Part shown: positions 1 through 64,000 of the stretch, one piece after another
Layout of the letters: each line of letters starts with the position of its first letter
How positions within the stretch are numbered: position 1 is the stretch's first letter
DNA from: a virus
Length of the DNA: 64,000 bases
Reading direction: 5' to 3' (one strand)
IMG/VR virus record: IMGVR_UViG_3300025151_000016
Made by a program: the position numbers and the translations under genes
Notes under the pieces: generated by a model
Database searches by the model: none
The model's input: the letters and a program-made list of their open reading frames with translations, nothing else
Told to the model about the DNA's origin: nothing

Positions 1-797
1 TACTTATTATTGAATTGCTCAATGAGGCGCGGTAACTCGTCCGATTTCTCGAGCGTCCTAAGTGTGGATCCTGCGATTTGGTTAAAGAGTTTACCAGCTT
101 GCGATAGATATTCATTCACTTTCTCCGTATCTTTTTTATTCATAGTAACATTTGTCATATCTCTAAGCATTGCATCTTGCGACCAAACACCTTTAGACTT
201 ATTTAATTTAGAAACATTTACACCATATGAAGCTTTCATGGTTTCAAATGTTTTACCTGTATATGTGGTATGCCAAACAATTCCAATCTTAGATTTCTTA
301 ATCTCCGCAGCAGCGGCTGAATTACTTGGCACAGCATATACAATGGTATTAGGATGAAACGTAATATAAGATTCACCGTCTATCTTTTTAGTTGTTACAT
401 CGCCTGGTCCATATAAGAAGTCACCTTGTACGACACCTTTTATGCCTAGAGCAGGAAGTTCTCGCAAAGCTATGTTAAGCTTATCAGCAAGATCGCCAGA
501 AGTATCAGCATCCACATCGCTGGCAGTTTTATATACTTTTGGATTCTTATTAAAGATTCCTTTCTTAGCGACAAAAAACTTTCCATCAGATGGATCAATA
601 CCAGCAAAGATAGCAGGAGCGCCATCCCACTTGACAGATACACTACCATCATGAGATCCTTTCAGCATGTTTCTTAATTCTCGTAAAGCATTAATAGCTT
701 CCCTTGTTCCGTTCACACCACCGTAAAGTACTTTATCCTCTATATGAGTCATATGAGTATTTTTTTGTTCTGTTATATATGAGCTAAAATTTTCCAT
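1..797 (-). CDS. Conserved T4-like phage protein (DUF6267-like) with a KWDG nucleotidyltransferase-like motif; runs off the left edge
   Basis: Not in the ORF track. Read by hand from ATG at 797: MENFSSYITEQKNTHMTHIEDKVLYGG...VSVKWDGAPAIFAGIDP...GVVQGDFLY. Preceded by early (804-832) and late (837-844) promoters. Confidence 0.75.
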   Translation of the reverse strand, partial: MENFSSYITEQKNTHMTHIEDKVLYGGVNGTREAINALRELRNMLKGSHDGSVSVKWDGAPAIFAGIDPSDGKFFVAKKGIFNKNPKVYKTASDVDADTSGDLADKLNIALRELPALGIKGVVQGDFLYGPGDVTTKKIDGESYITFHPNTIVYAVPSNSAAAAEIKKSKIGIVWHTTYTGKTFETMKASYGVNVSKLNKSKGVWSQDAMLRDMTNVTMNKKDTEKVNEYLSQAGKLFNQIAGSTLRTLEKSDELPRLIEQFNNK

Positions 798-803
798 ATG
801 TAT

Positions 804-832
804 ATTATATTCCATTTAAAGAAGAAAGTAAA
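804..832 (-). promoter_or_regulatory. sigma70-type early promoter (TTTACT-17-TATAAT)
   Basis: -35 at 827-832, -10 at 804-809, 17 bp spacer. Confidence 0.65.
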
Positions 833-835
833 TCA

Positions 836-1900
836 TTATTTATATTTAAAATCACACATTAGACGAGTAGGATAACCATCACCGCCTTGTGTATCTCTTA
901 AGTTCAATTTAAAAACGTATGTTGAGGATTGCATTTCTATATCTATACGTTTACCTTTACCACCTTTTCCTCCATAATAAACAACAGGAGCTGTTACTGT
1001 GGCTGCAGTTTGCATAGCACTTTGAGTCATTTCTTTTGACAATATCTTGCCACTTAATTTATGTATGATATGATAATTGAAACCAATACCAGATTGAAGT
1101 AGATGACTTAATCCTACTTTACTAAACTTTGGACTCTTATCGACTTTTCCAGAACTCGTACCGTTGAATACATTACAGAACTCTTCTTCGTTAATACCAA
1201 ATAATTTCAAGAGCTTTTTCCCGTTTGGATTTACAATCTTTTCTGCCTGTATTTCTTTCTTAGTAAGAATAGTTTTGACACCAACATTAAAGAACGTAGT
1301 AGTGCCACCAAGTTTTAGACTAAGATATATTGGACCTTGATCAATAGTAACTGTAATATCAGTTACAGATTTACCTACATCGAATCCTTTTCCTTTTGGA
1401 TTAGTAAGTTGGATCTTCGGAGAGAACACGAGAGGACGGCGAGTATTTTCACCACCTACAACATCCACTTTAAACTCTTTTGATTCCGACATTTCATACG
1501 TCTTATCAAGGTGTTCAATCGCAGCTGACATGTTTCTATCTTTCACAGCATCACCAGCCCACCAAGCTAAAAGTGCATCAGCAAACTGTGGTTCAAATAA
1601 GTTACCACGGTTGTTAGCACCACGATTACCAGAGGATCCATTGCCAAACTTTATTTTTACTTTTGATAAGTCTGCTTTAGCTTTTATATCTGCAATAGTC
1701 ATATCGTCTTGCAACTGGCGAGTTACATTAACAGCGCCTTTCTTTGCTGGATCAATATTAATCGGTGTCGGTGCTTTTGATTTTAAGATAGCAAAAAGTC
1801 TCTTGATCTCTTTTAGATTTTCCTCAGGGAAATCTTTGAGTTCAGAGTCTATCTCTTGCGTTGATTTTGGAAAGAATGTATAGGCCACACTAAACCCCAT
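836..1900 (-). CDS. Putative PD-(D/E)XK-type endonuclease
   Basis: GNLFE...VTDITV...YLSLK pattern resembles restriction-like nuclease motifs; late promoter upstream. Confidence 0.5.
   Translation of the reverse strand: MGFSVAYTFFPKSTQEIDSELKDFPEENLKEIKRLFAILKSKAPTPINIDPAKKGAVNVTRQLQDDMTIADIKAKADLSKVKIKFGNGSSGNRGANNRGNLFEPQFADALLAWWAGDAVKDRNMSAAIEHLDKTYEMSESKEFKVDVVGGENTRRPLVFSPKIQLTNPKGKGFDVGKSVTDITVTIDQGPIYLSLKLGGTTTFFNVGVKTILTKKEIQAEKIVNPNGKKLLKLFGINEEEFCNVFNGTSSGKVDKSPKFSKVGLSHLLQSGIGFNYHIIHKLSGKILSKEMTQSAMQTAATVTAPVVYYGGKGGKGKRIDIEMQSSTYVFKLNLRDTQGGDGYPTRLMCDFKYK
837..844 (-). promoter_or_regulatory. T4 late promoter TATAAATA
   Basis: Exact gp55 consensus upstream of the ORF starting at 797. 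Confidence 0.6.
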
Positions 1901-1918
1901 TGAATTAACAGTTGGTAC

Positions 1919-1926
1919 TATTTATA
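1919..1926 (-). promoter_or_regulatory. T4 late promoter TATAAATA
   Basis: Exact consensus 19 nt upstream of the start at 1900. Confidence 0.7.
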
Positions 1927-1930
1927 ATAA

Positions 1931-1953
1931 AAATAAAAGGGGCCGTAGCCCCC
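1931..1953 (-). terminator. Intrinsic terminator
   Basis: GGGGC-TACG-GCCCC hairpin followed by a T-run on the minus strand, directly after the stop at 1954. Confidence 0.8.
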
Positions 1954-2148
1954 TCATTTTAGTTCTATGTAAGTTTTCCGGCCTTTCCGGACCAGGTGAT
2001 ATTGATATTGTTCGAATCCACTATCAACTAAGTCTTGGTTGAGGCTATTGACCATCTTCTCTACATTCTGTAGTTCTACAATATCCTCAGGTGAATTTTT
2101 AAATGTGCCAATTAGTTGAGGTTCTTTTTCACTTACTACTATTCCCAT
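1954..2148 (-). CDS. Hypothetical protein
   Basis: ORF track 1954..2205; likely start MGIVVSEK at 2148, which reduces the overlap. Confidence 0.55.
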   Translation of the reverse strand: MGIVVSEKEPQLIGTFKNSPEDIVELQNVEKMVNSLNQDLVDSGFEQYQYHLVRKGRKTYIELK

Positions 2149-2401
2149 TATCACTTTTCCTCTCAAATTGCTTAACCAGTGGTTGAGCAAGAAAGAAGTC
2201 ACCATAGACTTCTTCTAAATAATCTAATACTATACATATTTCCAGAGCATTATCAAAGAATGTTTTTGCGCATAAGTCATAGTAAAACGTTTCATCAAGC
2301 TGTCCATAACAATGAGTCATGGTGTAATGATGGAGAGCATCGATAACCATGCTTTCAGGAAACTCATATTGTTCTAATTGCTTTTGCACAATGCTCTCCA
2401 T
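2129..2401 (-). CDS. Hypothetical protein
   Basis: 90 aa ORF in a co-oriented gene string. Confidence 0.6.
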   Translation of the reverse strand: MESIVQKQLEQYEFPESMVIDALHHYTMTHCYGQLDETFYYDLCAKTFFDNALEICIVLDYLEEVYGDFFLAQPLVKQFERKSDNGNSSK

Positions 2402-2408
2402 ATTTTAG

Positions 2409-2510
2409 CTATTTATTCTTCTGAACTCTACGCTTTCGTGCAGCCTTTCTTTTACCTGATCCTTTCTTACGACGGCCTGGGCGTGGTCTGTTCTTATGAG
2501 GCCAAGGCAT
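2409..2510 (-). CDS. Very basic 33-aa peptide (MPWPHKNRPRPGRRKKGSGKRKAARKRRVQKNK)
   Basis: Read by hand; TAATG-coupled to the upstream stop; fills the gap between neighbours. Confidence 0.65.
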   Translation of the reverse strand: MPWPHKNRPRPGRRKKGSGKRKAARKRRVQKNK

Positions 2511-2707
2511 TAATTATCCCTTAGTCTTTGAATTTCATAATCAGACTTAGCTTTGTCATATGCTAAGTAAAAAGCTATGAGCACAGCGGGTAACATAACA
2601 AAGTAAGTGCTATATTCCATAAGCTCAACTGTAACTAAAACAACGCCCAAACCGACACCGGTAAAGAATGAAATTTGAGCTAGGTTTTTCAAAAATAATG
2701 ATAACAT
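2510..2707 (-). CDS. Small membrane protein (two TM segments)
   Basis: Two hydrophobic stretches; AGGAG RBS. Confidence 0.65.
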   Translation of the reverse strand: MLSLFLKNLAQISFFTGVGLGVVLVTVELMEYSTYFVMLPAVLIAFYLAYDKAKSDYEIQRLRDN

Positions 2708-2718
2708 ATTAATTCTCC

Positions 2719-3684
2719 TTAAGAGGCAGTAGCGTATTCTACTGCCTTGTTAGCTGCTTTGATTTTACGAGATTGATTGACACCGAACCACGCTGATTGC
2801 ATACGTGTATCTGCATTACGACCAAGCTTGTGGTCTGTTAGATACGTGACAGAATTAAGAGCCTGCCACCATGTGCCTTCACCGAAGTTTGCACCAGGTT
2901 GAGTTTCAAGAACTTCATAAGCATCGCGTGCTGTTTTAGAAAGATCTTTAACAGTTTTAACTTCTGATTCCTTATGTGTATAAGGAAACACGTCATTGTA
3001 AAACTGAACCAATGACTCTGCTGTGAACCTACGAGTTGACAAAAACTCAGCCATTTCTTTGTACTGTGAGAATTTGTCATGAGCAATGCCAAGTGTTTCT
3101 TTTACTTGATCAGCATCGAATACTGAACGGTGGTTTAACTTGACAAAATTCTTTGAAGCTGAGTTCAATGAGAAAGTAAGAGTGTTGCTACATACAACAC
3201 GGATAGGAGTAAAACGAACATCAATCGCTTTACCATATTGGTGAGGATTGCTAAACAATAAGTAAGAGTCAACTTGGTCTTCGCCAAGGATTGTGAAGGA
3301 GTCTTTTACTTTTGCTAGAGCAAATACATTGCTGCCACCTTTCAAAGATCCGGCTGTATTCATTTCCATATCGCCTGCAAGGACGTACTCAGAAAAGAAC
3401 TCGAAAGCTTCGGAGTTTTGAACGGGGTTCCAATCCCCACCAACATTAGTTAAGATTTTGTTATCTGATGAGCGAACCAAAGACTGTTGACCAGTAGGAA
3501 TACGCTCTCCGTCTACTTCAATGAATGAATCGACTTTTTCTACTGACCAATCAAGACCAGCTTTTCTCATCATTTGCGCAGGAGTAAGATCGTTTGAGAC
3601 TTCTACACCAAGACCATGCCAAGGCTTATCACCTGCATATGCCATTTGTGCTACGCCATCGATCATTTCAACTTCATGTGCCAT
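2719..3684 (-). CDS. DUF932 / phage-plasmid-like protein (TIGR03299 family)
   Basis: MAHEVE...MAYAGDKPWHGLG, FTPIRVVCSNTL and GTWWQALNSVT signatures. Confidence 0.85.
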   Translation of the reverse strand: MAHEVEMIDGVAQMAYAGDKPWHGLGVEVSNDLTPAQMMRKAGLDWSVEKVDSFIEVDGERIPTGQQSLVRSSDNKILTNVGGDWNPVQNSEAFEFFSEYVLAGDMEMNTAGSLKGGSNVFALAKVKDSFTILGEDQVDSYLLFSNPHQYGKAIDVRFTPIRVVCSNTLTFSLNSASKNFVKLNHRSVFDADQVKETLGIAHDKFSQYKEMAEFLSTRRFTAESLVQFYNDVFPYTHKESEVKTVKDLSKTARDAYEVLETQPGANFGEGTWWQALNSVTYLTDHKLGRNADTRMQSAWFGVNQSRKIKAANKAVEYATAS

Positions 3685-3715
3685 AATATATTTTCCTTTT
3701 CATTTTAATAATAAT

Positions 3716-3757
3716 ATAATACCATATTTCGTATTGATTGTAAACCCCTAAAATGCA
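3716..3757 (-). promoter_or_regulatory. sigma70-type early promoter (TTTACA-17-TATTAT)
   Basis: -35 at 3739-3744, -10 at 3716-3721; 22-bp block identical to the one at 41140-41161. Confidence 0.7.
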
Positions 3758-3773
3758 TTTTTTGCATTTTTTT

Positions 3774-4121
3774 TTATCGCCTCATACTTGCAGCATCAAC
3801 TGCAGCTTGCTTATTATCTTTACGTACTGGCATTAAGTTTGATTTATGAGTAACAACTATGCCAGCTATTTCATTACCTGTATATTTGACGGCATCTTTC
3901 TTTGTGCCATTTGAACAAATATTATCCGATGTAACACGAGGACCACAACTTAAATCAGGCAATTGATTTTTATGTTTAGCTGTTGACTTACCTACACCTA
4001 ACTGTTTTAAGAACTTTTCGTGTTCTGCTTCAGCTTTCCTAAGCTTTTTAGATTTATGCCCAGGCTTACGGCGCTTACCAGTGCCGTGAACCTGAACTCC
4101 TCTAATCATATGCATTGACAT
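3774..4121 (-). CDS. Basic hypothetical phage protein
   Basis: 115 aa ORF, coupled to the upstream gene. Confidence 0.7.
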   Translation of the reverse strand: MSMHMIRGVQVHGTGKRRKPGHKSKKLRKAEAEHEKFLKQLGVGKSTAKHKNQLPDLSCGPRVTSDNICSNGTKKDAVKYTGNEIAGIVVTHKSNLMPVRKDNKQAAVDAASMRR

Positions 4122-4465
4122 TAAGCACGACTCCTTTGAAATTTTGACATGATATTATCATACCATTCAGGATTTTTATTTTTAAGGATATTGAGTGGAG
4201 CGCTGTCAAGGCAATCTTTACTACGAGCTTCAGCATACTCTTCAACAGTATGAGATTTGATTAGTTCGGTTAAGAATTTAGCTTTAGTAAAAGGACCTTT
4301 ATACTTGAAGCGAGCAATGAAAAGTTCCATTGGCATACCGATACGTGAAGGATGAATATTATCCTTGCCATACACTTCATCATATGTTGGCTGGCCTTTA
4401 TATGGTCCTTTATATTCTAAGTAGCCGCCATGATATGTGAAGTTTTTTCTGATAAACTTAGTCAT
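4121..4465 (-). CDS. Hypothetical early protein
   Basis: AGGAG RBS; directly behind an early promoter. Confidence 0.7.
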   Translation of the reverse strand: MTKFIRKNFTYHGGYLEYKGPYKGQPTYDEVYGKDNIHPSRIGMPMELFIARFKYKGPFTKAKFLTELIKSHTVEEYAEARSKDCLDSAPLNILKNKNPEWYDNIMSKFQRSRA

Positions 4466-4493
4466 TACAATCTCCTTAACATTTGATATAACT

Positions 4494-4553
4494 ATTCTAC
4501 CACAGTTAAAACCAAATGTAAAGGAAAAAGTTTACTTTAAAAACAAATATTTG
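4494..4553 (-). promoter_or_regulatory. Early promoter TTTACA-17-TAGAAT with upstream IHF-like site
   Basis: -10 at 4494-4499, -35 at 4517-4522, AAACAA-ATAT-TTG at 4541-4553; core identical to the 17669-17697 promoter. Confidence 0.8.
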
Positions 4554-4559
4554 TGATTT

Positions 4560-4745
4560 TTATTTCTTGTCCATATTGTATGGCCAAGTGCCTGTTGGCA
4601 TCCATGTTTTACTATTAGACCATGCGTGTTCTAACATGGAAAAACGTGACCAACTGCCGCCTTGTTTATTTAAAAATTTTATCCAGGCAATAAAGTTTCT
4701 AATTCTATTCATCTTCTTCATCTTTAGATTTATATGCCCATTCAT
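4560..4745 (-). CDS. Hypothetical protein
   Basis: Short ORF; true start probably internal (MNRIRNF). Confidence 0.5.
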   Translation of the reverse strand: MNGHINLKMKKMNRIRNFIAWIKFLNKQGGSWSRFSMLEHAWSNSKTWMPTGTWPYNMDKK

Positions 4746-5346
4746 CAGTATGTCCTACTGACCATTTTGGCTCATCTTCTACACAGTAATTCTGAGTACA
4801 AACTTTAAAATCTGGTGTTTTTAATTTATCTGGTGTCAAAGAACTATCTCGCCATATGATTCTATTGTTTGGCTGTGCTGCAAATTGACCATTATCTAAA
4901 CGTAAAACATTGAATGATTTGTGCTCAGGATCGTGCTCACTAAAATTAGTGTCAAGGACAGATATATCGCGATGACAATTGTCTATTGTAAATTCATATT
5001 CTCCACCGTGCATTTTTTTATCTTTACCGAAAAACTCAGCTCTACATAAAATTGGTTTTTCTATGACAGTAAGATCATAATCAAAACAATCCCAAAGCTG
5101 GAGAGTGTCAAGCGGCAGAAGTTCGCCGTGATCAGTCTTCCAAACAAAAGCTGAGATAGGAAGTTTGTCAAACAATGCGCCGTATTCTGTCAATAGTGTT
5201 TCAAAATATAATGCTTTGTATTTTGTAGACTTAACACTAATCCATATACCGGGTGTAAATTCGCCATGCCCATGTTCGAGATCATAGAGATACTCTTTTC
5301 GAACATAGACATGGACTGGGGGGAGCGGATGTATTAAAAATGCCAT
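4705..5346 (-). CDS. Conserved hypothetical phage protein
   Basis: Likely start MAFLIHPLPP at 5346; globular sequence with YVRKEYLYDL...HGEF and QFAAQPNNR blocks. Confidence 0.75.
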   Translation of the reverse strand: MAFLIHPLPPVHVYVRKEYLYDLEHGHGEFTPGIWISVKSTKYKALYFETLLTEYGALFDKLPISAFVWKTDHGELLPLDTLQLWDCFDYDLTVIEKPILCRAEFFGKDKKMHGGEYEFTIDNCHRDISVLDTNFSEHDPEHKSFNVLRLDNGQFAAQPNNRIIWRDSSLTPDKLKTPDFKVCTQNYCVEDEPKWSVGHTDEWAYKSKDEEDE

Positions 5347-5350
5347 GATA

Positions 5351-5605
5351 TTATATATTATCCTTTTTCTTTTCAACTTCAGGTATTCTTAAAACTTTAT
5401 GTGCAAACCATTTAAGAATTCTTTTAACACCATTGACAATCCATTCATTAAAGAAATGTCTAAGGATTCTAACAATAATAAGAATAGGTGAGTAAAGAAC
5501 ATCAAAGACGACTAGAAGAAGATCAACAATCAAGTCGATCATGCTGTCTACATTCCACAGCTCTTTTAGTCTCTTTTTAAATTTGGTTCTTGTTTTCTTA
5601 AACAT
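5351..5605 (-). CDS. Small membrane protein
   Basis: Central hydrophobic helix with basic termini. Confidence 0.65.
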   Translation of the reverse strand: MFKKTRTKFKKRLKELWNVDSMIDLIVDLLLVVFDVLYSPILIIVRILRHFFNEWIVNGVKRILKWFAHKVLRIPEVEKKKDNI

Positions 5606-6183
5606 TAATCGCTATTGAGTGGGTTGTCCAATGCTTCTTGTAATTTTTCGTTTAAATCATTTTCAAGTTGTCTCGAATCTGCATCAATACGTTCTTCAGT
5701 TTCTCTCATAGTATTGCGAACATCTTTTTCAGATTCACGCATAAGTCCTTCTACTTCACGTATAGATTGTGTAACATCTTTACGTAACTGATTCATTTCT
5801 TCACGCATAGTTTCTAAATGAGTTTCTATTAAGTCTTGAGAATTTTTCACTCTTACCTCTGATGCTTCTACTTTATCTTCTGCTCTGTCAGCATGTGCTT
5901 CCATTGCAGCTACGTCTTCACGTAAATCGTTTTTTATATCTCTTGCATATTCAATCGCTTCATCTACTCTTAACATGCTTTCATCTATTTTTAAAATAAC
6001 TTTTTCATTTTCCGCAGCGATTGCATCTACATCAATGTTCTGTACAATTTCTTTCATGTCTGTGTAGTCTTTGTAAAACTCAAAGCCAGCCCAAAGTCCT
6101 CCACCTAAAGTAGATAACGCAGTAAGAACGACAAACATCTTACCGCCTCTAAATGTTGTACCAGCAATTTCAAATTCTGCCAT
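5605..6183 (-). CDS. Membrane-anchored coiled-coil protein
   Basis: N-terminal TM (FVVLTALSTLGGGLWAGF) followed by a long heptad-rich helix. Confidence 0.75.
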   Translation of the reverse strand: MAEFEIAGTTFRGGKMFVVLTALSTLGGGLWAGFEFYKDYTDMKEIVQNIDVDAIAAENEKVILKIDESMLRVDEAIEYARDIKNDLREDVAAMEAHADRAEDKVEASEVRVKNSQDLIETHLETMREEMNQLRKDVTQSIREVEGLMRESEKDVRNTMRETEERIDADSRQLENDLNEKLQEALDNPLNSD

Positions 6184-6184
6184 G

Positions 6185-7573
6185 TTAGTTTCCTTCGTAC
6201 TGTTGTCTTACCATTTCTCTATGAGTAGCATCAGAAGCACCGTTAAAGAATCTTGCTGCAGGATTGTCATAGTTCTGTTGTCCTTCATATATTTCTTTTG
6301 GTGCATAAAAATCAGCGTCTGCCATCTGCGGTTGTTGGTACTGTGCAAAGTTAGGATTATATCCCATTAGCGCAGCTTGAGCATCTTCGCTATCATCACC
6401 AGCAACAGCAGCTGCAACTAAATCTTCTTGTGTTTCCAGTGATTCTTGCTTTGCTTCTTCTTCACTTTCTTCTTGATTTTCTATTTGTTCTGCAATAATA
6501 TTATCCTCAAGAGAAAGAATATTTGTTAAAGTATTTTCTATTACGTTAGTCGCTGTTGCAACTTCAAATGTATCAATCGTTATTTCTATATTTATAGACT
6601 GCTCTATAATTGATTCGGCAGATATATTACCTGTTTTATCAGGCATTTTCTTAACATCTTCGGATGCTACAACCTCTGGTTCTTCTGGTTCTTCTATCGT
6701 TTCAAGTTGTTCTTCGAGTGACATTACTTCTCCAGTCGATTGTATGTAAACCCATTCATCTTCTTGTAGTTGTGGTATTGTTTCATCTGGAGCATTACCT
6801 ATAAAGTCTTCACAAGTAGGATCTACAACGGGTACTTGTTTACATGGATCTGGATCATATACAAATGTGCTATAGATTGCAGCACTGCCAAACTCAGGTC
6901 CGTACCATCCTGGCCACTCGGCCGCATCTTTTCCTTCTATCTCAAGAGTAATAGTATCAATCTTATCACCAGTAATAAAAGGATCGTACCATTGCATTCC
7001 ATATTTTGTTTCCCATTGATCAATGTGGTAAGAGTAATCCCATTCTTTTTCGTCTAATACATTACCGGCTTTATCTTTTACAGTAACTGTAACGATAAGA
7101 GGATCTTGTCCTTCCACACCATTTGTGTCTTCCTGATTCGTATCTGCGTTTTTAACTTTCCATTGCCAACGATAACCAACAACAGTTATGCCAGCAACTT
7201 TAAGAGCTTGACCAATAGCATCTTGTGTTTGAGAAATAACTGATGTTTCGTACCCAAACGTGTAAGTATCTTTGTTTGTTGCTGAGTTCGCGCATTGACC
7301 ACCGGAACCAGGACTATTTTCTCCTCCGCTCCATCTTCTAAACCCAAATGTTTCAATACAACCAGTAGTTGCTTCATAGTCTAGATCTTCAATGATCTGA
7401 TCTATATAAACTTTATCTTCTTCAACACCAGAAAGATTAGTAGGCGCGAAGTTAAGCACGCTTTGATCAATATCATCTTGAGTTAAGTTACCGTCGTAAG
7501 AATATTCTTGACTAGATAGCGAGGAGCAAAGCAAGAAGAACGCCGCCGATAGTAAGAGCGGTTGTCTTATCAT
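6185..7573 (-). CDS. Exported acidic protein
   Basis: Signal-peptide-like MIRQPLLLSAAFFLLCSSLSS (start 7573), beta-rich core with Cys pairs, E-rich tail. Confidence 0.7.
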   Translation of the reverse strand: MIRQPLLLSAAFFLLCSSLSSQEYSYDGNLTQDDIDQSVLNFAPTNLSGVEEDKVYIDQIIEDLDYEATTGCIETFGFRRWSGGENSPGSGGQCANSATNKDTYTFGYETSVISQTQDAIGQALKVAGITVVGYRWQWKVKNADTNQEDTNGVEGQDPLIVTVTVKDKAGNVLDEKEWDYSYHIDQWETKYGMQWYDPFITGDKIDTITLEIEGKDAAEWPGWYGPEFGSAAIYSTFVYDPDPCKQVPVVDPTCEDFIGNAPDETIPQLQEDEWVYIQSTGEVMSLEEQLETIEEPEEPEVVASEDVKKMPDKTGNISAESIIEQSINIEITIDTFEVATATNVIENTLTNILSLEDNIIAEQIENQEESEEEAKQESLETQEDLVAAAVAGDDSEDAQAALMGYNPNFAQYQQPQMADADFYAPKEIYEGQQNYDNPAARFFNGASDATHREMVRQQYEGN

Positions 7574-8240
7574 TCTTTTCCTTTCTGTCATCTACTGGCT
7601 TAGCATCAGGATCGTTATCCCATAAAGCTTGAGCAACTGTGCCGATGTTTCCTTTGTATGGACAAGGTGTTCCAGCCATTTCCATAGCTTTAAATATAGT
7701 TTCTTCTTGACACATAAGTGCTACAGCCGCAACCTTCATACCCATGTTATAAAGTGTCTTGGCATTTTTTAACCTTTCACAGTTCATGTCACGAATATGT
7801 CCACCACCTGACATACCAAGTATCTGAGTTTGAACCGCTGCCGAATATGAGACAGTACATGTATCATTTCCACCTGATTGAATAGATGGTGCAATTGCTG
7901 AAGGCGGTGCAGTAATTACTTCTTGAGTAATATCACTGGTGTTATTATTATTATTGTTTGCTGTGCTGTTAACTGTAGTATTGTTTGTATTTGTATTTGT
8001 ACTAGTGCTCGTATTTGTATTATTTGTAGTAACATTAGAAGTAGAGTTAACAGTGCTTGTACTATTAACTGTAGTATTGTTTGTAGTTGTTACATTCGAA
8101 GTATTTGTATTGTTAGTGGTGCTGTCAGTTTCCACATAACTGGTAGAATCAAATTTGCCGTCTGCATCATCGGTCACATCACCAAAAGCTGCAGAGGTTG
8201 CAATCATTACGAAGAACGCACCAAGTAGATGCTTCTTCAT
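7512..8240 (-). CDS. Exported protein with N/T-rich low-complexity stalk, Cys-rich domain and C-terminal TM anchor
   Basis: Signal peptide, TNNTNTS-like repeats, four Cys, hydrophobic C-terminus; late promoter at 8269. Confidence 0.75.
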   Translation of the reverse strand: MKKHLLGAFFVMIATSAAFGDVTDDADGKFDSTSYVETDSTTNNTNTSNVTTTNNTTVNSTSTVNSTSNVTTNNTNTSTSTNTNTNNTTVNSTANNNNNNTSDITQEVITAPPSAIAPSIQSGGNDTCTVSYSAAVQTQILGMSGGGHIRDMNCERLKNAKTLYNMGMKVAAVALMCQEETIFKAMEMAGTPCPYKGNIGTVAQALWDNDPDAKPVDDRKEKNDKTTALTIGGVLLALLLAI

Positions 8241-8268
8241 TGAGTATCCTCTCTTCTCTGTTCATAAT

Positions 8269-8276
8269 TATTTATA
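8269..8276 (-). promoter_or_regulatory. T4 late promoter TATAAATA
   Basis: Exact consensus upstream of 8240. Confidence 0.75.
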
Positions 8277-8297
8277 AACTGTCTTTAAAAATGGTAA

Positions 8298-8338
8298 TGA
8301 CAATAATTTGTCAATTTTTTACTGTCAAATTTTTGACA
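8298..8338. promoter_or_regulatory. Two adjacent inverted repeats, TGACA-N6-TGTCA and TGTCA-N6-TGACA (possible operator)
   Basis: Seen at 8298-8313 and 8323-8338 in the intergenic spacer. Confidence 0.35.
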
Positions 8339-8341
8339 AGC

Positions 8342-8367
8342 AAAAGGAGGGCTAACCGTGGCCCTCC
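8342..8367 (-). terminator. Intrinsic terminator closing the tmRNA/porin unit
   Basis: GGAGGGC...GCCCTCC stem followed by TTTT on the minus strand. Confidence 0.75.
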
Positions 8368-8399
8368 GCGTGCTTATTGAGTAGCAACCCTATACTAGT

Positions 8400-8798
8400 T
8401 TAGAATGAGAATGAAATACCTACTTCGATATCGCTCATTTCTTCAGCTTCTAGATCGTAACCTGTTTCAGCATAGACTTTGGAGTCCAGACCCCACATTG
8501 TCATGCCATACTCTGCACCGAAGTCTAGAGTTGGTAACTCATCATTGTTTAATGTAAATTCATTATCATACAGAATGAAATCCATATCTGCTGAAAAAGC
8601 TACACCAGATGAGTGATCATATCCGATACCCGGTGTTAATGTAGCCACCATTGTTTCGTCATTGATGTTGTAGCGGTTGTCTAATTCAGCACCTATTGAG
8701 ATGCCAGTTGCTCCGATTTCAGCTGCTTCTGCTTCAGTCGTTGCCATGCAAGCTGTAAGTAGTAGTGCTGATGTTGCTGCTGCTGCTGCAAGTTTCAT
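8400..8798 (-). CDS. Small outer-membrane beta-barrel/porin-like protein
   Basis: Signal peptide, alternating beta strands, C-terminal VGISFSF beta-signal ending in Phe. Confidence 0.7.
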   Translation of the reverse strand: MKLAAAAATSALLLTACMATTEAEAAEIGATGISIGAELDNRYNINDETMVATLTPGIGYDHSSGVAFSADMDFILYDNEFTLNNDELPTLDFGAEYGMTMWGLDSKVYAETGYDLEAEEMSDIEVGISFSF

Positions 8799-8820
8799 TT
8801 AATTTTTCCCTTATTAAATT

Positions 8821-9054
8821 TTATTTACGATTCCAGATTTCATACAGAACCCAAACTGAGATCAAACCCATGACGCCTTCAGCGCCGAGTCCAGCTAACA
8901 TTGCTGTTACATTGTCAACTACACTCATACCTTCGGGCATGAATGGCATAGCACTTAGTCCTAGTATCTCTAGGATAATCGCTAATGCAGCAACACTAAG
9001 TCCTACATCAGCTAAGGCGCCTGCCCATGATTTCACTTTGTTTAAAGTTTCCAT
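8821..9054 (-). CDS. Small integral membrane protein
   Basis: Two hydrophobic helices; AGGAG RBS at 9061-9065. Confidence 0.75.
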   Translation of the reverse strand: METLNKVKSWAGALADVGLSVAALAIILEILGLSAMPFMPEGMSVVDNVTAMLAGLGAEGVMGLISVWVLYEIWNRK

Positions 9055-9073
9055 AATTGTCTCCTTACTTTAT

Positions 9074-9209
9074 GGTACCACTTTTCTGTTGCTAAGCAAG
9101 TGGCCAGCTCCCTGTGATTATGCAGCTAGTGCAAATCCAGAAGGTGCAAAGTTATCGTTTGCATTTATGTTTTATAGACTCAAATACCAGTCAATCCTAT
9201 TTCACCCCC
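9074..9209 (-). ncRNA. ssrA: tmRNA coding piece (permuted two-piece, alphaproteobacterial type); tag (A)ANDNFAPSGFALAA*
   Basis: 5' GGGGGTGAAATAGGATTGAC at 9209; tag frame 9162..9118; 3' helix GGCCACTT/AAGTGGTACC around GCAACAG; 3' end approximate. Confidence 0.9.
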
Positions 9210-9220
9210 ACAAAACCACA

Positions 9221-9412
9221 CTACTTGGAATCTAAAACTTCTTTGCATTTACCTGATGCATAAGTTTCGAACCAACGAGGAACAAAGGCATGTATGAAGC
9301 AAGCATATGCTGCTTTTTCCAACTGCCATGAAATCCACAAAGCTCGTTTGAAATGTTGCCAGCGTGTCATGCCAGCTTCTTCTACGTGTGATTTACATTT
9401 CTTACTAATCAT
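9221..9412 (-). CDS. DUF6356-like 63-aa protein inside the tmRNA intervening segment
   Basis: TAAGGA RBS then ATG at 9412: MISKKCKSHVEEAGMTRWQHFKRAL...CFIHAFVPRWFETYAS. Confidence 0.75.
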   Translation of the reverse strand: MISKKCKSHVEEAGMTRWQHFKRALWISWQLEKAAYACFIHAFVPRWFETYASGKCKEVLDSK

Positions 9413-9432
9413 GTTTTTCCTTAATGTGTTTT

Positions 9433-9486
9433 TGGTGGAGGTGCTGGGTTCTGCCCCCAGGTCCTGTATATCCTCTAACATCTATG
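9433..9486 (-). ncRNA. ssrA: tmRNA acceptor piece (T-arm plus 3' acceptor strand ending ACCA)
   Basis: GAC-CTGGG-GGCAGAA-CCCAG-CACCTCC-ACCA; CACCTCC pairs with GGGGGTG giving the G3.U70 alanine identity; 5' end approximate. Confidence 0.9.
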
Positions 9487-9491
9487 AGGTT

Positions 9492-9520
9492 ATTTAACCA
9501 TATATCCCAGAGAAAGTAAA
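9492..9520 (-). promoter_or_regulatory. Putative early-type promoter of the tmRNA unit
   Basis: TTTACT at 9515-9520, 17 bp spacer, TTAAAT. Confidence 0.5.
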
Positions 9521-9589
9521 TGGCTTTTCACGATATTCCTTGACCGTGATATAATTATCACTATACCATTAACATCGTATACGATGAAT

Positions 9590-9967
9590 TTACTCTTCTT
9601 CTTGAGTATCGTGAATGTATAATTGGATAAGGGCATAATGCAATACCTTCATCAAATCTTTACGAGCATCAGCGTGACTTCCTTTTTTGCCATATCGCTG
9701 AGCATACTTAAGAACATTACCGATACAGAAACCAGTGCCGTGGCCTCCATCAATAATGAATTCAGTTGCTTGAAACTTATCTTTAGCATAGTGCTGTTCA
9801 TATGTCCCATCAATATAATTCTTAAACTCTTCAATTAAATTGCCTTCATTAAATTTATAATCAATCATGTCGTAGTTATTTAAATCCAAGGTAATAGGTC
9901 CTATCGTATCAATTTCAATTGTTGAATTTTTATTAGCGAATTCGACTACGTTGTCGTCTTTTGCCAT
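9590..9967 (-). CDS. DUF3310-family (nucleotide-kinase-associated) protein
   Basis: TYEQHY...GFCIGNVLKYAQRYGKKG...DLMKVLHY motif. Confidence 0.8.
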   Translation of the reverse strand: MAKDDNVVEFANKNSTIEIDTIGPITLDLNNYDMIDYKFNEGNLIEEFKNYIDGTYEQHYAKDKFQATEFIIDGGHGTGFCIGNVLKYAQRYGKKGSHADARKDLMKVLHYALIQLYIHDTQEEE

Positions 9968-10121
9968 ATCCAAGTCTCCTCATAATTTTCATTCGTTCGT
10001 TGTAATGCATTCTCGGCCACTTACTTATTTCTTCTTGAGTTCTACCACAACCAACACATTCTTTTGTTTTTCTATCAATTCGACATATCTGTACGCATGG
10101 TGTTACGTACATCAATCCCAC
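9933..10121 (-). CDS. DUF1289-family Cys-rich protein
   Basis: TPCVQIC...CVGCGRTQEEISKW motif. Confidence 0.85.
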   Translation of the reverse strand: MGLMYVTPCVQICRIDRKTKECVGCGRTQEEISKWPRMHYNERMKIMRRLGYGKRRQRSRIR

Positions 10122-10597
10122 CTACCAGTCCAGACATAAAAGACATGTAGTCCAATAATCTTACTTACGCTCAAAGATTTTTCTTTATTCCAAAACGGAT
10201 CTACATAATTAGCGTGATAGAATGTAGCTCCATGTGATGGATCTACAGTGTTACCAATTATAACGTCACGTGCTATAACCATAGCTCTATCCCAAGCACG
10301 TTTTTCTCGAGGCGTATGGTCCTTTACAAGGAACGTCCAACTGAATTGTTTGTACTGATAAACAACATCACATATATTATCAGGAAAATGCGCGTGATTA
10401 ACACGATTCATAGTTACGTGTGCCACAGCAATTTGTCCTTCTATCCTTTCGCTTCTTGCTTCATGATAGACGTTCATTGCCAGACAGTTTTGCTGTTTTG
10501 GATCTACTTCAGGTAGACCAAGCATAGCGATGCTAAATAAGCCTGCTGTTATACTCATAGTGATTAACCCACTTGTTATAGAAATAAATCTGTTCAT
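10112..10597 (-). CDS. Cell wall hydrolase, SleB/CwlJ (Hydrolase_2) family, with N-terminal TM
   Basis: CLAMNVYHEARSE, VAHVTMNRV, ICDVVYQ..QFSW, GATFYHA and IGLHVFY motifs. Confidence 0.9.
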   Translation of the reverse strand: MNRFISITSGLITMSITAGLFSIAMLGLPEVDPKQQNCLAMNVYHEARSERIEGQIAVAHVTMNRVNHAHFPDNICDVVYQYKQFSWTFLVKDHTPREKRAWDRAMVIARDVIIGNTVDPSHGATFYHANYVDPFWNKEKSLSVSKIIGLHVFYVWTGRWD

Positions 10598-10637
10598 TAG
10601 TATTTATTATAGCTCGTATTCCTCTTTTTCATGTACC

Positions 10638-10697
10638 ATTCTATACTATTCTTTCGCAAATGTAAAGGAAAAAGTTTTGTTTGTTTTCAATAAGATA
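10638..10697 (-). promoter_or_regulatory. Early promoter TTTACA-17-TAGAAT with upstream IHF-like site
   Basis: -10 at 10638-10643, -35 at 10661-10666, TTTCAA-TAAG-ATA at 10685-10697. Confidence 0.75.
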
Positions 10698-10705
10698 CGT
10701 TTTTT

Positions 10706-10713
10706 TATAAATA
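10706..10713 (+). promoter_or_regulatory. T4 late promoter TATAAATA (plus strand)
   Basis: Exact consensus 20 nt upstream of 10733. Confidence 0.75.
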
Positions 10714-10732
10714 GTTACGAAGGGAAACTGCT

Positions 10733-11215
10733 ATGATAGATCCAATAAGCGCGATCGGAATGGCGACAGCCGCGTATAATGGCATTAAAAAAGCTGTTAG
10801 TACGGGTAAAGAGTTGCATGATATGGCGGGTACGCTGCAGAAATGGGCTACATCTATGTCTGACTTAGATTTTGCTCATAAGCAGGCTCAGAATCCTCCA
10901 ATGTTTAAAAAAATGTTTGGCGCAAGTCAAATAGAACAAAACGCATTAGAAGTATGGGGCCATAAGCAAAAGGCTAAAGAAATGCGTGAGGAAATGAAAA
11001 CACATATTAGTTTTTATTATGGACCATCTGCTTGGGATGAGATTGTTCGTATAGAAGGTGATATGAGAAAGAAACGTAAAGAAGCTGTGTATGCAGCCGA
11101 AGAGCGTAAACAGTTAATATTAGAATGGTTAGTAGGAATCATTGTAGGTGCGGCTGTTCTTGGCATCATGATTTTAATAATCTGGATTATAGGTTCAACA
11201 CAAGGGAAATGGTAA
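10733..11215 (+). CDS. Late membrane protein with C-terminal TM helix
   Basis: MIDPISAIGMATAAY N-terminus, coiled coil, C-terminal TM; own late promoter. Confidence 0.8.
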   Translation: MIDPISAIGMATAAYNGIKKAVSTGKELHDMAGTLQKWATSMSDLDFAHKQAQNPPMFKKMFGASQIEQNALEVWGHKQKAKEMREEMKTHISFYYGPSAWDEIVRIEGDMRKKRKEAVYAAEERKQLILEWLVGIIVGAAVLGIMILIIWIIGSTQGKW

Positions 11216-11395
11216 ATGTGGGTATTGCTATGGGTACAGTTAATGGCAACACAAAATGTAAATCACTTTCATATTGGTAATTATTCAAAAGAAGTAGACT
11301 GCCAGTCGGCTATGAGTGCCGCTGCTGTTTTAGTTACTAGTAAAAATGAAAGCGTTGCTTGCTTGTACGTAGATATTAATGACATTAGAAATTAG
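11216..11395 (+). CDS. Small exported/membrane protein (59 aa, two Cys)
   Basis: Read by hand: MWVLLWVQLMATQNVNHFHIGNYSKEVDCQSAMSAAAVLVTSKNESVACLYVDINDIRN; starts right after the upstream stop. Confidence 0.7.
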   Translation: MWVLLWVQLMATQNVNHFHIGNYSKEVDCQSAMSAAAVLVTSKNESVACLYVDINDIRN

Positions 11396-12579
11396 ATAAA
11401 AGCTTCCAAAGTATTAGGAGCCTTTTCAATATTGTATGATCGAGTCTTGTTATCTTGCAAGACATACTCTGCTTCGATCATTTGCAAGTCACCACCTAAA
11501 AATCTTTTTACATTTTCTGCCATGTCCATTGCTGTCGTAACAGGCACGTTCTGACATATCATATTTAAGTTCTTTAGTCCTCCTTGTAATATAAAGTCTT
11601 TTGGCATCTTCATTATATCCAATGCTTCGCGAGTATTGATATAACGATCTTCATCGGGGTGGCATAAGGTATGAGGGAAGTGACCAACGAAAGCACCAAT
11701 ACGATCTTTTCCTATCTCAGTCATCTTTCTCATTATATTTCCACCAGCCGATAACTTATCAAACATATAGTTACACTTCTCAGAAAGCTTCTGGTGACCC
11801 CTTTCTGCCATCCAAACGCCCACATCCTTATAAGATACACCTTTATCTTCAATATAGTGTAAAGGATTAGTTGTCTTTTCAATTAGTTGAAAGAACTCAG
11901 GATGAGTAATTCCACCATGCATTTCTTCTAGTACGTATTGATAGTAAGGATTGTCCGAAGGTTTCTGTTTGCTATTCACCTGTTCAAACATTGGATCTGG
12001 TTCGTTTGTAGCAGATGAACGAATCTGATCTTCGATCTTAGTGTATGGTCGATTGTAATACGATAAGATTGGTACAGAGTTTCCTTTCCAAAAGAAATAG
12101 AATGATCTATCTCTAACCTGGCTTAATCCGTGGAGGATTGATTTGGTTTTGTAGATGGAGAAGACGTAACCGTTTCTTCTTCCGATTTCTCTAAGTTTTG
12201 CCACAACTGGTTCTCCCATTCGACTAGCGAGCCGTGGAGCATTTTCACCCCAGAACACAGTTGGTTGGATGGATTCGAGCACATACTCGGCAGACTTGAC
12301 CATCCAATCATTAGTATTACTATCACCGCTGCTAGTAGGACTAAGTGAAGAAAGCCCCGCACAAGGGCAGACAGTATTGACCACATCCACTCTGCTAGGA
12401 GCAGTGTCCCCTTTATCAAGCAGTAGATAAGGAATATTATTATTATAATAGTTAAGAAGTTGGCTATCATTTGCTGTAAAATCCGTGTAAGAGAGGATGT
12501 ATTCGGGTCGTTTCCCGAATACGTTTTCCATTGCTATTGTTTCACCTCCTATGAGAGGAACAATACTTGCATAATTCAT
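11392..12579 (-). CDS. Atypical DNA cytosine-C5 methyltransferase-like protein
   Basis: Motif IV CPCAGLS, VI WGENAP, VIII QVRDRSF, IX/X RYINTRE...QNVP; motif I degenerate (IVPLIGG); start MNYAS at 12579. Confidence 0.8.
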   Translation of the reverse strand: MNYASIVPLIGGETIAMENVFGKRPEYILSYTDFTANDSQLLNYYNNNIPYLLLDKGDTAPSRVDVVNTVCPCAGLSSLSPTSSGDSNTNDWMVKSAEYVLESIQPTVFWGENAPRLASRMGEPVVAKLREIGRRNGYVFSIYKTKSILHGLSQVRDRSFYFFWKGNSVPILSYYNRPYTKIEDQIRSSATNEPDPMFEQVNSKQKPSDNPYYQYVLEEMHGGITHPEFFQLIEKTTNPLHYIEDKGVSYKDVGVWMAERGHQKLSEKCNYMFDKLSAGGNIMRKMTEIGKDRIGAFVGHFPHTLCHPDEDRYINTREALDIMKMPKDFILQGGLKNLNMICQNVPVTTAMDMAENVKRFLGGDLQMIEAEYVLQDNKTRSYNIEKAPNTLEAFI

Positions 12580-13532
12580 TAATTCACCTTGTAATAATCT
12601 TTGTACCAAGTGACAAATTTTTCCACGCCATCAGCAATAGGTGTTGTTGGATTATAACCTAATTTCTGGAGTTTAGTCGTATCTGACCATGTGGCTGGAG
12701 TATCTGCCGGATGTGCTTCACAAGGATTACGTATTGCTGTGCGACCAAGGTTCTTTTCAATATGATCTACAAAATCAAGTAACTCTACTTGTTGTCCATA
12801 TCCGATATTATATATCTCATGATAACTATCACTATCTGTGACAACTTTATCTATCACTAGGCTTATGCCATGAACAATATCTTCAACGTAAGTAAAGTCA
12901 CGTTTCATATCACCAAAGTTATATAAGTCAATTGGTTTACCTTTTATAATATTATCAGTAAACTTAAACAGCGCCATGTCAGGTCTTCCATAAGGACCAT
13001 ACACAGTAAAGAATCGTAAGCCAGCGGTACGTTTAATTTTTGAATGACCAAACTGACATTCGTTTACTTTTTTAGACCAGCCATAAGGGTTGTTTTGATT
13101 TTCAGGTTTATCAACTTCATTCCAAGGTAACGGCTGTCCATGCATTACACATGATGATGAAGCATATACTACAGGAATATTGAGTCCTTCGACTTCCAAT
13201 GCTTCGACGATACGCTGTGTACCAGTAATGTTTGTGTCAATATAGTGCTGTGGTTCGTCCATAGCGTGACGTGGATTTGCATATGCTGCAAGGTGTAAGA
13301 CTACGTCCACGTCATCAAATAATTTCTTATCAGGATGAATGTCTTGAATATCGAGTTGTAACGTATCAACTCCATAGTCTTCTCTTAATATTCTTGCTCT
13401 TTCTCTTTTTAGTTCTACATCGTAGTAGTCATTAAAATTATCTACTCCTACTACTTGGTGTCCTCTTGCTGCATAGTATATTGCAGAGTGGAAGCCTATC
13501 ATGCCGGCTTGGCCTGTGATAAATATTTTCAT
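12579..13532 (-). CDS. NAD-dependent epimerase, UDP-glucuronate 4-epimerase type
   Basis: ITGQAGMIG, DNFNDYYDVELK, YGWSK (YxxxK), LRFFTVYGPYGRPDMA, RDFTYVEDI. Confidence 0.85.
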   Translation of the reverse strand: MKIFITGQAGMIGFHSAIYYAARGHQVVGVDNFNDYYDVELKRERARILREDYGVDTLQLDIQDIHPDKKLFDDVDVVLHLAAYANPRHAMDEPQHYIDTNITGTQRIVEALEVEGLNIPVVYASSSCVMHGQPLPWNEVDKPENQNNPYGWSKKVNECQFGHSKIKRTAGLRFFTVYGPYGRPDMALFKFTDNIIKGKPIDLYNFGDMKRDFTYVEDIVHGISLVIDKVVTDSDSYHEIYNIGYGQQVELLDFVDHIEKNLGRTAIRNPCEAHPADTPATWSDTTKLQKLGYNPTTPIADGVEKFVTWYKDYYKVN

Positions 13533-14776
13533 ACGAAAAATTCCTCGAGTCCTTGTGGTTGGTTGCTAGTAGTGTTCAAAGCGAGATCGATAATTTCTTT
13601 CACAACCATTTCTCCATCGGAGTGTTGCTTCCAAAATTCAAACGCCATCTCTCTCCAATCATCTCTCATCGCAGGATCATTTTTAAGTTTGACCATTTGG
13701 TCGCGGCACTCATTAAAGTTAGTATAGTCAACGCCTAGAGTGCCAGAGTTTTGACATTGACTAATTGGTTTACCTTGTACAGGATGAATTACATTATCAC
13801 AAAAGTGTTTGTGAAATAACGGTACTGTACCTGAAGCTATACATTCGGCGTGGCAATTTTCTATATTGTTACCATAGTGTTCTGCTTTTAAAAAGTATAA
13901 GTCAGAACCAAATGCTGACCGTGACATACGATCCATAGCTTCTGAGTTTATATATTGTGGATAAAGGTATGCACCTTTGCCTTCAACTTCTTTGCCATAC
14001 AAATCAGGTGTAAACTTAACTTCATTAAATTGTTTCTCAGGTCTGAAATGATTTTCTACAATTCTACGATCTGTAGGATTGTCTGATTTATTATCACGAT
14101 ATAAGACTAAAGGATATTGTATAGAAGCTTCTAGTCCTTCCAACACAGTGATAAATCCTTGTTCCATCAAAGCATCTTGATGGAAGTCAATCATAACACT
14201 TGGTCCTTTCCACATAGCAGTACGGCCAATCCATCTTACCATGTTGTGTTGTTGTTCTTCAATAGGACGCCAGTACTTTGCACGGTGTCCATCATAATCA
14301 AAGCCAAGTCCCATCTTTGTAAGTGGAGTTTCAATCTTGTTTTTTCTCATAAACTTACAGAAATCATTTTCCATACTATGAGTCATAATAACATCTACAT
14401 TTTCGCATACTTCTTTTAAGTTAGCATTACGTGCAATGGATGCTGCTTTATGATCTACGTTAATAAACGCTTTACGAATATTAATATGTTTAAGAAACGG
14501 AATAAAATTATCCTGGCATTCTTGAGGATGACTCTTTGAAGGTACTGAATATATGATACACAAATCAAAATATTCATTAATCCAATTGGCATTTATCTCC
14601 CATTCATTTGCCATTGAGAATTCTTTTTGCTTTATATCTAATCCTTTGGCTCTACCCCATTTTTTATCAGTAGCAGATAAGATATGAGCACCCGTTACTT
14701 TTTGCATTTGTATTGCACACTGTGTAACACCGCAACCTTCAGTGCCGCGACCAAGGACAATTGCAATTCTAGTCAT
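13529..14776 (-). CDS. DNA alpha-glucosyltransferase-like glycosyltransferase (T4 a-gt homolog)
   Basis: N-terminus RIAIVLGRGTEGCGVT resembles the T4 AGT start (MARGLEGCGVT); also HDH-like VDH, IGRTAMWKG and E..HAECIASGTVP. Confidence 0.8.
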   Translation of the reverse strand: MTRIAIVLGRGTEGCGVTQCAIQMQKVTGAHILSATDKKWGRAKGLDIKQKEFSMANEWEINANWINEYFDLCIIYSVPSKSHPQECQDNFIPFLKHINIRKAFINVDHKAASIARNANLKEVCENVDVIMTHSMENDFCKFMRKNKIETPLTKMGLGFDYDGHRAKYWRPIEEQQHNMVRWIGRTAMWKGPSVMIDFHQDALMEQGFITVLEGLEASIQYPLVLYRDNKSDNPTDRRIVENHFRPEKQFNEVKFTPDLYGKEVEGKGAYLYPQYINSEAMDRMSRSAFGSDLYFLKAEHYGNNIENCHAECIASGTVPLFHKHFCDNVIHPVQGKPISQCQNSGTLGVDYTNFNECRDQMVKLKNDPAMRDDWREMAFEFWKQHSDGEMVVKEIIDLALNTTSNQPQGLEEFFV

Positions 14777-15152
14777 TAATAAATTCCTTACATTCAATTA
14801 AAACATTATGTACGTATTTATGATCGTTTAACTTACGATTTCTAGGGGAAGGATGTGGTAAGACAAAGTGATCTTCGAAACCAAGACGTTTCAAATAGCT
14901 CGATACCATTGAACCCCATACAACTATCTTATCATAGTTTTTAAGACTTGTACATAATAAAGTGTGATCAAAAGTCTTAAATTTAAAATCCCATTCAGGA
15001 TCAAATGATAAGTTAGTGAAGGAGACATGTGTGAGGTCCAGTTGATCTAACCAGCTATGAAATCTTTTGTACGCAGATCCCTTTGCCTTACTCACTGCTA
15101 CCTTTGAAGGATTCATTCCAACAAAGATAATTCTAGACCGAAACGAATTCAT
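14769..15152 (-). CDS. Uracil-DNA-glycosylase-superfamily protein
   Basis: IIFVGMNPS (motif A) and LPHPSPRN (motif B). Confidence 0.7.
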   Translation of the reverse strand: MNSFRSRIIFVGMNPSKVAVSKAKGSAYKRFHSWLDQLDLTHVSFTNLSFDPEWDFKFKTFDHTLLCTSLKNYDKIVVWGSMVSSYLKRLGFEDHFVLPHPSPRNRKLNDHKYVHNVLIECKEFIND

Positions 15153-15600
15153 ATTCAATTCCAGCTTCTTCAAACATAGCTGAAGTTAAAGCAAATGATT
15201 CAACCCAATGCTCAGGTATTTCCTGATTAGGCATAACCACACGTTTAACACCAACTTGAATTACGCCTTTAGCGCAATCAGAACAAACAGGTAAACCCCA
15301 CACGTATAATGTAGATCCATCAAGTGATACACCATTATATGTAGCGTTGTATATTACATTCTGTTCTGCATGAACAACATACCTGTACTTAATTTTCTTG
15401 ACAGCGTATCTATTCAAATCATCTTTTATACCACGAGGAAAGCCATTGTATCCTTGAGCAAGTACCTGCCCTTTCTTTCCTATAGCAACAGCACCAATCT
15501 TAGATGACGGGTCCTTTGACCAAGTGCTTACTTCCTTTGCTAATCCTAGGTATCTTATATCCCATTTATTTGACAAGGTGAAAGTGCCTTTCATATACAT
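15133..15600 (-). CDS. cd: dCMP deaminase
   Basis: SKDPS..IGA, GYNGFPRG, HAEQN and PVCSDC zinc motifs. Confidence 0.92.
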   Translation of the reverse strand: MYMKGTFTLSNKWDIRYLGLAKEVSTWSKDPSSKIGAVAIGKKGQVLAQGYNGFPRGIKDDLNRYAVKKIKYRYVVHAEQNVIYNATYNGVSLDGSTLYVWGLPVCSDCAKGVIQVGVKRVVMPNQEIPEHWVESFALTSAMFEEAGIEYEFVSV

Positions 15601-16252
15601 GCAAGTTTTGTACTTGCCACATAATCATACCGGGTTGAAGTCCTTCATAGCTGTGGGCATGTCGATCAATTCTGTTTATGTTATCACATAGCAATGAGAG
15701 TACATGCATTTGCCAGGCATAATCATTCTTATAACCAAACACTACATCATTCGAACGCATTTGAACTACAGCGTTAAGTACATCATCACGAATGTAATAG
15801 CTCACAGCGTTTGTACATATGAAATCATTCTTTTCGTTTTCATTGTATTCTAGCCAGACAGAAGGACGATTGTATACCATTGTAGCTCTACGTCCATCAG
15901 GATTTTCAATTAACTCATCAAGGACATGACCATACTGTTGGTGGTACTTATCAGACCAGATAAGATGACCATAGTTTGAATTAATTTCACCGTGTTTATT
16001 TGCTGCGTATTGCCAAGCTTGTGGAACACTTTCACCAATATCATTTACGTTTGTGGATTGACTTTCATACCAATCTAATTCTTCTTGAATATAATCATAG
16101 TTTGGCGAACCAAAGATAGCAGGCTCATCAGCAACAAACGATGCACCAATCAGTTCAATAGTTTTTTGACCGGTTCTATCGATTGTAAATGCTTCATCAT
16201 TGAGTTCACCAATAAAGAACTGGCGAATATCATGTACACTATGTAGTTTCAT
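15566..16252 (-). CDS. gp42: dCMP hydroxymethyltransferase (T4 gp42-like)
   Basis: Thymidylate-synthase fold: INSNYG, DFICTN (catalytic Cys), MRSNDVVFGYKNDYAW with the dCMP-selecting Asp, LHVYERHF. Confidence 0.88.
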   Translation of the reverse strand: MKLHSVHDIRQFFIGELNDEAFTIDRTGQKTIELIGASFVADEPAIFGSPNYDYIQEELDWYESQSTNVNDIGESVPQAWQYAANKHGEINSNYGHLIWSDKYHQQYGHVLDELIENPDGRRATMVYNRPSVWLEYNENEKNDFICTNAVSYYIRDDVLNAVVQMRSNDVVFGYKNDYAWQMHVLSLLCDNINRIDRHAHSYEGLQPGMIMWQVQNLHVYERHFHLVK

Positions 16253-16592
16253 TTTTTACTCGCTTTGGACGATTTAGAAAGTCACGATCAGGATCTTGGC
16301 CATCAATACCATTATTCATATATGCAGCAAAGAATGAAGCATAGTTAATAATATCAATGCATGAATCTTCGAGGCTTTCAAAGTTTGGTTCGTAATTTGG
16401 ATCAGATTCCATTGCTTCGAGTACTGATTGCATGCGTAACACTTTTGCATACATTGTATCAAGAAGAGTTGAACAACCTCTAGGGTAATACATTGCTTGT
16501 TGTATTCTAGAGCTTGGGTTCTGGTAATCATTACCTTTTCTGTTTTGTACTTCTGCAGCTTTCTGCAAAACTTTAAGTGATTCTTTACTCAT
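16239..16592 (-). CDS. Nucleotide-modification-associated domain 1 (DUF1599/Nmad1-like)
   Basis: RKGNDY...KVLR...ESLEDSCIDIINYASF pattern; adjacent to gp42. Confidence 0.75.
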   Translation of the reverse strand: MSKESLKVLQKAAEVQNRKGNDYQNPSSRIQQAMYYPRGCSTLLDTMYAKVLRMQSVLEAMESDPNYEPNFESLEDSCIDIINYASFFAAYMNNGIDGQDPDRDFLNRPKRVKNETT

Positions 16593-17162
16593 TTATCTTG
16601 TACCTCTACCACGTATTTCACGGTTAACCTTAGGGCGAAAATGCTTGATGGAAGCACCTTCAATATACTCAGCCATGCCATCAATATTGAATTGACTAGT
16701 ATTAATATATTTTATAACAATTTCTAAAGATTGTAAACCATTTTCTGTGAGAAACTCTCTAAATTTTCTACCAGATGATTCACTAATTACACTATCATCT
16801 AGAAAACTTCTTAGATGATTACCTTGGCGGCTATTGATGCTTGCAGATGGAGCGTCTGTTTTACCAATATAAAGTGTATAAGGTCCTAATGTAACAAACC
16901 AACCGTATACACCTTTTGCTTTGCTTGCTGCAAAAGGAGCCGGTCCTCTTTGACCAGGAATTCTTTCAAGCTTCTTAGGAACTTCTAAAAATTCATAATC
17001 AAAATCTACATATGGAAGAGATTTGCCGGCAAAATCTGGTAGATCTCTTGGAGGCATATTCTTTTTATGTAAACGTATTTTTCCATAAACTTCAGCCTCA
17101 TCCCATAATTTTTTAATATCAATCGAACTAAGCATTGATGCTAAATTATTTAATATAGACAT
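16593..17162 (-). CDS. GIY-YIG endonuclease (EndoII/DenA-like)
   Basis: GVYGW...LYIGKT...SRQGNH...IEGASIKHFRPKVN; start MSILNN at 17162 (TAATG). Confidence 0.7.
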   Translation of the reverse strand: MSILNNLASMLSSIDIKKLWDEAEVYGKIRLHKKNMPPRDLPDFAGKSLPYVDFDYEFLEVPKKLERIPGQRGPAPFAASKAKGVYGWFVTLGPYTLYIGKTDAPSASINSRQGNHLRSFLDDSVISESSGRKFREFLTENGLQSLEIVIKYINTSQFNIDGMAEYIEGASIKHFRPKVNREIRGRGTR

Positions 17163-17440
17163 TATCTGTAATCCCGAATGTATACGTCCCAATGCGTTGC
17201 ATTTTCTTTTGGCGTATCTTTTGCCCAACGATGTAAACGTGGACCACGTGGTCTGCACCATACACCTTGTGTAGGACGATCACGATTAATATCAAAGTAT
17301 GGGGATTTGCGATAGTTCTTGATGAAGCTGTTGCGATAAGCAAGTAGTTCTTTAAGTCCAGCAATAGCAGGATCATCAAGAGTTTTAACCGTAAAACGAT
17401 AATTTTCGGATGTACGATTTTTATAAGTTACATAAGCCAT
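17162..17440 (-). CDS. Hypothetical basic protein
   Basis: Coupled ORF in an early operon. Confidence 0.65.
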   Translation of the reverse strand: MAYVTYKNRTSENYRFTVKTLDDPAIAGLKELLAYRNSFIKNYRKSPYFDINRDRPTQGVWCRPRGPRLHRWAKDTPKENATHWDVYIRDYR

Positions 17441-17643
17441 TATGATGCCTCCAGTAACTTTTCAAATTCTATTTCATTTGCTTTTTCTTCACGCTCAACA
17501 TTCTTTTCAAGATCTTCACAAATATCGAGCAACTCAATAATTATTTGAGTACGGGCCATTTGTTGGTTGAATGCTCTACGAGCGAGACTAGACAATTTCT
17601 TTTTCATTGTCATTGCGTCTTGTATATCACGAACTATAATCAT
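17440..17643 (-). CDS. Hypothetical protein
   Basis: AGGAG RBS; first gene behind an early promoter. Confidence 0.7.
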   Translation of the reverse strand: MIIVRDIQDAMTMKKKLSSLARRAFNQQMARTQIIIELLDICEDLEKNVEREEKANEIEFEKLLEAS

Positions 17644-17668
17644 AGTATCTCCTTCATTTATAGATACT

Positions 17669-17728
17669 ATTCTACCACAGTTAAAACCAAATGTAAACCT
17701 TTTTGTTTCGTTTTAAAACAATAACTTA
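17669..17728 (-). promoter_or_regulatory. Early promoter TTTACA-17-TAGAAT with IHF-like site; heads the DNA-modification operon
   Basis: -10 at 17669-17674, -35 at 17692-17697, AAACAA-TAAC-TTA at 17716-17728. Confidence 0.8.
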
Positions 17729-18199
17729 GAATTTTGTTAAGAATTGTGCTATTCTTCCTACAAATGGTAACAGCATAAGTGCCATCATAAGATTCATACC
17801 AGTATGTGCCATAGCTATTCGTAAGGTATCACCTTTTGGCCAGCCATCAGATACAAAGATACCGGCTAACCATATGGTTCCAGTAGTTCCAATGTTAGCT
17901 CCTAACACAGCAGCAACTGCGGCTGGTAGCGGTAAGGCGCCTGAAGCAACTAACGCAATGATTGCAGTAGTTGATAATGAAGACGATTGCCACAAGAGTG
18001 TCATTACTATTCCACCAATAAACATGTATATCGGATTACCTAAAAAGAATTGTAAGTGGTCCATGTTACCCATTGACTTCATACCACCTGAGAATGTTTT
18101 AAGTCCAATGTAAAATATTACTAAGCCAACTAAAGCAGTTATTACGGGATTTCCTAGATCCATTTTCTTTACCTTCTTCCAAAGTTTTTTATTCGACAT
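17726..18199 (-). CDS. Na+/Pi cotransporter family protein (single repeat)
   Basis: LLWQSSSLST and LGANIGTT signatures; hydrophobic. Confidence 0.85.
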   Translation of the reverse strand: MSNKKLWKKVKKMDLGNPVITALVGLVIFYIGLKTFSGGMKSMGNMDHLQFFLGNPIYMFIGGIVMTLLWQSSSLSTTAIIALVASGALPLPAAVAAVLGANIGTTGTIWLAGIFVSDGWPKGDTLRIAMAHTGMNLMMALMLLPFVGRIAQFLTKF

Positions 18200-18200
18200 A

Positions 18201-18614
18201 TTACAAACCTTTATCTAATTCCCCATGATTATCTTCATGGTTCGGTCCTACCCATCCATCAGGCTTCAATAGATCTGGTAGACCAAATGGATTAGGACGT
18301 CCTGGTTTTACGCCAACCTGTTTATTCATATTGGCTTTATATATCTCGTCCCAAGCTTTACTTGCATCAACATTGAATACATCAAGTGTACCGATAGCAA
18401 AAACACATAGATCAATCAAGCCATCTACAATTTCTTCTGAATTACCAGAGTTGGCAGCTTGCATAGTTTCATGTAATTCTTCTTGACACATAAGCAAACG
18501 GAACATAAGGTACTTGTTCATAAGTACTTTATCATCTTTATTCTTTTCAAACCATTCATTGACACCATACTTCTTATGCATGTCTGCCATGTCTTGTACC
18601 CAATTAGTACTCAT
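18201..18614 (-). CDS. MazG-like / PRA-PH-like NTP pyrophosphohydrolase
   Basis: QEELHE...EEIVDGLIDL...ANMNK...DLLKPDGW. Confidence 0.85.
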   Translation of the reverse strand: MSTNWVQDMADMHKKYGVNEWFEKNKDDKVLMNKYLMFRLLMCQEELHETMQAANSGNSEEIVDGLIDLCVFAIGTLDVFNVDASKAWDEIYKANMNKQVGVKPGRPNPFGLPDLLKPDGWVGPNHEDNHGELDKGL

Positions 18615-18638
18615 ACTTTACCCTTTATTGTTTTGTAC

Positions 18639-18667
18639 ATTATATCACCTTTTGCATAGTAAGTAAA
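18639..18667 (-). promoter_or_regulatory. Early promoter TTTACT-17-TATAAT overlapping the gap 3' end
   Basis: -35 at 18662-18667, -10 at 18639-18644. Confidence 0.7.
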
Positions 18668-19626
18668 CCTTTCATGTAGTTTGCAACATCAGCCATTCTA
18701 CAACTAAATGCCCATTCGTTATCATACCAGGCTAATACTCTAACTAAATTATTATTTGATACTCGTGTTTGTTCTGGTGCAAAAATACAACTTTCTTTTG
18801 TTGTATTAAAATCACTGCTTACGAGTGGCAATGGCTCGTAGCCAATAATGCCAGACATATCATTACGTGTGCTTTCATATACATGTTTATTAACAATGCT
18901 TTCAGTAACTTGTTCTTTAACTTGTACTGTTAAATCAATGCAACTTACATTTGGCGTAGGTACTCTTATTGCTCCGCCCATTATTTTACCATTGACAGGA
19001 GGATAAACTTCTCCTAGTGCCTTTGTTGCTCCTGTGCTTGTTGGAATCATATTGACAGCACCTGCTCTTGCTCTATAAGGATCTTTGTGCCTTTTATCTA
19101 TAGTGCTTTGGTCTCCGGTGTAACTATGTATTGTTGTCATTTGTCCTGCTACAATACCACAGGTTTCATCTAATATTTTAACAAGTGGCGCTAAACAGTT
19201 TGTTGTACAACTTGCATTGCTAACAACGTGTTCGTGCTTCTGTATGTCATTATGGTTCACACCATATACTACTGTGCGTTTACATTCTTTAGCAGGCGCA
19301 CTTATGACAACTTTCTTTGCTCCATTTATTGTATGATGCATGCATTCAACACCGTTATTGTAAGCACCCGTACATTCTAATACAACATCAACATTATGCC
19401 ACTTTAGTTTTTTTATATCTCTTTCTTCTGTCCATACCAAAGGTTCATGTATAGGACCTGTGTAACGCCCATGCACACTATCATACTTTAACAAGTGAAG
19501 GTTTACTTCTTCTCCACCTGAAGCATTGATTTGAACTACATTCATATCATTACGTTGGCTCATTATGTGTCTTGCAACACAACGTCCTATACGACCGAAG
19601 CCATTGATACCTATATTAAGTTTCAT
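18640..19626 (-). CDS. gap: Glyceraldehyde-3-phosphate dehydrogenase (type I)
   Basis: GINGFGRIGR, SNASCTTNCLAP catalytic motif, HSYTGDQ, WYDNEW. Confidence 0.95.
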   Translation of the reverse strand: MKLNIGINGFGRIGRCVARHIMSQRNDMNVVQINASGGEEVNLHLLKYDSVHGRYTGPIHEPLVWTEERDIKKLKWHNVDVVLECTGAYNNGVECMHHTINGAKKVVISAPAKECKRTVVYGVNHNDIQKHEHVVSNASCTTNCLAPLVKILDETCGIVAGQMTTIHSYTGDQSTIDKRHKDPYRARAGAVNMIPTSTGATKALGEVYPPVNGKIMGGAIRVPTPNVSCIDLTVQVKEQVTESIVNKHVYESTRNDMSGIIGYEPLPLVSSDFNTTKESCIFAPEQTRVSNNNLVRVLAWYDNEWAFSCRMADVANYMKGLLTMQKVI

Positions 19627-20296
19627 TTATTTTTGGATATATTGCGCTAATTGCTTTAGCTATTACTGTGGCCAGTTCCATATGTTCTTTTTGTGTCCCG
19701 TTTGCAGAACGTAACTCGATATAATGAATCCAGCTACGAATGGTGCCATTAACATAAAGCTTAGAAACTGTGTTCCCTTCTGGCAAGATTGCTCTTGCCT
19801 GTTCTTTTGCGATTCCTCGTTCGAGTGCTTCATTGTAGATCCTCTTTACATGTTCGATTACAAACTTTTGTTGAGCATCCCACCAAGCTTCAAGTGCTGG
19901 ATCGGTTGCTTCAATACTATTCTGACGATTCTTTTCGTCCTGTAGTCGTGCTTCTCTTAAAACAAAATCATTATTAAGATCATTGATGCTAGCATACCGC
20001 TGAGAAAACTCTTGAAATGAAAACGATCTGTGCCTGAGGAACTGCCTTGCGATGTCTCTTGTCGTTGTGACTTCGACACAGCAGCTTGCCATTTCGAATG
20101 GTGACCAGTGCTTGTGCTTGATGAGGTAGTCAAGTAACTTTCTCGTTGTTTTGGTGTTAGCCTGGTTCGATGGATTGGAGACACGGGCGCAATACGCGAT
20201 GAGGTCTTGCGTGTTGTCGAGGCCCATGATACCGAGTTCACCGGAGTGTATGTGCCGAACAGGTTGTGAGTATGAGATGAGACGTGCATGCGTCAA
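19616..20296 (-). CDS. thyX: Flavin-dependent thymidylate synthase
   Basis: HWSPFE, RHRSFSFQEFSQRY, TQKEH. Confidence 0.95.
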   Translation of the reverse strand: MTHARLISYSQPVRHIHSGELGIMGLDNTQDLIAYCARVSNPSNQANTKTTRKLLDYLIKHKHWSPFEMASCCVEVTTTRDIARQFLRHRSFSFQEFSQRYASINDLNNDFVLREARLQDEKNRQNSIEATDPALEAWWDAQQKFVIEHVKRIYNEALERGIAKEQARAILPEGNTVSKLYVNGTIRSWIHYIELRSANGTQKEHMELATVIAKAISAIYPKINET

Positions 20297-20529
20297 TGCA
20301 GCGAGCCTCCCTCAGCAGACAACGTTTTTACATTATCTGAGTTATCTACAATTGCCTGAATCATATCGTTATAGTCGCCTTCAGTTAACATTGTCTTCCA
20401 CATGGAAAGAGATATTGTATTAAACACTGCAGCGATAGCGAGTGGTTCATTTTCAAAAAGTAAATCATCTGCGAAGTTCATTACTTTTTTGTATAATTTT
20501 TCTACATCTTGTATTTTATCATCTTGCAT
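20293..20529 (-). CDS. Hypothetical protein
   Basis: 78 aa coupled ORF. Confidence 0.65.
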   Translation of the reverse strand: MQDDKIQDVEKLYKKVMNFADDLLFENEPLAIAAVFNTISLSMWKTMLTEGDYNDMIQAIVDNSDNVKTLSAEGGSLH

Positions 20530-20530
20530 T

Positions 20531-21904
20531 TTATTCTACCTTAAAGTCCTTAAATCTTTCATTCATTTTTGTTTTGTCAAAAGTTGGAGTATCATCAACT
20601 AATCCATCAGAGCCGCCGTCTGCGTCCTCTAGCCTCATCTTGGAGCGATCTACTTTTATCGCGAACCGTTTATATTGGGTCGGATCGTTATAACGATTCT
20701 TTAATTGTTTCACTAGTATCTGGCCAAGCGAGTTTAGTTCTTCGTTTGAAATAAGTGCGAACATGAGGTCGGCTGTAGCGGGTAATCCAAAAGACTCGCT
20801 CGTGTCTTCAAGCCCAATATCCGAAGAAGAATAACCTGCACGAGTCGTCTGTGTTGCAGATACGATCGGTACGTCAAACTCCACCGCGAGACCTCGTATC
20901 TCCTCAGCAATTGCTTTAATGTAGGAGTATGAGTTGATTGCACCGCCCATTCCTTTCATTCTACTAGATGCACAAATATTTAAATAATCAATAAAGATAA
21001 TGTCAGGTATGAAGTTCTTCTTTAACTTCAATTCATTTAACAAAGCACGGAAGTGAGATGTGTTTGCTTGGCCAGTAGGATATTCCTTAATGATAAGCTT
21101 ACCGTTAGTACGAGCAGCAATAGTGGAAACCTTATTGGTTAGCATTTCTTTGGAAAGATGTTCTAGCTGATCAATCGGTACGTCAAGTAGATTAGCATCC
21201 ATACGTTCAGCGATTCTTTCCTCACTCATTTCCATAGTTATGTATAGGACATTCTTGCCTTGAGTTAAAGCCGATGCACCAACATGACACATGAATAGAG
21301 ATTTACCTACACCGGTACCAGCAAGAGCAATGTTGAGTGTTTTATTTGGAAGACCACCTTTTGTAATCTTATTAAAGAACTCAAGATCAAATGGAATCCT
21401 TTCCTCTTGCTCATGATAGAAATCATAACGTTCACCGACATTTTCAATATAGTCGTGACCAATGTTAGTATCAAAGGAAACAGCCAAAGCTTTTGATAGA
21501 ATATCTGGTAAGGCATTCTTTGTAAGAGTCTGGTGTTTACCATCAATAATTGTAATTGATTGCATGATAGCATTATAGACTGCACGATCTTGACACCACT
21601 TTTCTGTAGTATCAACTAACCACTTATCATCAATCTGTTCTGTATCAAATATGCCAGGCATAATCTCCACAGCATGACGATACTGTTCATCATTAAATTT
21701 ATCTGATTGATCTAACTCAATCTTAAATGATTCTTGAGTTGGCAGTTTATTATACTTCGCAACATACTTAGCAATCTCTTTAAATAGTTGCTGATAAACG
21801 CCTTCAAAATAGTCTGGTTGCACAAACGGCATTACCTTGCGTGTATACTTCTCGTTAGTGAGAAGGTTACGCAAGATAGTTTGTTCAATGTTAATATTAT
21901 TCAC
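20531..21904 (-). CDS. gp41: Replicative DNA helicase (T4 gp41)
   Basis: AGTGVGKS Walker A, IFIDYLNI, SATQTTR, SESFGLPATAD. Confidence 0.95.
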   Translation of the reverse strand: MNNINIEQTILRNLLTNEKYTRKVMPFVQPDYFEGVYQQLFKEIAKYVAKYNKLPTQESFKIELDQSDKFNDEQYRHAVEIMPGIFDTEQIDDKWLVDTTEKWCQDRAVYNAIMQSITIIDGKHQTLTKNALPDILSKALAVSFDTNIGHDYIENVGERYDFYHEQEERIPFDLEFFNKITKGGLPNKTLNIALAGTGVGKSLFMCHVGASALTQGKNVLYITMEMSEERIAERMDANLLDVPIDQLEHLSKEMLTNKVSTIAARTNGKLIIKEYPTGQANTSHFRALLNELKLKKNFIPDIIFIDYLNICASSRMKGMGGAINSYSYIKAIAEEIRGLAVEFDVPIVSATQTTRAGYSSSDIGLEDTSESFGLPATADLMFALISNEELNSLGQILVKQLKNRYNDPTQYKRFAIKVDRSKMRLEDADGGSDGLVDDTPTFDKTKMNERFKDFKVE

Positions 21905-22085
21905 GTTCGGATAGTTCCTTTATACGTTTATATGCGTTCTGTAATTGTTCTTGTAAATCTCTTACATTCTTCTTTAATAAATTAATCTCTGCTATCATTT
22001 GACCAGCGTTATTCATAGGAACCTCCCAATATTCTTTTTGCTCTTTAGTGTGAGCCATTGCGTCAATATCATCTTTACTTATCAT
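21897..22085 (-). CDS. Hypothetical coiled-coil protein
   Basis: Short ORF behind an early promoter. Confidence 0.6.
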   Translation of the reverse strand: MISKDDIDAMAHTKEQKEYWEVPMNNAGQMIAEINLLKKNVRDLQEQLQNAYKRIKELSERE

Positions 22086-22090
22086 AATTT

Positions 22091-22119
22091 ATTCTACCAC
22101 AGTTTTCATAGAAAGTAAA
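22091..22119 (-). promoter_or_regulatory. Early promoter TTTACT-17-TAGAAT
   Basis: -35 at 22114-22119, -10 at 22091-22096. Confidence 0.75.
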
Positions 22120-22122
22120 CCA

Positions 22123-22554
22123 TTATTGATTGTGTCCTCTACTCGTAGATAATATTTGAATAGAAGTTTCATCTGCCCATCCGTCATCCACTATTGCGGG
22201 TCCATGTCCTGTTCCATCAGGAGCAGCTGGTTCTTCCTCATCTAGCTTTACTTCTATTTGTTTGTCTTCCATGTTTTCATTTAAAGTTGACATCAATATG
22301 CTATGTAAGATATGACTAGCTGTTTTATCTAATCCAGGATCACCAGCCTTCACCCAATCAATTGGAGTATATTCTAAGCTATAATCAAACTTAAGTTCCA
22401 TTGTTTGTTCGTTTATCTTAATGCTAGTGTAACTAATATGACAACTCGAATAATCGCCTGTAAGTATTTCAATATGCCAGTAATCATCCTTTTCAGGAAT
22501 TAATCTGTAGTTTCTATTCTCTACCCACTCTTCAGTTATTTTCGTTTTGACCAT
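22123..22554 (-). CDS. gp40-like protein (paralog 2)
   Basis: Lies between uvsX and gp41, where T4 has gp40; similar pattern to its neighbour. Confidence 0.5.
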   Translation of the reverse strand: MVKTKITEEWVENRNYRLIPEKDDYWHIEILTGDYSSCHISYTSIKINEQTMELKFDYSLEYTPIDWVKAGDPGLDKTASHILHSILMSTLNENMEDKQIEVKLDEEEPAAPDGTGHGPAIVDDGWADETSIQILSTSRGHNQ

Positions 22555-22849
22555 AGATCAATGTCCCGTTTGCTAAATTAGTTTTTATTAAATCTTCAAG
22601 AATGATTCCAGCGTAGTCTTTAAACTCTGGATCTTCTGCACTTAAATTACTTATAGGAGTTTGACGGATAGCTAGCGTAAATGCTAACTTATTATTTACA
22701 CCATCAAACTTTACGTTACCAAAGGCGCATATCGTACCTTTATATTTACTTTCACGAAACTCAACTTCCCAAGCTTGTGAATTATCAACGCCGTCCATCT
22801 TATGCAGGACATAATGAATACCTTCACTTACTTTATCTAAGTTAATCAT
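22532..22849 (-). CDS. gp40-like protein (paralog 1)
   Basis: Y.L...W.VE...Y.G...FG.VKF pattern; syntenic with T4 gp40. Confidence 0.5.
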   Translation of the reverse strand: MINLDKVSEGIHYVLHKMDGVDNSQAWEVEFRESKYKGTICAFGNVKFDGVNNKLAFTLAIRQTPISNLSAEDPEFKDYAGIILEDLIKTNLANGTLIYGQNENN

Positions 22850-23001
22850 TTCGCTAAGCTCTTACGTAATTCAGATCCTTCAAAGTTATTCATGCTTGCA
22901 TACTTTTTTAGTACTTCGTTTTCAGGATCTAAACGCTTCAACTCACGAGCAAGTTGGTCAATCATTTCGTAATCCATTTTTGTTTTAATATGCTTACCCA
23001 T
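22846..23001 (-). CDS. Hypothetical 51-aa protein
   Basis: Read by hand (MGKHIKTKMDYEMIDQLAREL...); TAATG/ATGA coupling on both sides. Confidence 0.65.
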   Translation of the reverse strand: MGKHIKTKMDYEMIDQLARELKRLDPENEVLKKYASMNNFEGSELRKSLAK

Positions 23002-24047
23002 TATTCTGCCTCAACAATAGTATCTGGATCTACCAGTGCTTTATGACCAATTGAATACTGCTTCTTAATAAACTCGCTGAACGCTGTTGTTTCAAAGATA
23101 GGATCCCAAAACTCTTTTTCTAGAGTTTGATCATATCGTACTTTACCAAACTCTTGGCCATCAGGACCATTAGCTTGTTGATACCAACCAGCCGAAGGTT
23201 TAGTAACATATCCACCAGCAAGAGCTACGTCAAGAAGACCGCTGTAACTTTGAACTCCACCTTCCCAAGATACGGAGATAGGAATCTTTGATTTTTCTTT
23301 TACATAACGAGACTTATCAACATTAATTACAAAGTCATAGCCTGTAATCTCTGTACCCTTTTTATTTTGCCTACGTCCAATGATCCAAATGTTATCGGCT
23401 GAGTAGTAGATACCTGTTCCACCACCTACGATATCTTTTGGAAATAATCCTATTTCTTTATAAGTATGATTAACTGCTATTAAAGGAATATCCTTCATAG
23501 TCAAGTAAGGTGTTACCATACGGAACAAACCTTTGAGTGCTTTTGCTCTTGACATATCAGCCACAGACTTTTCATTCAATGCATCTTCAAGTTCTTTCTT
23601 CGATGCAAGGTTACCAATACTATCAATAACAATAACAACTCGATCATTGCGATCAAGTTCTTCGAGTTGACCAACAAGATCAAACTTTAGTTCTTCTACA
23701 TTTGCAATAGGTGTATGCAATACACGCTGTACATCAATATCAAATTGTTCAAAGTAAGATTGTGGTGAACCAAACTCAGAATCATAAAATAGCATGACTG
23801 CATCAGGATACTTTTTCATGTATGCGCTAGCCATGAGTAAACCAAAAGAAGTCTTAAAGTGTTTTGACGGACCAGCCAATACTGTAAGGCCTGGAGTTAA
23901 CCCACCGTCAACTGAACCAGATAAAGCAACGTTTACCATTGGTACATCTGTTGGAACCATATCTTTTTCAGTAAAGAACTTTGATTCGCCAAGAACTTCG
24001 GTAGACTTAATCTTCGAGTTCTTTTTTAATTTATCCATAATTGACAT
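23001..24047 (-). CDS. uvsX: RecA-like recombinase UvsX
   Basis: AGPSKHFKT, FYDSEFG, IDSIGNLASKKE, GGGTGIYYSAD. Confidence 0.95.
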   Translation of the reverse strand: MSIMDKLKKNSKIKSTEVLGESKFFTEKDMVPTDVPMVNVALSGSVDGGLTPGLTVLAGPSKHFKTSFGLLMASAYMKKYPDAVMLFYDSEFGSPQSYFEQFDIDVQRVLHTPIANVEELKFDLVGQLEELDRNDRVVIVIDSIGNLASKKELEDALNEKSVADMSRAKALKGLFRMVTPYLTMKDIPLIAVNHTYKEIGLFPKDIVGGGTGIYYSADNIWIIGRRQNKKGTEITGYDFVINVDKSRYVKEKSKIPISVSWEGGVQSYSGLLDVALAGGYVTKPSAGWYQQANGPDGQEFGKVRYDQTLEKEFWDPIFETTAFSEFIKKQYSIGHKALVDPDTIVEAE

Positions 24048-24834
24048 TTTGTTCTCTTTCTCTATCGTCTAATTCGTAACATTTGCGATACTCATTGTTT
24101 ATTCTAATACATTTTTCAATAATTGTAAACCCCTTATCGAAATTTACTAGAGCTGCAGTGTCCTTTGGAAAGCATGCGCCACCATATCCTTGCTTACCAT
24201 CTGGCCCAGGAACTTTAGTATGCGAATGTCCAATACGTGAATCAGTACCAATAGCTTTTACGACCTTATTAAATGTTTGTCCTTGACGAGCAATTGAATC
24301 ATATAACTGATTGAAGAATGTAACCTTTAATGCTAAGAAAGAATTTATGCCATACTTTACAAAGCTGGCTTCTTTCGGAGTCATCTTATATACAGGACAT
24401 GGTGTACATAGGCTATACTCATCATAAATCTTTTCTAAGAAATTAGTGTTTACTTCGTTTCCACCAAAGACATGAAACTCTGGACGAATAAAATCTTCGT
24501 TAGCAGCTTTTTCTGTAAGAAACTCTGGATTGTAAATGAGATTATATTTTTCAAACTTATCAAAGAAAGTAGGAACGACGGTTGACTTTATTACGATAGG
24601 AATATTAGGACCAAGCGCAAGAACAACTTCAGTTAAAATAGAATCGTCAATAGATCCATCTTCACCAAACGGCGTAGGCACACAAACAAATGCAACACTG
24701 TACTTTGTAATATCAAGTTCATGTACACTATTTCCATACTTTGGATCTACAATATACTTTTGTAACTTAGGATGATTAAATCCATAGTCTACAGCTTTAC
24801 CAACAAACCCATGGCCTACAATTATCATCTTCAT
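24031..24834 (-). CDS. ugd: UDP-glucose 6-dehydrogenase (short form)
   Basis: Start MKMIIVGHGFVG at 24834; CVPTP, IKSTV, YNPEFL, GYGGACFPKD. Confidence 0.85.
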   Translation of the reverse strand: MKMIIVGHGFVGKAVDYGFNHPKLQKYIVDPKYGNSVHELDITKYSVAFVCVPTPFGEDGSIDDSILTEVVLALGPNIPIVIKSTVVPTFFDKFEKYNLIYNPEFLTEKAANEDFIRPEFHVFGGNEVNTNFLEKIYDEYSLCTPCPVYKMTPKEASFVKYGINSFLALKVTFFNQLYDSIARQGQTFNKVVKAIGTDSRIGHSHTKVPGPDGKQGYGGACFPKDTAALVNFDKGFTIIEKCIRINNEYRKCYELDDREREQNVNYG

Positions 24835-24835
24835 A

Positions 24836-25264
24836 TTACGCCCCTTCATTTTGTGCCACTCGTCTACGTAGATCACTACTACTAAATCTATGTTCACGCT
24901 TATTAAAATATAAACGAATACCTTTACGACGACATACTTCTTTACCAGTAAAATCTTTGTTCTTGTATTCTTCACCCATGATTTTTACATTTATGTCAAA
25001 CATTTCTAATATGTCAATCACGTCATTTTCACCTTGATAACAAACTATCTCATCAACGTATTTTACACCAGCCAATTGAACATAACGTTCTACCAATGTT
25101 TGTACTGGTGCATTCTTATCATCTCTGTCAAGAGAAGGATCTACCTGTAGACCACATATAAGATAATCACAAATAGTTTTAGCTTCACGTAACATTGCTA
25201 CATGACCAGCATGTAATAAATCAAATGTAGATAATGTTAAGCCAATTGTTTTAGTAGATTCCAT
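24836..25264 (-). CDS. Cytidylyltransferase (TagD-like)
   Basis: TFDLLHAGH (HxGH) and RFSSSDLR. Confidence 0.85.
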   Translation of the reverse strand: MESTKTIGLTLSTFDLLHAGHVAMLREAKTICDYLICGLQVDPSLDRDDKNAPVQTLVERYVQLAGVKYVDEIVCYQGENDVIDILEMFDINVKIMGEEYKNKDFTGKEVCRRKGIRLYFNKREHRFSSSDLRRRVAQNEGA

Positions 25265-25941
25265 GTTTCTTCCCATGTTTTAACTTGATGTACGCCTTGT
25301 CCAGCTGAGGCAAGAGCCCAAGATAGTTTATAGTCATTGCCACCCGGTTCCATTTTGTCACCAAAGAATTCAATACGATCATTTTCTAAATCAAAGTCAC
25401 GTGTTATTTGTGACTTGTCACAGCCAGGTAATGTAATATCGATTCCAGTATCACCTGCAACTTCAAATAATATATGTGGGTATCTTTCTTGCATTGTAGT
25501 TGCAATCTGTACGCGTTCACTTTGATGATAATCCCATTCTTTGTACATAGCTCTTTCTTCAAGCGTATTGTTTCTTCCTAGGATACTAAAGTTTACAAGA
25601 CCAGGACGTTGATCAAAATGCATACCAGTTTTGCAGGGAAACTTTGATTTGAGTATATAATCTCTTAGATCAAACTCTACGTCTAAAGGTAGTGCAAAAA
25701 TTCCAGAATGCAAGTTCTTATCCTGTCGCCAAACATCGTTTCCTGAACAATTATAAACCTTTTCACATAGATTGTAAATAGTAGATCCTATTTGTTCTAA
25801 TGTTTTTTTCCTATCTGAACCAGTAACTAGATAGCACGTATTGTTCGTAGCAAAATCCTCGAACCATTTTGCAAATACAGAATCTATTTTCATTCTGCTT
25901 TCTGTTAAAGTACCATCCACATCAAATATAAACTTACGCAT
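25237..25941 (-). CDS. HAD-IIB phosphomannomutase-like protein
   Basis: FDVDGTLT, LVTGSD, FFGDKMEPGGND; start MRKF at 25941. Confidence 0.85.
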   Translation of the reverse strand: MRKFIFDVDGTLTESRMKIDSVFAKWFEDFATNNTCYLVTGSDRKKTLEQIGSTIYNLCEKVYNCSGNDVWRQDKNLHSGIFALPLDVEFDLRDYILKSKFPCKTGMHFDQRPGLVNFSILGRNNTLEERAMYKEWDYHQSERVQIATTMQERYPHILFEVAGDTGIDITLPGCDKSQITRDFDLENDRIEFFGDKMEPGGNDYKLSWALASAGQGVHQVKTWEETWNLLKQLA

Positions 25942-26275
25942 AACCAACTGTCTCTCTCTGTATATCGTTATGATTAAACTCTGCCCAATACAATTCAAAG
26001 GCAACACCATCTTTTAAACATTCAAATTGATGATAAACACCGGGCTTGACTTTTGTGTATTCACCTGGTTCTAGTATTGTTTCATCAACCAAGTCATAAT
26101 CATTTTGCCATACACGAATAAGCATACGACCAGACTCAACATAGAATCCATTCCATTTAAACTCGTGTAGATGTTTGGAGCAAACACCACCTTTATTCAT
26201 TTCAATTCTATGAAACTCAAGAACACCATTCATTTCAATCTGTTCTGTAAGTCCCCATACTTTACCTGCTTTCAT
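25934..26275 (-). CDS. Cupin (sugar isomerase-like)
   Basis: KVWG, CSKHLH..KWNGFYVESG, VKPGVYHQF. Confidence 0.8.
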   Translation of the reverse strand: MKAGKVWGLTEQIEMNGVLEFHRIEMNKGGVCSKHLHEFKWNGFYVESGRMLIRVWQNDYDLVDETILEPGEYTKVKPGVYHQFECLKDGVAFELYWAEFNHNDIQRETVGYA

Positions 26276-26933
26276 GCCATTTCCTTGCATCTTCTGGAGT
26301 GTTAATTTCTATTCCATTCCATTCTACACTAGTTACGCCGATTTGTACACCATTTTTTAACCATCGTAGTTGTTCTAGTTGTTCGATCTCTTCTTCTTTT
26401 TCTATTGGAAGTCTTGGATACAACTCTAACATATTTCTTTTATAACCATATACACCTAGGTGCCAATCTCCGTATCCTGTTATGCCTCTCCCAAACCAAA
26501 GTGCTTGATCTCCAGCTCTAATCATTTTTACTGAGTGAGGATCATTCTGCTTATCTTTTGGCATAGGTGTCCATACGGTTGTCACCTCATAATTTTTTAA
26601 ATGCCAATGAACATTGTTTATTATTTCTGGTGTAACGTCTGGCATGTCACCTTGTACATTTATATATTGATCATAGTCTAGTTTTTCTAAGGCAGCTCCA
26701 GCACACCGCTCGGTTCCATTACTGAATTCTCTGTTGTCATATATCACGTGCTTGAGTGGAACTGCATGTGCAACAGATCTATGATCAGTGAGTACATACG
26801 TATCAAATCCAGACTTAACGCAAGCATCGTAAACTCTACGAATCATTGTCGTTCCACCAAGATTACATATAGGCTTACCTGGAAATCTACTTGATTCGTA
26901 TCGAGCAGGAATTAATATCGCTGTGGTCGTCAA
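26262..26933 (-). CDS. kdsB: CMP-Kdo synthetase
   Basis: IPARYESSRFPGKP, NGTERC, INVQGD, HLGVYGY, EQLEQLRWL. Confidence 0.92.
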   Translation of the reverse strand: MTTTAILIPARYESSRFPGKPICNLGGTTMIRRVYDACVKSGFDTYVLTDHRSVAHAVPLKHVIYDNREFSNGTERCAGAALEKLDYDQYINVQGDMPDVTPEIINNVHWHLKNYEVTTVWTPMPKDKQNDPHSVKMIRAGDQALWFGRGITGYGDWHLGVYGYKRNMLELYPRLPIEKEEEIEQLEQLRWLKNGVQIGVTSVEWNGIEINTPEDARKWHESR

Positions 26934-28114
26934 ATTAAACTCTCTAAAATTTCTAATACCTGTTTACTATTATCTTCTACACCAATGTCAATAGCACTCT
27001 TTACGCATGTTCTTGTAAAATCTAAGCTGAATCTGTTGCCGTTGCTATCCATCCCTGTGTTTATTAAATATACGTTACATACTTCATTCGTTATTTTATC
27101 CATAAGCAAATCACTATAAACTTTAACTGATCTTGGCATAAACGGTGATCCGTAACAAGGAGAGAATATTTTCTTTATCTCATCGCTGCCAGCTTCTGTT
27201 CCAGGCATTTGACTTGTGTAACCAGTTTCAAAGAAGCGTCTAACCGTATTACCACTTATTTTACTTACAGGTGGAAACCGACCTGTTGCATCCATAGTTA
27301 AGAAGAATATATTATCAGGATGACCGAACTGATCCTGATCAGTCCAGGCATTGCTAACACAATCTATAGAATAACTTAATCTTGCGTTCGCAGCTCCAGG
27401 ATTTTCTACTACAAGAGTATCTCGTTTCTTTGCTTCTTCAACAGCATTAAAAATAGTTGGGTGAGTCTCTTGAGTTAATCCTTCTGATTTAGCATAACAA
27501 CCGGTTTCTATAATACGAATGCCTTTATCGTTCCATGACACTTCATCATCAGATATAAGACGAAACTCTGGATCACTACTTAACGTTGTTTTACCTGTGC
27601 CGCTTAATCCAAACATAAGGTTTGTTTTATCTTCATAAGTAAAAGCTGCACAATGCATAGGAAGAATGTTTTGATCTGGTAGTTCAAATCCTAAGATACT
27701 AAACACACCTTTTTTAATCTCACCAAGAAACGTAGTACCACCAATAAGCATTGTCTTTTCATCTAAGTGCACAGCAATAGTAGGTTGGCATTTTATTTCT
27801 GTATTATGAATGATAGTCCAGTCTGCGCAATGTTCGTACGGATTATCTACAACAGTAAACATATTACGTACAAACTGTGCATGTCTATCATCATTTGTTT
27901 CTACACGAAAACAAAAACCTGATGTATAGAAAACAAGATTATGCTCTGTATCATACTCATTTATATCTTCAAAGAACTCCCAGTAATTGAGATCTTTACC
28001 GATCTTGTTATACTTAGGTCGTGTTAGATCTAAATGCTTAGTTCTATTTCCAAAGTGTACTTTATTTTCAGGAGAACGACCGGTTGGTTCAGTTGTTATT
28101 TCTATATTGGGCAT
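26930..28114 (-). CDS. pckA: Phosphoenolpyruvate carboxykinase (ATP), shortened
   Basis: TGRSP, GEIKK, PMHC, FGLSGTGKTTLS, DDE, GCYAK, FSPCYGSPF, YLINTG. Confidence 0.88.
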   Translation of the reverse strand: MPNIEITTEPTGRSPENKVHFGNRTKHLDLTRPKYNKIGKDLNYWEFFEDINEYDTEHNLVFYTSGFCFRVETNDDRHAQFVRNMFTVVDNPYEHCADWTIIHNTEIKCQPTIAVHLDEKTMLIGGTTFLGEIKKGVFSILGFELPDQNILPMHCAAFTYEDKTNLMFGLSGTGKTTLSSDPEFRLISDDEVSWNDKGIRIIETGCYAKSEGLTQETHPTIFNAVEEAKKRDTLVVENPGAANARLSYSIDCVSNAWTDQDQFGHPDNIFFLTMDATGRFPPVSKISGNTVRRFFETGYTSQMPGTEAGSDEIKKIFSPCYGSPFMPRSVKVYSDLLMDKITNEVCNVYLINTGMDSNGNRFSLDFTRTCVKSAIDIGVEDNSKQVLEILESLI

Positions 28115-28883
28115 AACTAAATTCCATTATGTTTTCTACTAAGTTGTCAAAATCAGAAAGCTTTAACATGTTTGGTCCATCAGATGGTGCACTGTCTGGA
28201 TCTGCATGCACTTCTATAAAAAAGCTAGAAATGCCGAGAGCAGCACCAGCCCGAGCAAGATGAGGCACGTACTTGCGATTTCCACCAGTCGAGGTTCCTT
28301 GACTACCTGGTGTTTGTACTGAATGAGTAATATCGTAAACAAATCTATCACCAAGATCAGCAAGTAAATCATACATGCCAGTGAAATCATTAACAAGACG
28401 TCCGTAACCAAAGCTTGTTCCTCTTTCTGTTATCCAGACTTCTTCGGCTCTTTTAGTCTTAGATAATATTCCTTTTACGTCCCATGGTGCCATAAACTGG
28501 CCTTTTTTAATATTTATGATTTTTTCAGTTTTACATGCTTCTACAATCAAATCAGTTTGCCTGCATAGGAAAGCTGGTATCTGTAATACATCAACAGCAC
28601 TATTACTTCCTTGATAAGCTAAAGATCTAATTTGATCTACAGTATGAACATCTGTAAGAATCTTTAGACCCGATATCTCATTTTTAAGATCTATAAATGC
28701 ATGATTAGTTGGATATAAACCCAATCCTCTTTCACCATCTATCGATGTTCTATTAGCTTTATCAAAGCTAGCTTTAAAGAAATATTCCACACCATACTTA
28801 TCGCAAACTTGTTTACAATGTTCTGCTATTTCTCCTGATCTGCCTATACTCTCATGTTGGCAGGGTCCTGCAATAATTCTCAT
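28089..28883 (-). CDS. kdsA: Kdo-8-phosphate synthase
   Basis: IAGPC, KASFDKANRTS, QIPAFLCRQTDL, KKGQF, ERG, SDGPN. Confidence 0.95.
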   Translation of the reverse strand: MRIIAGPCQHESIGRSGEIAEHCKQVCDKYGVEYFFKASFDKANRTSIDGERGLGLYPTNHAFIDLKNEISGLKILTDVHTVDQIRSLAYQGSNSAVDVLQIPAFLCRQTDLIVEACKTEKIINIKKGQFMAPWDVKGILSKTKRAEEVWITERGTSFGYGRLVNDFTGMYDLLADLGDRFVYDITHSVQTPGSQGTSTGGNRKYVPHLARAGAALGISSFFIEVHADPDSAPSDGPNMLKLSDFDNLVENIMEFSYAQYRNNN

Positions 28884-29816
28884 CTATCCATTCCTATAAA
28901 CATATTCTAATGCACGATCGGCTTCTACTTCCATAGGCCGGTTTTCGTACCAGTTACCAGTTTCACGATCAAACTCTTTACATAGCATAGCAATTTCAGA
29001 TGTTGTGATAGGATAACTACGTTTGACCGCGTTACCTGCAATTGCTACCATGATTTGGTACATCTTACTGTACCATCCAGTGTTACTTATAGTCATATAA
29101 TCTGACGCTAATTTCTTTGGCCAGAACGGGCAATCGTGGTAACTTGACCACACAACATTATGATTATCCATTTGTGATTTACGATGTTCAATTACTTGCT
29201 TTGCCCATTCAGGTGGTAATCTATCTATGAAGTTATTAGAGTGCTTTTTTTCTTCATATGGATACTTAGCCATAAGTTCTTCTGGATCTATAGGATAACC
29301 TGTGTGATTACTAAATATGAAATTGTAAGCACCAATGTAACTACCAGGGATGTAATACATCCGAGACAAGTCCTTAGTCTGTTTATCTCCGATGTCTCCG
29401 AGATCTGTGTTAAGCGCGTACCAGAAATGTCGAATTCGTACTCCATCAACTGATCCTGTAAGCGGAAAAACAAGACGGAACTTCGGTAGATCACGAGTGG
29501 AACTAGCAGTGCTATAACAAATAAATTTATGTTGGCCAAAACGATCCAGAAGCTCATTCTCTAGATCTCCTTTAAATTCATGATCATCAACGTCAACAGC
29601 CGCCCAAGCTCCCCAGCTAAGTACATTTCTGTTGGCCCGAGTAGTTCCGTCTTCGTACGTAGCCGGCGATATAAGTTGTGCATCTTTCTTTCCTTTTAAA
29701 GGTTGTTCCGCTAATTTATATAGGAACTTTTCAAAGCTTGGCCATTCTTCAAAGTCAAACCTTTTATGAGTCTTGTTGTCAAACTGACTATTAAATACTG
29801 TGACAGTATAATACAT
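28884..29816 (-). CDS. AEP-type primase-polymerase
   Basis: AVDVDD (DxD), YSTASS..PKFRLVFPL, DLSRMYYIP; adjacent to gp43. Confidence 0.7.
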   Translation of the reverse strand: MYYTVTVFNSQFDNKTHKRFDFEEWPSFEKFLYKLAEQPLKGKKDAQLISPATYEDGTTRANRNVLSWGAWAAVDVDDHEFKGDLENELLDRFGQHKFICYSTASSTRDLPKFRLVFPLTGSVDGVRIRHFWYALNTDLGDIGDKQTKDLSRMYYIPGSYIGAYNFIFSNHTGYPIDPEELMAKYPYEEKKHSNNFIDRLPPEWAKQVIEHRKSQMDNHNVVWSSYHDCPFWPKKLASDYMTISNTGWYSKMYQIMVAIAGNAVKRSYPITTSEIAMLCKEFDRETGNWYENRPMEVEADRALEYVYRNG

Positions 29817-32356
29817 TATGCAAAGAAATCCTCCAAAGTAGCAACCGGCTCAGCTGACCAACCCACAGCATCGAGGATTGGGCGAAGCGGTTCAATAAAA
29901 GTCTTATCAAACATTATACCATAGTCTATATAGCTTTGTAAACCAATTTCTTTCGGTAAAATGCCAGGAAATGAAATAACATTTTCTTTGATAGGATTAG
30001 GAGTTTTAAGATAACAAAACTTAATTTTTTCACCGTTCTTAATCGTTTCATATTTACGTTCAAGCGAGTTTTGCTTGATAGCATGATTATATAGCAATGA
30101 ACCACGTACATGTATTGGGCAGCCTTTGCTATATATGTTCTTACGGTCTTTCCATTTTGCTATCTCAGTAACTCCACGAGGAAATGAGATGTCTTCTGGT
30201 GCGAGTGATGAGAACTCATTACGGAAATTACGGATAAATTCTTGTACGTCAGATTGAGAACCTTCAATAATAACTTTGAATATTTCTTTGAATTTATTAC
30301 GAACAACTTCTGGTGTAGATGACTTGATAGCTTCAATACCCATCATCTTTAATTTTGGTGTAGCATACTGTACACCTTCGGAGTTATGTACGTTGAGGAT
30401 ATATCGTTTCTTTGCTGTCCATATACCACGATCGGCAATAACTTCACGAGCCATTTCCATACGAGGAGTGTAGCCATTCATTACATGAAAGAATGCAGAA
30501 TAAGAATCTTTTAAAACGTTTTCAAAATGATCATTACAGATTTTATCAAGGAACTTAACAGGATCTTTAGGATTGAAGTTCTTTACAAATGGACTCATAT
30601 TGATATAAACTGAATCGGTATCGATTGCAACCACATAATCTTTCTTGGTGCCAAGCATCTTATTCATTTCGGAGTTGATTGCTTCTTCGGCCCAGCGGAT
30701 AACTGTTTGACCAGTAAGTGTAACTGATTCAGCCAGAGCATTATCAAAGTACTTAAAGTATTTGTTGGCCAATGCACCATACAATGAGTTAAGCAGGATT
30801 TTGATTGCCATCTGATTATTTTCAAGCTGGTTAATCGTAGATTCCAAAGCTTTGTCTTTTGTTTGCTCATACATCGATTGTGTTTTAAGCATTTTCTTTT
30901 TAATAACTGTACGTTCAGAATAGTAGTCAACAATCAATTCAGGTATGATACCTTGAGACTTTTTAGTAAATGGTACACCCGAAGCACATACAGCATAGTC
31001 TTCGCATACTTGCTTGTGACGATCATGATCCAAATAATAATCAGGTCCTTGTGGAAACCTGTATGTGTAGTCTTTATATAGATTTTCTGGAGATATGTTT
31101 TGCTGTACAATAATATTAGGATATAGAGAATTCAAATCAAAAGATACAACCCAATCATGTGCACCAACCTGAGGATCTTTTACATAACCACCAGCAATAG
31201 ACTTACGTTCATTATCAGGATTACCAAAGACTGCATATGGTACAGACTTAATTTGATTTACTGGTGAAACAATGTTTTTACTAAGAAGCCTGCGATAGAT
31301 AATAGATTCCCATATGTTTGTTACACCAAACACAGCGTTTAAATTAACGCCACCTTTATATGCCATCGTTAAGGCAAGAGATATAAGCCCCATCTTCTGA
31401 TCAATACGATCCACAAGCTGAACATCTTTAATATTATAGTCAATAAACTTTTGGTGATCTTCTTTATATAACGTATATAAATTACCATGTTCTTCATATG
31501 ACAACTTACGTTCACCAAGAACTACGTGGCCAATATGATCGAGTTTATACGATTCTTGGTTGCCATATGAGTATCCAAACTTTTGAAATAACTCGAGATA
31601 ATCTGCTGTTTGAATGCCAACTAATTCAAAAGTCAATAGTTCACGTTGCATTTTTCTGACAGTACGTTCGTTAACCATGTTCCAAGGAGATAACCGACGT
31701 GCAGCTTCTTCGGATCCAATCATGCGAATACGATTTACGAGATATGGAATATCAAAGAAATCAGAGTTCCAGCCAGTGATAACATCAGGATAGTTCTTTG
31801 TCCAATAACCAAGAAACTTGGCGAGCATATCTTCTTCTGAGTTACAATGGTGATACTGAATCATATCACCTTTCATATCTACCTGTGTTTTTTCATAGTC
31901 ATAAGTATCGAGTCCCCATACCTGATAGATAGAGGATTTACTTGATTTCAATGCAATAGAAATGATAGGATACGCAGCTTCTTCCGGTGTAGGGAAGCCA
32001 TCATCAGATGCAACCTCAATATCGAAGTTAACTACGTTGATGTGATTAACATCGAACTTAATGTCATCTGGATATAGATCTGTAATAAATTGGTGAATGT
32101 AGTTTGTAGTACCAAAGATCTTAAAGTTCTCGGTATCTTTATATGTTTCAATAAAATCTTTTGCTTCAGACATTTTGCTGAAGTTGATTTCTTTTAAGTC
32201 ATGACCTTCAAAGGATTTGTACTTACCTTTTTCTTTGACGGGTACAAATAACTTAGGAGCAAACTTATGTTTCTTTGAAACTGGTGTACCGTTATCTGTA
32301 TATCCACGGTACAGGATAGAATTGCCATAACGATTGATAGACGTATAGAATGCCAA
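29816..32356 (-). CDS. gp43: Family B DNA polymerase (T4 gp43)
   Basis: FDIE exo [24 protein letters not shown]; TTG start with GGAGG RBS. Confidence 0.97.
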
Positions 32357-32382
32357 AAAATAAAACCTCCATTGTTGATGCT

Positions 32383-32416
32383 ATTCTATCATAAAAAAAG
32401 GGGATTGTAAACCCCC
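32383..32416 (-). promoter_or_regulatory. Early promoter TTTACA-17-TAGAAT overlapping a terminator-like hairpin
   Basis: -35 at 32406-32411 lies within GGGG...CCCC-T7; -10 at 32383-32388. Confidence 0.7.
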
Positions 32417-32428
32417 TAAATTTATTTT

Positions 32429-32860
32429 TTATAGTTCACTCAACAATGTTTTAAGTTTCTTTTTGCTTTTGCCTCTGACTTTTGCTTTGCTAACATCGTT
32501 CATTGGCACTTCACCGCCTTCAGCTACCATCACTACTCCAAGCATACCCATTGTTGCGTGCGGTGTACAAACATACACATACACACCTGGTACATCGAAG
32601 GTAATGCTAACTTCTTTGTTGTTCTTACTTTTTCTTGGAATGTCCCATCCATCTGGTCCTGCAACAAATTCTACGTTGTGTCCTTTAGATGTTGGTACCC
32701 ACGTGATTGTGTCACCTACGTCAATAGCGACAACATCTTCGCTGTACACCATCTTAGCACCATCGTCACGTTTATTTAACATTTCGATTGTTACGTCTGC
32801 CGCGAATGCTGGAACAGACAATGAAGCCATAACGGCTACTGTAGATAAAAGTTTCTTCAT
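32429..32860 (-). CDS. paz: Pseudoazurin (type I blue copper protein) with signal peptide
   Basis: IEMLN, GDTITW, GHNV, YVCTPHATMGM (His/Cys/His/Met copper ligands). Confidence 0.88.
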   Translation of the reverse strand: MKKLLSTVAVMASLSVPAFAADVTIEMLNKRDDGAKMVYSEDVVAIDVGDTITWVPTSKGHNVEFVAGPDGWDIPRKSKNNKEVSITFDVPGVYVYVCTPHATMGMLGVVMVAEGGEVPMNDVSKAKVRGKSKKKLKTLLSEL

Positions 32861-32883
32861 TATGAATTCCCCTGTGTTGTTTT

Positions 32884-32908
32884 GAAAGGGGCCATTACAG
32901 CCCCTTCA
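32884..32908 (-). terminator. Hairpin/terminator after the hsp20 operon
   Basis: AAGGGGC-TGTAATG-GCCCCTT followed by T. Confidence 0.6.
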
Positions 32909-32912
32909 GTTT

Positions 32913-32975
32913 TTATTTACCACCCTTCTTCTTTTCGATAGGGTTTCTTAGATATGTATGATCTGGATCAATCAT
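32913..32975 (-). CDS. Possible 20-aa micro-ORF (MIDPDHTYLRNPIEKKKGGK)
   Basis: Read by hand; overlaps the upstream stop and ends just before the hairpin. Confidence 0.35.
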   Translation of the reverse strand: MIDPDHTYLRNPIEKKKGGK

Positions 32976-33141
32976 TGTTTATCTCTTTTATTTGTAACAT
33001 ACAACGCTTAGACTCCTCGTGATACCCAAGTCGCGTTAGTTCTGCCGCTGCCCGTGAGTACCCTATCACCTTCGTAGTACGGTCTAATGAAGACCACAAT
33101 GCCGATAAGGGCGAGTATATACAAGACATTACTGTTGACAT
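32968..33141 (-). CDS. Small hypothetical protein (57 aa)
   Basis: Read by hand: MSTVMSCIYSPLSALWSSLDRTTKVIGYSRAAAELTRLGYHEESKRCMLQIKEINND; starts right after the DUF1127 stop. Confidence 0.65.
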   Translation of the reverse strand: MSTVMSCIYSPLSALWSSLDRTTKVIGYSRAAAELTRLGYHEESKRCMLQIKEINND

Positions 33142-33345
33142 TCATACCCATCCTTTTAGGTTATCGTTATAGTCTTTGACTAATCGATAAGATGGGTCGC
33201 CCATAGCTACTCTTTTAATGTCTCCTCGACCAATACCAATATCATTTAATTCATGATCTGTAAGTCTCGAAAGTTCATTATATGTGTTTCTATAAGTTTG
33301 TCTGTTACGTAGTTTCTGTAAGAAGTTGTTTACTAGATTTGTCAT
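33142..33345 (-). CDS. DUF1127 (YjiS-like) small protein
   Basis: RNTYNELSRLTDHELNDIGIGRGDI signature. Confidence 0.9.
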   Translation of the reverse strand: MTNLVNNFLQKLRNRQTYRNTYNELSRLTDHELNDIGIGRGDIKRVAMGDPSYRLVKDYNDNLKGWV

Positions 33346-33769
33346 GGTTTACCTCGTTTTGACCAATGTTGATTTTACGAGGACGCTTCTCTTCAGGTAG
33401 GATGACTTCTAAACTGACTGTCAAAATCCCATCCATCATGTCTGCTCCAGTGACTTCTGTGTATTCGCTTAACCGATATGACTTCTTAAACTTTCGAGCA
33501 CTTATACCTTTATGAACGTAACTATTTTGATCACGCCTTTGTGGTCTATCACCAGTGATAGTAAGCACGTGGTCTTTGATTTCAATATCAATATGATCTT
33601 TATTAAAACCTGCTACTGCAAGCTCAATCTCATATTTCATACTGTCGTGTTTGATTACGTTATGTGGGGGATAAGTATCCTTCGCGTGGCTGTGTATTGA
33701 TTCCAGCTGATCGAAGATGTGGTCGAAACCTAAGAATGCGTTTCGGGGATATACGAAATTACCTGTCAT
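33305..33769 (-). CDS. hsp20: Small heat shock protein Hsp20 (IbpA-like)
   Basis: FLGFD, YPPHN, IELAVAGF, HKGISARKF, DGILTV, PRKINI. Confidence 0.95.
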   Translation of the reverse strand: MTGNFVYPRNAFLGFDHIFDQLESIHSHAKDTYPPHNVIKHDSMKYEIELAVAGFNKDHIDIEIKDHVLTITGDRPQRRDQNSYVHKGISARKFKKSYRLSEYTEVTGADMMDGILTVSLEVILPEEKRPRKINIGQNEVNHDKSSKQLLTETT

Positions 33770-33825
33770 TTTTTCCTCCTATGACTAGCAAGGTTATATT
33801 GGGCCCGATCATTCGGCACCCATAT
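33770..33825 (-). promoter_or_regulatory. ROSE-type RNA thermometer in the hsp20 5' UTR
   Basis: CCUU-G-CUA/GUCA/UAG-GAGG hairpin with the U(U/C)GCU motif and bulged G pairs with the SD; upstream hairpin GGGUGCCGA/UCGGGCCC. Confidence 0.75.
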
Positions 33826-33833
33826 TATTTATA
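33826..33833 (-). promoter_or_regulatory. T4 late promoter TATAAATA
   Basis: Exact consensus immediately 5' of the ROSE leader. Confidence 0.75.
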
Positions 33834-33868
33834 TAGTTATTGCTATTACAAATGTAAATAGCTGGTAT

Positions 33869-34276
33869 TCATTTATTTCCAATATTATATTTTGGACACA
33901 GTTCCCACTGGTCCTTTTCTTTATAAGAAATTATTTTAATCTGCCGCAGTGGAGCAACGTTGAGTTCTTCTTTACGAACAAAGTCAATAAGACCCCAATC
34001 GCTCAACAATGTAGCAATAGTATTCCTACGTGCAATATCGTTTTCTTCTAGATTAGCTTTCTTCCCATCTAGCATAAACAGCTCTTTAAAGTGTACAATA
34101 AAGTACCGGCCTTGTTTATGTAAGATGTGGCATGATTGAAACAACTTACGATCTTTGCGTGATGCTACGCCGATACGAGTAAGTGTTTCACGAACCTTTA
34201 AAAAGTCATCTGGTTCGTTTAGTGTAATCTCCAACATAGTAGTTGGTGACCATTCAATTACATTATTTTCTTCCAC
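33869..34276 (-). CDS. regA: Translational repressor RegA
   Basis: PDDFLKVRETLTRIG, QSCHILHKQGRYFIVHFKE, KYNIG. Confidence 0.95.
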   Translation of the reverse strand: MEENNVIEWSPTTMLEITLNEPDDFLKVRETLTRIGVASRKDRKLFQSCHILHKQGRYFIVHFKELFMLDGKKANLEENDIARRNTIATLLSDWGLIDFVRKEELNVAPLRQIKIISYKEKDQWELCPKYNIGNK

Positions 34277-34640
34277 CTTTACTCACCTTCTTTTCTAATT
34301 CTTTAATTTGCTCAGGTGATAGAAGTGAAAGAGCTTGTTTAGCTTTATCATTGCTATAGCCATAATACTCTTTTACCACTTCAATATCACTTACTAAGTC
34401 AGGTTTGTTCCATTTTGAAAAACGTTTCCGCTTCCTGACAATATTTATAAGAAAATGAAATTGAAGCTTTTTATCGAGGTGAGCATATTGATTCATCTCG
34501 TTTGCTATAGCTACAGTGTCTGAGAAATAAGATAGACCACGATTCACCATGAAAGCGTTATATTGCTTTTCAGTTATATCGTCAATCATTATATCTTGTT
34601 TAGTAAAATTAATTGCGTTCAAATATTCAAAAGGACTCAT
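34263..34640 (-). CDS. gp62: Clamp loader small subunit (gp62)
   Basis: FMVNRGLSY, ANEMN, RKRKRFSKW, KEYYGYS. Confidence 0.92.
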   Translation of the reverse strand: MSPFEYLNAINFTKQDIMIDDITEKQYNAFMVNRGLSYFSDTVAIANEMNQYAHLDKKLQFHFLINIVRKRKRFSKWNKPDLVSDIEVVKEYYGYSNDKAKQALSLLSPEQIKELEKKVSKGGRK

Positions 34641-35206
34641 GATGATTCATTATAATTAAGAAAAATTAATCCAGAATGACTGGATGTTTGAAGAGAGCCA
34701 CTACTATGTGTAATGGCAAATGTTAAGTTATCACCTGCTACAAAACTTTCAGGTGTAATAGCAGTGTGATTGCCGCGTGATCCAGTAGATGTACAATCCA
34801 CAACTACTGTCTTAGCTGTAGCGCTACTATTTTTAAATAGCGTGACAGTAGTGTTACCAGATCCTGAAAGAGTATTTAATTGCATAGAAATATTTTTAAC
34901 AGTGCCGCTGAAAGGCATACGATAACCGCTGTTCGTACCAGTAAGTACATGATTAGTTACACCAGTAAGACTTTGAGAATTTTCTAAATCATCATCAACT
35001 GAAATAAAGGCGTTTGGAGGAACTCCATGTAGTTGTGTAACACTCGATAGATTAAAGTGTTGTCCGTCAGTAATAAAATCACCTGATTCAGCAGAATCTA
35101 GATTACCAATAAAAATTGGATTGACAAGAACAAACCTGTCGTTTGCACTATCTCTGAATCCAGCAGCTTGATATGGTATTTCTTGTGGCATTATATCCTC
35201 ATACAA
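34637..35206 (-). CDS. Late-expressed beta-rich (virion-like) protein
   Basis: S/T/G/N-rich beta-sandwich-like sequence; own late promoter at 35216. Confidence 0.6.
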   Translation of the reverse strand: MYEDIMPQEIPYQAAGFRDSANDRFVLVNPIFIGNLDSAESGDFITDGQHFNLSSVTQLHGVPPNAFISVDDDLENSQSLTGVTNHVLTGTNSGYRMPFSGTVKNISMQLNTLSGSGNTTVTLFKNSSATAKTVVVDCTSTGSRGNHTAITPESFVAGDNLTFAITHSSGSLQTSSHSGLIFLNYNESS

Positions 35207-35215
35207 TTATAACAC

Positions 35216-35223
35216 TATTTATA
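35216..35223 (-). promoter_or_regulatory. T4 late promoter TATAAATA
   Basis: Exact consensus overlapping the dexA stop. Confidence 0.7.
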
Positions 35224-35803
35224 GTGCACGTACAACAGTTTGCATCCGCATGACATCCAATGAAATATCATGACGAGGATCATGGTGAATAAAAGATTGT
35301 GCACAACCATCTGGCATAAACTTGTCGTCAATGTCTGATCCCCATAACAATCCATCAAGGAAAGATCGAGTATCTCTTACGTTCCACCAAGGATATGGTA
35401 TTCCCTTATCGCATGAATATAAAAGTTTTTCCATAAGAACTGGATCAAACATATTGCCGCGTGTGTATACGCGCCGTATATCCATTCCTTGTGTATATTC
35501 TGTGATAAAGTTCCAAAGGTTAGAAATAGATACATCACTCGGTGAAGGCTTGAGTTGCTGTTGAGCCTGCTCTGATTGCTTTCCCCACCATTCTAAGGTA
35601 GATTTATCTATTTTTCTGCCAAACTTCTTTACCTGTTCCTCTACATCAAATTTAATAAAAGCTGTGTCTTCTACTAGGTTATCGTAGTTATAAGGATCTA
35701 AAGCATAGTTACTTTCATTGAAACGAAGAATAGCAAGAGATACTGCAACTCCAGTATATTGATTTCCTAACGTTTCAAAATCGTATATGATACAATCGTC
35801 CAT
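35219..35803 (-). CDS. dexA: DEDDh 3'-5' exonuclease (DexA-like)
   Basis: YDFETLG, RGNMFD, RDTRS, HDPRHDISLD. Confidence 0.8.
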   Translation of the reverse strand: MDDCIIYDFETLGNQYTGVAVSLAILRFNESNYALDPYNYDNLVEDTAFIKFDVEEQVKKFGRKIDKSTLEWWGKQSEQAQQQLKPSPSDVSISNLWNFITEYTQGMDIRRVYTRGNMFDPVLMEKLLYSCDKGIPYPWWNVRDTRSFLDGLLWGSDIDDKFMPDGCAQSFIHHDPRHDISLDVMRMQTVVRAL

Positions 35804-36741
35804 TATTTAAAATCCACGTTTGCCATGATTTCTGTCATACATGCTACAACATTTAATTCATGGTCTGCCACAAAGGCATCTTTGTATTGATAGTCTGCAA
35901 GGATAAGAACTAATTGTGGAATAGATCGAGGTTCTATAAATTCATTCATATTATCATATAAGCCACGAAAGATTCCTACAGTATCTTGGTCCATATTGTT
36001 TACGACCCAAGACCTCATCTTCTTGAAATTCTTTTCTTTTAAACTGGTAGAAAGCTCAGCAAACCCAGCTCCGCTAGGATTAATATCACTGCCATCAATA
36101 CTACTCCCACCAATACTGCTTCGTTGTCCTTCATTTATTACTCTCCTCCAGTCCGGTGCGTATTTCATAATTAGATCAGCTACAGCTTTCGAATCATAAG
36201 ATACGTTTTCTTGGTCTAATATATATACGAAACGTTTATAAAATTGAGCTGCAATATCAGCTAGTGCTTTCTTTGACGTATTAAATTCATATACGCCACA
36301 CCGAGAATGTAGGGGTTCAATAACACGATTCTTAAAGTTACATGTTAAAATGAAACGGCAATTATTTGCAAACTCTTCCATGAAACCACGAAGAGCTGGC
36401 TGTGTTGATTGTGGATTAAGATAGTCAGCCTCATCGAGAATGATAACTTTATATCCACCTTGTAAAGATACAGACGAAGCAAATTGTTTTATCTTGCCAC
36501 GTAGTGTATCGATGTTGCCTTCTTCAGATCCATTGATTACTATATAATCGAGATCGAGCTCGTTACACATAGCACGAGCAATTGTAGTCTTACCAAGACC
36601 AGCGGTACCAGTAAACAGCATGTTAGGCATGTCACCAGTATCAACTATTTTTTGAAATGTATTCTTTAAGTCTGCGGGTAAGATTGTATCGGCCACTTTC
36701 CGCGGCCGGTACTTTTCAACCCATAAGAAATCTTTACTCAT
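35803..36741 (-). CDS. gp44: Clamp loader large subunit (gp44)
   Basis: LWVEKYRP, GTAGLGKTT, ILDEAD, SRC. Confidence 0.95.
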   Translation of the reverse strand: MSKDFLWVEKYRPRKVADTILPADLKNTFQKIVDTGDMPNMLFTGTAGLGKTTIARAMCNELDLDYIVINGSEEGNIDTLRGKIKQFASSVSLQGGYKVIILDEADYLNPQSTQPALRGFMEEFANNCRFILTCNFKNRVIEPLHSRCGVYEFNTSKKALADIAAQFYKRFVYILDQENVSYDSKAVADLIMKYAPDWRRVINEGQRSSIGGSSIDGSDINPSGAGFAELSTSLKEKNFKKMRSWVVNNMDQDTVGIFRGLYDNMNEFIEPRSIPQLVLILADYQYKDAFVADHELNVVACMTEIMANVDFK

Positions 36742-36768
36742 CTGCTCTCCTCATAATGTAATAATAAT

Positions 36769-36797
36769 ATTTTAAACCAATTTTGAGCAAATGTAAA
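36769..36797 (-). promoter_or_regulatory. Early promoter TTTACA-17-TAAAAT
   Basis: -35 at 36792-36797, -10 at 36769-36774. Confidence 0.7.
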
Positions 36798-36995
36798 CTA
36801 TTCAGATTCCGCAGCCTCTTCTTCATCGCGTTGTTCTACGATTTGTATAAGCTGAATACACTGGTCTCGTAGTGTACCAATAGTACTAAGCTCTTCGCCT
36901 TTGAATCCACCACGCTGCGTAATAGCATCAATAACTGCTACCGCTGAACGGCTAACTCGGTTACATAGATCATAAACCTGTTCGTGATCTGACAT
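36798..36995 (-). CDS. Conserved small protein between gp45 and gp44
   Basis: IDAITQRGGFKGEELSTIGTLRD; AGGAG RBS. Confidence 0.75.
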   Translation of the reverse strand: MSDHEQVYDLCNRVSRSAVAVIDAITQRGGFKGEELSTIGTLRDQCIQLIQIVEQRDEEEAAESE

Positions 36996-37007
36996 AATAA
37001 TCTCCTA

Positions 37008-37694
37008 TTAATCTTTGTAGGTTGAGGACTTTTCGAGGGCTACCCAATACTTTAAGTCCATATCATCTGAAGTACTGGTGAACTGTGATATAAGCTTCGA
37101 TGATATTTCCACTTTATAATCAGATGGAATCATACGAAGGTTACTAATATTTAAAATGAATTTAAAGTCTTCTGACTTGTATTCTCCATCAACATCAATA
37201 GAGTATGTATTCGATGTACTGTTAGTTGTATCTACAACTGTAAGTGTAACTACACCATTTGAACCAGTAATCGATACCTCGCTGTGGCCAAGTGCCGAAG
37301 CAGCACGTTTCAGGTTGGCAAGTGTTGTTTGATCCAAAGTAAAAGTAACTTCGGGATCTGGCATATTAATTGGTTTACTTGGAGACGTAAGCATTTCTGT
37401 ATCTGAAAAGAAATACTTAATCTTTGCTCTACCTGACGTATCACCAATTGTAGCAAATTGATCGTCAAGTTTTAGGTTAGCGGCATCAAATAAATTTACA
37501 ACCGATAAGAATTCTGGTAGATCGTATATGCCAAACGTACGATCAAATTCTTCCGGCACAGTTGCCTGAGCAAGAATATTCTTAGCTTCAGACATAGTCA
37601 TAACAGACTTCCCTGGATGAATCACTAAGTTAGGATTAATCGAAGAGAAGTTCTTCAAAGTTTGCATAGTAAAGCTGGATAGTTCCATAATCAA
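37008..37694 (-). CDS. gp45: Sliding clamp (gp45)
   Basis: LKNFSSIN, FGIYDL, YWVALE. Confidence 0.93.
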   Translation of the reverse strand: MIMELSSFTMQTLKNFSSINPNLVIHPGKSVMTMSEAKNILAQATVPEEFDRTFGIYDLPEFLSVVNLFDAANLKLDDQFATIGDTSGRAKIKYFFSDTEMLTSPSKPINMPDPEVTFTLDQTTLANLKRAASALGHSEVSITGSNGVVTLTVVDTTNSTSNTYSIDVDGEYKSEDFKFILNISNLRMIPSDYKVEISSKLISQFTSTSDDMDLKYWVALEKSSTYKD

Positions 37695-39412
37695 TTCCCT
37701 TTTAGTTTACTAAAATTTTTCTCTTTGTGAAACTCGAGTTTGTTTTCGAACTTCCCTTCAAGAATATCACCTTTATGAGAAATAACAAACACGTTAGTAT
37801 CGTCATCTAATGTGTGTATTATCTTCATAAGATTGTCAACACCTTCATAATCTAAAGATGAATCGAATGTTTCATCCAAAATAAGCAGGTTAGTTGCAAC
37901 CGAGTTCTTCATCTTGGCTATCATGCGCCAAGTAAAGAGTAACGCCAGATCGATACGCTGTTTCTCACCCTCGGAAAACGAGTCGTAAGTAAAGGCGTCG
38001 CGATGTCTGGATCGAATAGTTTCTGAGAATGCTTCGTCCAGGTGAAAGGATACGAAGAAATCTAGAACCTGTAAGTATTGATTTACGAGTTTATTTATAA
38101 CCGGTAAATACTGTTTAATAATTTTTGTTTTAATTCCTGTGTCTTTGAGCATTTCTAGTATAACACTATTATAACTCAAAGATTCGTTTAAGTACAATCT
38201 TTTTTCAAATAAATCGTCTTTTTTTCCTTTTAATAGTTCAAGGTCAGTTTTAGACTTGGCCACATCACCATCGTTGCCGCGTATCTTTGTTATTGCATCA
38301 TTGATATTTTGTATCTGGCCTTGAAGCCTCACGATTTCTCGATTGTTAGAAGATATAGATGCTGTTTTATTTCGTATGTCTTCTGAGGTATTTGTAAGTT
38401 GACTTAAAGCATCTTCCACAACAGTTGACTGATCACCTACATCGTCTAAAGCTTTTTGTATTTCTGCTGCTTTTGTCTTAGCAGTAGTAAGTTTTGTTGA
38501 TCGTAGTTCTGAATCAATATCTTGAGAACATGTTGGACATGTATCATTTTCCTCGTAAAACTTTGTTTCTTTAACGAGTGTAGAAATCTTCTGATTGAAC
38601 TCAGCTTTGTATTGTAACAATGCTTGTTTCTTATCATGATTCTTTTTAAGGTCTTCTTGTAAGCCAATAGAGCTTTGATCAATCTCATCTGACAAAGTAG
38701 CATTACTTGTTTGCAATGTTTGTATCTCGTCATTGACATCTTTTATTTCAAGTTCTTTACTTTCAATCTGGTCGTTACTAAGACTTTCAACCTCTTTAAT
38801 ATATTTTGATTGTAAGTCAATCTTTTCTTTTGCGAGTTCTAAATCATATTCTGTAGACTTTATATCTTCTTTGAGTAAACCATTCTTTTCTTTTAGAATA
38901 GTATTCATCTTAGAGAATACATTAATATCCAGAAGATCCTCGATAACATCACGCCTAGCGCCGGCTGCAAGTTGCATGAAGGGAATGAAGGAGGAACTGC
39001 CGAGCACGACGATCTGGTGAAAGCTTTTATGATTAAGCTTAATGATGTTTTGCTCGAGGATCTTCTGGTACTCTTTGGAATGAGAGGACTGATTTATCAT
39101 AGTCCCGTCTTTCCAAATCTCGAATATGTTTGGCCTGATACCACGAACTATTTTATAGTTCGAACCAGACACGTTGAATTGAACTTCAACTAGACAATTC
39201 TTATTATTAATCGAATTAAGAAGTTGAGGCTTACTAATATTTCTATGTGCTTTACCGAATAACGCAAATGCCAAAGCATCAAGCATGGTCGATTTGCCTG
39301 CACCATTGTGGCCTACAACCAATGTAGTTTTTGAGTCAGTAAAGTCTACTGTGGTAAAAGAGTTTCCTGTAGAAAGGAAATTCTTCCACTTTAAGGTGGT
39401 AAATTTAATCAT
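37691..39412 (-). CDS. gp46: Recombination endonuclease ATPase subunit (gp46, Rad50-like)
   Basis: GHNGAGKST, CPTC zinc hook, FSEGEK, LDETFD. Confidence 0.95.
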   Translation of the reverse strand: MIKFTTLKWKNFLSTGNSFTTVDFTDSKTTLVVGHNGAGKSTMLDALAFALFGKAHRNISKPQLLNSINNKNCLVEVQFNVSGSNYKIVRGIRPNIFEIWKDGTMINQSSHSKEYQKILEQNIIKLNHKSFHQIVVLGSSSFIPFMQLAAGARRDVIEDLLDINVFSKMNTILKEKNGLLKEDIKSTEYDLELAKEKIDLQSKYIKEVESLSNDQIESKELEIKDVNDEIQTLQTSNATLSDEIDQSSIGLQEDLKKNHDKKQALLQYKAEFNQKISTLVKETKFYEENDTCPTCSQDIDSELRSTKLTTAKTKAAEIQKALDDVGDQSTVVEDALSQLTNTSEDIRNKTASISSNNREIVRLQGQIQNINDAITKIRGNDGDVAKSKTDLELLKGKKDDLFEKRLYLNESLSYNSVILEMLKDTGIKTKIIKQYLPVINKLVNQYLQVLDFFVSFHLDEAFSETIRSRHRDAFTYDSFSEGEKQRIDLALLFTWRMIAKMKNSVATNLLILDETFDSSLDYEGVDNLMKIIHTLDDDTNVFVISHKGDILEGKFENKLEFHKEKNFSKLKGN

Positions 39413-40470
39413 GCTATTTCGAGTGTCTGTGCTTCCACATATAGATCGTTCATTTCTTTTTTGATACGATCTTTATCCAACTCTGTCTCCACGTTATCAA
39501 TGTATGTATTAACGAGAGATGTTGTATCTTCAAGAGATACGTTTTCATCTTCTACGTTACTTCCAATAAATTCTGAAAAATTATCTTGAATTTTGAGTTC
39601 ATATATTTTCCTATTCTGTATTCTATCAACAAATCGGTCGAATGTAAATAGGTCATTTTTATTAATTACTACAATTTTTACAAATTTATTGTCTAGTGAT
39701 GTAACGTCATAATCTCCGAAATCAGCCACCACATCGTCGTAATAGATCCGATGGAACAAAGTATGAGGGTTATGGATAGGAGTAAGGTCACGTGTTGATG
39801 TATCCAAGATGTGAAAGTATTTTTTGTCGTGGGCGTCATTCCAGAAAAACTCCATTTGTGATCCAAGGTAATGGATATTACCTTTATTTGATTTTGTATG
39901 ATAGTGTCCTGATAACACCATCTCGAATCTATCGAAGATAGAAGGGTCCATGCCATGCGTGCTTTCAATACCCTTCATCATTTCAAAACCGTCAAGTTCT
40001 AAATGAGCACCGAGGATTGGAGCATCACATTTTTTAATAAATTCTATGTATTCTTTTTCATTCTCAGGATTAATCCATGGAACCATTGCAATCTTAAGTT
40101 CATCATATTCTAAGACTGTAGGATTATTTACGATATGTACCTCATTCATATAATGTCCAAGTAACTCTTTTAATGAGTTCAAGTCATTTGTATTCTTATA
40201 GTACGTATCATGGTTACCACATATAATATCCATAGTGATACCATACTCACGTAACTTATGAAGGAACATCTTACGATTACGTGTAAGTGCTTTGAAGTTA
40301 ATAAACTTACGATTGTCATAGTAATCACCGAGGTGAAGAATATGTTTTATATTATTTTTTAAGAGATAGGGGAAAAATACTTCATTATAAAATTTGTCTG
40401 CATTATCTAAAAAAATATCAGAAGAATTGCGAACACCACAATGGGTGTCATTCAATATAGCTATTTTCAT
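39409..40470 (-). CDS. gp47: Recombination endonuclease subunit (gp47, Mre11-like)
   Basis: DTH, GD..D, GNHD and GHYH metallophosphoesterase motifs. Confidence 0.95.
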   Translation of the reverse strand: MKIAILNDTHCGVRNSSDIFLDNADKFYNEVFFPYLLKNNIKHILHLGDYYDNRKFINFKALTRNRKMFLHKLREYGITMDIICGNHDTYYKNTNDLNSLKELLGHYMNEVHIVNNPTVLEYDELKIAMVPWINPENEKEYIEFIKKCDAPILGAHLELDGFEMMKGIESTHGMDPSIFDRFEMVLSGHYHTKSNKGNIHYLGSQMEFFWNDAHDKKYFHILDTSTRDLTPIHNPHTLFHRIYYDDVVADFGDYDVTSLDNKFVKIVVINKNDLFTFDRFVDRIQNRKIYELKIQDNFSEFIGSNVEDENVSLEDTTSLVNTYIDNVETELDKDRIKKEMNDLYVEAQTLEIA

Positions 40471-41063
40471 TCATCATCCATAAATGTTTGTAGGTCAGAA
40501 TCAACACGCATAACTCGTTTCTTACGTGTCTTTTCTTCTTGTACATATTGACGAAACTCTGTATCACGTTCTTTTACTTTATCAATACGATCTTTGAGTT
40601 GATCGACAAATACCTGTACAGCATTATTAGCAGCTTTATCTTCAACGTCTCCGAACACGTACTGTTCAATACCAGACTGTGATAAGTACTTGAGTTTAAT
40701 GTCTTGTTGTTTCTTTTCTTTTGCGATACGACGTAGGAATGCGTACCAAGAAATTTGAGTGAAATACGCGAATGCGTTTGGGTTACCTGATCGTGTAGCA
40801 GCTTCAATGTTATAGTTTTCAATAGCCTTTAGACAATTCTCAACTGCGTCCATCACCATCTCTTCACGATAAGTGTAACGTATGAAATTAGATTTATGTG
40901 ATAAGCCTTCGGCAATTTTAAGAAAGCACTGCGCGATGTAATTAGGAACAACTGGAAGCGTGGATTCTTTTTCTTTTGCTTCCTTCACTACTGTACAATA
41001 ATCAACAACTGCCTGTGAAAATTCTTTGTTATTTACGTAGTGAATGCTTTTCTTCTTGGCCAT
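40467..41063 (-). CDS. gp55: Late sigma factor (gp55)
   Basis: HYVNNKEF, NFIRYTYREEM, NAFAYFTQI. Confidence 0.95.
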   Translation of the reverse strand: MAKKKSIHYVNNKEFSQAVVDYCTVVKEAKEKESTLPVVPNYIAQCFLKIAEGLSHKSNFIRYTYREEMVMDAVENCLKAIENYNIEAATRSGNPNAFAYFTQISWYAFLRRIAKEKKQQDIKLKYLSQSGIEQYVFGDVEDKAANNAVQVFVDQLKDRIDKVKERDTEFRQYVQEEKTRKKRVMRVDSDLQTFMDDE

Positions 41064-41087
41064 AATATATCCTCATTCAATATTTCT

Positions 41088-41116
41088 ATTCTATACTATA
41101 TTTCAATAAAAGTAAA
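41088..41116 (-). promoter_or_regulatory. Early promoter TTTACT-17-TAGAAT for gp55
   Basis: -35 at 41111-41116, -10 at 41088-41093. Confidence 0.75.
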
Positions 41117-41139
41117 CTAAAAAAATAATTTTTTTTTAT

Positions 41140-41180
41140 TGCATTTTAGGGGTTTACAATCCTGCAAAACTGTATATAAT
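41140..41180 (+). promoter_or_regulatory. Divergent (antisense) early-type promoter TTTACA-16-TATAAT
   Basis: 22-bp block identical to the reverse complement of 3736-3757; no plus-strand gene follows. Confidence 0.55.
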
Positions 41181-41211
41181 TTAAAGGTATCCTTTATGGT
41201 GGGCTGGATTA

Positions 41212-41649
41212 CTAGTGTAATTTATTTTTACCGGGCCCAGGGAATAACTTAATTACATTATCGTTATCGCTGTCTTCATCTTCTCCGTCAAGGATTGCTG
41301 TGATTTTTTTCATATACTTTTTAAATTTTTCGTCGCCGTCAACTGGCGAGCGGTCATCATTTTCTGAGCTTAGCGCGTTGTAATATTCTTTTACTACTTC
41401 CTTTATAGGAGTTGCTTCTACAAGAATATGTTCGGCGTTTAAAGTTTGAAACGTTCCTTCTTCGAGCTGCATAATCATTAGGGGTCTAAAAATGTGATAC
41501 CGTAATCCATCAGGTCTATCTACAGTAACTACCTTCAAAGGATTACGTATGACAAGACCAGGACCTTCATCATCAGTCCAATCAACTACCTCGCACACAA
41601 TTTCGTCGCCGGTGCTAAGTAAGCATTGTTTTACAATTATATCGGTCAT
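41212..41649 (-). CDS. Conserved T4-like hypothetical protein downstream of uvsW
   Basis: KQCLLSTGDEIVCEV...IRNP pattern; conserved position. Confidence 0.7.
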   Translation of the reverse strand: MTDIIVKQCLLSTGDEIVCEVVDWTDDEGPGLVIRNPLKVVTVDRPDGLRYHIFRPLMIMQLEEGTFQTLNAEHILVEATPIKEVVKEYYNALSSENDDRSPVDGDEKFKKYMKKITAILDGEDEDSDNDNVIKLFPGPGKNKLH

Positions 41650-43127
41650 ATGTCTACCTTAATGACTTTATATTTAAATTGTTCTTTGTCGTATATTTTT
41701 ATGCGTTCAGCGCCATGAAGTAACGTGTAATTTTTTCTATTCTGCCAGTGTAAGTCGTCGGTTATGTCGTAGAGTGTTGTTTCACGTCCATCATCGGATT
41801 GGCGTAACCCTCGTCCGATAGATTGTAAAACCTTAATTTGAGACTTTGACGGGCTAGCGAACACGATATTATGCAGATTCCGTATATTAATACCAGTACT
41901 AAAGGTACCAAGACTTGCAACAATAATTGCACCATTTTGTTTCTCCACTATTTTACGAATTGCTTCTCTATCTGAAGTTGCCACTTCACCAGACACAAAG
42001 AAAACTTTTCTTCCTTCCTCTGCCTTACTATTTATTAAATCATAGAGAGGCTTTCCATGAGCCTCCACACGACTAAATAAGACAAGAGTATTTCCCTTAG
42101 CATCCAGAGCGAGATTCCGAATAAGCCTATTACGAGTAGTATTTCCAATAATGAATTCAATTTCATCTTGATATGTTTTGTTGCCAAAGTCTTTCCTCAC
42201 TTCTTCTGTATAATTTAATAAAAGTACTTTAATATCTAAAGGAGCCAATGTTCCTTCGTCTTGTAACGTTTTGGTCATGGTAACCTGATGCACAGGCCCA
42301 AATAATCCCTCAAGGACGAGTCTATGTGTCTGCGTGCCGTCGAGTGTGCCAGTTGTGCCGAACCTATACTTTGCTTTTGTCGCCTTATTCATTATTGACG
42401 ACAGGGACTTAGATTTAAATCCGTGGCACTCATCTCCTATTACCATACCAAACTGTTCAAACCATTTCTTAGGAAACTTATATATCGACTGCCAGGTTGA
42501 AATAATAACACGTTTAGGAGAGTTCTTATCTTTACCTGAATATATTCTATGACACATATCTTCTACGTTCATATTATAATCTTTAAAGTCTGTATACATT
42601 TGTTCAACTAAAGAAGTAGTTGGAACGATAATTAAAACTTTATCATTTTCATTCTCCATTTCCATCCAGTACTTAATAATAAGATAGATGATAAATGATT
42701 TACCAGATCCTGTAGGTGATAATAGAATAGCACGATTTGAAATTAAAGAACGAATAACTGCGTCGTACTGATAGTCTCTTGGAGCAAACGGAAGATTTGA
42801 AACGCTTAAGAAATTATCAAATACTTTTTGATCAACTACATTCTTATCGGTAGGAGATCCATAATCCGATTCTTCTAATTCATATGTATATCCTCTTTCA
42901 GTACAAAACTTACGAAGATAATGAAACAATCCAGCATTTAATTCGTTTGTAAGATTATTATATAAACGTATCTTACCATCCCATACCTTATTCTTATACG
43001 CAGGCATAAACTTATATCCTGGAACATAGAATGAAAAGTACTCGGATAGTTCTTGAGCTGGACCACGTTCGCAGTCTACATACATCATACTATAATCTTT
43101 TAGCTGAACTTTAAAGTCTGCCATCAA
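41646..43127 (-). CDS. uvsW: SF2 helicase UvsW
   Basis: SPTGSGKS, GDECH, QSIGRGLR. Confidence 0.95.
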   Translation of the reverse strand: MMADFKVQLKDYSMMYVDCERGPAQELSEYFSFYVPGYKFMPAYKNKVWDGKIRLYNNLTNELNAGLFHYLRKFCTERGYTYELEESDYGSPTDKNVVDQKVFDNFLSVSNLPFAPRDYQYDAVIRSLISNRAILLSPTGSGKSFIIYLIIKYWMEMENENDKVLIIVPTTSLVEQMYTDFKDYNMNVEDMCHRIYSGKDKNSPKRVIISTWQSIYKFPKKWFEQFGMVIGDECHGFKSKSLSSIMNKATKAKYRFGTTGTLDGTQTHRLVLEGLFGPVHQVTMTKTLQDEGTLAPLDIKVLLLNYTEEVRKDFGNKTYQDEIEFIIGNTTRNRLIRNLALDAKGNTLVLFSRVEAHGKPLYDLINSKAEEGRKVFFVSGEVATSDREAIRKIVEKQNGAIIVASLGTFSTGINIRNLHNIVFASPSKSQIKVLQSIGRGLRQSDDGRETTLYDITDDLHWQNRKNYTLLHGAERIKIYDKEQFKYKVIKVDI

Positions 43128-43570
43128 TCGCCTTGTTCAAACTGCCTCCAACGAATCATATTGGAAATAGTTTGATGTCTCCATTTTAAGTTATCAATTA
43201 TATCGGTAAGACTATCTATAACTGTCTTCCAATATTCTATTTTTTCTTCGGACTGCTGGATCTCAGGATCCGAGTCATAGTAATAATCCATCTCGCCTTT
43301 GAGGATACGCAATCCATTGAAAGGATCAGGATCCCAACCTTTTTCGGCTAATTCATCTTGATCCATTTTACCATTATAGTAAAGCCATTTTTCTTTAAGC
43401 AAATTTTTCTGCGTAAACTCTGCTTTCTTCTTCATAAGCTTGGCCTCGGCCAGTAGCTGAAGATATTTAGCATGTAATTTTGGAGTGTCTCTAGAAGTAG
43501 CATCTAGTTTGCTGTTATCAATAATGCAATCCTCTTGCCACATAGCAAGAATCGTTTTCAAGTCAATCAT
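43124..43570 (-). CDS. uvsY: Recombination mediator UvsY
   Basis: W.ED..ID, PKLHAKY, YYNGK, I.NMI.W..F. Confidence 0.9.
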   Translation of the reverse strand: MIDLKTILAMWQEDCIIDNSKLDATSRDTPKLHAKYLQLLAEAKLMKKKAEFTQKNLLKEKWLYYNGKMDQDELAEKGWDPDPFNGLRILKGEMDYYYDSDPEIQQSEEKIEYWKTVIDSLTDIIDNLKWRHQTISNMIRWRQFEQGD

Positions 43571-43586
43571 AATGTTCCTATTTCAG

Positions 43587-44132
43587 TTAAGAAATTTCAA
43601 AGTAAGAGAATCTAAAATTAGCAGGGTACGTAAGAAAAGATTCAGTTGTAGTCGATTCAAATGTTATGTTACCAAGACCAGTTGGTATACAATCTTTGTA
43701 TTTAATTTTTCGTGTGGTATTATTGTGGCTAGATAAAATAGACACAGTAATATCAGCATTGGTTGGTGGTATCTGCTCAGATCTATTTAGTGGCGATTTA
43801 TAATCCTGTTGAACGATACGAGTAATCCAGTTGTACATTTCAATGTATGAGTTCATATTCTCATCAAGAATAATCATTGCAGATAGTTCGCCAAACCGAA
43901 GTGTATCTCCAGCAAAAGGTACATTGGCCACACGTAGATGTGGAAGTTCTGCTGCCGTAAGAGATGTGTCTGGATGTAGCACAGATTGAGCAAAGAACTC
44001 TAGGTTAGGAAAGTTCTTTCGATCAATTGAAAGTTTAAACGCGTTTGGCTGTAGATAGTTAATATTATTGAGCTGGCTTTGTGAGCTCGTAGTACTAACT
44101 GCTACAGTTACTGCTGGATTTAATGTAGGCAT
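43587..44132 (-). CDS. gp3: Tail tube terminator/completion protein (gp3)
   Basis: NYLQPNAFKL, LDENMNSY, tube-like fold; position after gp23. Confidence 0.8.
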   Translation of the reverse strand: MPTLNPAVTVAVSTTSSQSQLNNINYLQPNAFKLSIDRKNFPNLEFFAQSVLHPDTSLTAAELPHLRVANVPFAGDTLRFGELSAMIILDENMNSYIEMYNWITRIVQQDYKSPLNRSEQIPPTNADITVSILSSHNNTTRKIKYKDCIPTGLGNITFESTTTESFLTYPANFRFSYFEIS

Positions 44133-44157
44133 ATTCTTTTTCCGTTCTGCTTACATC

Positions 44158-44165
44158 TATTTATA
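44158..44165 (-). promoter_or_regulatory. T4 late promoter TATAAATA
   Basis: Exact consensus upstream of gp3. Confidence 0.75.
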
Positions 44166-44169
44166 TAAG

Positions 44170-44194
44170 AAAAAAGGCTGCTTTTCAGCAGCCT
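44170..44194 (-). terminator. Intrinsic terminator
   Basis: AGGCTGCT-GAAA-AGCAGCCT followed by a T-run. Confidence 0.85.
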
Positions 44195-44400
44195 ACCTCT
44201 TTCATGTAAAACCCAGGCGTGCATTTTCTAGGTATCATTTCCCATAAGGCCGATATTGTAAAGTGACCTTCTTTCTCTGGGCAAGCTTTGAGTGACCATT
44301 GTCTAGCTTTTTCGTACACGTCTTCTTTTGTTGCGCCGTGCAAAGTTGTTTCGCACCAGCCATAATCATTGCGCCAAAATGTGAATGCCATTTTATACAT
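44185..44400 (-). CDS. Hypothetical early protein
   Basis: Coupled ORF in the island after gp23. Confidence 0.6.
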   Translation of the reverse strand: MYKMAFTFWRNDYGWCETTLHGATKEDVYEKARQWSLKACPEKEGHFTISALWEMIPRKCTPGFYMKEVGC

Positions 44401-44651
44401 TAAGCTACCTCGTAACCAAAGTTTTCTACTAAAAAGTCATTACCGTATTCTTCAGCAATCGCCATGCAGATTTGCTCACGTGGTTCAGTATCCATTTCGT
44501 CTACTAATGCTGAAGCCATTTTAAACTGCTTCATTCCAAGGTGAAAATGTACTGCTAAGAAAGATTTACAATCGCTCATATACAGATCTTTAAGATCTTT
44601 GTTTGTTTGTGCGTAGCTGAATGTTTGATCTATTAGAGTTTTTACTGACAT
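44400..44651 (-). CDS. Hypothetical early protein
   Basis: AAGGA RBS; behind an early promoter. Confidence 0.7.
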   Translation of the reverse strand: MSVKTLIDQTFSYAQTNKDLKDLYMSDCKSFLAVHFHLGMKQFKMASALVDEMDTEPREQICMAIAEEYGNDFLVENFGYEVA

Positions 44652-44678
44652 TTGGTTTTTCCTTTATCTGATATATCT

Positions 44679-44707
44679 AGTCTACCATAGTTTCTCGGGA
44701 ATGTACA
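44679..44707 (-). promoter_or_regulatory. Early promoter TGTACA-17-TAGACT
   Basis: -35 at 44702-44707, -10 at 44679-44684. Confidence 0.65.
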
Positions 44708-44715
44708 CCTTTTTG

Positions 44716-44804
44716 TTTCGTTTAAAAACAACTACTTACGCTTTTTTTTCATAAGTAGTTGAAAACAAACAAAACTTTCTTTTCGTTTAAAAACAACTAC
44801 TTAC
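44716..44804. repeat. 24-bp direct repeat TTTCGTTTAAAAACAACTACTTAC (x2) with an inverted partial copy between
   Basis: Copies at 44716-44739 and 44781-44804; inverted TAAGTAGTTGAAA at 44752-44764. Confidence 0.85.
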
Positions 44805-44809
44805 AAAAT

Positions 44810-44835
44810 AAAAAAAGGGCCGCCGAAGCGACCCT
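44810..44835 (-). terminator. gp23 terminator with C-UUCG-G tetraloop
   Basis: AGGGTCGC-TTCG-GCGGCCCT followed by a T-run. Confidence 0.9.
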
Positions 44836-44863
44836 AGTAGTATCGAGCTAGTGATACTTAATC

Positions 44864-46183
44864 TTATGCCATGATGTTGTCAACACGGAAGATTCTGTAG
44901 TACTGGTTTGTTTTCGCTGTTGCAAGACCATTAGCTGGTGCTGAACCTACGAATGGGTTTGACGCCATGCCGTAACGAGTTTTAAAACCAATTTTTGGCT
45001 GGAAGTCATTCTCACCAACCGCACGTACCATTGTTAACGGTACATATGGACAGTAGAAAACACCTGCGTCATATGGGTTAGTACCCTTATAACCTACAGT
45101 TACATAATCGGTTGTTGAATACGGGTCAATATAGACTCGTGTTTTACCGTTCATAACACCTGCAAATGTATTACCTGTGTCATCAACATTCAAGTTAGTT
45201 GAAAGTGCCGGAGCATAATCCAAAGAACCTGCAGCTGCTAGAGCAGAAGCAACGTCTGAAGAACAGATAATGAAGTTACCTTTTCCTCTACGTGTTTCTT
45301 TTGCAATCACGTTTGAATCTCTTTCGATTTGTACGTGTAAGCCTTTGAATTTTTCAACTGACCAACGACCGTCAGCATCTGTTGACATGTCAAAGATACC
45401 GTTGATTGCTGTTGAGGATTGACCTGCACCAGTTTTAGCTTGTGAGTTGATTGTTCGGATTACTTCACGGTTAATTTCCGCTAAGATCTCTGTTGACAGA
45501 ATGTTTGCCAATTCTGTCTCAGCATCAAGACCATGAATTGCTTTCAAGTCTTGTGCTAGTTCTAGAGAGTATTCCGCTTTCAACGCACGTGACTTCGCAG
45601 TCACAGTTGATTTTTCGATGGTGAAGCCCATGTTACGGAATGCACCTGAAAGTTCAGATCTACCGGTGTCTATACCGTCGCCGAATGTAAGGCTTCGTTC
45701 TGAGTCAAGTGATGAGTCACCGGCAACGTTACCAGCTGCTGGATCGATTCCGTCAAGACCTGATGGTGATGAGGAATGAGTATCTGAAGAGTCACCAGCG
45801 AATGTAGTGTCTGCTTCGTTGAATAGAGCTTCGGTTGCACCAGTTGTACCACTTGTGTAGCGAGCTTTCATCGCGAAGATCAGGCCTGTTGGACCAGTCA
45901 TCGGCTGAACGCCTGCAACGTCATAAGCGATCATGTTAGGTGCTGCACGACGTACTAATGAAATCAATACTGGATCCCAGTTTGATACAGATGCATTAGA
46001 TACAGAAGTTGCAGGTGCTTCTGACAAGAAGCTCATCTGTGCGCGCTCTTCTTGAAGAGCTTTTTCTGTGTTCTCTAAGAGAACAGCTGTTACTGCTTTA
46101 CGGTGGTTGTCAGCGATAGTACCGGCAGATTCTTCTGCTAATACTGGATTCCACTTTTCCACCAAACGATCATAAGTTTCCAT
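44864..46183 (-). CDS. gp23: Major capsid protein (gp23)
   Basis: GVQPMTGPTGLIFAM, KSRALKAEYSLELAQDLKAIHGLDAE, FQPKIGFKTRYG. Confidence 0.98.
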   Translation of the reverse strand: METYDRLVEKWNPVLAEESAGTIADNHRKAVTAVLLENTEKALQEERAQMSFLSEAPATSVSNASVSNWDPVLISLVRRAAPNMIAYDVAGVQPMTGPTGLIFAMKARYTSGTTGATEALFNEADTTFAGDSSDTHSSSPSGLDGIDPAAGNVAGDSSLDSERSLTFGDGIDTGRSELSGAFRNMGFTIEKSTVTAKSRALKAEYSLELAQDLKAIHGLDAETELANILSTEILAEINREVIRTINSQAKTGAGQSSTAINGIFDMSTDADGRWSVEKFKGLHVQIERDSNVIAKETRRGKGNFIICSSDVASALAAAGSLDYAPALSTNLNVDDTGNTFAGVMNGKTRVYIDPYSTTDYVTVGYKGTNPYDAGVFYCPYVPLTMVRAVGENDFQPKIGFKTRYGMASNPFVGSAPANGLATAKTNQYYRIFRVDNIMA

Positions 46184-46195
46184 TTCTAGAACTCC

Positions 46196-47248
46196 TTAAG
46201 GATTTGATTTTCTAATTGCGTTAAGGTACTGAGACATTACATCGCTAACTTCTACAGAAGGTGTATCTTCATCTGTAGTGTCTTCTACGATTGCGGACTC
46301 AGCGGTTTTCTTTGCAAAATATGTTTCTTTGATAGTAGCAACTTTTTGTGTAAAAGTTTCTTCATCTTCAAAGTCAATTTCTTCTGCTAGAGTTTTTAGC
46401 TTCTCGACTTGAGTTTCTGCTAGATCTTTAGATGCTTCACGGATGATAGCATCACGCTTAAGATCTTCTAGTTCTTCAGCAAGTGCGATAGACTTAGTCA
46501 TTGCATCGTTGTAGCTTTCTTCAAGCTCTTCGTTTGCACTGGCTAGTTCGTCGACGAGGTCAACTTTGGACTCAGGTACTTCTACGTAAGACTCTACGAA
46601 TAGATCTTTCATCTTGTTCATAAATGTCTCAGCGATTTCAGTACGCAAACCTGTTTGTACAGCAAGTTTGTTTTCTTCCATCCATGTCTCAACCACATAG
46701 TTGAGGTAGCTATCAACCTTCTCTACCATCTGTTCTTTTGTAGAAGCAAGTTCTGTTTCCAGTTCTTCTTTATACGCTTCTTCCAAACGATCGATTTCTT
46801 GAGAAAGTTTTGCCTTTACCGCAGCTTCAAAAATTACAGCTGTTTTGGCTTTGAACTCTTCGGAAAGAGTTGCCTCAGATTCGACTAATGCATTTAGGTC
46901 ATCAGAGAAATCAACTTTAATGTCGAGTTCTTGATCTTCAATAATTGTATCTTCGATATCATCGGCAGATACGTCTTCACCCATCATTTTACCATATGCA
47001 GCCATTAGCTGGTCTTTTTTCATACCAGTCATCATGCCGTGCATAGCATTGATCATGCCAGCTTTTGTCTTTGGCATTGGTTCGCTGTTTTTCTTATCAC
47101 CTTTGCGAGCCGGAGCTTGCGAGGTGTTATCCCCAGCTTTATCTACAGAAGCGACAGATTGTGCCTCTGCATTTTTAGGATCGTGAGCTTCTTCCACAAC
47201 GTCGTTGTCATCGAGCTCAACTTCCTGGTCTTCTACTTGATCAGTCAT
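46196..47248 (-). CDS. gp22: Prohead core scaffold protein (gp22)
   Basis: LSEEFKAK..IFEAAV, VDSYLNYVVETW; acidic coiled coil. Confidence 0.92.
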   Translation of the reverse strand: MTDQVEDQEVELDDNDVVEEAHDPKNAEAQSVASVDKAGDNTSQAPARKGDKKNSEPMPKTKAGMINAMHGMMTGMKKDQLMAAYGKMMGEDVSADDIEDTIIEDQELDIKVDFSDDLNALVESEATLSEEFKAKTAVIFEAAVKAKLSQEIDRLEEAYKEELETELASTKEQMVEKVDSYLNYVVETWMEENKLAVQTGLRTEIAETFMNKMKDLFVESYVEVPESKVDLVDELASANEELEESYNDAMTKSIALAEELEDLKRDAIIREASKDLAETQVEKLKTLAEEIDFEDEETFTQKVATIKETYFAKKTAESAIVEDTTDEDTPSVEVSDVMSQYLNAIRKSNP

Positions 47249-47258
47249 GTTTGACTCC

Positions 47259-47918
47259 TTATGTTTTACTTTTCAGCAACGAGAGGAAATTCTTAAACTC
47301 ACGAGTCTGAACCTCATAGAGATCCTTTCGTGGAGCCTTTTTAATTTCAGTCTCCATTTTTTCAATTTCTCGAGCTTCAATAACGCCGTTATTCCAGATC
47401 CACTCAACACCTTCCATTATTCCATTAACAAAAGCAGTTGGTGCTGATGGGTCTTGTACGATATCAACCGTATTAAGAATAAAGTCGTCCTTGACGACCA
47501 TTGCGCCGTTTCTTTGCTCGAGGCTACCCATACCACGAGTTGAAACACCCAGTTTGACTCCGCCATCAAGCAGACCCTTAACGATCTGTCCATTTGGAGT
47601 ATCCAAAATGCGTGCTTTACCCACAACATCGTCTTTTTGCCAATCAAGGGCTTCGATGAGGTGGGATACTTTGTCTAAGTTTACAGTCGGTCCATCAGGG
47701 TGGTTTAACTCTCCAACTGCACGCTTAGTGCTAACTTGTTCTTTAACGTATTTGTCAACAGCCTTTTCCATAATAGGCTTAGGATAAACTCTGCCATTAC
47801 GGTTTTTCTTCTCGGCCTGCATGAACACGCCTTCGATGAAATAATCTTTACTACCATTTTCTTTTGCTTCAGTAATGATTTCAACATCGTTGTCGCTATA
47901 TTCAGCAATTAATTTCAT
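47259..47918 (-). CDS. gp21: Prohead protease (gp21)
   Basis: NRNGRVY, GELNHP, GVSTRGMGS, DPSAP. Confidence 0.95.
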   Translation of the reverse strand: MKLIAEYSDNDVEIITEAKENGSKDYFIEGVFMQAEKKNRNGRVYPKPIMEKAVDKYVKEQVSTKRAVGELNHPDGPTVNLDKVSHLIEALDWQKDDVVGKARILDTPNGQIVKGLLDGGVKLGVSTRGMGSLEQRNGAMVVKDDFILNTVDIVQDPSAPTAFVNGIMEGVEWIWNNGVIEAREIEKMETEIKKAPRKDLYEVQTREFKNFLSLLKSKT

Positions 47919-47922
47919 AGTC

Positions 47923-48138
47923 TTAACCTTTATATTGTTTTATAAACTCTTTACCCATCTTCTCGGCTTCAGCCGCGGTGCGATAAGAGTCTAGTTTTTC
48001 ATTATCAATATAGGTAATGAATCGTCCTTTGTCCTTGTGAATCATGAGACGATTCTTCCCAACCTTCATGTCTTTAACATGCTGACCGGGAGGCATTTTA
48101 CCACGAGTTTTTTCTCTCAGCTGTTTAAACGTTTTCAT
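47923..48138 (-). CDS. Small basic head-region protein
   Basis: MKTFKQLRE start; late promoter upstream. Confidence 0.65.
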   Translation of the reverse strand: MKTFKQLREKTRGKMPPGQHVKDMKVGKNRLMIHKDKGRFITYIDNEKLDSYRTAAEAEKMGKEFIKQYKG

Positions 48139-48158
48139 TTTAAACCTTGTTTAACTAT

Positions 48159-48166
48159 TATTTATA
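48159..48166 (-). promoter_or_regulatory. T4 late promoter TATAAATA
   Basis: Exact consensus ahead of the gp21-22-23 unit. Confidence 0.75.
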
Positions 48167-48188
48167 CTAATTAAAATTTGTAATAAAA

Positions 48189-48446
48189 TTATTCTTCATC
48201 TTCTGTTTCTTCCTCAGATGATTCTTCCTCAGATGATTCTTCCTCTTCTGTTTCTTCAACTTCTTCATCATCTAGATCTAGTTCTAATTGTTCTTCTTCT
48301 TCGCCATTAAAAATGTGTCCGGCCACTTTAACCTTTTCAGCTTCTAATGCATCATTTACTTTTGATTGAAGTATAGTGTGGAAGTGTGGTTCCGCTTTAG
48401 CAAAGTTTTGTCTAGTTATATCGTCAATTAAATCTTCAATACTCAT
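48189..48446 (-). CDS. Prohead core protein (gp67-like), acidic tail
   Basis: Position after gp20; E-rich C-terminus. Confidence 0.7.
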   Translation of the reverse strand: MSIEDLIDDITRQNFAKAEPHFHTILQSKVNDALEAEKVKVAGHIFNGEEEEQLELDLDDEEVEETEEEESSEEESSEEETEDEE

Positions 48447-49954
48447 TGTTCATCTCCAGTTGGTTCATCGTCTGTTGGACCTTCATCATCCATTTGTTTA
48501 CCTAAGTTTTCAATTTCTTCATCAGTGAACTGAAGCACGTTTTTCATTACCCATTCTTTTGAATAGTATTCGCCAACGTACTGCTGCATCTGATCAAGTG
48601 TTTGAATTCTTTCTCTCAATATTTCTGCGTCTCTGAGTTCTGTAAAATGATTATCGCGTGTATGTTCTACTATAATGCTGTTTTTCCAGCTGTCCCAGTC
48701 TTCTTCAGTAATAATACTTTTTAAGATCAATTGCTTTTTTAATATGCCATAGAACAGCATATTAAATCGCGATCTCAATCTATCTATAAACTTCTGAAAC
48801 TTTAATTCATCACGGTTAATCTCAGTAGATCTACCAAGTGAGAACTGTGATTCTTGCTCAAGCCTGTTTATAGGTACGTTAAGCGATCTGTAGAGACGTT
48901 TCTGGAAGTATATGATATCGTCGATCTGTCCCAGGTTTTCACCGCCTGGTAAGGTAGAGATCTCAGTTCCTCGACCACCTTCTCGTCTTGGAAGCCAAAA
49001 ATCTTCAAGCATCGACATACTTTTTCTATCATCTCTTATTGCCCCTGTGCTAGCATCATATACCAGTTTATTACGATACTTCGCCATAATATTTTTCATA
49101 TATTCTTCGGCCTTACCTCTTGGTAAGTTACCAACATCAATATAGAATATTCTACGTTCAGGAGCTCGAGCTAGTCTGTATATAACCAGCGAGTCTTCCA
49201 TCATGCGTAATTGGTTAATAGGTTTTAGTGCCTTATGTAAATGAGACACAACCTTACGACGTTCTTCGTCAAGTAAACCGGATGTAACATAACTTACAGA
49301 ATCAGGACTCATCTTGATTCCTTGTTTAGTTGTTCCTGGTTTGTCCTGATAGATAAAAAACTCGTTTACATTTTCAATAATAGAAGCACCACTAATTGGA
49401 TCTCTTTTCTTCTTAACTTCTTTTACTTTACGAATCTTTGCTGCGTCTATAGGACGTATTTCTTGAATACCAAGCTTAGGATTCTTTTCGTCTACAACTA
49501 AGTGATGATACATTCTACCATCGACGTACCAACGCTTGTATATGTCATGCCCTAAGGTATTAAACTCAAGCATTGAATATACTTGATCAAATTCTTCTTG
49601 AATTTGTTTCTTTATATTATCTGGTGCTTCAACATTATCAAGCACAAGCGATACAGATTTTTCTGTATCTGAAGATGTAACTGATTCGTTTACAATATCT
49701 TCTACAGCAGCATCAACCTCTGGATGGGTTGCTACTTGTCTATATTGTCGAATAAGTTGAAAGTCGTCTTTGGATTTTTTATCGTCATCACCAATGTTTA
49801 CGTAGGTACCATAATGTGCACCAGCAGCAGTTACATAACCTGCTCCATCCTCATCTACAGGAGGTACGATTGACGGCAGCATATCCTTTCCGCTAGATGC
49901 TTTCGCTCTACGGATTTCAAATCCAAATAATTTAAGTCCGCTATTATCTGCCAT
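48443..49954 (-). CDS. gp20: Portal protein (gp20)
   Basis: WYVDGR, YRLARAPERRIFYIDVGNLP, EDFWLPRREGGRGTEI. Confidence 0.97.
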   Translation of the reverse strand: MADNSGLKLFGFEIRRAKASSGKDMLPSIVPPVDEDGAGYVTAAGAHYGTYVNIGDDDKKSKDDFQLIRQYRQVATHPEVDAAVEDIVNESVTSSDTEKSVSLVLDNVEAPDNIKKQIQEEFDQVYSMLEFNTLGHDIYKRWYVDGRMYHHLVVDEKNPKLGIQEIRPIDAAKIRKVKEVKKKRDPISGASIIENVNEFFIYQDKPGTTKQGIKMSPDSVSYVTSGLLDEERRKVVSHLHKALKPINQLRMMEDSLVIYRLARAPERRIFYIDVGNLPRGKAEEYMKNIMAKYRNKLVYDASTGAIRDDRKSMSMLEDFWLPRREGGRGTEISTLPGGENLGQIDDIIYFQKRLYRSLNVPINRLEQESQFSLGRSTEINRDELKFQKFIDRLRSRFNMLFYGILKKQLILKSIITEEDWDSWKNSIIVEHTRDNHFTELRDAEILRERIQTLDQMQQYVGEYYSKEWVMKNVLQFTDEEIENLGKQMDDEGPTDDEPTGDEQ

Positions 49955-49973
49955 TTTAATTCCTTTTAACAGT

Positions 49974-50001
49974 AAAGAAAGGGCAGAAAAGCTCTGCCCT
50001 T
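49974..50001 (-). terminator. Terminator after gp19
   Basis: AAGGGCAGA...TCTGCCCTT stem followed by TCTTT. Confidence 0.7.
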
Positions 50002-50017
50002 CCCTCTATTTATTCAC

Positions 50018-50545
50018 TTACGTAGTGGTATTAGATTCCCAGTACTGGACTTGGAATTCCACCGTGAATCTCTCGATTTCGTTTTCTGAAGCATAGTTCA
50101 GATCGATTGGAGAGACCGCAGTTGGAAAACAACCACGGAAGTTATAAGTCTTCAGAGTAGATCCGTCTTTGTCGATTTGATCAACAATAAGATCTGCCTC
50201 GTAATCTGTGACGTTGGTTAGACCAGTGTTTTGCTGGTGGCCGTTCATGCCATTCATCCAACGCTCCATTGAATCACGAATTCTGAAGTCTGTGTCGTTT
50301 ATAATAGTCGGCGTCCATACATCGAATACACGATCGCCGGCCATTTTTAATTGTCTACCTCGGAAAGGTACGATAATAGTACCGATAGTAGAACCTGGAA
50401 GCTGAGCTGCCTCGCAAAGGAATGAAGTAATTTCTACATCACCGTTTGCGTAAGTAGGAAAATTGATAGTAGCTTTAAACAGATTAGGTCTAGCGCCACC
50501 ACCTCTCAGCTTGGATTTGAAGTCATCAACTCCTAAAATAGCCAT
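50018..50545 (-). CDS. gp19: Tail tube protein (gp19)
   Basis: GGARPNLF, PFRGR.LK.AGDR, W..TIIND. Confidence 0.95.
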   Translation of the reverse strand: MAILGVDDFKSKLRGGGARPNLFKATINFPTYANGDVEITSFLCEAAQLPGSTIGTIIVPFRGRQLKMAGDRVFDVWTPTIINDTDFRIRDSMERWMNGMNGHQQNTGLTNVTDYEADLIVDQIDKDGSTLKTYNFRGCFPTAVSPIDLNYASENEIERFTVEFQVQYWESNTTT

Positions 50546-50566
50546 TTGTTATCTCCTCTGACGCTG

Positions 50567-52309
50567 TTATACTGTGCCTGCTACTTCTTCAAATTCCACG
50601 CCAGTTCTTACAGCTACAAAGTTTAGAGTGATGTAGTTGACCGAACGTGCTGGCTTAATGAAGATATTAGCAACAAATTCATTTCTATCGATTACGGCCG
50701 CAGTGTTATTTGTTGCGTCACACACAACTCTGAAGTCCGTTATACCTCTTCTACCTTGGATTTCTCTCAAGAAAGGCTCGACAATGTTTACGAATTCAGC
50801 ACGGGAAAACTCATCGTTAAATTCGAAGAGTGTATTTCGAGCAGCCAAAGAAACAGCTCTTTCAACTGTTAGGAACAATCTCCGAACGTTGATTCTGTCG
50901 AATGCCGAAGGCCGTGCTAATTTTGTTTTATCACCAAACAATAGGACACCTTGTCCTGGTATGTTTGAGATTGGGTTAACGCCTGCTTTATATAAAGTAT
51001 CACGCTGTGACTTATTCGGTGAAGAAGCCAGAGATGTAATACCTAGATATGCACCCCGCCTTGGACCGGCTGGTGAGAACCAAGGTGCAGCATTTGCGTC
51101 TGTTGCAGCCATGATACCAGCAGTAGAAGATGCGGCTGGGATGAAGCGGTATTTATCGTTATATTTATCGTAAACTTTTAGATAGTTGTTATCAACTACC
51201 AGATAAGATGAATTTGTAAATGTATCTGATGTTGCTATCGCGTTTGTTACTTGAGTAGCTGGTGATGATACGTTTACGACATCTGATCTTGCAGGGGATG
51301 TAACTACAACACAGTCTTTACGAGTAGTTCCGGCTGTTGTAACTAGATCGTTTACAACCGTAGTTTGATCTGATCTTGAACTCATGCCAGGTGCAATCAA
51401 GAAATCTACTGTTATCGTATCTTTATCTTCTAAAGTATCGAATCCAGTAGCTATATTGCCAGCTGATAGTGTGCTAGCATCTGTACCGTTTGCAAGTGAT
51501 GTGGTTCTTACATCTCTAACTTCAGAGCTGTAATCTTTACCACTGACTGCGGCTGAACCAGCGTCAGCATCGAACTGACCTGCTGCGCCGAAACCTGCCA
51601 TCCATACATATTCTGATTTTCCGTTAATCGTTTCTACTGCGTAGTTAGATGAACCATCAGGTGACTTTGCGTTTGAAGCCTTTGAAATAAATGGGAATGT
51701 TTCGAGGATTGAACCGCGAGTTCCGGAGAATAATCCGTCTTCATCGACAACTGCAACATGCATCTCATCGTTTGTTGCACCGACTCCAGTAGCGTAAGTA
51801 GATGTACCAGGTGCAGCATCAAAGCTACCCTTATAGATCCAGTTAGTAAATGCTGAGTCAGCTGCAGATTGCGGACAGACAGAAACTGATAATGAATTAC
51901 CAAGCGCTCCTGGCCATTTTGCGACAAAAACATTATTGTCGCTGTCTCGGGCCGCTAATTGTGCGTTCCAATTATCGAGACTTTTTACAACGGGCTGACT
52001 GCTTTGAGCTACATCAGTCGCGTTATTTGCATTACTGTCGATTGCTCGAACAGTTTGCATAGAATTTGAGTATCTTAAGAAATACGCCGCCGATAGGAAA
52101 TCGACTGCTCTTCCTTCATTATCGTCAGGAGATCCAAAAGTCTCAGCAAGTGTCGCCTCACCATCGATGAGGGTAGCTTGTTCAACCGGACCCCAACGAA
52201 AGTTCCCGACGAATGCGCCAGTGGTAGATTGTACATTAGGCACAACGCCCGTAAGATCTACTTCCTTGACAACAATCGCTGGAGACTCTGAGGGAGTAAA
52301 TAGTGCCAT
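50567..52309 (-). CDS. gp18: Tail sheath protein (gp18)
   Basis: SP.IVVKEVDL, PWFSPAG, FDRINVRRLF, IKPARS. Confidence 0.96.
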   Translation of the reverse strand: MALFTPSESPAIVVKEVDLTGVVPNVQSTTGAFVGNFRWGPVEQATLIDGEATLAETFGSPDDNEGRAVDFLSAAYFLRYSNSMQTVRAIDSNANNATDVAQSSQPVVKSLDNWNAQLAARDSDNNVFVAKWPGALGNSLSVSVCPQSAADSAFTNWIYKGSFDAAPGTSTYATGVGATNDEMHVAVVDEDGLFSGTRGSILETFPFISKASNAKSPDGSSNYAVETINGKSEYVWMAGFGAAGQFDADAGSAAVSGKDYSSEVRDVRTTSLANGTDASTLSAGNIATGFDTLEDKDTITVDFLIAPGMSSRSDQTTVVNDLVTTAGTTRKDCVVVTSPARSDVVNVSSPATQVTNAIATSDTFTNSSYLVVDNNYLKVYDKYNDKYRFIPAASSTAGIMAATDANAAPWFSPAGPRRGAYLGITSLASSPNKSQRDTLYKAGVNPISNIPGQGVLLFGDKTKLARPSAFDRINVRRLFLTVERAVSLAARNTLFEFNDEFSRAEFVNIVEPFLREIQGRRGITDFRVVCDATNNTAAVIDRNEFVANIFIKPARSVNYITLNFVAVRTGVEFEEVAGTV

Positions 52310-52374
52310 GACTGTTTTTCCTTTTCCAGTGTTCTAATTATAAGCAAAACATAATAAGAATCTTCACTTGATAG

Positions 52375-52382
52375 TATTTATA
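52375..52382 (-). promoter_or_regulatory. T4 late promoter TATAAATA
   Basis: Exact consensus upstream of gp18. Confidence 0.75.
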
Positions 52383-52403
52383 ATAATTTTAAAATGAAGA
52401 TTT

Positions 52404-53990
52404 TTACCACTGTTCTTCATACGTTATGGCCCATGGGTGTTCTTCTCGGTCCTGTTGAGCAATATATTCTGATCCATCATCTACAAATCCAAAAGGTAAC
52501 ACGTCTTCTTCAATCTCTTTTATTCTTTGTTTAAACATCATTTCTTTAAGATTGATGTCTGTCATGTCACCGAAGTAATTACTTGTAGCAAAATAACCAA
52601 ACATCACTAGATTCATCATTAAGTCATCATGGTTGCCTTCTGCTGCTTGGTATGATTGGCCTCTTGATACAAACGTAGATATTTCTAAAATAGTATTTTC
52701 ATCTACAATCTTGAGCTTATTGTTTTCAATAATATCTTTAATCGCAGAACATCCAAGTCTTTTTACTTTACGAGTCATTTCAATACCAAGAGCATTTGCC
52801 TTTATGGCAGACTCAACATGCATGTTTTCATATTCTAATTCATGATACAGGCCATTGGTTACCACACCACCTTGATCATTTGATTCAATTACTACATATG
52901 CTTCATTGTAGACTTTTGCATATTTATAGATAATATTAGGGAAGAGTAATGGAGAGATAATATTATTGCGATATACAGCAACCTGTGCAAACGGGCGAGA
53001 GCTAATATCGATCACATTAAACGTAGAATAATCCTGTCCTCTTCCTCTACTAACATCTACGGTCATGATATAATCATGGCCTTTAACGGGTTCTTCATAA
53101 ATAAGAACAGAATTATCTTCTATTCTTCTTAATGGTTCTTTTGCTTTTAGATCTAATAAAGTATCTGCACCAACTAACGTATCACCTGTTCCAAAGAATG
53201 TATTTCCAAATTCCTGATCAAATTGCATCTGTGAAGTATTAGCAATTGTTTGTTTCTTCCATGCAGCATCTCGTCCTGGAACATCCCACCAATCAACTCT
53301 AAATGGTGAGTATTCATTTGTCCCTTGTACGGCACCTTCCCATATCTTATAAAACGTGTTACCTATACCATTAGCAGTCGACGTTATAATAACCTTCGTG
53401 TCCTTACCAGATGATACAACTGGATACGTAGAAGTATAGAACTCAGATGCTCTTTCCACAAACGCGAACTCGTCAAGGTATAGTAGGTTCACCGACATAC
53501 CACGAATAGATGAACCACTCGTTGCAGCTGCAACTATTCTTGAGTTGTTTGAAAACTCGATTGAACCTTTGTTTAATGCTTTACAACCAGGCTGTAGAAA
53601 GAAAGGAAGATTCTCGAGCATAAGAGTGACTCTTGCCAGCATCTCACGCGCCGTAGCACCTTTATTGGCAAGTATCGCAATCGTTTTTTCAGGATGAAAT
53701 ATAGCAAACCAAAGTAAGTAAGCAACAGAACTAATTGATTTACCAGACTGTCTACATGCTAAAACAATGCTGAATCTATTATTATTAAAAGAATCAAACA
53801 TTTTTTGCTGATACGGATATAGATGAAACGGCACCAGGCCTGTATCAAGTGAAATTATTTTAGCATAATTTGTAGCAAAGTAGGCTGGATCTTTCATGCA
53901 TTTGGCGTATTCTTGGACGTCTTCTTTTGTCCATTCTGTAACTACACCATCTCTTTTTACATTAACGTTTCCAAGATATGTTTCATTCAT
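52404..53990 (-). CDS. gp17: Terminase large subunit (gp17)
   Basis: CRQSGKS, LDEFAF, STANG, DVSRG, HDDL; probable start MNETYLGN. Confidence 0.96.
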   Translation of the reverse strand: MNETYLGNVNVKRDGVVTEWTKEDVQEYAKCMKDPAYFATNYAKIISLDTGLVPFHLYPYQQKMFDSFNNNRFSIVLACRQSGKSISSVAYLLWFAIFHPEKTIAILANKGATAREMLARVTLMLENLPFFLQPGCKALNKGSIEFSNNSRIVAAATSGSSIRGMSVNLLYLDEFAFVERASEFYTSTYPVVSSGKDTKVIITSTANGIGNTFYKIWEGAVQGTNEYSPFRVDWWDVPGRDAAWKKQTIANTSQMQFDQEFGNTFFGTGDTLVGADTLLDLKAKEPLRRIEDNSVLIYEEPVKGHDYIMTVDVSRGRGQDYSTFNVIDISSRPFAQVAVYRNNIISPLLFPNIIYKYAKVYNEAYVVIESNDQGGVVTNGLYHELEYENMHVESAIKANALGIEMTRKVKRLGCSAIKDIIENNKLKIVDENTILEISTFVSRGQSYQAAEGNHDDLMMNLVMFGYFATSNYFGDMTDINLKEMMFKQRIKEIEEDVLPFGFVDDGSEYIAQQDREEHPWAITYEEQW

Positions 53991-54345
53991 CTTTATAGTC
54001 TTTAATGTCAATTACATTACTAGTATCAACTTCTTTCAAAAGCATTCTTTGTAAATCAGTAGTAGAACCTACAAACAAATTATTCGTTGTTCCGTTAGGT
54101 AAACCCTTTAGATCTTCCTTATGTTTATATGCTTTCTTTTTCTTGTGCATATCCATAAGGTTACCATTGATGTCAGACACAGTCTTCATCGTAGTAGCAA
54201 GAACTTCAAACGCTCGAGGATGTTCAGTGTTACGTGCGACATCCATCATATCGTCAAGTGCAGCTGATCCTTTTGCTAAAAGATCGTGGTACATTTGACG
54301 GGCATATTCAAAATCATTTTCTGCATTATCAGAATCATTCATCAC
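53983..54345 (-). CDS. gp16: Terminase small subunit (gp16)
   Basis: DFEYAR, HPRAFEV, NNLFVGSTTDLQRML. Confidence 0.92.
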   Translation of the reverse strand: MMNDSDNAENDFEYARQMYHDLLAKGSAALDDMMDVARNTEHPRAFEVLATTMKTVSDINGNLMDMHKKKKAYKHKEDLKGLPNGTTNNLFVGSTTDLQRMLLKEVDTSNVIDIKDYKDE

Positions 54346-55124
54346 GCACTATCCACAGATTGAGTTATTGTTTCACTAAATCCGAAATCAGAATCAGGAC
54401 TTACAGACAGAGGATTAGGTTTGACTGTAAGAGTTTGTAGTAATTCATCAGAATCAAGCATTCCGTTGCCGATCTGATAAAAGTTATTTATTGAAGTTCT
54501 AACGATACCAGCTTCAGCAATTGGTCCGTAGAAGTTCGCTTTCATTTCAAAATCAAGCGTATATATGATTGTACGTCTTTGTTCTTGCGGACCCTCAAAG
54601 TCGTCTGTAAATGTTACGCCTGCAATTGTGATTGGAACATCTTCTTTAATATCCGGTATACTACTCAATGGTTTTACTGTCAAGGTGTATGTAGGATTGA
54701 ATCTTGGAAGAATCTGTTCTACTATTTGTAGAGCGTCATCTTGATTCTTAGTGAATATGTTTAACTGAAAACTAAGATTATAAGGTACGTAACTATAAAT
54801 TCTATTACGTGTATTAATAGTAGTACCATTATTAATGTAATTGTTTATCTTTGGTAACTGACGTGCAGTGTCGTATGAAATACCTAATATCTCAAATGAC
54901 ATACGAGGTAACTTTACCGCAACACTTTGATCTGTTTCTAGATTAGGAAATGATCTAATTCTTTCGAGAAACTTTTGCTTAGGTGCATATGCTAAAGGAA
55001 CTTTTACTTGAGAAATTGTGGCTCCGGCTGAGTTCTTTCTCAAAATGTATAGATCATTAAACATACGTCCAAAAAGCGCAACGCTTTTCCGCATTCTTTG
55101 ATGATAAAAATGTACTCCAAACAT
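54342..55124 (-). CDS. gp15: Tail sheath stabilizer (gp15)
   Basis: VPLAYAPKQKF, LPRMSFE, QIVEQILP.F.P. Confidence 0.92.
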   Translation of the reverse strand: MFGVHFYHQRMRKSVALFGRMFNDLYILRKNSAGATISQVKVPLAYAPKQKFLERIRSFPNLETDQSVAVKLPRMSFEILGISYDTARQLPKINNYINNGTTINTRNRIYSYVPYNLSFQLNIFTKNQDDALQIVEQILPRFNPTYTLTVKPLSSIPDIKEDVPITIAGVTFTDDFEGPQEQRRTIIYTLDFEMKANFYGPIAEAGIVRTSINNFYQIGNGMLDSDELLQTLTVKPNPLSVSPDSDFGFSETITQSVDSA

Positions 55125-56005
55125 TAGCTAGGATCTCCAAACGGGTTAGATTCACTGAAGTCAAGGAAGTCAGTTAGTGTTTCAAAGAACTCGTTTTGTG
55201 CGTTGACTTGCGCAATTGTTTCGTTAATAGCAGAAATAGTACGAGTCAAAGTTTGTTCAGCAGAATCTTCGGATTTAATAATACCAGCTGCTGTGAACAA
55301 GTGGAAGTTACCATCGTCTGCTCCAACATTCGCAACCGAAACAACATTGCTTGAGTCATTATAATCTACAATCTCACCAGAAATAATTACACCAGTAGAT
55401 AATGTTTGTGTAAGTGTATTACCAACTATAAATCCAGTGTCGGCTGAATCTACAAGTGTAAGATTTGCGGTGTAACCTTTTTTCTCGACCTGATCAATTT
55501 CAACAACGCTTGTATCAAAGTCTTCATCATTATAATCAAATAGTTCACATCGCAGCTTAAAAGTCGGAAGATTTTTTAGTTGATAAAAAGGTTGTTCATG
55601 CTCAACATGCATGATTTCAAATATTTTTTTAGAGAATGGTACATAAAGTAAGTCCCCTTCATGTGGCCTTACGGCTTGAATCTCGTTATCAAGTCTTTTT
55701 ACAGTATGATTCCACCTGCGTTTTGAAATAACAAACGTTGCTTGGTCTCTAATCTCAACACCAAACTTTGTAAATATGTCACCTTCTCCATCGAATCCTT
55801 CTATGTTTTCGATGTACATCTCAACTTTATATGCCGAATTAAATCTTGAAGGAACATCTTCACCAAGGATTCTATCCTCGTTAACTATATCACGAGGTAA
55901 GTAATAAACGTCCTGGCCGAACATCTTTAGTGATTCTATCACTATATCTTCATAAAGATCTTGCTCGCCCTTTACACCTTGAGTAAAGTAAAGATTTGTG
56001 ACCAT
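55124..56005 (-). CDS. gp14: Neck protein (gp14)
   Basis: GQDVYYLPR, FTKFG, PHEGDL, PFYQL, DFSESNPFG. Confidence 0.92.
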   Translation of the reverse strand: MVTNLYFTQGVKGEQDLYEDIVIESLKMFGQDVYYLPRDIVNEDRILGEDVPSRFNSAYKVEMYIENIEGFDGEGDIFTKFGVEIRDQATFVISKRRWNHTVKRLDNEIQAVRPHEGDLLYVPFSKKIFEIMHVEHEQPFYQLKNLPTFKLRCELFDYNDEDFDTSVVEIDQVEKKGYTANLTLVDSADTGFIVGNTLTQTLSTGVIISGEIVDYNDSSNVVSVANVGADDGNFHLFTAAGIIKSEDSAEQTLTRTISAINETIAQVNAQNEFFETLTDFLDFSESNPFGDPS

Positions 56006-56008
56006 GAA

Positions 56009-56761
56009 TTACCCCACAAAGAAGTCAGCTGGCATTTCATGCTCTAGCCTAATTACTTCTCTTAGTCTTTCTATTTCTGCCATTGCATCTTCAAATATCT
56101 GCCGGCCATTTATTGTTACACCACCAGGAAGTTGCATGCCTTCAAATTTAATTAAGTTAGCGCCCCATTGTCTTTTAATTAATGCTGTAGTATAGTTCTT
56201 TAACCACATATCATTAAATACAGAAGTATGAGTTGTAGGTTCTACAATTTCAAATACTTCCGCAACAAGATAATCACCTTCTACTAAATCATCTGTTTCT
56301 TTTTCACCATGAATATAAAGTCTGTTCTGATGTCTAGAAAACTGGACAAGAGGATGTCCATTGAGCTTCATATCAATTAATGATAGGTACTGCTGCATTT
56401 GTTCGTAATAAGCTAGATCACCCATATACGAATGCATGTTAGCAATATCATTTAAATGTAACTGGTATTTAATATCAAAGAAGTCTCTTGTCAAAGAACC
56501 AGACGCAACCGGAAATAACTTTGAGACAAAGATAATATTAGATGAGATTGAGATGTATTCGTTTGATACATCAGTAGCAGTGATCTGATGTTTTAAGAAC
56601 GTACGAAGAGTCGCGTCAGAATGAAACTGTTGATAGTATTGTAAAGCTTCATCTACTCGATCTTCAAGCTGATCTGGATCTACGTTGATTTCAATGACCG
56701 GATCACCTAGCTCTCTGAGGCAGTAATCAATCAGTCCTTGTCTTGTGCTTGGGTTCGCCAT
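56009..56761 (-). CDS. gp13: Neck protein (gp13)
   Basis: LRELGDPVIEINV, QWGANL.KF.G.QLPGG. Confidence 0.92.
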   Translation of the reverse strand: MANPSTRQGLIDYCLRELGDPVIEINVDPDQLEDRVDEALQYYQQFHSDATLRTFLKHQITATDVSNEYISISSNIIFVSKLFPVASGSLTRDFFDIKYQLHLNDIANMHSYMGDLAYYEQMQQYLSLIDMKLNGHPLVQFSRHQNRLYIHGEKETDDLVEGDYLVAEVFEIVEPTTHTSVFNDMWLKNYTTALIKRQWGANLIKFEGMQLPGGVTINGRQIFEDAMAEIERLREVIRLEHEMPADFFVG

Positions 56762-56790
56762 GTCTGTATCCTATTAAACACTGTTAACAG

Positions 56791-56798
56791 TATTTATA
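56791..56798 (-). promoter_or_regulatory. T4 late promoter TATAAATA
   Basis: Exact consensus upstream of gp13. Confidence 0.75.
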
Positions 56799-56802
56799 AG
56801 GT

Positions 56803-59364
56803 TTATGATTTAACTACTAACTCTGTAGCTGAAATTGCTGTTCCTGCGAATACACTTGGGCTACCCGCAGTTTCACTGATCGTTCCATCTGTTTGTACAA
56901 AGTATTGCTGTCCTGGAGTAAGACCACTTTGATTATTAGATACAGAGCCTATGACATCTATTGATGCAGGTTGACCGCTTGCTACTTCGCCTCTTACATC
57001 TACACTGTGTACCACAGCACTTCCTGTGTTACCCGTATTTTCTTTCCAAGCAAAAACAAGATTATTAGTTCCACCATCTACAATTACTGATGGACGTAAT
57101 ACAGCGTTATCATCACTATAGTAGGCAACTGGTGAAGAAAAACTGCCAATAGTAGTTCCACTTACTTTTCCAGTTACAAACCTACCTTTACCAGAAGGAG
57201 TGTATGAAATGTAATTTATAACAATTTGGCCAGTTGGAGAATGATAAGTAGGGTCAAAGTTACCAGTTACTCTAGAATCAAATTGAACAGGTGTTCCAAA
57301 AGAAATACTAGTTCCTGATACTGTGCCTACAACTGCCATCCCCTTATCGCCGTTACCTCCATCTTTATATGTAATTACTGATTTATTGTTTACAGGATCA
57401 TATACAATACCAACATCTGACGTTGAGGATGAGTTATACGTTGCCGCGGAGCCGAAAGAGATAGACGTACCAGATACTGTTCCAACTACGGCTGTACCGT
57501 AACTTGAATTATTGCTGTCCATAAATGCGATAACTATCTTTTGTGCGCTGCTGTCGTAAATTGCTTTTATGTTGTAACTAGCGTTGTTTCCATGAAATCT
57601 AACCTCTGTACCAAAACTTATGCTTGTCCCTGAAACCGTACCAACAATTGCTGTACCCCTGTTGCTAGTTCCTGAGTCTCTGTAAACAACTACTGTCTTC
57701 CCTGAATTAACATCATACACACAACCTTGTATTTGTGTGTTTTGCGTGTTTAAAACAGTAGGACTTCCAAAACTTATAGATGTTCCTGAAACCGTACCAA
57801 CAATCGCTGTACCATAGTCACTTCCAGCCTCATCACAAAATGCAATAACTACTTTATCATTAGCGGTATCATAAGCAACAAAGAAATCTTTACTCTTAGC
57901 TGATTCAAAAACTACGGGAGTACCAAAAGAAATACTTGTACCACTCACTGTTCCAACTACAGCTTGTCCGTAAAAAGAATTTCCTTCATCCTGATACGCT
58001 ATTATAATCCTTCCAACATCAGGATCATAAACCATACCAATATGTTCTGATCCCATAGCGGATGACTCAAAAGTAACTTTTGACCCAGCTACTGCAGGAT
58101 TCGCAAAACCCCTCGATATACCAATGTAGTTTTCTGAGGTGAGGGTATCAAAACCTGTAGTAACAACGGCTGCTGTACCGTAACTTGAATTTGCGCTATC
58201 ACTCCAAGCAACAACTATTCTACCAGCGTTAGCGTCATAAACACTCTTTGGAACAGCTGATGCATCGGAATCAATAGTTACTGTAGAACTATCAACATCA
58301 AGAGAAGTACCATTTATTGAAGCACCTATAGCTTTAACTGGCGTGCCCGAATCATCTACGAAAGTTATCATAAACTTTCCAGCGGCGGTGTTGTAATTTA
58401 TGTCATTGTTATCTGCTCTAGTAGAAAAGTATACAACTTTAGAACCAACGCTTATAGATGTTCCGCTTACTGTTCCAACTACAGCTGTTCCTACATCGCT
58501 GTTACCTTCATCTCTAAAGACTATGACAACCTTGTTGTTAACGGGATCAAACGCTATGCCTTGATCTCTAACGTGATCGGTGCTGTACACAGTAGCAGAT
58601 CCAAAAGATATGCTTGTTCCGCTTACTGATCCTACTATCACATTTCCTGCGCTATCAGGATGATTTCTGTATGCTATCACAACTTTATTATTTGTGCTAT
58701 CAAACGTGCATGCGGTGTAGTATGTGGCATCTGTTTCAAAATTAACAGGAGTACCCCAAGATATTGATGTTCCACTCACTGTTCCTACACATGCTTGTCC
58801 TCTGTCACTTTCATCAATATTTTGGTATACTACAACAACTTTACCACTTGCGCTGTCAAATGTAACTGATTGGTAATCAGTTCTATCAGTCACATAATGC
58901 GCTTCTGAACCAAAGCTTATGCTTGTTCCACTTACTGTGCCAACAACTCCATTACCGCGGCTACCACTGCTGTTGTCAGTATAAATTATTACAACTTTAT
59001 TATTAGTAGTATCAAAAGTAACATTGATATTAGTTGTGTTTCCTACGTTAAAAACAGTAGGGCTTCCAAAACTAATAGAATTATCAGAGGAGTCTACTGT
59101 TCCAACAATTGCTGTGCCTCTGTTTGAATTGCCCTCATCTCTATATGCAACAACAACTTTATTGCTATTGGAATCATAACCAATATCAATATTATTACTG
59201 GTTGCTGATTCAAAAACAACGGCTGTTCCTGCTGAAGCAGCTGTGGCAACCGGTAAGCTAACAGTTCCGTCAGAATTAACAATAACTGGTCGGCCGCTGG
59301 GTAATGTACCACTAGCTATCGCTTTTAACTCACCAGTACTTTCAGCCCCTATACGTTTTAGCAT
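56803..59364 (-). CDS. Repeat-rich virion fibre/adhesin protein (paralog C)
   Basis: ~48-aa repeats (YD...KVVI.Y.D.....GTAIVGTVSGTSISFG) in two blocks; C-terminal LTPGQQYFV...GTAISATEL module. Confidence 0.75.
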   Translation of the reverse strand: MLKRIGAESTGELKAIASGTLPSGRPVIVNSDGTVSLPVATAASAGTAVVFESATSNNIDIGYDSNSNKVVVAYRDEGNSNRGTAIVGTVDSSDNSISFGSPTVFNVGNTTNINVTFDTTNNKVVIIYTDNSSGSRGNGVVGTVSGTSISFGSEAHYVTDRTDYQSVTFDSASGKVVVVYQNIDESDRGQACVGTVSGTSISWGTPVNFETDATYYTACTFDSTNNKVVIAYRNHPDSAGNVIVGSVSGTSISFGSATVYSTDHVRDQGIAFDPVNNKVVIVFRDEGNSDVGTAVVGTVSGTSISVGSKVVYFSTRADNNDINYNTAAGKFMITFVDDSGTPVKAIGASINGTSLDVDSSTVTIDSDASAVPKSVYDANAGRIVVAWSDSANSSYGTAAVVTTGFDTLTSENYIGISRGFANPAVAGSKVTFESSAMGSEHIGMVYDPDVGRIIIAYQDEGNSFYGQAVVGTVSGTSISFGTPVVFESAKSKDFFVAYDTANDKVVIAFCDEAGSDYGTAIVGTVSGTSISFGSPTVLNTQNTQIQGCVYDVNSGKTVVVYRDSGTSNRGTAIVGTVSGTSISFGTEVRFHGNNASYNIKAIYDSSAQKIVIAFMDSNNSSYGTAVVGTVSGTSISFGSAATYNSSSTSDVGIVYDPVNNKSVITYKDGGNGDKGMAVVGTVSGTSISFGTPVQFDSRVTGNFDPTYHSPTGQIVINYISYTPSGKGRFVTGKVSGTTIGSFSSPVAYYSDDNAVLRPSVIVDGGTNNLVFAWKENTGNTGSAVVHSVDVRGEVASGQPASIDVIGSVSNNQSGLTPGQQYFVQTDGTISETAGSPSVFAGTAISATELVVKS

Positions 59365-59366
59365 TG

Positions 59367-61928
59367 TTACCCTTTCACTATAAGTTCGGTTGCTGATATG
59401 GCAGTTCCTGCAAAGACGCTTGGATCATCTGCTGTCGTTCCTATTGAGCCATCAGACTGAACAAAGTATTGCTGTCCTGGCGTTAATGCACTATGATTTT
59501 TAGATATAGCGCCTTGTGTGTCTACCAAAACTGTTTTACCACTTGCCACTTGGCCTCTTGAAATGCTGTTGAATCCAAGTGCAACCACTCTAGCCTTTCC
59601 GTTAGTAGAAGTCTGATCTCTTCCTGAAAATACTAATCTCTCATTTGTGCTATCATAAGCGACATCATTGTATGTTGCATCGCCATCAAATATATTAATA
59701 GCTGTATCAAAGGTTAAAGATGTACCTGAAACAGTTGCTGATATAGCTTTACCTTTTGATCCAGCCTGATATGCAAGCACAGCTTTTCCTGCACTGCTGT
59801 CAAAAACTGCATTAGGATAAGCCATATTGGTATCACTTCCAAATTGAACAGCAGTTCCAAAACTAATTGACGTTCCAGACACAGTTCCTACTACTCCGTA
59901 AAGCGCATTATTGGTGTGCTCATAGAACACTACTACTTTACCACTTACGGGATCAAACGTTACAGCATTATCTGGAGAGTTGTTTGTATTGTAAACTACT
60001 TCTGAACCAAAACTAATAGATGTTCCTGATACAGTACCTACGATAGCCGTGCCTTTACCAGAGTTTCCATCGTCTTGGTATACAATTATAACCTTATTAT
60101 TAGTAGAATCAAATGTCATATTTTTATCACCAGTATTCGCTGCGTTGAAAGTTACTTCAGATCCAAAACTTATAGATGTACCTGAAACAGTTCCAACTAT
60201 CGCTTTACCGTGATCACTTGATGCTCCATCTTTATAAGAAATTACAATTTTGTTACTGTTACTATCAAAGGTTGCAGCTAAGTTAGTTGTTGCGTTGCCT
60301 GAATTATAAACAACAGGTGTTCCAAAACTAATTGACGTACCACTCACTGTTCCAACTACAGCTGTTCCGTAATTTGAATTGCCACCATCATAGTAAACAA
60401 TAACAACTTTACCTGAGTTACTATCAAATCTAACATGAGCATCAGCAGTGCCGTTATTTGTGTAAACAGCAGAACTACCAAAAGAAATAGAATTATCAGA
60501 AGGATCTACTGTTCCAACAATCGCTGTAGAGTAATTTGAATTGTTACCGTCTCTATATGCTATCACAACTTTATTATTTGTGCTGTCAAATCCAATTCCT
60601 GACTGTGTTGCATCTCCGGATTCAAATACGGTTTCTGAACCTAGAGCCTGTGTCCTACTAGAGACTAGGTTTCTTCCTGCACTTATTCCTATATAACTCT
60701 CTGTAGTAAAGTTAGTTAATGCAAAGCTGCTGTCTAGAGCTTGTAGTGTTCCATAGCTTGAATTTCCAGTATCTCTATAAACAAGTAGAGCTTTTCCTGC
60801 GCTAGCATCATATACAACGCCTGTATCTGTTATGTTTGCAGAACTTATAACATTTTCTGAGCCAAAACTAATAGATGTACCAGAAACGGTTCCTATTTTT
60901 CCTGCCATACCATAATTTTTATCATAAAAGAGAAAGAATTGATTGTTTGCAGTATCATATGCTAGGTCGGCATCATAACCGGCAGCAGATCCACTGAAAA
61001 CTGTTTCTGAACCAAAGGACATTGATGTTCCGCTTATTGTACCAACAATCGCGGTTCCACGGCTGCTATTTCCACCATCAGGATAAGTAACCACTATTTT
61101 GTATGAATCAGGATCGTATGCTGCTGTTATGCCGCCATCAGTAGTAGCCGCATGAAAAGCTGCGGTAGTTCCACCACTTATGGATGTTCCACTCACTGTT
61201 CCAACAACGTAGTATCCATGACCGGTTGCATTGTCTTGATAAAAAACTGCTGTTTTATTTGCGTTGGCATCATATACTGTATTAATACTTGTATTAACCG
61301 TTCTATTAGCAAGTGTAGCAGTGGTACCAAAACTTATGTTTGTACCAGATACCGTTCCAACGGCCGCCGCAACAATATTAGAACTTGTGCCGCCTCTCCA
61401 AGCACATACAACTTTATTTGCACTCGTATCATAATCAGCAGAAACTCTTAACACATTTCTACTATCCATTACCACTGCTGTTCCAACACTTGCTGAAGTT
61501 CCACTAACAGTTACAACTCTTGACGTTAGATAATAACTATTAGAGCCGTCAGGATAAAATATTACAAATTTGTCATTGTCTGGATCATATACAACTGAAG
61601 CGCCTTGAGCATTTACATTACTCTCAACGCCACCAACATGAACAGAAGAACCAAGCGTCACAGTACTTCCAGAAATTGTTCCTGCTGTAATTCTAAGAGG
61701 ATAGCCCCCGCCTGGACCAGTATGCATGATAAGAAAAGTTCCAGAATTACTTGTAGCTATTGCTATTTGAGTTGATGTTTCTTCAGCAAATATAGTTGTA
61801 GCGTTAAAAGGCCCACCTGCAGTTCCATCTGCATTCATAAGCACTGGCTTACCATTAGAGATCGCGCCACTCGCTACGAATGGTTCTTGTCTTGAAACAT
61901 TTTTATCATTGCCTATGACGCGCAACAT
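59367..61928 (-). CDS. Repeat-rich virion fibre/adhesin protein (paralog B)
   Basis: Same repeat and C-terminal module; also 853 aa. Confidence 0.75.
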   Translation of the reverse strand: MLRVIGNDKNVSRQEPFVASGAISNGKPVLMNADGTAGGPFNATTIFAEETSTQIAIATSNSGTFLIMHTGPGGGYPLRITAGTISGSTVTLGSSVHVGGVESNVNAQGASVVYDPDNDKFVIFYPDGSNSYYLTSRVVTVSGTSASVGTAVVMDSRNVLRVSADYDTSANKVVCAWRGGTSSNIVAAAVGTVSGTNISFGTTATLANRTVNTSINTVYDANANKTAVFYQDNATGHGYYVVGTVSGTSISGGTTAAFHAATTDGGITAAYDPDSYKIVVTYPDGGNSSRGTAIVGTISGTSMSFGSETVFSGSAAGYDADLAYDTANNQFFLFYDKNYGMAGKIGTVSGTSISFGSENVISSANITDTGVVYDASAGKALLVYRDTGNSSYGTLQALDSSFALTNFTTESYIGISAGRNLVSSRTQALGSETVFESGDATQSGIGFDSTNNKVVIAYRDGNNSNYSTAIVGTVDPSDNSISFGSSAVYTNNGTADAHVRFDSNSGKVVIVYYDGGNSNYGTAVVGTVSGTSISFGTPVVYNSGNATTNLAATFDSNSNKIVISYKDGASSDHGKAIVGTVSGTSISFGSEVTFNAANTGDKNMTFDSTNNKVIIVYQDDGNSGKGTAIVGTVSGTSISFGSEVVYNTNNSPDNAVTFDPVSGKVVVFYEHTNNALYGVVGTVSGTSISFGTAVQFGSDTNMAYPNAVFDSSAGKAVLAYQAGSKGKAISATVSGTSLTFDTAINIFDGDATYNDVAYDSTNERLVFSGRDQTSTNGKARVVALGFNSISRGQVASGKTVLVDTQGAISKNHSALTPGQQYFVQSDGSIGTTADDPSVFAGTAISATELIVKG

Positions 61929-61937
61929 TCTTTTCTC

Positions 61938-62195
61938 CTACCCGTCTGAGTCGGGCTCTACCCAATCAGGATTAGCTGACCAAGTTGTACCAGTTAATTT
62001 GTACTTGTTGCCAACCCAATCGCTTGGTGCGTTTGTTATATTTTCTGTGATGGTAGCAGTGCTGCTGTTCATATCACCGATAATAAACTGTGGTGGATTA
62101 CCTACAGTAATATTATCTGCTGTTGCAGTTATTGCTACGTCATCTGCAATCAAGTATTTACATAATTTAGTTGATTTTTCTACGATAGTTTTCAT
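61938..62195 (-). CDS. Small fibre-associated protein
   Basis: 85 aa between fibre paralogs; APSDWVGNKY...W..NPDW. Confidence 0.7.
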   Translation of the reverse strand: MKTIVEKSTKLCKYLIADDVAITATADNITVGNPPQFIIGDMNSSTATITENITNAPSDWVGNKYKLTGTTWSANPDWVEPDSDG

Positions 62196-62198
62196 TTC

Positions 62199-64000
62199 TT
62201 AACCTTTCACTATAAGTTCTGTAGAAGATATTGCAGTTCCTGCCGTAACGGAAGGACTCCCTGCTGTTAAGCTTAACGCTCCCGCGCCAGTTACAAAGTA
62301 TGTCTGGCCCGGTGTCAAGCTCGTCAAATTTCTCGCCACGTTGCAGGAAGAAAGTATTTCTCCTGTCGTTGTATCTAATATTGGTCCACTCGTAATGCCT
62401 ATGAAGTTTTCTGAGGTGAGGTTTGAAGCATTGTGATCAGGTGTGTATGCTACAGCAGTTCCATGATCAGAGTTTGAACTGGCTCTATACACAATAATTA
62501 TTTTTTTATTTACTGGATCCCATGCCTGATCATGATAGTATCCCTGTTCACCATTCAGTTGAGTCTCACTGCCGAAAGTAATTGTCGTTCCACTGATAGT
62601 CGCTGTGGCAAATCTAATTATGTTACCATCTCCTGCATCTCTATAAACTATGACATTGTATCCAGCATCAGGATGATGAAGAATATTTGTATTCGTAGTA
62701 TTACCTGAGTTCAGTACCTGTTCAGATCCAAAGGTTACAGCTGTACCGCTTATTGTTCCAACTATAGCTGTGCCATAACTGTTGTTAGCTATATCTCTAT
62801 AGTAGATCATTATCTTTTGAACTGTCGGATCATAGACTGTACTTATGTTGTCGGTTGAACCTGCATTGAAAACTGTTTCTGACCCCCAAGTAATTGCCGT
62901 TCCACTTATGGATCCAACACGAGCCGTACCATAACTAGAGTTTCCTTCGTCCTTATAAGCTACTATAAAATTTTCACTAGCTTCATCATAGGATGAGTGT
63001 ATAGCTGGCCCTGTGGTTCCTGAGTTATAAATATACTGACTGCCCCAACTTATACTTGTTCCTGAGACTGTTCCTACTTGAGACTTACCCTGGTCTGAAG
63101 TTGTTCTATACGAAACAACTACCTTTTGTGTTGCCGCGTGATAAATCAAATTCGCGTAGTTAACGTTTGCACTATTAAAAACAACGTGAGATCCAAAGGA
63201 CACAGAACTACCTGATACTGTTGCTACGACCGATGTTCCATATCCAGAATTATCTCCATCATAATAAACAATTACAAACTTCCCTGCATTGGTATCATAA
63301 ATTACATCAGCAAAATTAGTGTTAGCGTTATGAAAAGTGGTTACGCTTCCATATGTAATAGATGTTCCAGAAATCGTCGCAACTACGCATTTACCTTTAC
63401 CGCTATCACCGGCGTCACAATATATAATTAGCATTTTGTCATTTACAGGATCATAAGCAATCCTAGTAAAGTTAGATTCTGCAGATTCAAACACAGCTTT
63501 TGTACCAGTCACCGCAGAAACTGATGATTGACTAACACTACTTACAGTCCCATTAGCATTTACAATGACGGGTGCACCAGCAGATATCGTGCCGCCAGAT
63601 GCAGAGGAATAACCTGTTCTTATTACTTGTGCTAGACCGTTATCGCTTCCAGTACTATCTAAATAAGCAGCAACAACTCTTTTATTAGTACTGTCATATG
63701 CCACACCTGGCAATATAGTAACTCCCTCAACTGCTTTCATTACTGTTTCTGTATCAAATGAAATATCTGTTCCACTTACAGTACCCGATATAAATGTAGG
63801 TCTATTAGAGTTACCGCCATCTTTATAAACGATAGCTATTTTTCCTGCTTCAGTGTCATAAACCCCTCTGGTATATTCTGACTGACCTGTATTAAAAATA
63901 GCAGCACTTCCAAAACTTATGCTTGTACCACTGACAGTTCCTACATGAGCTGTACCTCTATCTGAGTTACCACCATCTGCATAAAATATAACCATTTTGT
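62199..64000 (-). CDS. Repeat-rich virion fibre/adhesin protein (paralog A), 5' truncated by the window
   Basis: Open frame to the right edge with the same repeat and C-terminal module. Confidence 0.75.
   Translation of the reverse strand, partial: KMVIFYADGGNSDRGTAHVGTVSGTSISFGSAAIFNTGQSEYTRGVYDTEAGKIAIVYKDGGNSNRPTFISGTVSGTDISFDTETVMKAVEGVTILPGVAYDSTNKRVVAAYLDSTGSDNGLAQVIRTGYSSASGGTISAGAPVIVNANGTVSSVSQSSVSAVTGTKAVFESAESNFTRIAYDPVNDKMLIIYCDAGDSGKGKCVVATISGTSITYGSVTTFHNANTNFADVIYDTNAGKFVIVYYDGDNSGYGTSVVATVSGSSVSFGSHVVFNSANVNYANLIYHAATQKVVVSYRTTSDQGKSQVGTVSGTSISWGSQYIYNSGTTGPAIHSSYDEASENFIVAYKDEGNSSYGTARVGSISGTAITWGSETVFNAGSTDNISTVYDPTVQKIMIYYRDIANNSYGTAIVGTISGTAVTFGSEQVLNSGNTTNTNILHHPDAGYNVIVYRDAGDGNIIRFATATISGTTITFGSETQLNGEQGYYHDQAWDPVNKKIIIVYRASSNSDHGTAVAYTPDHNASNLTSENFIGITSGPILDTTTGEILSSCNVARNLTSLTPGQTYFVTGAGALSLTAGSPSVTAGTAISSTELIVKG

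Follow-up and report, generated by a model that had tools for sequence, protein, structure and literature searches.

The segment of RNA that separates the two pieces of a permuted tmRNA is usually treated as short, non-coding and destined to be discarded. Here we describe a viral locus at which this segment holds a protein gene. The locus is located in a stretch of 64,000 nucleotides from IMG/VR virus record IMGVR_UViG_3300025151_000016 (hereafter called the window), and the region studied extends from position 9524 to position 9074 on the minus strand. We believe it quite likely that this region encodes a working phage tmRNA in which the hairpin loop of the spacer acts as a promoter-driven slot where small genes can be exchanged, and which in the present case holds a gene of the DUF6356 family.

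The phage and its tmRNA region

Judging from its gene content, the source of the window is a marine T4-like myophage of the Melnitz/pelagimyophage group. We assign this phage type because PHROGs matches identify T4-type genes for DNA polymerase, the major head protein, portal, tail sheath and terminase, and because the capsid protein shares 67% identity with that of phage C48C1, 63% with that of OM43 phage Melnitz and 61% with that of Pelagibacter phage HTVC008M. A blastn search of the region against cultured phages gave no match. All genes that neighbour the tmRNA are on the same strand. Upstream are genes for a cell-wall hydrolase, a DUF1289 protein and a DUF3310 protein, and downstream are genes for proteins of 77 and 132 amino acids. 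The DUF1289 gene (9933-10121, minus strand) encodes a cysteine-rich mini-protein and is situated two genes upstream of the tmRNA. The 77-amino-acid gene also adjoins the 3′ side of the tmRNA in another viral locus (L030).

A permuted tmRNA gene

The original prediction placed a permuted, two-piece tmRNA gene on the minus strand, and all of its coordinates hold (Table 1). The region from 9524 to 9074 matches Rfam model RF04321 (permuted tmRNA) with 77.3 bits, compared to a gathering cut-off of 47, and the alphaproteobacterial model RF01849 with 67.2 bits, compared to a cut-off of 50. The long insertion in the Rfam alignment falls exactly in the spacer, and the phage tmRNA lacks most of the pseudoknot regions of the RF01849 model. 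Unlike the covariance models, ARAGORN found no tmRNA in the window. Our guess is that the long spacer causes this miss.

Table 1. Coordinates of features in and around the tmRNA region of the window.
Feature	Position	Strand	Basis
Promoter-like site: TTTACT (9520-9515), 17-nt gap, TG-extended TTAAAT (9497-9492)	9492..9520	-	Read from sequence; conservation
Acceptor piece: 5′ P2 strand, T-arm (9460-9444), acceptor 3′ strand CACCTCC (9443-9437), ACCA (9436-9433)	9433..9485	-	RF04321 and RF01849
Intervening segment (spacer), 223 nt	9210..9432	-	Between ACCA end and G1 of coding piece
Spacer-closing helix, 5′ strand AAAACACATTA	9422..9432	-	11-bp helix, covariation in 8 relatives
Shine-Dalgarno-like AAGGA, 5 nt before ATG	9418..9422	-	Read from sequence
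63-codon DUF6356 gene, stop TAG (9223-9221)	9221..9412	-	Pfam, dN/dS, AF2 model
Spacer-closing helix, 3′ strand TAGTGTGGTTTT, with ORF stop codon and one bulged G	9212..9223	-	Pairing, covariation, MFE fold
Coding piece: acceptor 5′ strand GGGGGTG (9209-9203), tag frame (9162-9118)	9074..9209	-	Rfam; tag translated
77-aa membrane-like gene	8821..9054	-	ORF list; directly 3′ of tmRNA, probably co-transcribed
First terminator-like hairpin downstream of tmRNA unit	8346..8367	-	Terminator scan; none before it

The tag frame translates to ANDNFAPSGFALAA followed by a stop codon, and the encoded tag finishes with a hydrophobic AA degron. The GGGGGTG sequence that begins the coding piece pairs with CACCTCC of the acceptor piece, and this stem includes the G3.U70 pair that had been noted beforehand. 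Conservation of pairing was assessed on a named structure in an alignment of eight spacer-gene tmRNAs, whose ORFs differ from each other by up to dS>1. Among these eight genes, every acceptor-stem position is paired (100%) and two of the pairs are compensatory; the stem is formed by the variants CACCTCC/GGGGGTG, CTGCTCC/GGGGCAG, CAGCTCC/GGGGCTG and CTCCTCC/GGGGGAG. The U.G pair at 3:70 (G3.U70) is present in every one of them. The T-arm is likewise 100% paired, with three compensatory pairs, and a total of 10 pairs have changed on both sides in the alignment. When the partners were slid by one to three columns as a control, pairing was only 39-52%. A mis-specified version of the proximal P2 helix gave 48% pairing, and we draw no conclusion from it. 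Furthermore, the tag frames are kept in divergent relatives and all end in ALAA, and Rfam confirms the presence of a tmRNA in those spacer-ORF loci that were scanned.

The complementary ends of the spacer, which were proposed to extend the acceptor helix, are also supported by comparative data. The 5′ strand AAAACACATTA pairs with TAGTGTG(G)TTTT to form 11 base pairs with one bulged G, and the stop codon of the DUF6356 ORF sits within this helix. The helix is 95% paired in the eight relatives, compared to 39-52% in the slid controls, and carries two compensatory pairs, such as the exchange of AAAACACAT/GTGTGTTTT for AAAATACAT/ATGTATTTT. The same helix recurs in most spacers of at least 24 nt among 74 viral genes (described below), with further covariation beyond the core, and its apparent universality is inflated because the loci came from a search pattern that contains the helix sequence. 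In the minimum free energy (MFE) fold of the precursor, the T-arm, the acceptor stem and the closing helix all form. The fold of the whole precursor is no more stable than that of shuffled sequences (z -1.2), as is expected because the insert is mostly coding. Sequestration of the Shine-Dalgarno sequence was considered as a possible feature and rejected: the MFE fold of the window pairs this element with UUCC near the end of the ORF, and the partner sequence is not kept in a related spacer (L017).

A protein gene within the spacer

The spacer was predicted to be filled by a ribosome-binding site and a 63-codon DUF6356-like ORF, and both elements are present as described. The encoded protein matches Pfam DUF6356 (PF19883) at positions 5-57 of the 64 in the profile (E 2.5e-12; 47.2 bits versus a gathering threshold of 24.4), and its nearest clusters in the ESM Atlas are all DUF6356 proteins, mostly viral. 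A complete ORF of such length occurs in 34 of 20,000 shuffles of the spacer. A lack of conservation was to have counted against the gene, and the ORF is in fact conserved: pairwise dN/dS values range from 0.04 to 0.15 among nine spacer copies, with synonymous divergence often greater than 1. Variable columns in the spacer copies are distributed over the three codon positions as 16/11/45, and the GGA core at the Shine-Dalgarno position is kept in all of them. We consider, on this comparative evidence, that the spacer ORF is a genuine protein gene under strong purifying selection. Gene callers used by the databases list the spacer protein as 86 amino acids in length, which in the window corresponds to an ORF at 9481-9221. 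This longer version looks like an annotation artefact of nesting because the 86-amino-acid ORF starts inside the acceptor piece.

We found no characterisation of DUF6356 in the literature. A confident AlphaFold2 model of the protein consists of three helices (pLDDT 82), and a Foldseek search of the PDB with this model returned nothing significant. The best match in shape is the ferritin-like helical hairpin of EncB (E about 8), which we treat as a lead only, to be set beside the conserved residues His9, His20 and His41. These three residues, together with Pro45, are invariant or nearly so across the family. No nuclease or integrase domain was found in the inserted ORF, for which DUF6356 is the sole Pfam match and whose three-helix model has no significant PDB match.

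It was also proposed that the product of this gene might act on trans-translation or proteolysis. However, the distribution of the family does not favour this part of the original prediction. A protein search of IMG/VR yielded 52 loci with relatives of the spacer ORF. In 10 of these the ORF resides between an acceptor piece and a coding piece, and in 41 it is a free-standing, ordinary operon gene without a surrounding tmRNA; one such free copy (L019) is 84% identical. The protein tree is built on 63 residues and leaves 17 of its 34 forks open, and we do not read from it the number of times that spacer copies originated. Among deposited phage genomes, only weak matches were encountered, in spindle-shaped viruses of Nitrosopumilaceae, archaeal hosts that are not known to have tmRNA. 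The matches are located at 17152-17280 of BK067784.1 and 7534-7677 of BK067785.1 (42-46% identity, E about 1e-4), and the family may span viruses of seawater bacteria and archaea. The weak archaeal virus homologues, and the unrelated ORFs that occupy the same slot elsewhere, also speak against a dedicated role, and we see no support for linking the DUF6356 protein specifically to ribosome rescue.

Occupants of the spacer in other phages

To survey the same site in other viruses, IMG/VR was scanned at two sites, namely the acceptor end together with the first part of the helix, and the start of the coding piece. Together, the scans uncovered 74 different permuted tmRNA genes of viruses, whose spacers range from 8 to 443 nt. 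About a quarter of the genes found by DNA pattern alone (17 of 66) have spacers of at least 100 nt, and nearly all of the long spacers are filled by ORFs. The contents of the segment in related phages, which had been singled out as informative, prove to be a DUF6356 gene, unrelated small ORFs or only a 30-nt hairpin. In addition to the DUF6356 gene alone, the occupants include a DUF6356 gene with a second ORF of 89 amino acids (443-nt spacer, L030), a 37-amino-acid membrane peptide whose ATG and UGA are provided by the conserved flanks (122-nt spacers in L087, L144 and L168), a tryptophan-rich peptide of 43-47 amino acids, a DUF2061-like protein of 68 amino acids that falls below the Pfam cut-off, and a 75-amino-acid protein, with others besides. 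Rough dN/dS values for three of the other occupant families are 0.19-0.51. For all spacer genes seen, the stop codon either falls within the 3′ strand of the helix or abuts it.

Some of these arrangements have unusual details. In the 443-nt spacer (2982-3424 in L030/L031), the two ORFs overlap at their junction, the DUF6356 protein has a longer tail, and the reading frame of the 89-amino-acid, membrane-like ORF extends across the closing helix as far as the first bases of the coding piece. For the 37-codon peptide, the ATG comes from the 5′ helix strand TAAACACATGG, and the stop codon is the UGA within the UGAU leader that immediately precedes G1.

The tmRNA flanks of a gene-bearing spacer of 225 nt (L020) are 92% identical to those of a locus in which the spacer is only a 30-nt hairpin with a 4-nt loop (L075). 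Moreover, the same cassette families are found on different backbones in a tmRNA tree that, with about 200 nt, is indicative only. These patterns suggest that genes may have been exchanged between tmRNA backbones, although the tmRNA tree (about 200 nt) and the protein tree (63 residues) are both poorly resolved.

A scan of contigs from cellular genomes revealed two permuted tmRNAs among the 120 matches listed, and most of the others are unrelated CCA ends. The Rhodobiaceae MAG MED766 (PAHC01000018.1, minus strand 6172-6677) carries a cellular-looking alphaproteobacterial tmRNA that scores 275 bits with RF01849 and resides on a 164-kb contig. Its spacer is 184 nt long and has a 49-codon membrane-like ORF, and the slot may therefore not be restricted to phages.

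Transcription and processing of the precursor

The two hexamers of the promoter-like site upstream of the acceptor piece are invariant in two relatives (L013 and L015), whereas the intervening sequence is variable. In other clades, the equivalent site reads TTGACA-17-TATAAAT. The predicted transcript start, near 9485, is the first position of the Rfam match. This site is absent from the list produced by a consensus promoter scan because position 2 of its -10 hexamer is not A. In eight other loci (L020, L075, L084, L098, L083, L141, L087 and L003), the -10 element of the tmRNA promoter reads TATAAATA, which corresponds to the consensus for T4 late promoters, and the accompanying -35 element is TTGACA. 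A tmRNA gene with this combination might be read both early and late. A conserved palindrome, GTGATA-N4-TATCAC, is located about 60 nt upstream of the predicted tmRNA start (window 9546-9561, both strands). It is also found upstream of the tmRNA in L013, L015, L017, L018 and L067, which represent clades with differing surroundings, and it may be an operator or another type of protein-binding site.

The promoter scan detected no minus-strand promoter-like site inside the spacer. Because of this, and because no terminator-like hairpin precedes the one at 8346-8367, the two tmRNA pieces, the spacer gene and probably two downstream genes would share one transcript. RNA data were available as assembled contigs (Logan) of marine RNA libraries, which are matched through small word shares. 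One contig from an RNA library stops exactly at 9209 and runs into the downstream gene (bridging 9209 to 8973), another covers only 9211-9405, and a third, from a library that is possibly DNA, spans 9112-9462. The first two give a weak hint of processing. Joints at 9209>9432 and 9213>9431 were also considered as RNA processing products and rejected, as these are relatives with short spacers.

Bacterial 3′ maturation of genes that encode CCA usually proceeds by a downstream endonuclease cut followed by trimming, and therefore the 5′ end of any released spacer RNA need not be 9432. It is plausible that maturation releases a free mini-mRNA of 223 nt. RNase P would be expected to cleave ahead of G1, and the 3′ end to be matured as far as the encoded CCA, since these are the known maturation steps of permuted tmRNAs (Keiler et al. 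2000, as cited in PMC9004378).

Starting from the tmRNA, the spacer gene, the closing helix and the variable occupancy of the slot that we observe, our preferred explanation can be outlined as follows. A functional two-piece tmRNA gene of the alphaproteobacterial type would be driven by its own promoter. The spacer in this phage lineage is closed by a conserved helix of 10-12 bp, an empty slot is a 30-nt hairpin, and in the window the hairpin loop holds a small gene that has its own ribosome-binding site and a stop codon in the 3′ strand of the helix. The gene would be transcribed as part of the pre-tmRNA, and the helix would bring the two tmRNA halves together across the 223-nt insert. RNase P cleavage at 9209/9210 and 3′ maturation of the acceptor piece would then separate the pieces, and either the precursor or the released spacer RNA would serve as the template for translation of the spacer gene. 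The parts of this proposal that we infer are co-transcription, the sites of processing and the RNA form that is translated. The slot itself would be generic: a highly transcribed and dispensable site through which different small phage genes are exchanged by means of the conserved flanks.

Competing explanations

It is appropriate to question whether the tmRNA-like sequence might be a decaying relic, or a mere tRNA-like processing signal that punctuates a polycistronic mRNA, rather than a working tmRNA. The sequence does lie within a dense array of genes on one strand that lacks a terminator ahead of 8346, its score with the alphaproteobacterial model is only 67 bits compared to 256-275 bits for cellular genes, and most of the pseudoknot regions of that model are absent. 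However, reduced tmRNAs are usual in phages of the Melnitz/pelagimyophage group (PMC9004378). Because the stems are paired and every tRNA-like helix carries compensatory changes, and because G3.U70 is invariant and the tag frame with its ALAA end is kept even in divergent relatives, we judge that the window tmRNA is maintained and is not a relic, which makes this alternative highly improbable. An untranslated ORF in a spacer that is conserved as RNA only is scarcely credible given the low dN/dS values, the concentration of changes at third codon positions, the Pfam family match and the presence of free-standing homologues in ordinary coding contexts. We also regard as very unlikely a functional tie of the spacer protein to tmRNA, whereby it would participate in trans-translation or in the proteolysis of tagged proteins and nesting would keep its amount proportional to that of tmRNA. 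The persistence of nesting across lineages with saturated synonymous divergence is in keeping with such a tie, and transcription from the tmRNA promoter would couple both outputs. Even so, 41 of the 52 related viral loci carry the gene without tmRNA, the free copy in L019 is closely similar, weak homologues exist in viruses of hosts that are not known to have tmRNA, unrelated ORFs occupy the slot elsewhere, and the model has no structural match to any rescue or protease factor.

Other proposals accept both the tmRNA and the gene and assign a regulatory purpose to their arrangement. In one of these, maturation of tmRNA would be confined to transcripts on which translation is not under way, and we consider this switch unlikely. 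The mechanism envisioned for it, which we hold to be equally doubtful, is that ribosomes on the spacer gene melt the helix and part of the acceptor stem and thereby block RNase P, because the stop codon lies in the helix, 11 nt before G1. The geometry in the window (stop at 9223-9221, G1 at 9209) is suggestive in this regard, as are the stop codons in or against the 3′ strand in all spacer genes seen and the flanks that in some cases supply both ATG and UGA. Yet the switch is wholly inferential, ORFs that did no more than fill the loop would show this geometry as a matter of course, and empty slots keep the helix, which means that the helix does not exist for switching. We similarly doubt that the spacer is more than a site where insertions are tolerated, namely an evolved expression device that yields a panhandle-protected, excised mini-mRNA, and in which cassette translation and tmRNA maturation are mutually exclusive for each molecule. 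Such exclusion would arise because the stop, and for some cassettes also the start, is in the helix next to the RNase P site. If true, the locus would have a built-in sensor that links the supply of free ribosomes to production of the ribosome-rescue RNA. An exchangeable slot for small genes remains our favoured explanation for the arrangement.

Comparison with known systems

Phage two-piece tmRNAs are already known (PMC9004378). The marine T4-like phages Melnitz, Mosig and HTVC008M described in that report belong to the same phage group, and their major capsid proteins are 58-63% identical to that of the window. They have the same alphaproteobacterial-type permuted tmRNA and the same spacer-closing helix, and Melnitz has a strong promoter directly upstream. 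Their spacers are 44 nt (Mosig), 49 nt (HTVC008M) and 142 nt (Melnitz) in length, compared to 223 nt in the window. Neither the paper nor the GenBank record describes a spacer gene, whereas the window spacer holds a selected gene that can be classified by Pfam. The 142-nt Melnitz spacer (MZ577097.1, about 46077-46218) has a GGAG sequence and an ATG-led candidate ORF of ~40 codons, whose frame continues into the coding piece; no CDS is annotated inside the tmRNA feature. Since Melnitz is a cultured phage, this candidate ORF in the slot provides an experimental system. Among the questions raised by these arrangements is whether spacer translation competes with tmRNA maturation.

Cellular alphaproteobacterial ssrA genes (RF01849), such as that of Caulobacter, share with the window the order of acceptor piece, spacer and coding piece, a single precursor, the G3.U70 pair and a tag that ends in AA. 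In contrast to the 223-nt coding spacer of the window, the cellular spacers are short and non-coding, in agreement with the original prediction: 10 nt in SAR116, 12 nt in Pelagibacteraceae and 28 nt in Hellea among the genomes checked. The SAR116 and Pelagibacteraceae tmRNAs lack the closing helix, and the phage RNA differs from its cellular counterparts by the loss of most pseudoknot regions.

Foreign elements have been reported in other tmRNA genes. Known intervening sequences include a tRNA-Ala gene or a repetitive element, and group I introns are present in the T-loop, some with LAGLIDADG genes (PMC11915505). As in the window, a foreign element resides inside the tmRNA gene, and it is tolerated because RNA processing removes it. 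The known elements comprise an RNA gene, a repetitive sequence and self-splicing introns with a homing gene, whereas the window has an ordinary small protein gene with no splicing and no nuclease domain. This paper, which describes a tmRNA database (2025), mentions no protein gene within a spacer and presents a single tRNA gene in an intervening segment as unique (PMC11915505). We found no description of a protein gene in a tmRNA spacer in the full-text literature searched, the coverage of which is incomplete, such that an earlier description is possible.

A selected protein gene, and the swapping of small genes in a slot framed by a helix, would mean that one transcript can be both a messenger and the precursor of a stable RNA. 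There are also practical consequences, because ARAGORN misses tmRNA genes that carry spacer genes, and gene callers extend the ORF through the acceptor piece to create the 86-amino-acid entries.

Transcripts that combine stable RNAs with protein genes are otherwise familiar from the tRNA-tufB operon of E. coli and from the tRNA region of phage T4 with its interspersed ORFs. As we propose for the window, a protein gene in these systems is co-transcribed with stable RNA, and RNase P and other tRNA-processing enzymes then cut the two apart. However, the ORFs of the tRNA-tufB and T4 systems are located between separate RNA genes, whereas the ORF in the window lies between the halves of one RNA that must still pair with each other.

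Follow-up and report, generated by a model that had tools for sequence, protein, structure and literature searches.

A 64,000-nucleotide stretch of viral DNA (IMG/VR record IMGVR_UViG_3300025151_000016, hereafter the window), from an uncultured marine T4-like phage, carries a homolog of the T4 DNA alpha-glucosyltransferase (AGT) directly coupled to an epimerase gene. The question raised by this locus is which sugar the transferase places on hydroxymethylcytosine (hmC). A sequence-only reading had proposed a uronic acid, or another sugar than glucose. Gene linkage, the epimerase subtype and tree comparisons support this proposal, while the sugar itself stays a prediction. Since the AGT is always accompanied by an enzyme resembling those that make UDP-galacturonic acid, the DNA of this phage probably carries an acidic sugar. 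We give a probability of about 60% to alpha-galacturonosyl (or glucuronosyl) hmC as the product of the cassette, the glucuronosyl form being the less likely of the two.

Ten minus-strand ORFs run from 17643 to 11392, with neighbours spaced 0 to −35 nt, and every gene previously named in this tightly coupled operon was found (Table 1). Likely true starts revise the limits of the GIY-YIG, UDG-like, AGT and MTase-like genes, and are those given in the table. The site proposed as an early promoter heads the string and is the joint-best consensus match (10/12, with TG), but overall, sites of this kind are no more frequent than expected (33 versus 32±6). The GIY-YIG-like gene is present as announced, its Atlas look-alikes having PF01541 on 25% of members, but it has no Pfam hit itself and no match in related loci, and is consequently a passenger rather than a part of the module. 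For the Nmad1-like and UDG-like proteins, the genes are there, but the PF07659 match of the former is weak and the PF03167 match of the latter (E 1.6e-4) falls below the cut-off.

Table 1. Positions of the features discussed in the text.
Feature	Position	Strand	Remark
C5-cytosine methyltransferase-fold protein, 395 aa	11392..12579	-	
UDP-glucuronate 4-epimerase-type SDR, AGT-linked subtype	12579..13532	-	
DNA alpha-glycosyltransferase, T4 AGT family, 415 aa	13529..14776	-	PF11440
Small UDG-superfamily-like protein, optional in relatives	14769..15152	-	weak
dCMP deaminase	15133..15600	-	PF00383
dCMP 5-hydroxymethylase, T4 gp42 ortholog	15566..16252	-	E 4e-73 to 1b49
Nmad1/DUF1599-like protein, usual neighbour of gp42	16239..16592	-	PF07659 weak, E 0.005
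GIY-YIG-like nuclease, 189 aa, passenger insertion	16593..17162	-	Atlas look-alikes 0.94
Two small ORFs, 67 and 92 aa, outside the conserved module	17162..17643	-	
Early/sigma70-type promoter-like site, GTTTACA-17-TG-TAGAAT, heading the string	17669..17698	-	consensus match only
MazG/PRA-PH-type pyrophosphatase, candidate dCTPase	18201..18614	-	
thyX, dTMP supply apart from the TS-fold gene	19616..20296	-	
Short UDP-glucose 6-dehydrogenase (Ugd), 267 aa, no C-terminal domain	24031..24834	-	
gp45 sliding clamp, putative docking partner of the AGT and the MTase-like protein	37008..37694	-	

Judging by homology, the phage has the genes for swapping cytosine to hmC. The gp42-type protein matches the T4 dCMP hydroxymethylase 1b49 with an E-value of 4e-73, compared to 8e-7 for thymidylate synthases, and its TS fold keeps the equivalents of Cys148 and Asp179, the Asp within RSNDVVFGYKND being the dCMP-specificity position. 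This agrees with the hydroxymethylase assignment made earlier, and the closeness to T4 gp42 favours hmdCMP as the product, rather than 5-methyl or 5-hydroxy dCMP. The dCMP deaminase, the MazG-like pyrophosphatase and the separate thyX were also confirmed. No family match for the gp56 dCTPase (PF08761) or the gp1 dNMP kinase (PF21448) was found in complete relatives, so that full replacement of cytosine should not be assumed.

The transferase is clearly an AGT homolog, as first proposed (PF11440, E 4e-33; T4 AGT structures, E 3e-44; ∼30% identity). It keeps the T4 core residues G15, D115, H116, R204, K209, Y275, E306, H309 and E311, among which we take R204, K209, E306, E311, D115 and H116 to form the UDP/sugar-binding core of retaining GT-B enzymes. 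Its C-terminal end, LEEFFV, resembles a clamp-binding motif, and the T4 AGT binds gp45 (PMC13216743). Compared to T4, fixed changes are seen near the donor site (H114V, Q292D, Y307N, T308C), and these clade-wide changes are also present in sister AGTs that lack the epimerase. We rejected H114V, S117K, GSDLY and ENCHAE as proof of a donor switch, as all of them also occur in AGTs without epimerase: the GSDLY and E[NY]CHAE changes are for the most part present in L218, L219, L249, L262, L215 and L242-260. Position 114 is variable while H116 is near invariant, which means that H114V does not indicate loss of a conserved His. No residue was found that separates the epimerase-linked AGTs from their nearest sisters, and a literature search for AGT donor residues returned no paper. 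That such sisters share the residue changes counts against a uronic donor. The marine phage group concerned is abundant, with 278 protein clusters at E≤1e-10.

The epimerase had been assigned by its UDP-glucuronate 4-epimerase signatures, and the structural matches bear this out: among solved structures it lies closest to 5u4q (E 1e-71) and 6zl6 (E 5e-40), both of which we take to be UDP-GlcA 4-epimerases, whereas GalE scores about 1e-17. In the B. cereus enzyme the carboxylate-binding positions are T126, S127, T178 and R185 (PMC7984243, PMC12338863), and they read S, S, T and R in the window. Within the wider carboxylate network (T126, S127, S128, T178, R185), 4 of the 5 positions are kept or conservative, S128 being replaced by Cys. 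The window enzyme departs from the characterised ones at this position and at G86 and V87, which read N and P, so its substrate may differ from theirs. The subtype is distinct, with ANPR, SSSCVMH and GMIG present in 60/60 AGT-linked epimerases, and AGVR, STSC and GFI in the 16 linked to other transferases. Where the AGT is missing, the family adjoins other DNA-type transferases, either TAGT or a 363-aa family.

These departures feed the alternative that survives best, namely that epimerase specificity has changed and that another non-glucose sugar (galactose, a decarboxylated pentose or an N-acetylated uronic acid) is placed on hmC. The N and P changes are fixed in the substrate loop of the AGT-linked subtype, together with the Cys; a loosened hold on the carboxylate shifts the B. 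cereus enzyme toward making UDP-xylose (PMC12338863), and the epimerase and transferase pairs of Pyle et al. gave hexose and HexNAc products besides HexA (10.1101/2023.12.21.572611). The Ugd, moreover, is not tied to the AGT. Against this, the enzyme retains its catalytic Ser, Tyr and Lys along with R185 and T178, its best UDP-GlcA epimerase match surpasses GalE and WbpP-type enzymes by some 50 orders of magnitude, and the Ugd, whose best matches are UDP-glucose dehydrogenases, is the gene next to the epimerase on its downstream side at 65 of 72 loci. We consider this alternative unlikely, and retain the acidic sugar.

The Ugd gene itself was confirmed, but gives weaker support for a uronic donor than first appears. 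It has NAD-binding and central domains, the catalytic Cys, Lys, Asn and Asp, and the GGACFPKD motif around the Cys; it lacks the C-terminal UDP-binding domain PF03720, and belongs to a short type of 262-319 aa that is conserved in viruses. In the window it lies ∼10 kb from the epimerase, among sugar genes. It is a lineage-wide uvsX neighbour, also kept in phages devoid of AGT-type transferase or epimerase. Its truncation, its presence with unrelated cassettes and its failure to co-diverge with the AGT in the 31-locus tree all count against the uronic donor.

The survey of related genomes upheld the coupling of epimerase and transferase. The epimerase is the next gene after the AGT in all 79 AGT-clade loci with flank (in the window, the two genes share 4 nt at the AGT stop). 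Trees were compared on the same 31 loci, labelled by AGT versus other transferase, with 500 shuffles. A single label change was needed for the epimerase tree (0/500 shuffles; support 100), compared to 6 for the uvsX tree (208/500) and 5 for the Ugd tree (48/500), from which we conclude that AGT and epimerase are exchanged together. The AGT tree, a quick tree with long branches for T4, S-TIM5 and L210, shows no more than about 2 such changes, and tight AGT-epimerase linkage can be inherited without functional coupling. Three matching MAG contigs were rejected as host indicators, because they look like mis-binned phage.

Less probable still is an ordinary T4-type alpha-glucosyl-hmC, with epimerase and Ugd as auxiliary host-envelope or virion-glycan genes placed there by chance. 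The T4 core residues retained by the AGT are compatible with it, as is the clustering of Ugd with KdsA, KdsB and a cytidylyltransferase (24031-28883). The existence of close AGT sisters without epimerase also fits it. C48C1, which has neither AGT nor gp42, keeps epimerase and Ugd 14 kb from its TET cluster; since TET/JBP, a UDP-galactopyranose mutase and a protein related to the 363-aa GT-like family are encoded elsewhere in this genome, we set it aside as an ambiguous counterexample. However, chance placement fits poorly with a systematic adjacency, overlapping or nearly so, with an epimerase subtype particular to the AGT that follows it against the backbone, and with the absence of this epimerase beside all T4-like AGTs. 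As a control in favour of the acidic-sugar reading, 38 non-redundant T4-like AGTs lack it, and are nearly always located straight before the MTase-like gene, and both epimerase and Ugd are absent from two complete genomes having AGT and gp42. Nor does the complete relative G002 have a GT2, GT4 or TAGT-type gene as a rival sugar consumer, which counts for a use of the epimerase product on DNA.

The C5-MTase-like gene was rightly assigned as to fold: catalytic PC and motifs VI, VIII, IX and X are present (PC, ENA, QxRxR, QNV), and the protein ends in LEAFI. Motif I (FxGxG, SAM binding) is not kept, reading PLIGG, which is fixed in 133/135 homologs. The gene travels with gp42 across sugar cassettes (56 of 58 with upstream flank), and is missing from some other cassettes; a 64/64 count of gp42-MTase pairs is skewed by the way in which the loci were retrieved, and a gp42-anchored search also found gp42 without it. 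N344, equivalent to the motif-X Asn N304 of HhaI, is invariant, and a CmoX identity was rejected on the presence there of Asn instead of Arg. A two-step or multi-layer scheme, in which glucose added by the AGT is oxidised on DNA by the truncated Ugd, or the MTase-fold protein, its motif I being altered, takes hmC as its substrate instead of methylating C, could draw on the uniformly short closest 120 Ugd relatives (265-290 aa, all without PF03720), the fixed PLIGG and the association with gp42, but is most improbable given that neither a DNA-binding part nor a clamp motif is present in the Ugd, that a 4-epimerase needs a UDP-linked substrate, and that the motif-X Asn is kept, unlike in CmoX.

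The acidic-sugar reading would make this locus a swappable DNA-glycosylation cassette. By homology, gp42 would convert dCMP to hmdCMP, which would be phosphorylated (no gp1 homolog was found) and built into DNA, while the MazG-like enzyme may lower dCTP. The Ugd or the host would supply UDP-glucuronate, and the epimerase, judging by its family, would turn it into UDP-galacturonate. Presumably docked on the gp45 clamp by its C-terminal motif, the AGT homolog would then move the uronic acid, with retention, onto the hydroxymethyl group, an acceptor that is well supported, the donor being predicted. The expected product is alpha-galacturonosyl-hmC, or less likely glucuronosyl-hmC, with a nucleoside mass of 433. 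The MTase-like protein may, most likely, methylate cytosines that escaped replacement.

Extended to the lineage, the proposal becomes an even bet: that a widespread group of marine T4-like phages exchanges a large part of its cytosine ahead of replication, and that a donor-switched AGT-family enzyme then adds alpha-galacturonic acid as a cap, and, jointly, that the cassette is one allele (glucose, uronic acid, galactofuranose, inositol-linked) of a swappable slot between the dCMP deaminase and the conserved, atypical C5-MTase-fold protein. If true, the T4 AGT family extends beyond glucose, this being its first non-glucose member, and abundant marine phages carry a genome-wide anionic sugar coat on their DNA. 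This would affect the range of restriction enzymes and hmC-sugar glycosylases able to recognise these genomes, and the efficiency of their amplification and sequencing; it would also provide a retaining enzyme for placing a carboxylate handle on hmC. Natural pairs that share a backbone, one AGT having the epimerase and the other lacking it, offer a direct way to test the donor switch.

Compared to the T-even glucosyl-hmC system, the window shares a gp42 ortholog, a dCMP deaminase, an AGT-family retaining transferase with its core residues and, probably, clamp docking. It differs from T4 by a divergent AGT whose changes close to the donor site are fixed, by the coupled epimerase plus Ugd, the MTase-like gene and thyX, and by the lack of gp56 or gp1 matches in complete relatives. 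With the UDP-glucuronate 4-epimerases 5u4q, B. cereus 6zl6 and MoeE5 6kv9, the window enzyme shares fold family, YxxxK, S/T126, S127, T178, R185 and R88, and departs from all three at S128, G86 and V87. Cyanophage S-TIM5 and Pseudoalteromonas phage XG4 encode MTase-like proteins 33% identical to that of the window. In S-TIM5 these are accompanied by an AGT homolog and by a TS-fold gene whose specificity position is Asp, and in XG4 by a gp42-like gene together with two GT-like genes; both phages lack such a Ugd, unlike the window phage. S-TIM5 reportedly methylates all cytosines after purines. The top sequence and fold match of the MTase-like protein is the carboxymethyltransferase CmoX (16% identity), whose defining Arg350 is Asn here, and CmoX makes an anionic cytosine mark, C5-carboxymethyl, in a marine phage (PMC12783734).

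Acidic sugars on DNA bases have precedents. SP-15 has glucuronic acid on thymine. GT57 is a GT-A enzyme acting after C5-MTase and TET, with GpC-type sites in Burke et al. (PMC8256090). In E. coli, the contig-57 epimerase and GT and the contig-91 GT produced a hexuronic-acid cytosine, 5-HexA-mC, of 433 Da, made by GT-A phage enzymes, unrelated to those of the window, by a TET route (10.1101/2023.12.21.572611). The earlier impression that no such base had been described was thus mistaken, and the precedent of a GT-A and epimerase pair giving HexA-mC counts for the uronic reading here. The window resembles these subclass II contigs in pairing transferase and epimerase and in its predicted product, 5-HexA-mC of 433 Da; it differs in having a GT-B AGT that would act on hmC made before replication, and its complete relative G002 has neither a TET gene nor a GT-A TAGT. 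What appears to be new here is an AGT-family enzyme with a predicted non-glucose donor, and the pre-replicative gp42 route.

The window covers part of the genome of a T4-like phage. It carries DNA polymerase, gp41, uvsX, the clamp and its loader, and genes for head and tail, every one of them on the minus strand, and the structural genes are preceded by T4 late promoters. Its kin are uncultured viral contigs, aquatic for the most part, and no GenBank isolate was found with an AGT (T4 alpha-glucosyltransferase family enzyme) above ~31% identity to that of the window.

A reading from sequence only had described one tightly coupled string of hydroxymethylcytosine (hmC) genes. Ten ORFs do abut or overlap behind a promoter-like site (see table), but the GIY-YIG-like gene is a passenger, since it found zero matches in the 80 related loci examined. 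The core members were recovered as proposed. The TS-fold gene matches T4 gp42, the dCMP hydroxymethylase, with an E value of 4e-73, retains the Cys and Asp, and by this comparison is clearly its ortholog; the transferase falls in the T4 AGT family; and the nearest solved relatives of the epimerase are 5u4q and 6zl6, which we take to be UDP-glucuronate 4-epimerases. A separate thyX in the window supplies dTMP, which sets the TS-fold gene apart from that task, as had been argued. The final operon gene has a C5-methyltransferase fold (MTase-like).

Among the 80 related loci, retrieved by AGT, 79 had flank for the epimerase and 72 were assessable for Ugd (UDP-glucose 6-dehydrogenase). The epimerase came directly after AGT in 79/79, and Ugd immediately after the epimerase in 65/72. 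The commonest order was gp42, deaminase, AGT, epimerase, Ugd, MTase-like, uvsX; in the window lineage Ugd is 10 kb off, yet still adjoins uvsX. Because many of the 80 loci are close kin, a backbone test was made: 31 loci left after thinning were labelled by whether they carry AGT or a different transferase, and this label was mapped on trees of the epimerase, uvsX and Ugd. One change was needed on the epimerase tree (support 100, 0/500 shuffles), versus 6 on the uvsX tree and 5 on the Ugd tree. The motifs ANPR, SSSCVMH and GMIG were common to 60/60 AGT-linked epimerases and to 0/16 others. We conclude from the trees and these subtype motifs that AGT and its epimerase travel jointly between backbones, and that Ugd does not. 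The cassette is a real, conserved hmC glycosylation cassette.

Related phages also carry T4-like AGTs, with H114, YQL and EYTH in the enzyme. The AGT-linked epimerase was absent from all 38 non-redundant examples of these, nearly all of which have the MTase-like gene directly after AGT, and neither epimerase nor Ugd was present in two complete genomes that encode both AGT and gp42. When AGT is missing, the epimerase family lies near a TAGT transferase (the GT-A type of TET-route phages) or a 363-aa GT-like family, phrog_14998, which has no Pfam match. No GT2, GT4 or TAGT-type gene was found as a rival consumer in the complete relative G002. The deaminase and MTase-like genes thus enclose a slot whose content is interchangeable. 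AGT may stand there by itself or be joined by epimerase and Ugd; the 363-aa family occurs either with those two genes or with UDP-galactopyranose mutase; other loci hold TAGT or an inositol-phosphate-synthase kit.

Coordinates of features in the window and in related loci (L numbers) or phages
Sequence	Coordinates	Feature	Reading
Window	17669-17698	promoter-like site upstream of the string	
Window	17643 to 11392	ten-ORF string	
Window	17726-19626; 32429-32860	auxiliary genes: short Na/Pi cotransporter, GAPDH, blue copper protein	
Window	24031-28883	sugar/carbon cluster: Ugd (24031-24834), cytidylyltransferase, HAD-IIB hydrolase, cupin, KdsB-like, PEP carboxykinase, KdsA-like; patchy among relatives	
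Window	56803-59364; 59367-61928	neighbouring equal-length ORFs, 853 aa each, N-termini alike	probably paralogous tail proteins
L123, L128, L137, L143, L162, L167, L208	L123:8911-10002	363-aa family instead of AGT ahead of epimerase, gp42 operons	
L129-L136, L138-L140, L144		epimerase and Ugd with TAGT, extra GT4 in some; no gp42 or MTase-like gene nearby	
L168-L173, L175		gp42 present; 363-aa family beside UDP-galactopyranose mutase and distant epimerase	possible galactofuranosyl base
C48C1 (OQ984149, deposited isolate)	49583-53030	363-aa family, UDP-galactopyranose mutase, distant epimerase, with TET/JBP	possible galactofuranosyl base
L196, L184, L186, L201, L204, L348, L349, L362	L196:6236-10004	slot with myo-inositol-1-phosphate synthase-like gene, 130-140 aa ORF, PF18723 (5-hmdU DNA kinase helical domain) protein, 326-aa unknown; MTase-like gene next where flank permits	possible cyclitol modification of hmC
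L309, L310	L309:7980-9973; L310:7986-10905	T4-like AGT then Ugd, without uronate epimerase; different SDR in L310	candidate glucuronosyl-hmC makers
L350-L361, L364, L374-L376, L385		gp42 cassettes without AGT or MTase-like gene; one with PLP-enzyme-like gene (weak PF00291), several with Ugd beside uvsX	
L242, L246, L252, L260, L254		close AGT sisters in large viral genomes of different layout; no gp42 match in fragments searched; epimerase and Ugd nonetheless present in L254	
S-TIM5 (L081, L087)	L081 8769-9605, 11989-13206; L087 6754-8034	TS-fold gene with Asp at specificity position near MTase-like gene, plus AGT homolog	

As to the sugar, we favour a uronic acid on hmC, with a probability of about 0.6. 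The B. cereus epimerase binds the carboxylate at positions T126, S127, S128, T178 and R185; the corresponding residues of the window epimerase are S, S, C, T and R, which favour a uronate substrate. That the transferase moves a uronic or other non-glucose sugar, as first suggested, is strengthened by its joint movement with the epimerase, but the AGT sequence names no donor: the T4 core is retained, several donor-site-proximal positions are altered across the clade, and most clade-wide changes are common to the nearest sisters without epimerase. Another non-glucose sugar on hmC is the best of the alternatives, though unlikely; the C at S128, and N and P in place of G86 and V87, leave room for a changed substrate. 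Plain glucose on hmC is less probable again. The catalytic motif of Ugd is intact, and its sequence matches are UDP-glucose dehydrogenases; like its 120 closest relatives it is devoid of the C-terminal domain, a short form for which we found no published test, and it is also retained by phages with unrelated cassettes. Other modification schemes are very improbable.

The MTase-like protein retains the catalytic PC and motifs VI, VIII, IX and X, but motif I is altered, reading PLIGG in 133/135 homologs. Its gene accompanies gp42 across sugar cassettes; it is lacking at epimerase loci that have no gp42, and some further gp42 cassettes are without it too. CmoX is its top match, an identity that we rejected, the defining Arg being replaced by Asn. 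S-TIM5 and XG4 each encode a homolog with 33% identity; cytosine "methylation" has reportedly been seen in S-TIM5, and may be worth re-examining. Since complete relatives yielded no member of the gp56 or gp1 families, C replacement may be partial, with the MTase-like enzyme perhaps marking the remaining C. The C-terminal ends of AGT (LEEFFV) and of the MTase-like protein (LEAFI) are similar to that of the polymerase (LEDFFA), and T4 AGT binds the gp45 clamp (PMC13216743), from which we infer that the replication fork is the probable place where both proteins meet DNA, working there via this clamp.

The acidic base itself, thought to be undescribed in the sequence-only reading, is not new. Pyle et al. 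obtained 5-HexA-mC (HexA, hexuronic acid; 433 Da) in E. coli with the contig-57 epimerase and GT, and also with the contig-91 GT, and their contig 94 gives Kdo on cytosine (10.1101/2023.12.21.572611). In SP-15, thymine bears glucuronic acid (PMC12686479). No paper joining gp42, AGT, this epimerase and Ugd was found, in a search thin on subscription papers. The novelty is thus the enzyme pairing, base chemistry and GT-plus-epimerase logic being already published. The TAGT loci with epimerase and Ugd are similar in architecture to the HexA-making system of Pyle et al., in which GT57 is a GT-A enzyme of the methylase/TET route (10.1101/2023.12.21.572611), whereas the window combines an AGT-family transferase with gp42.
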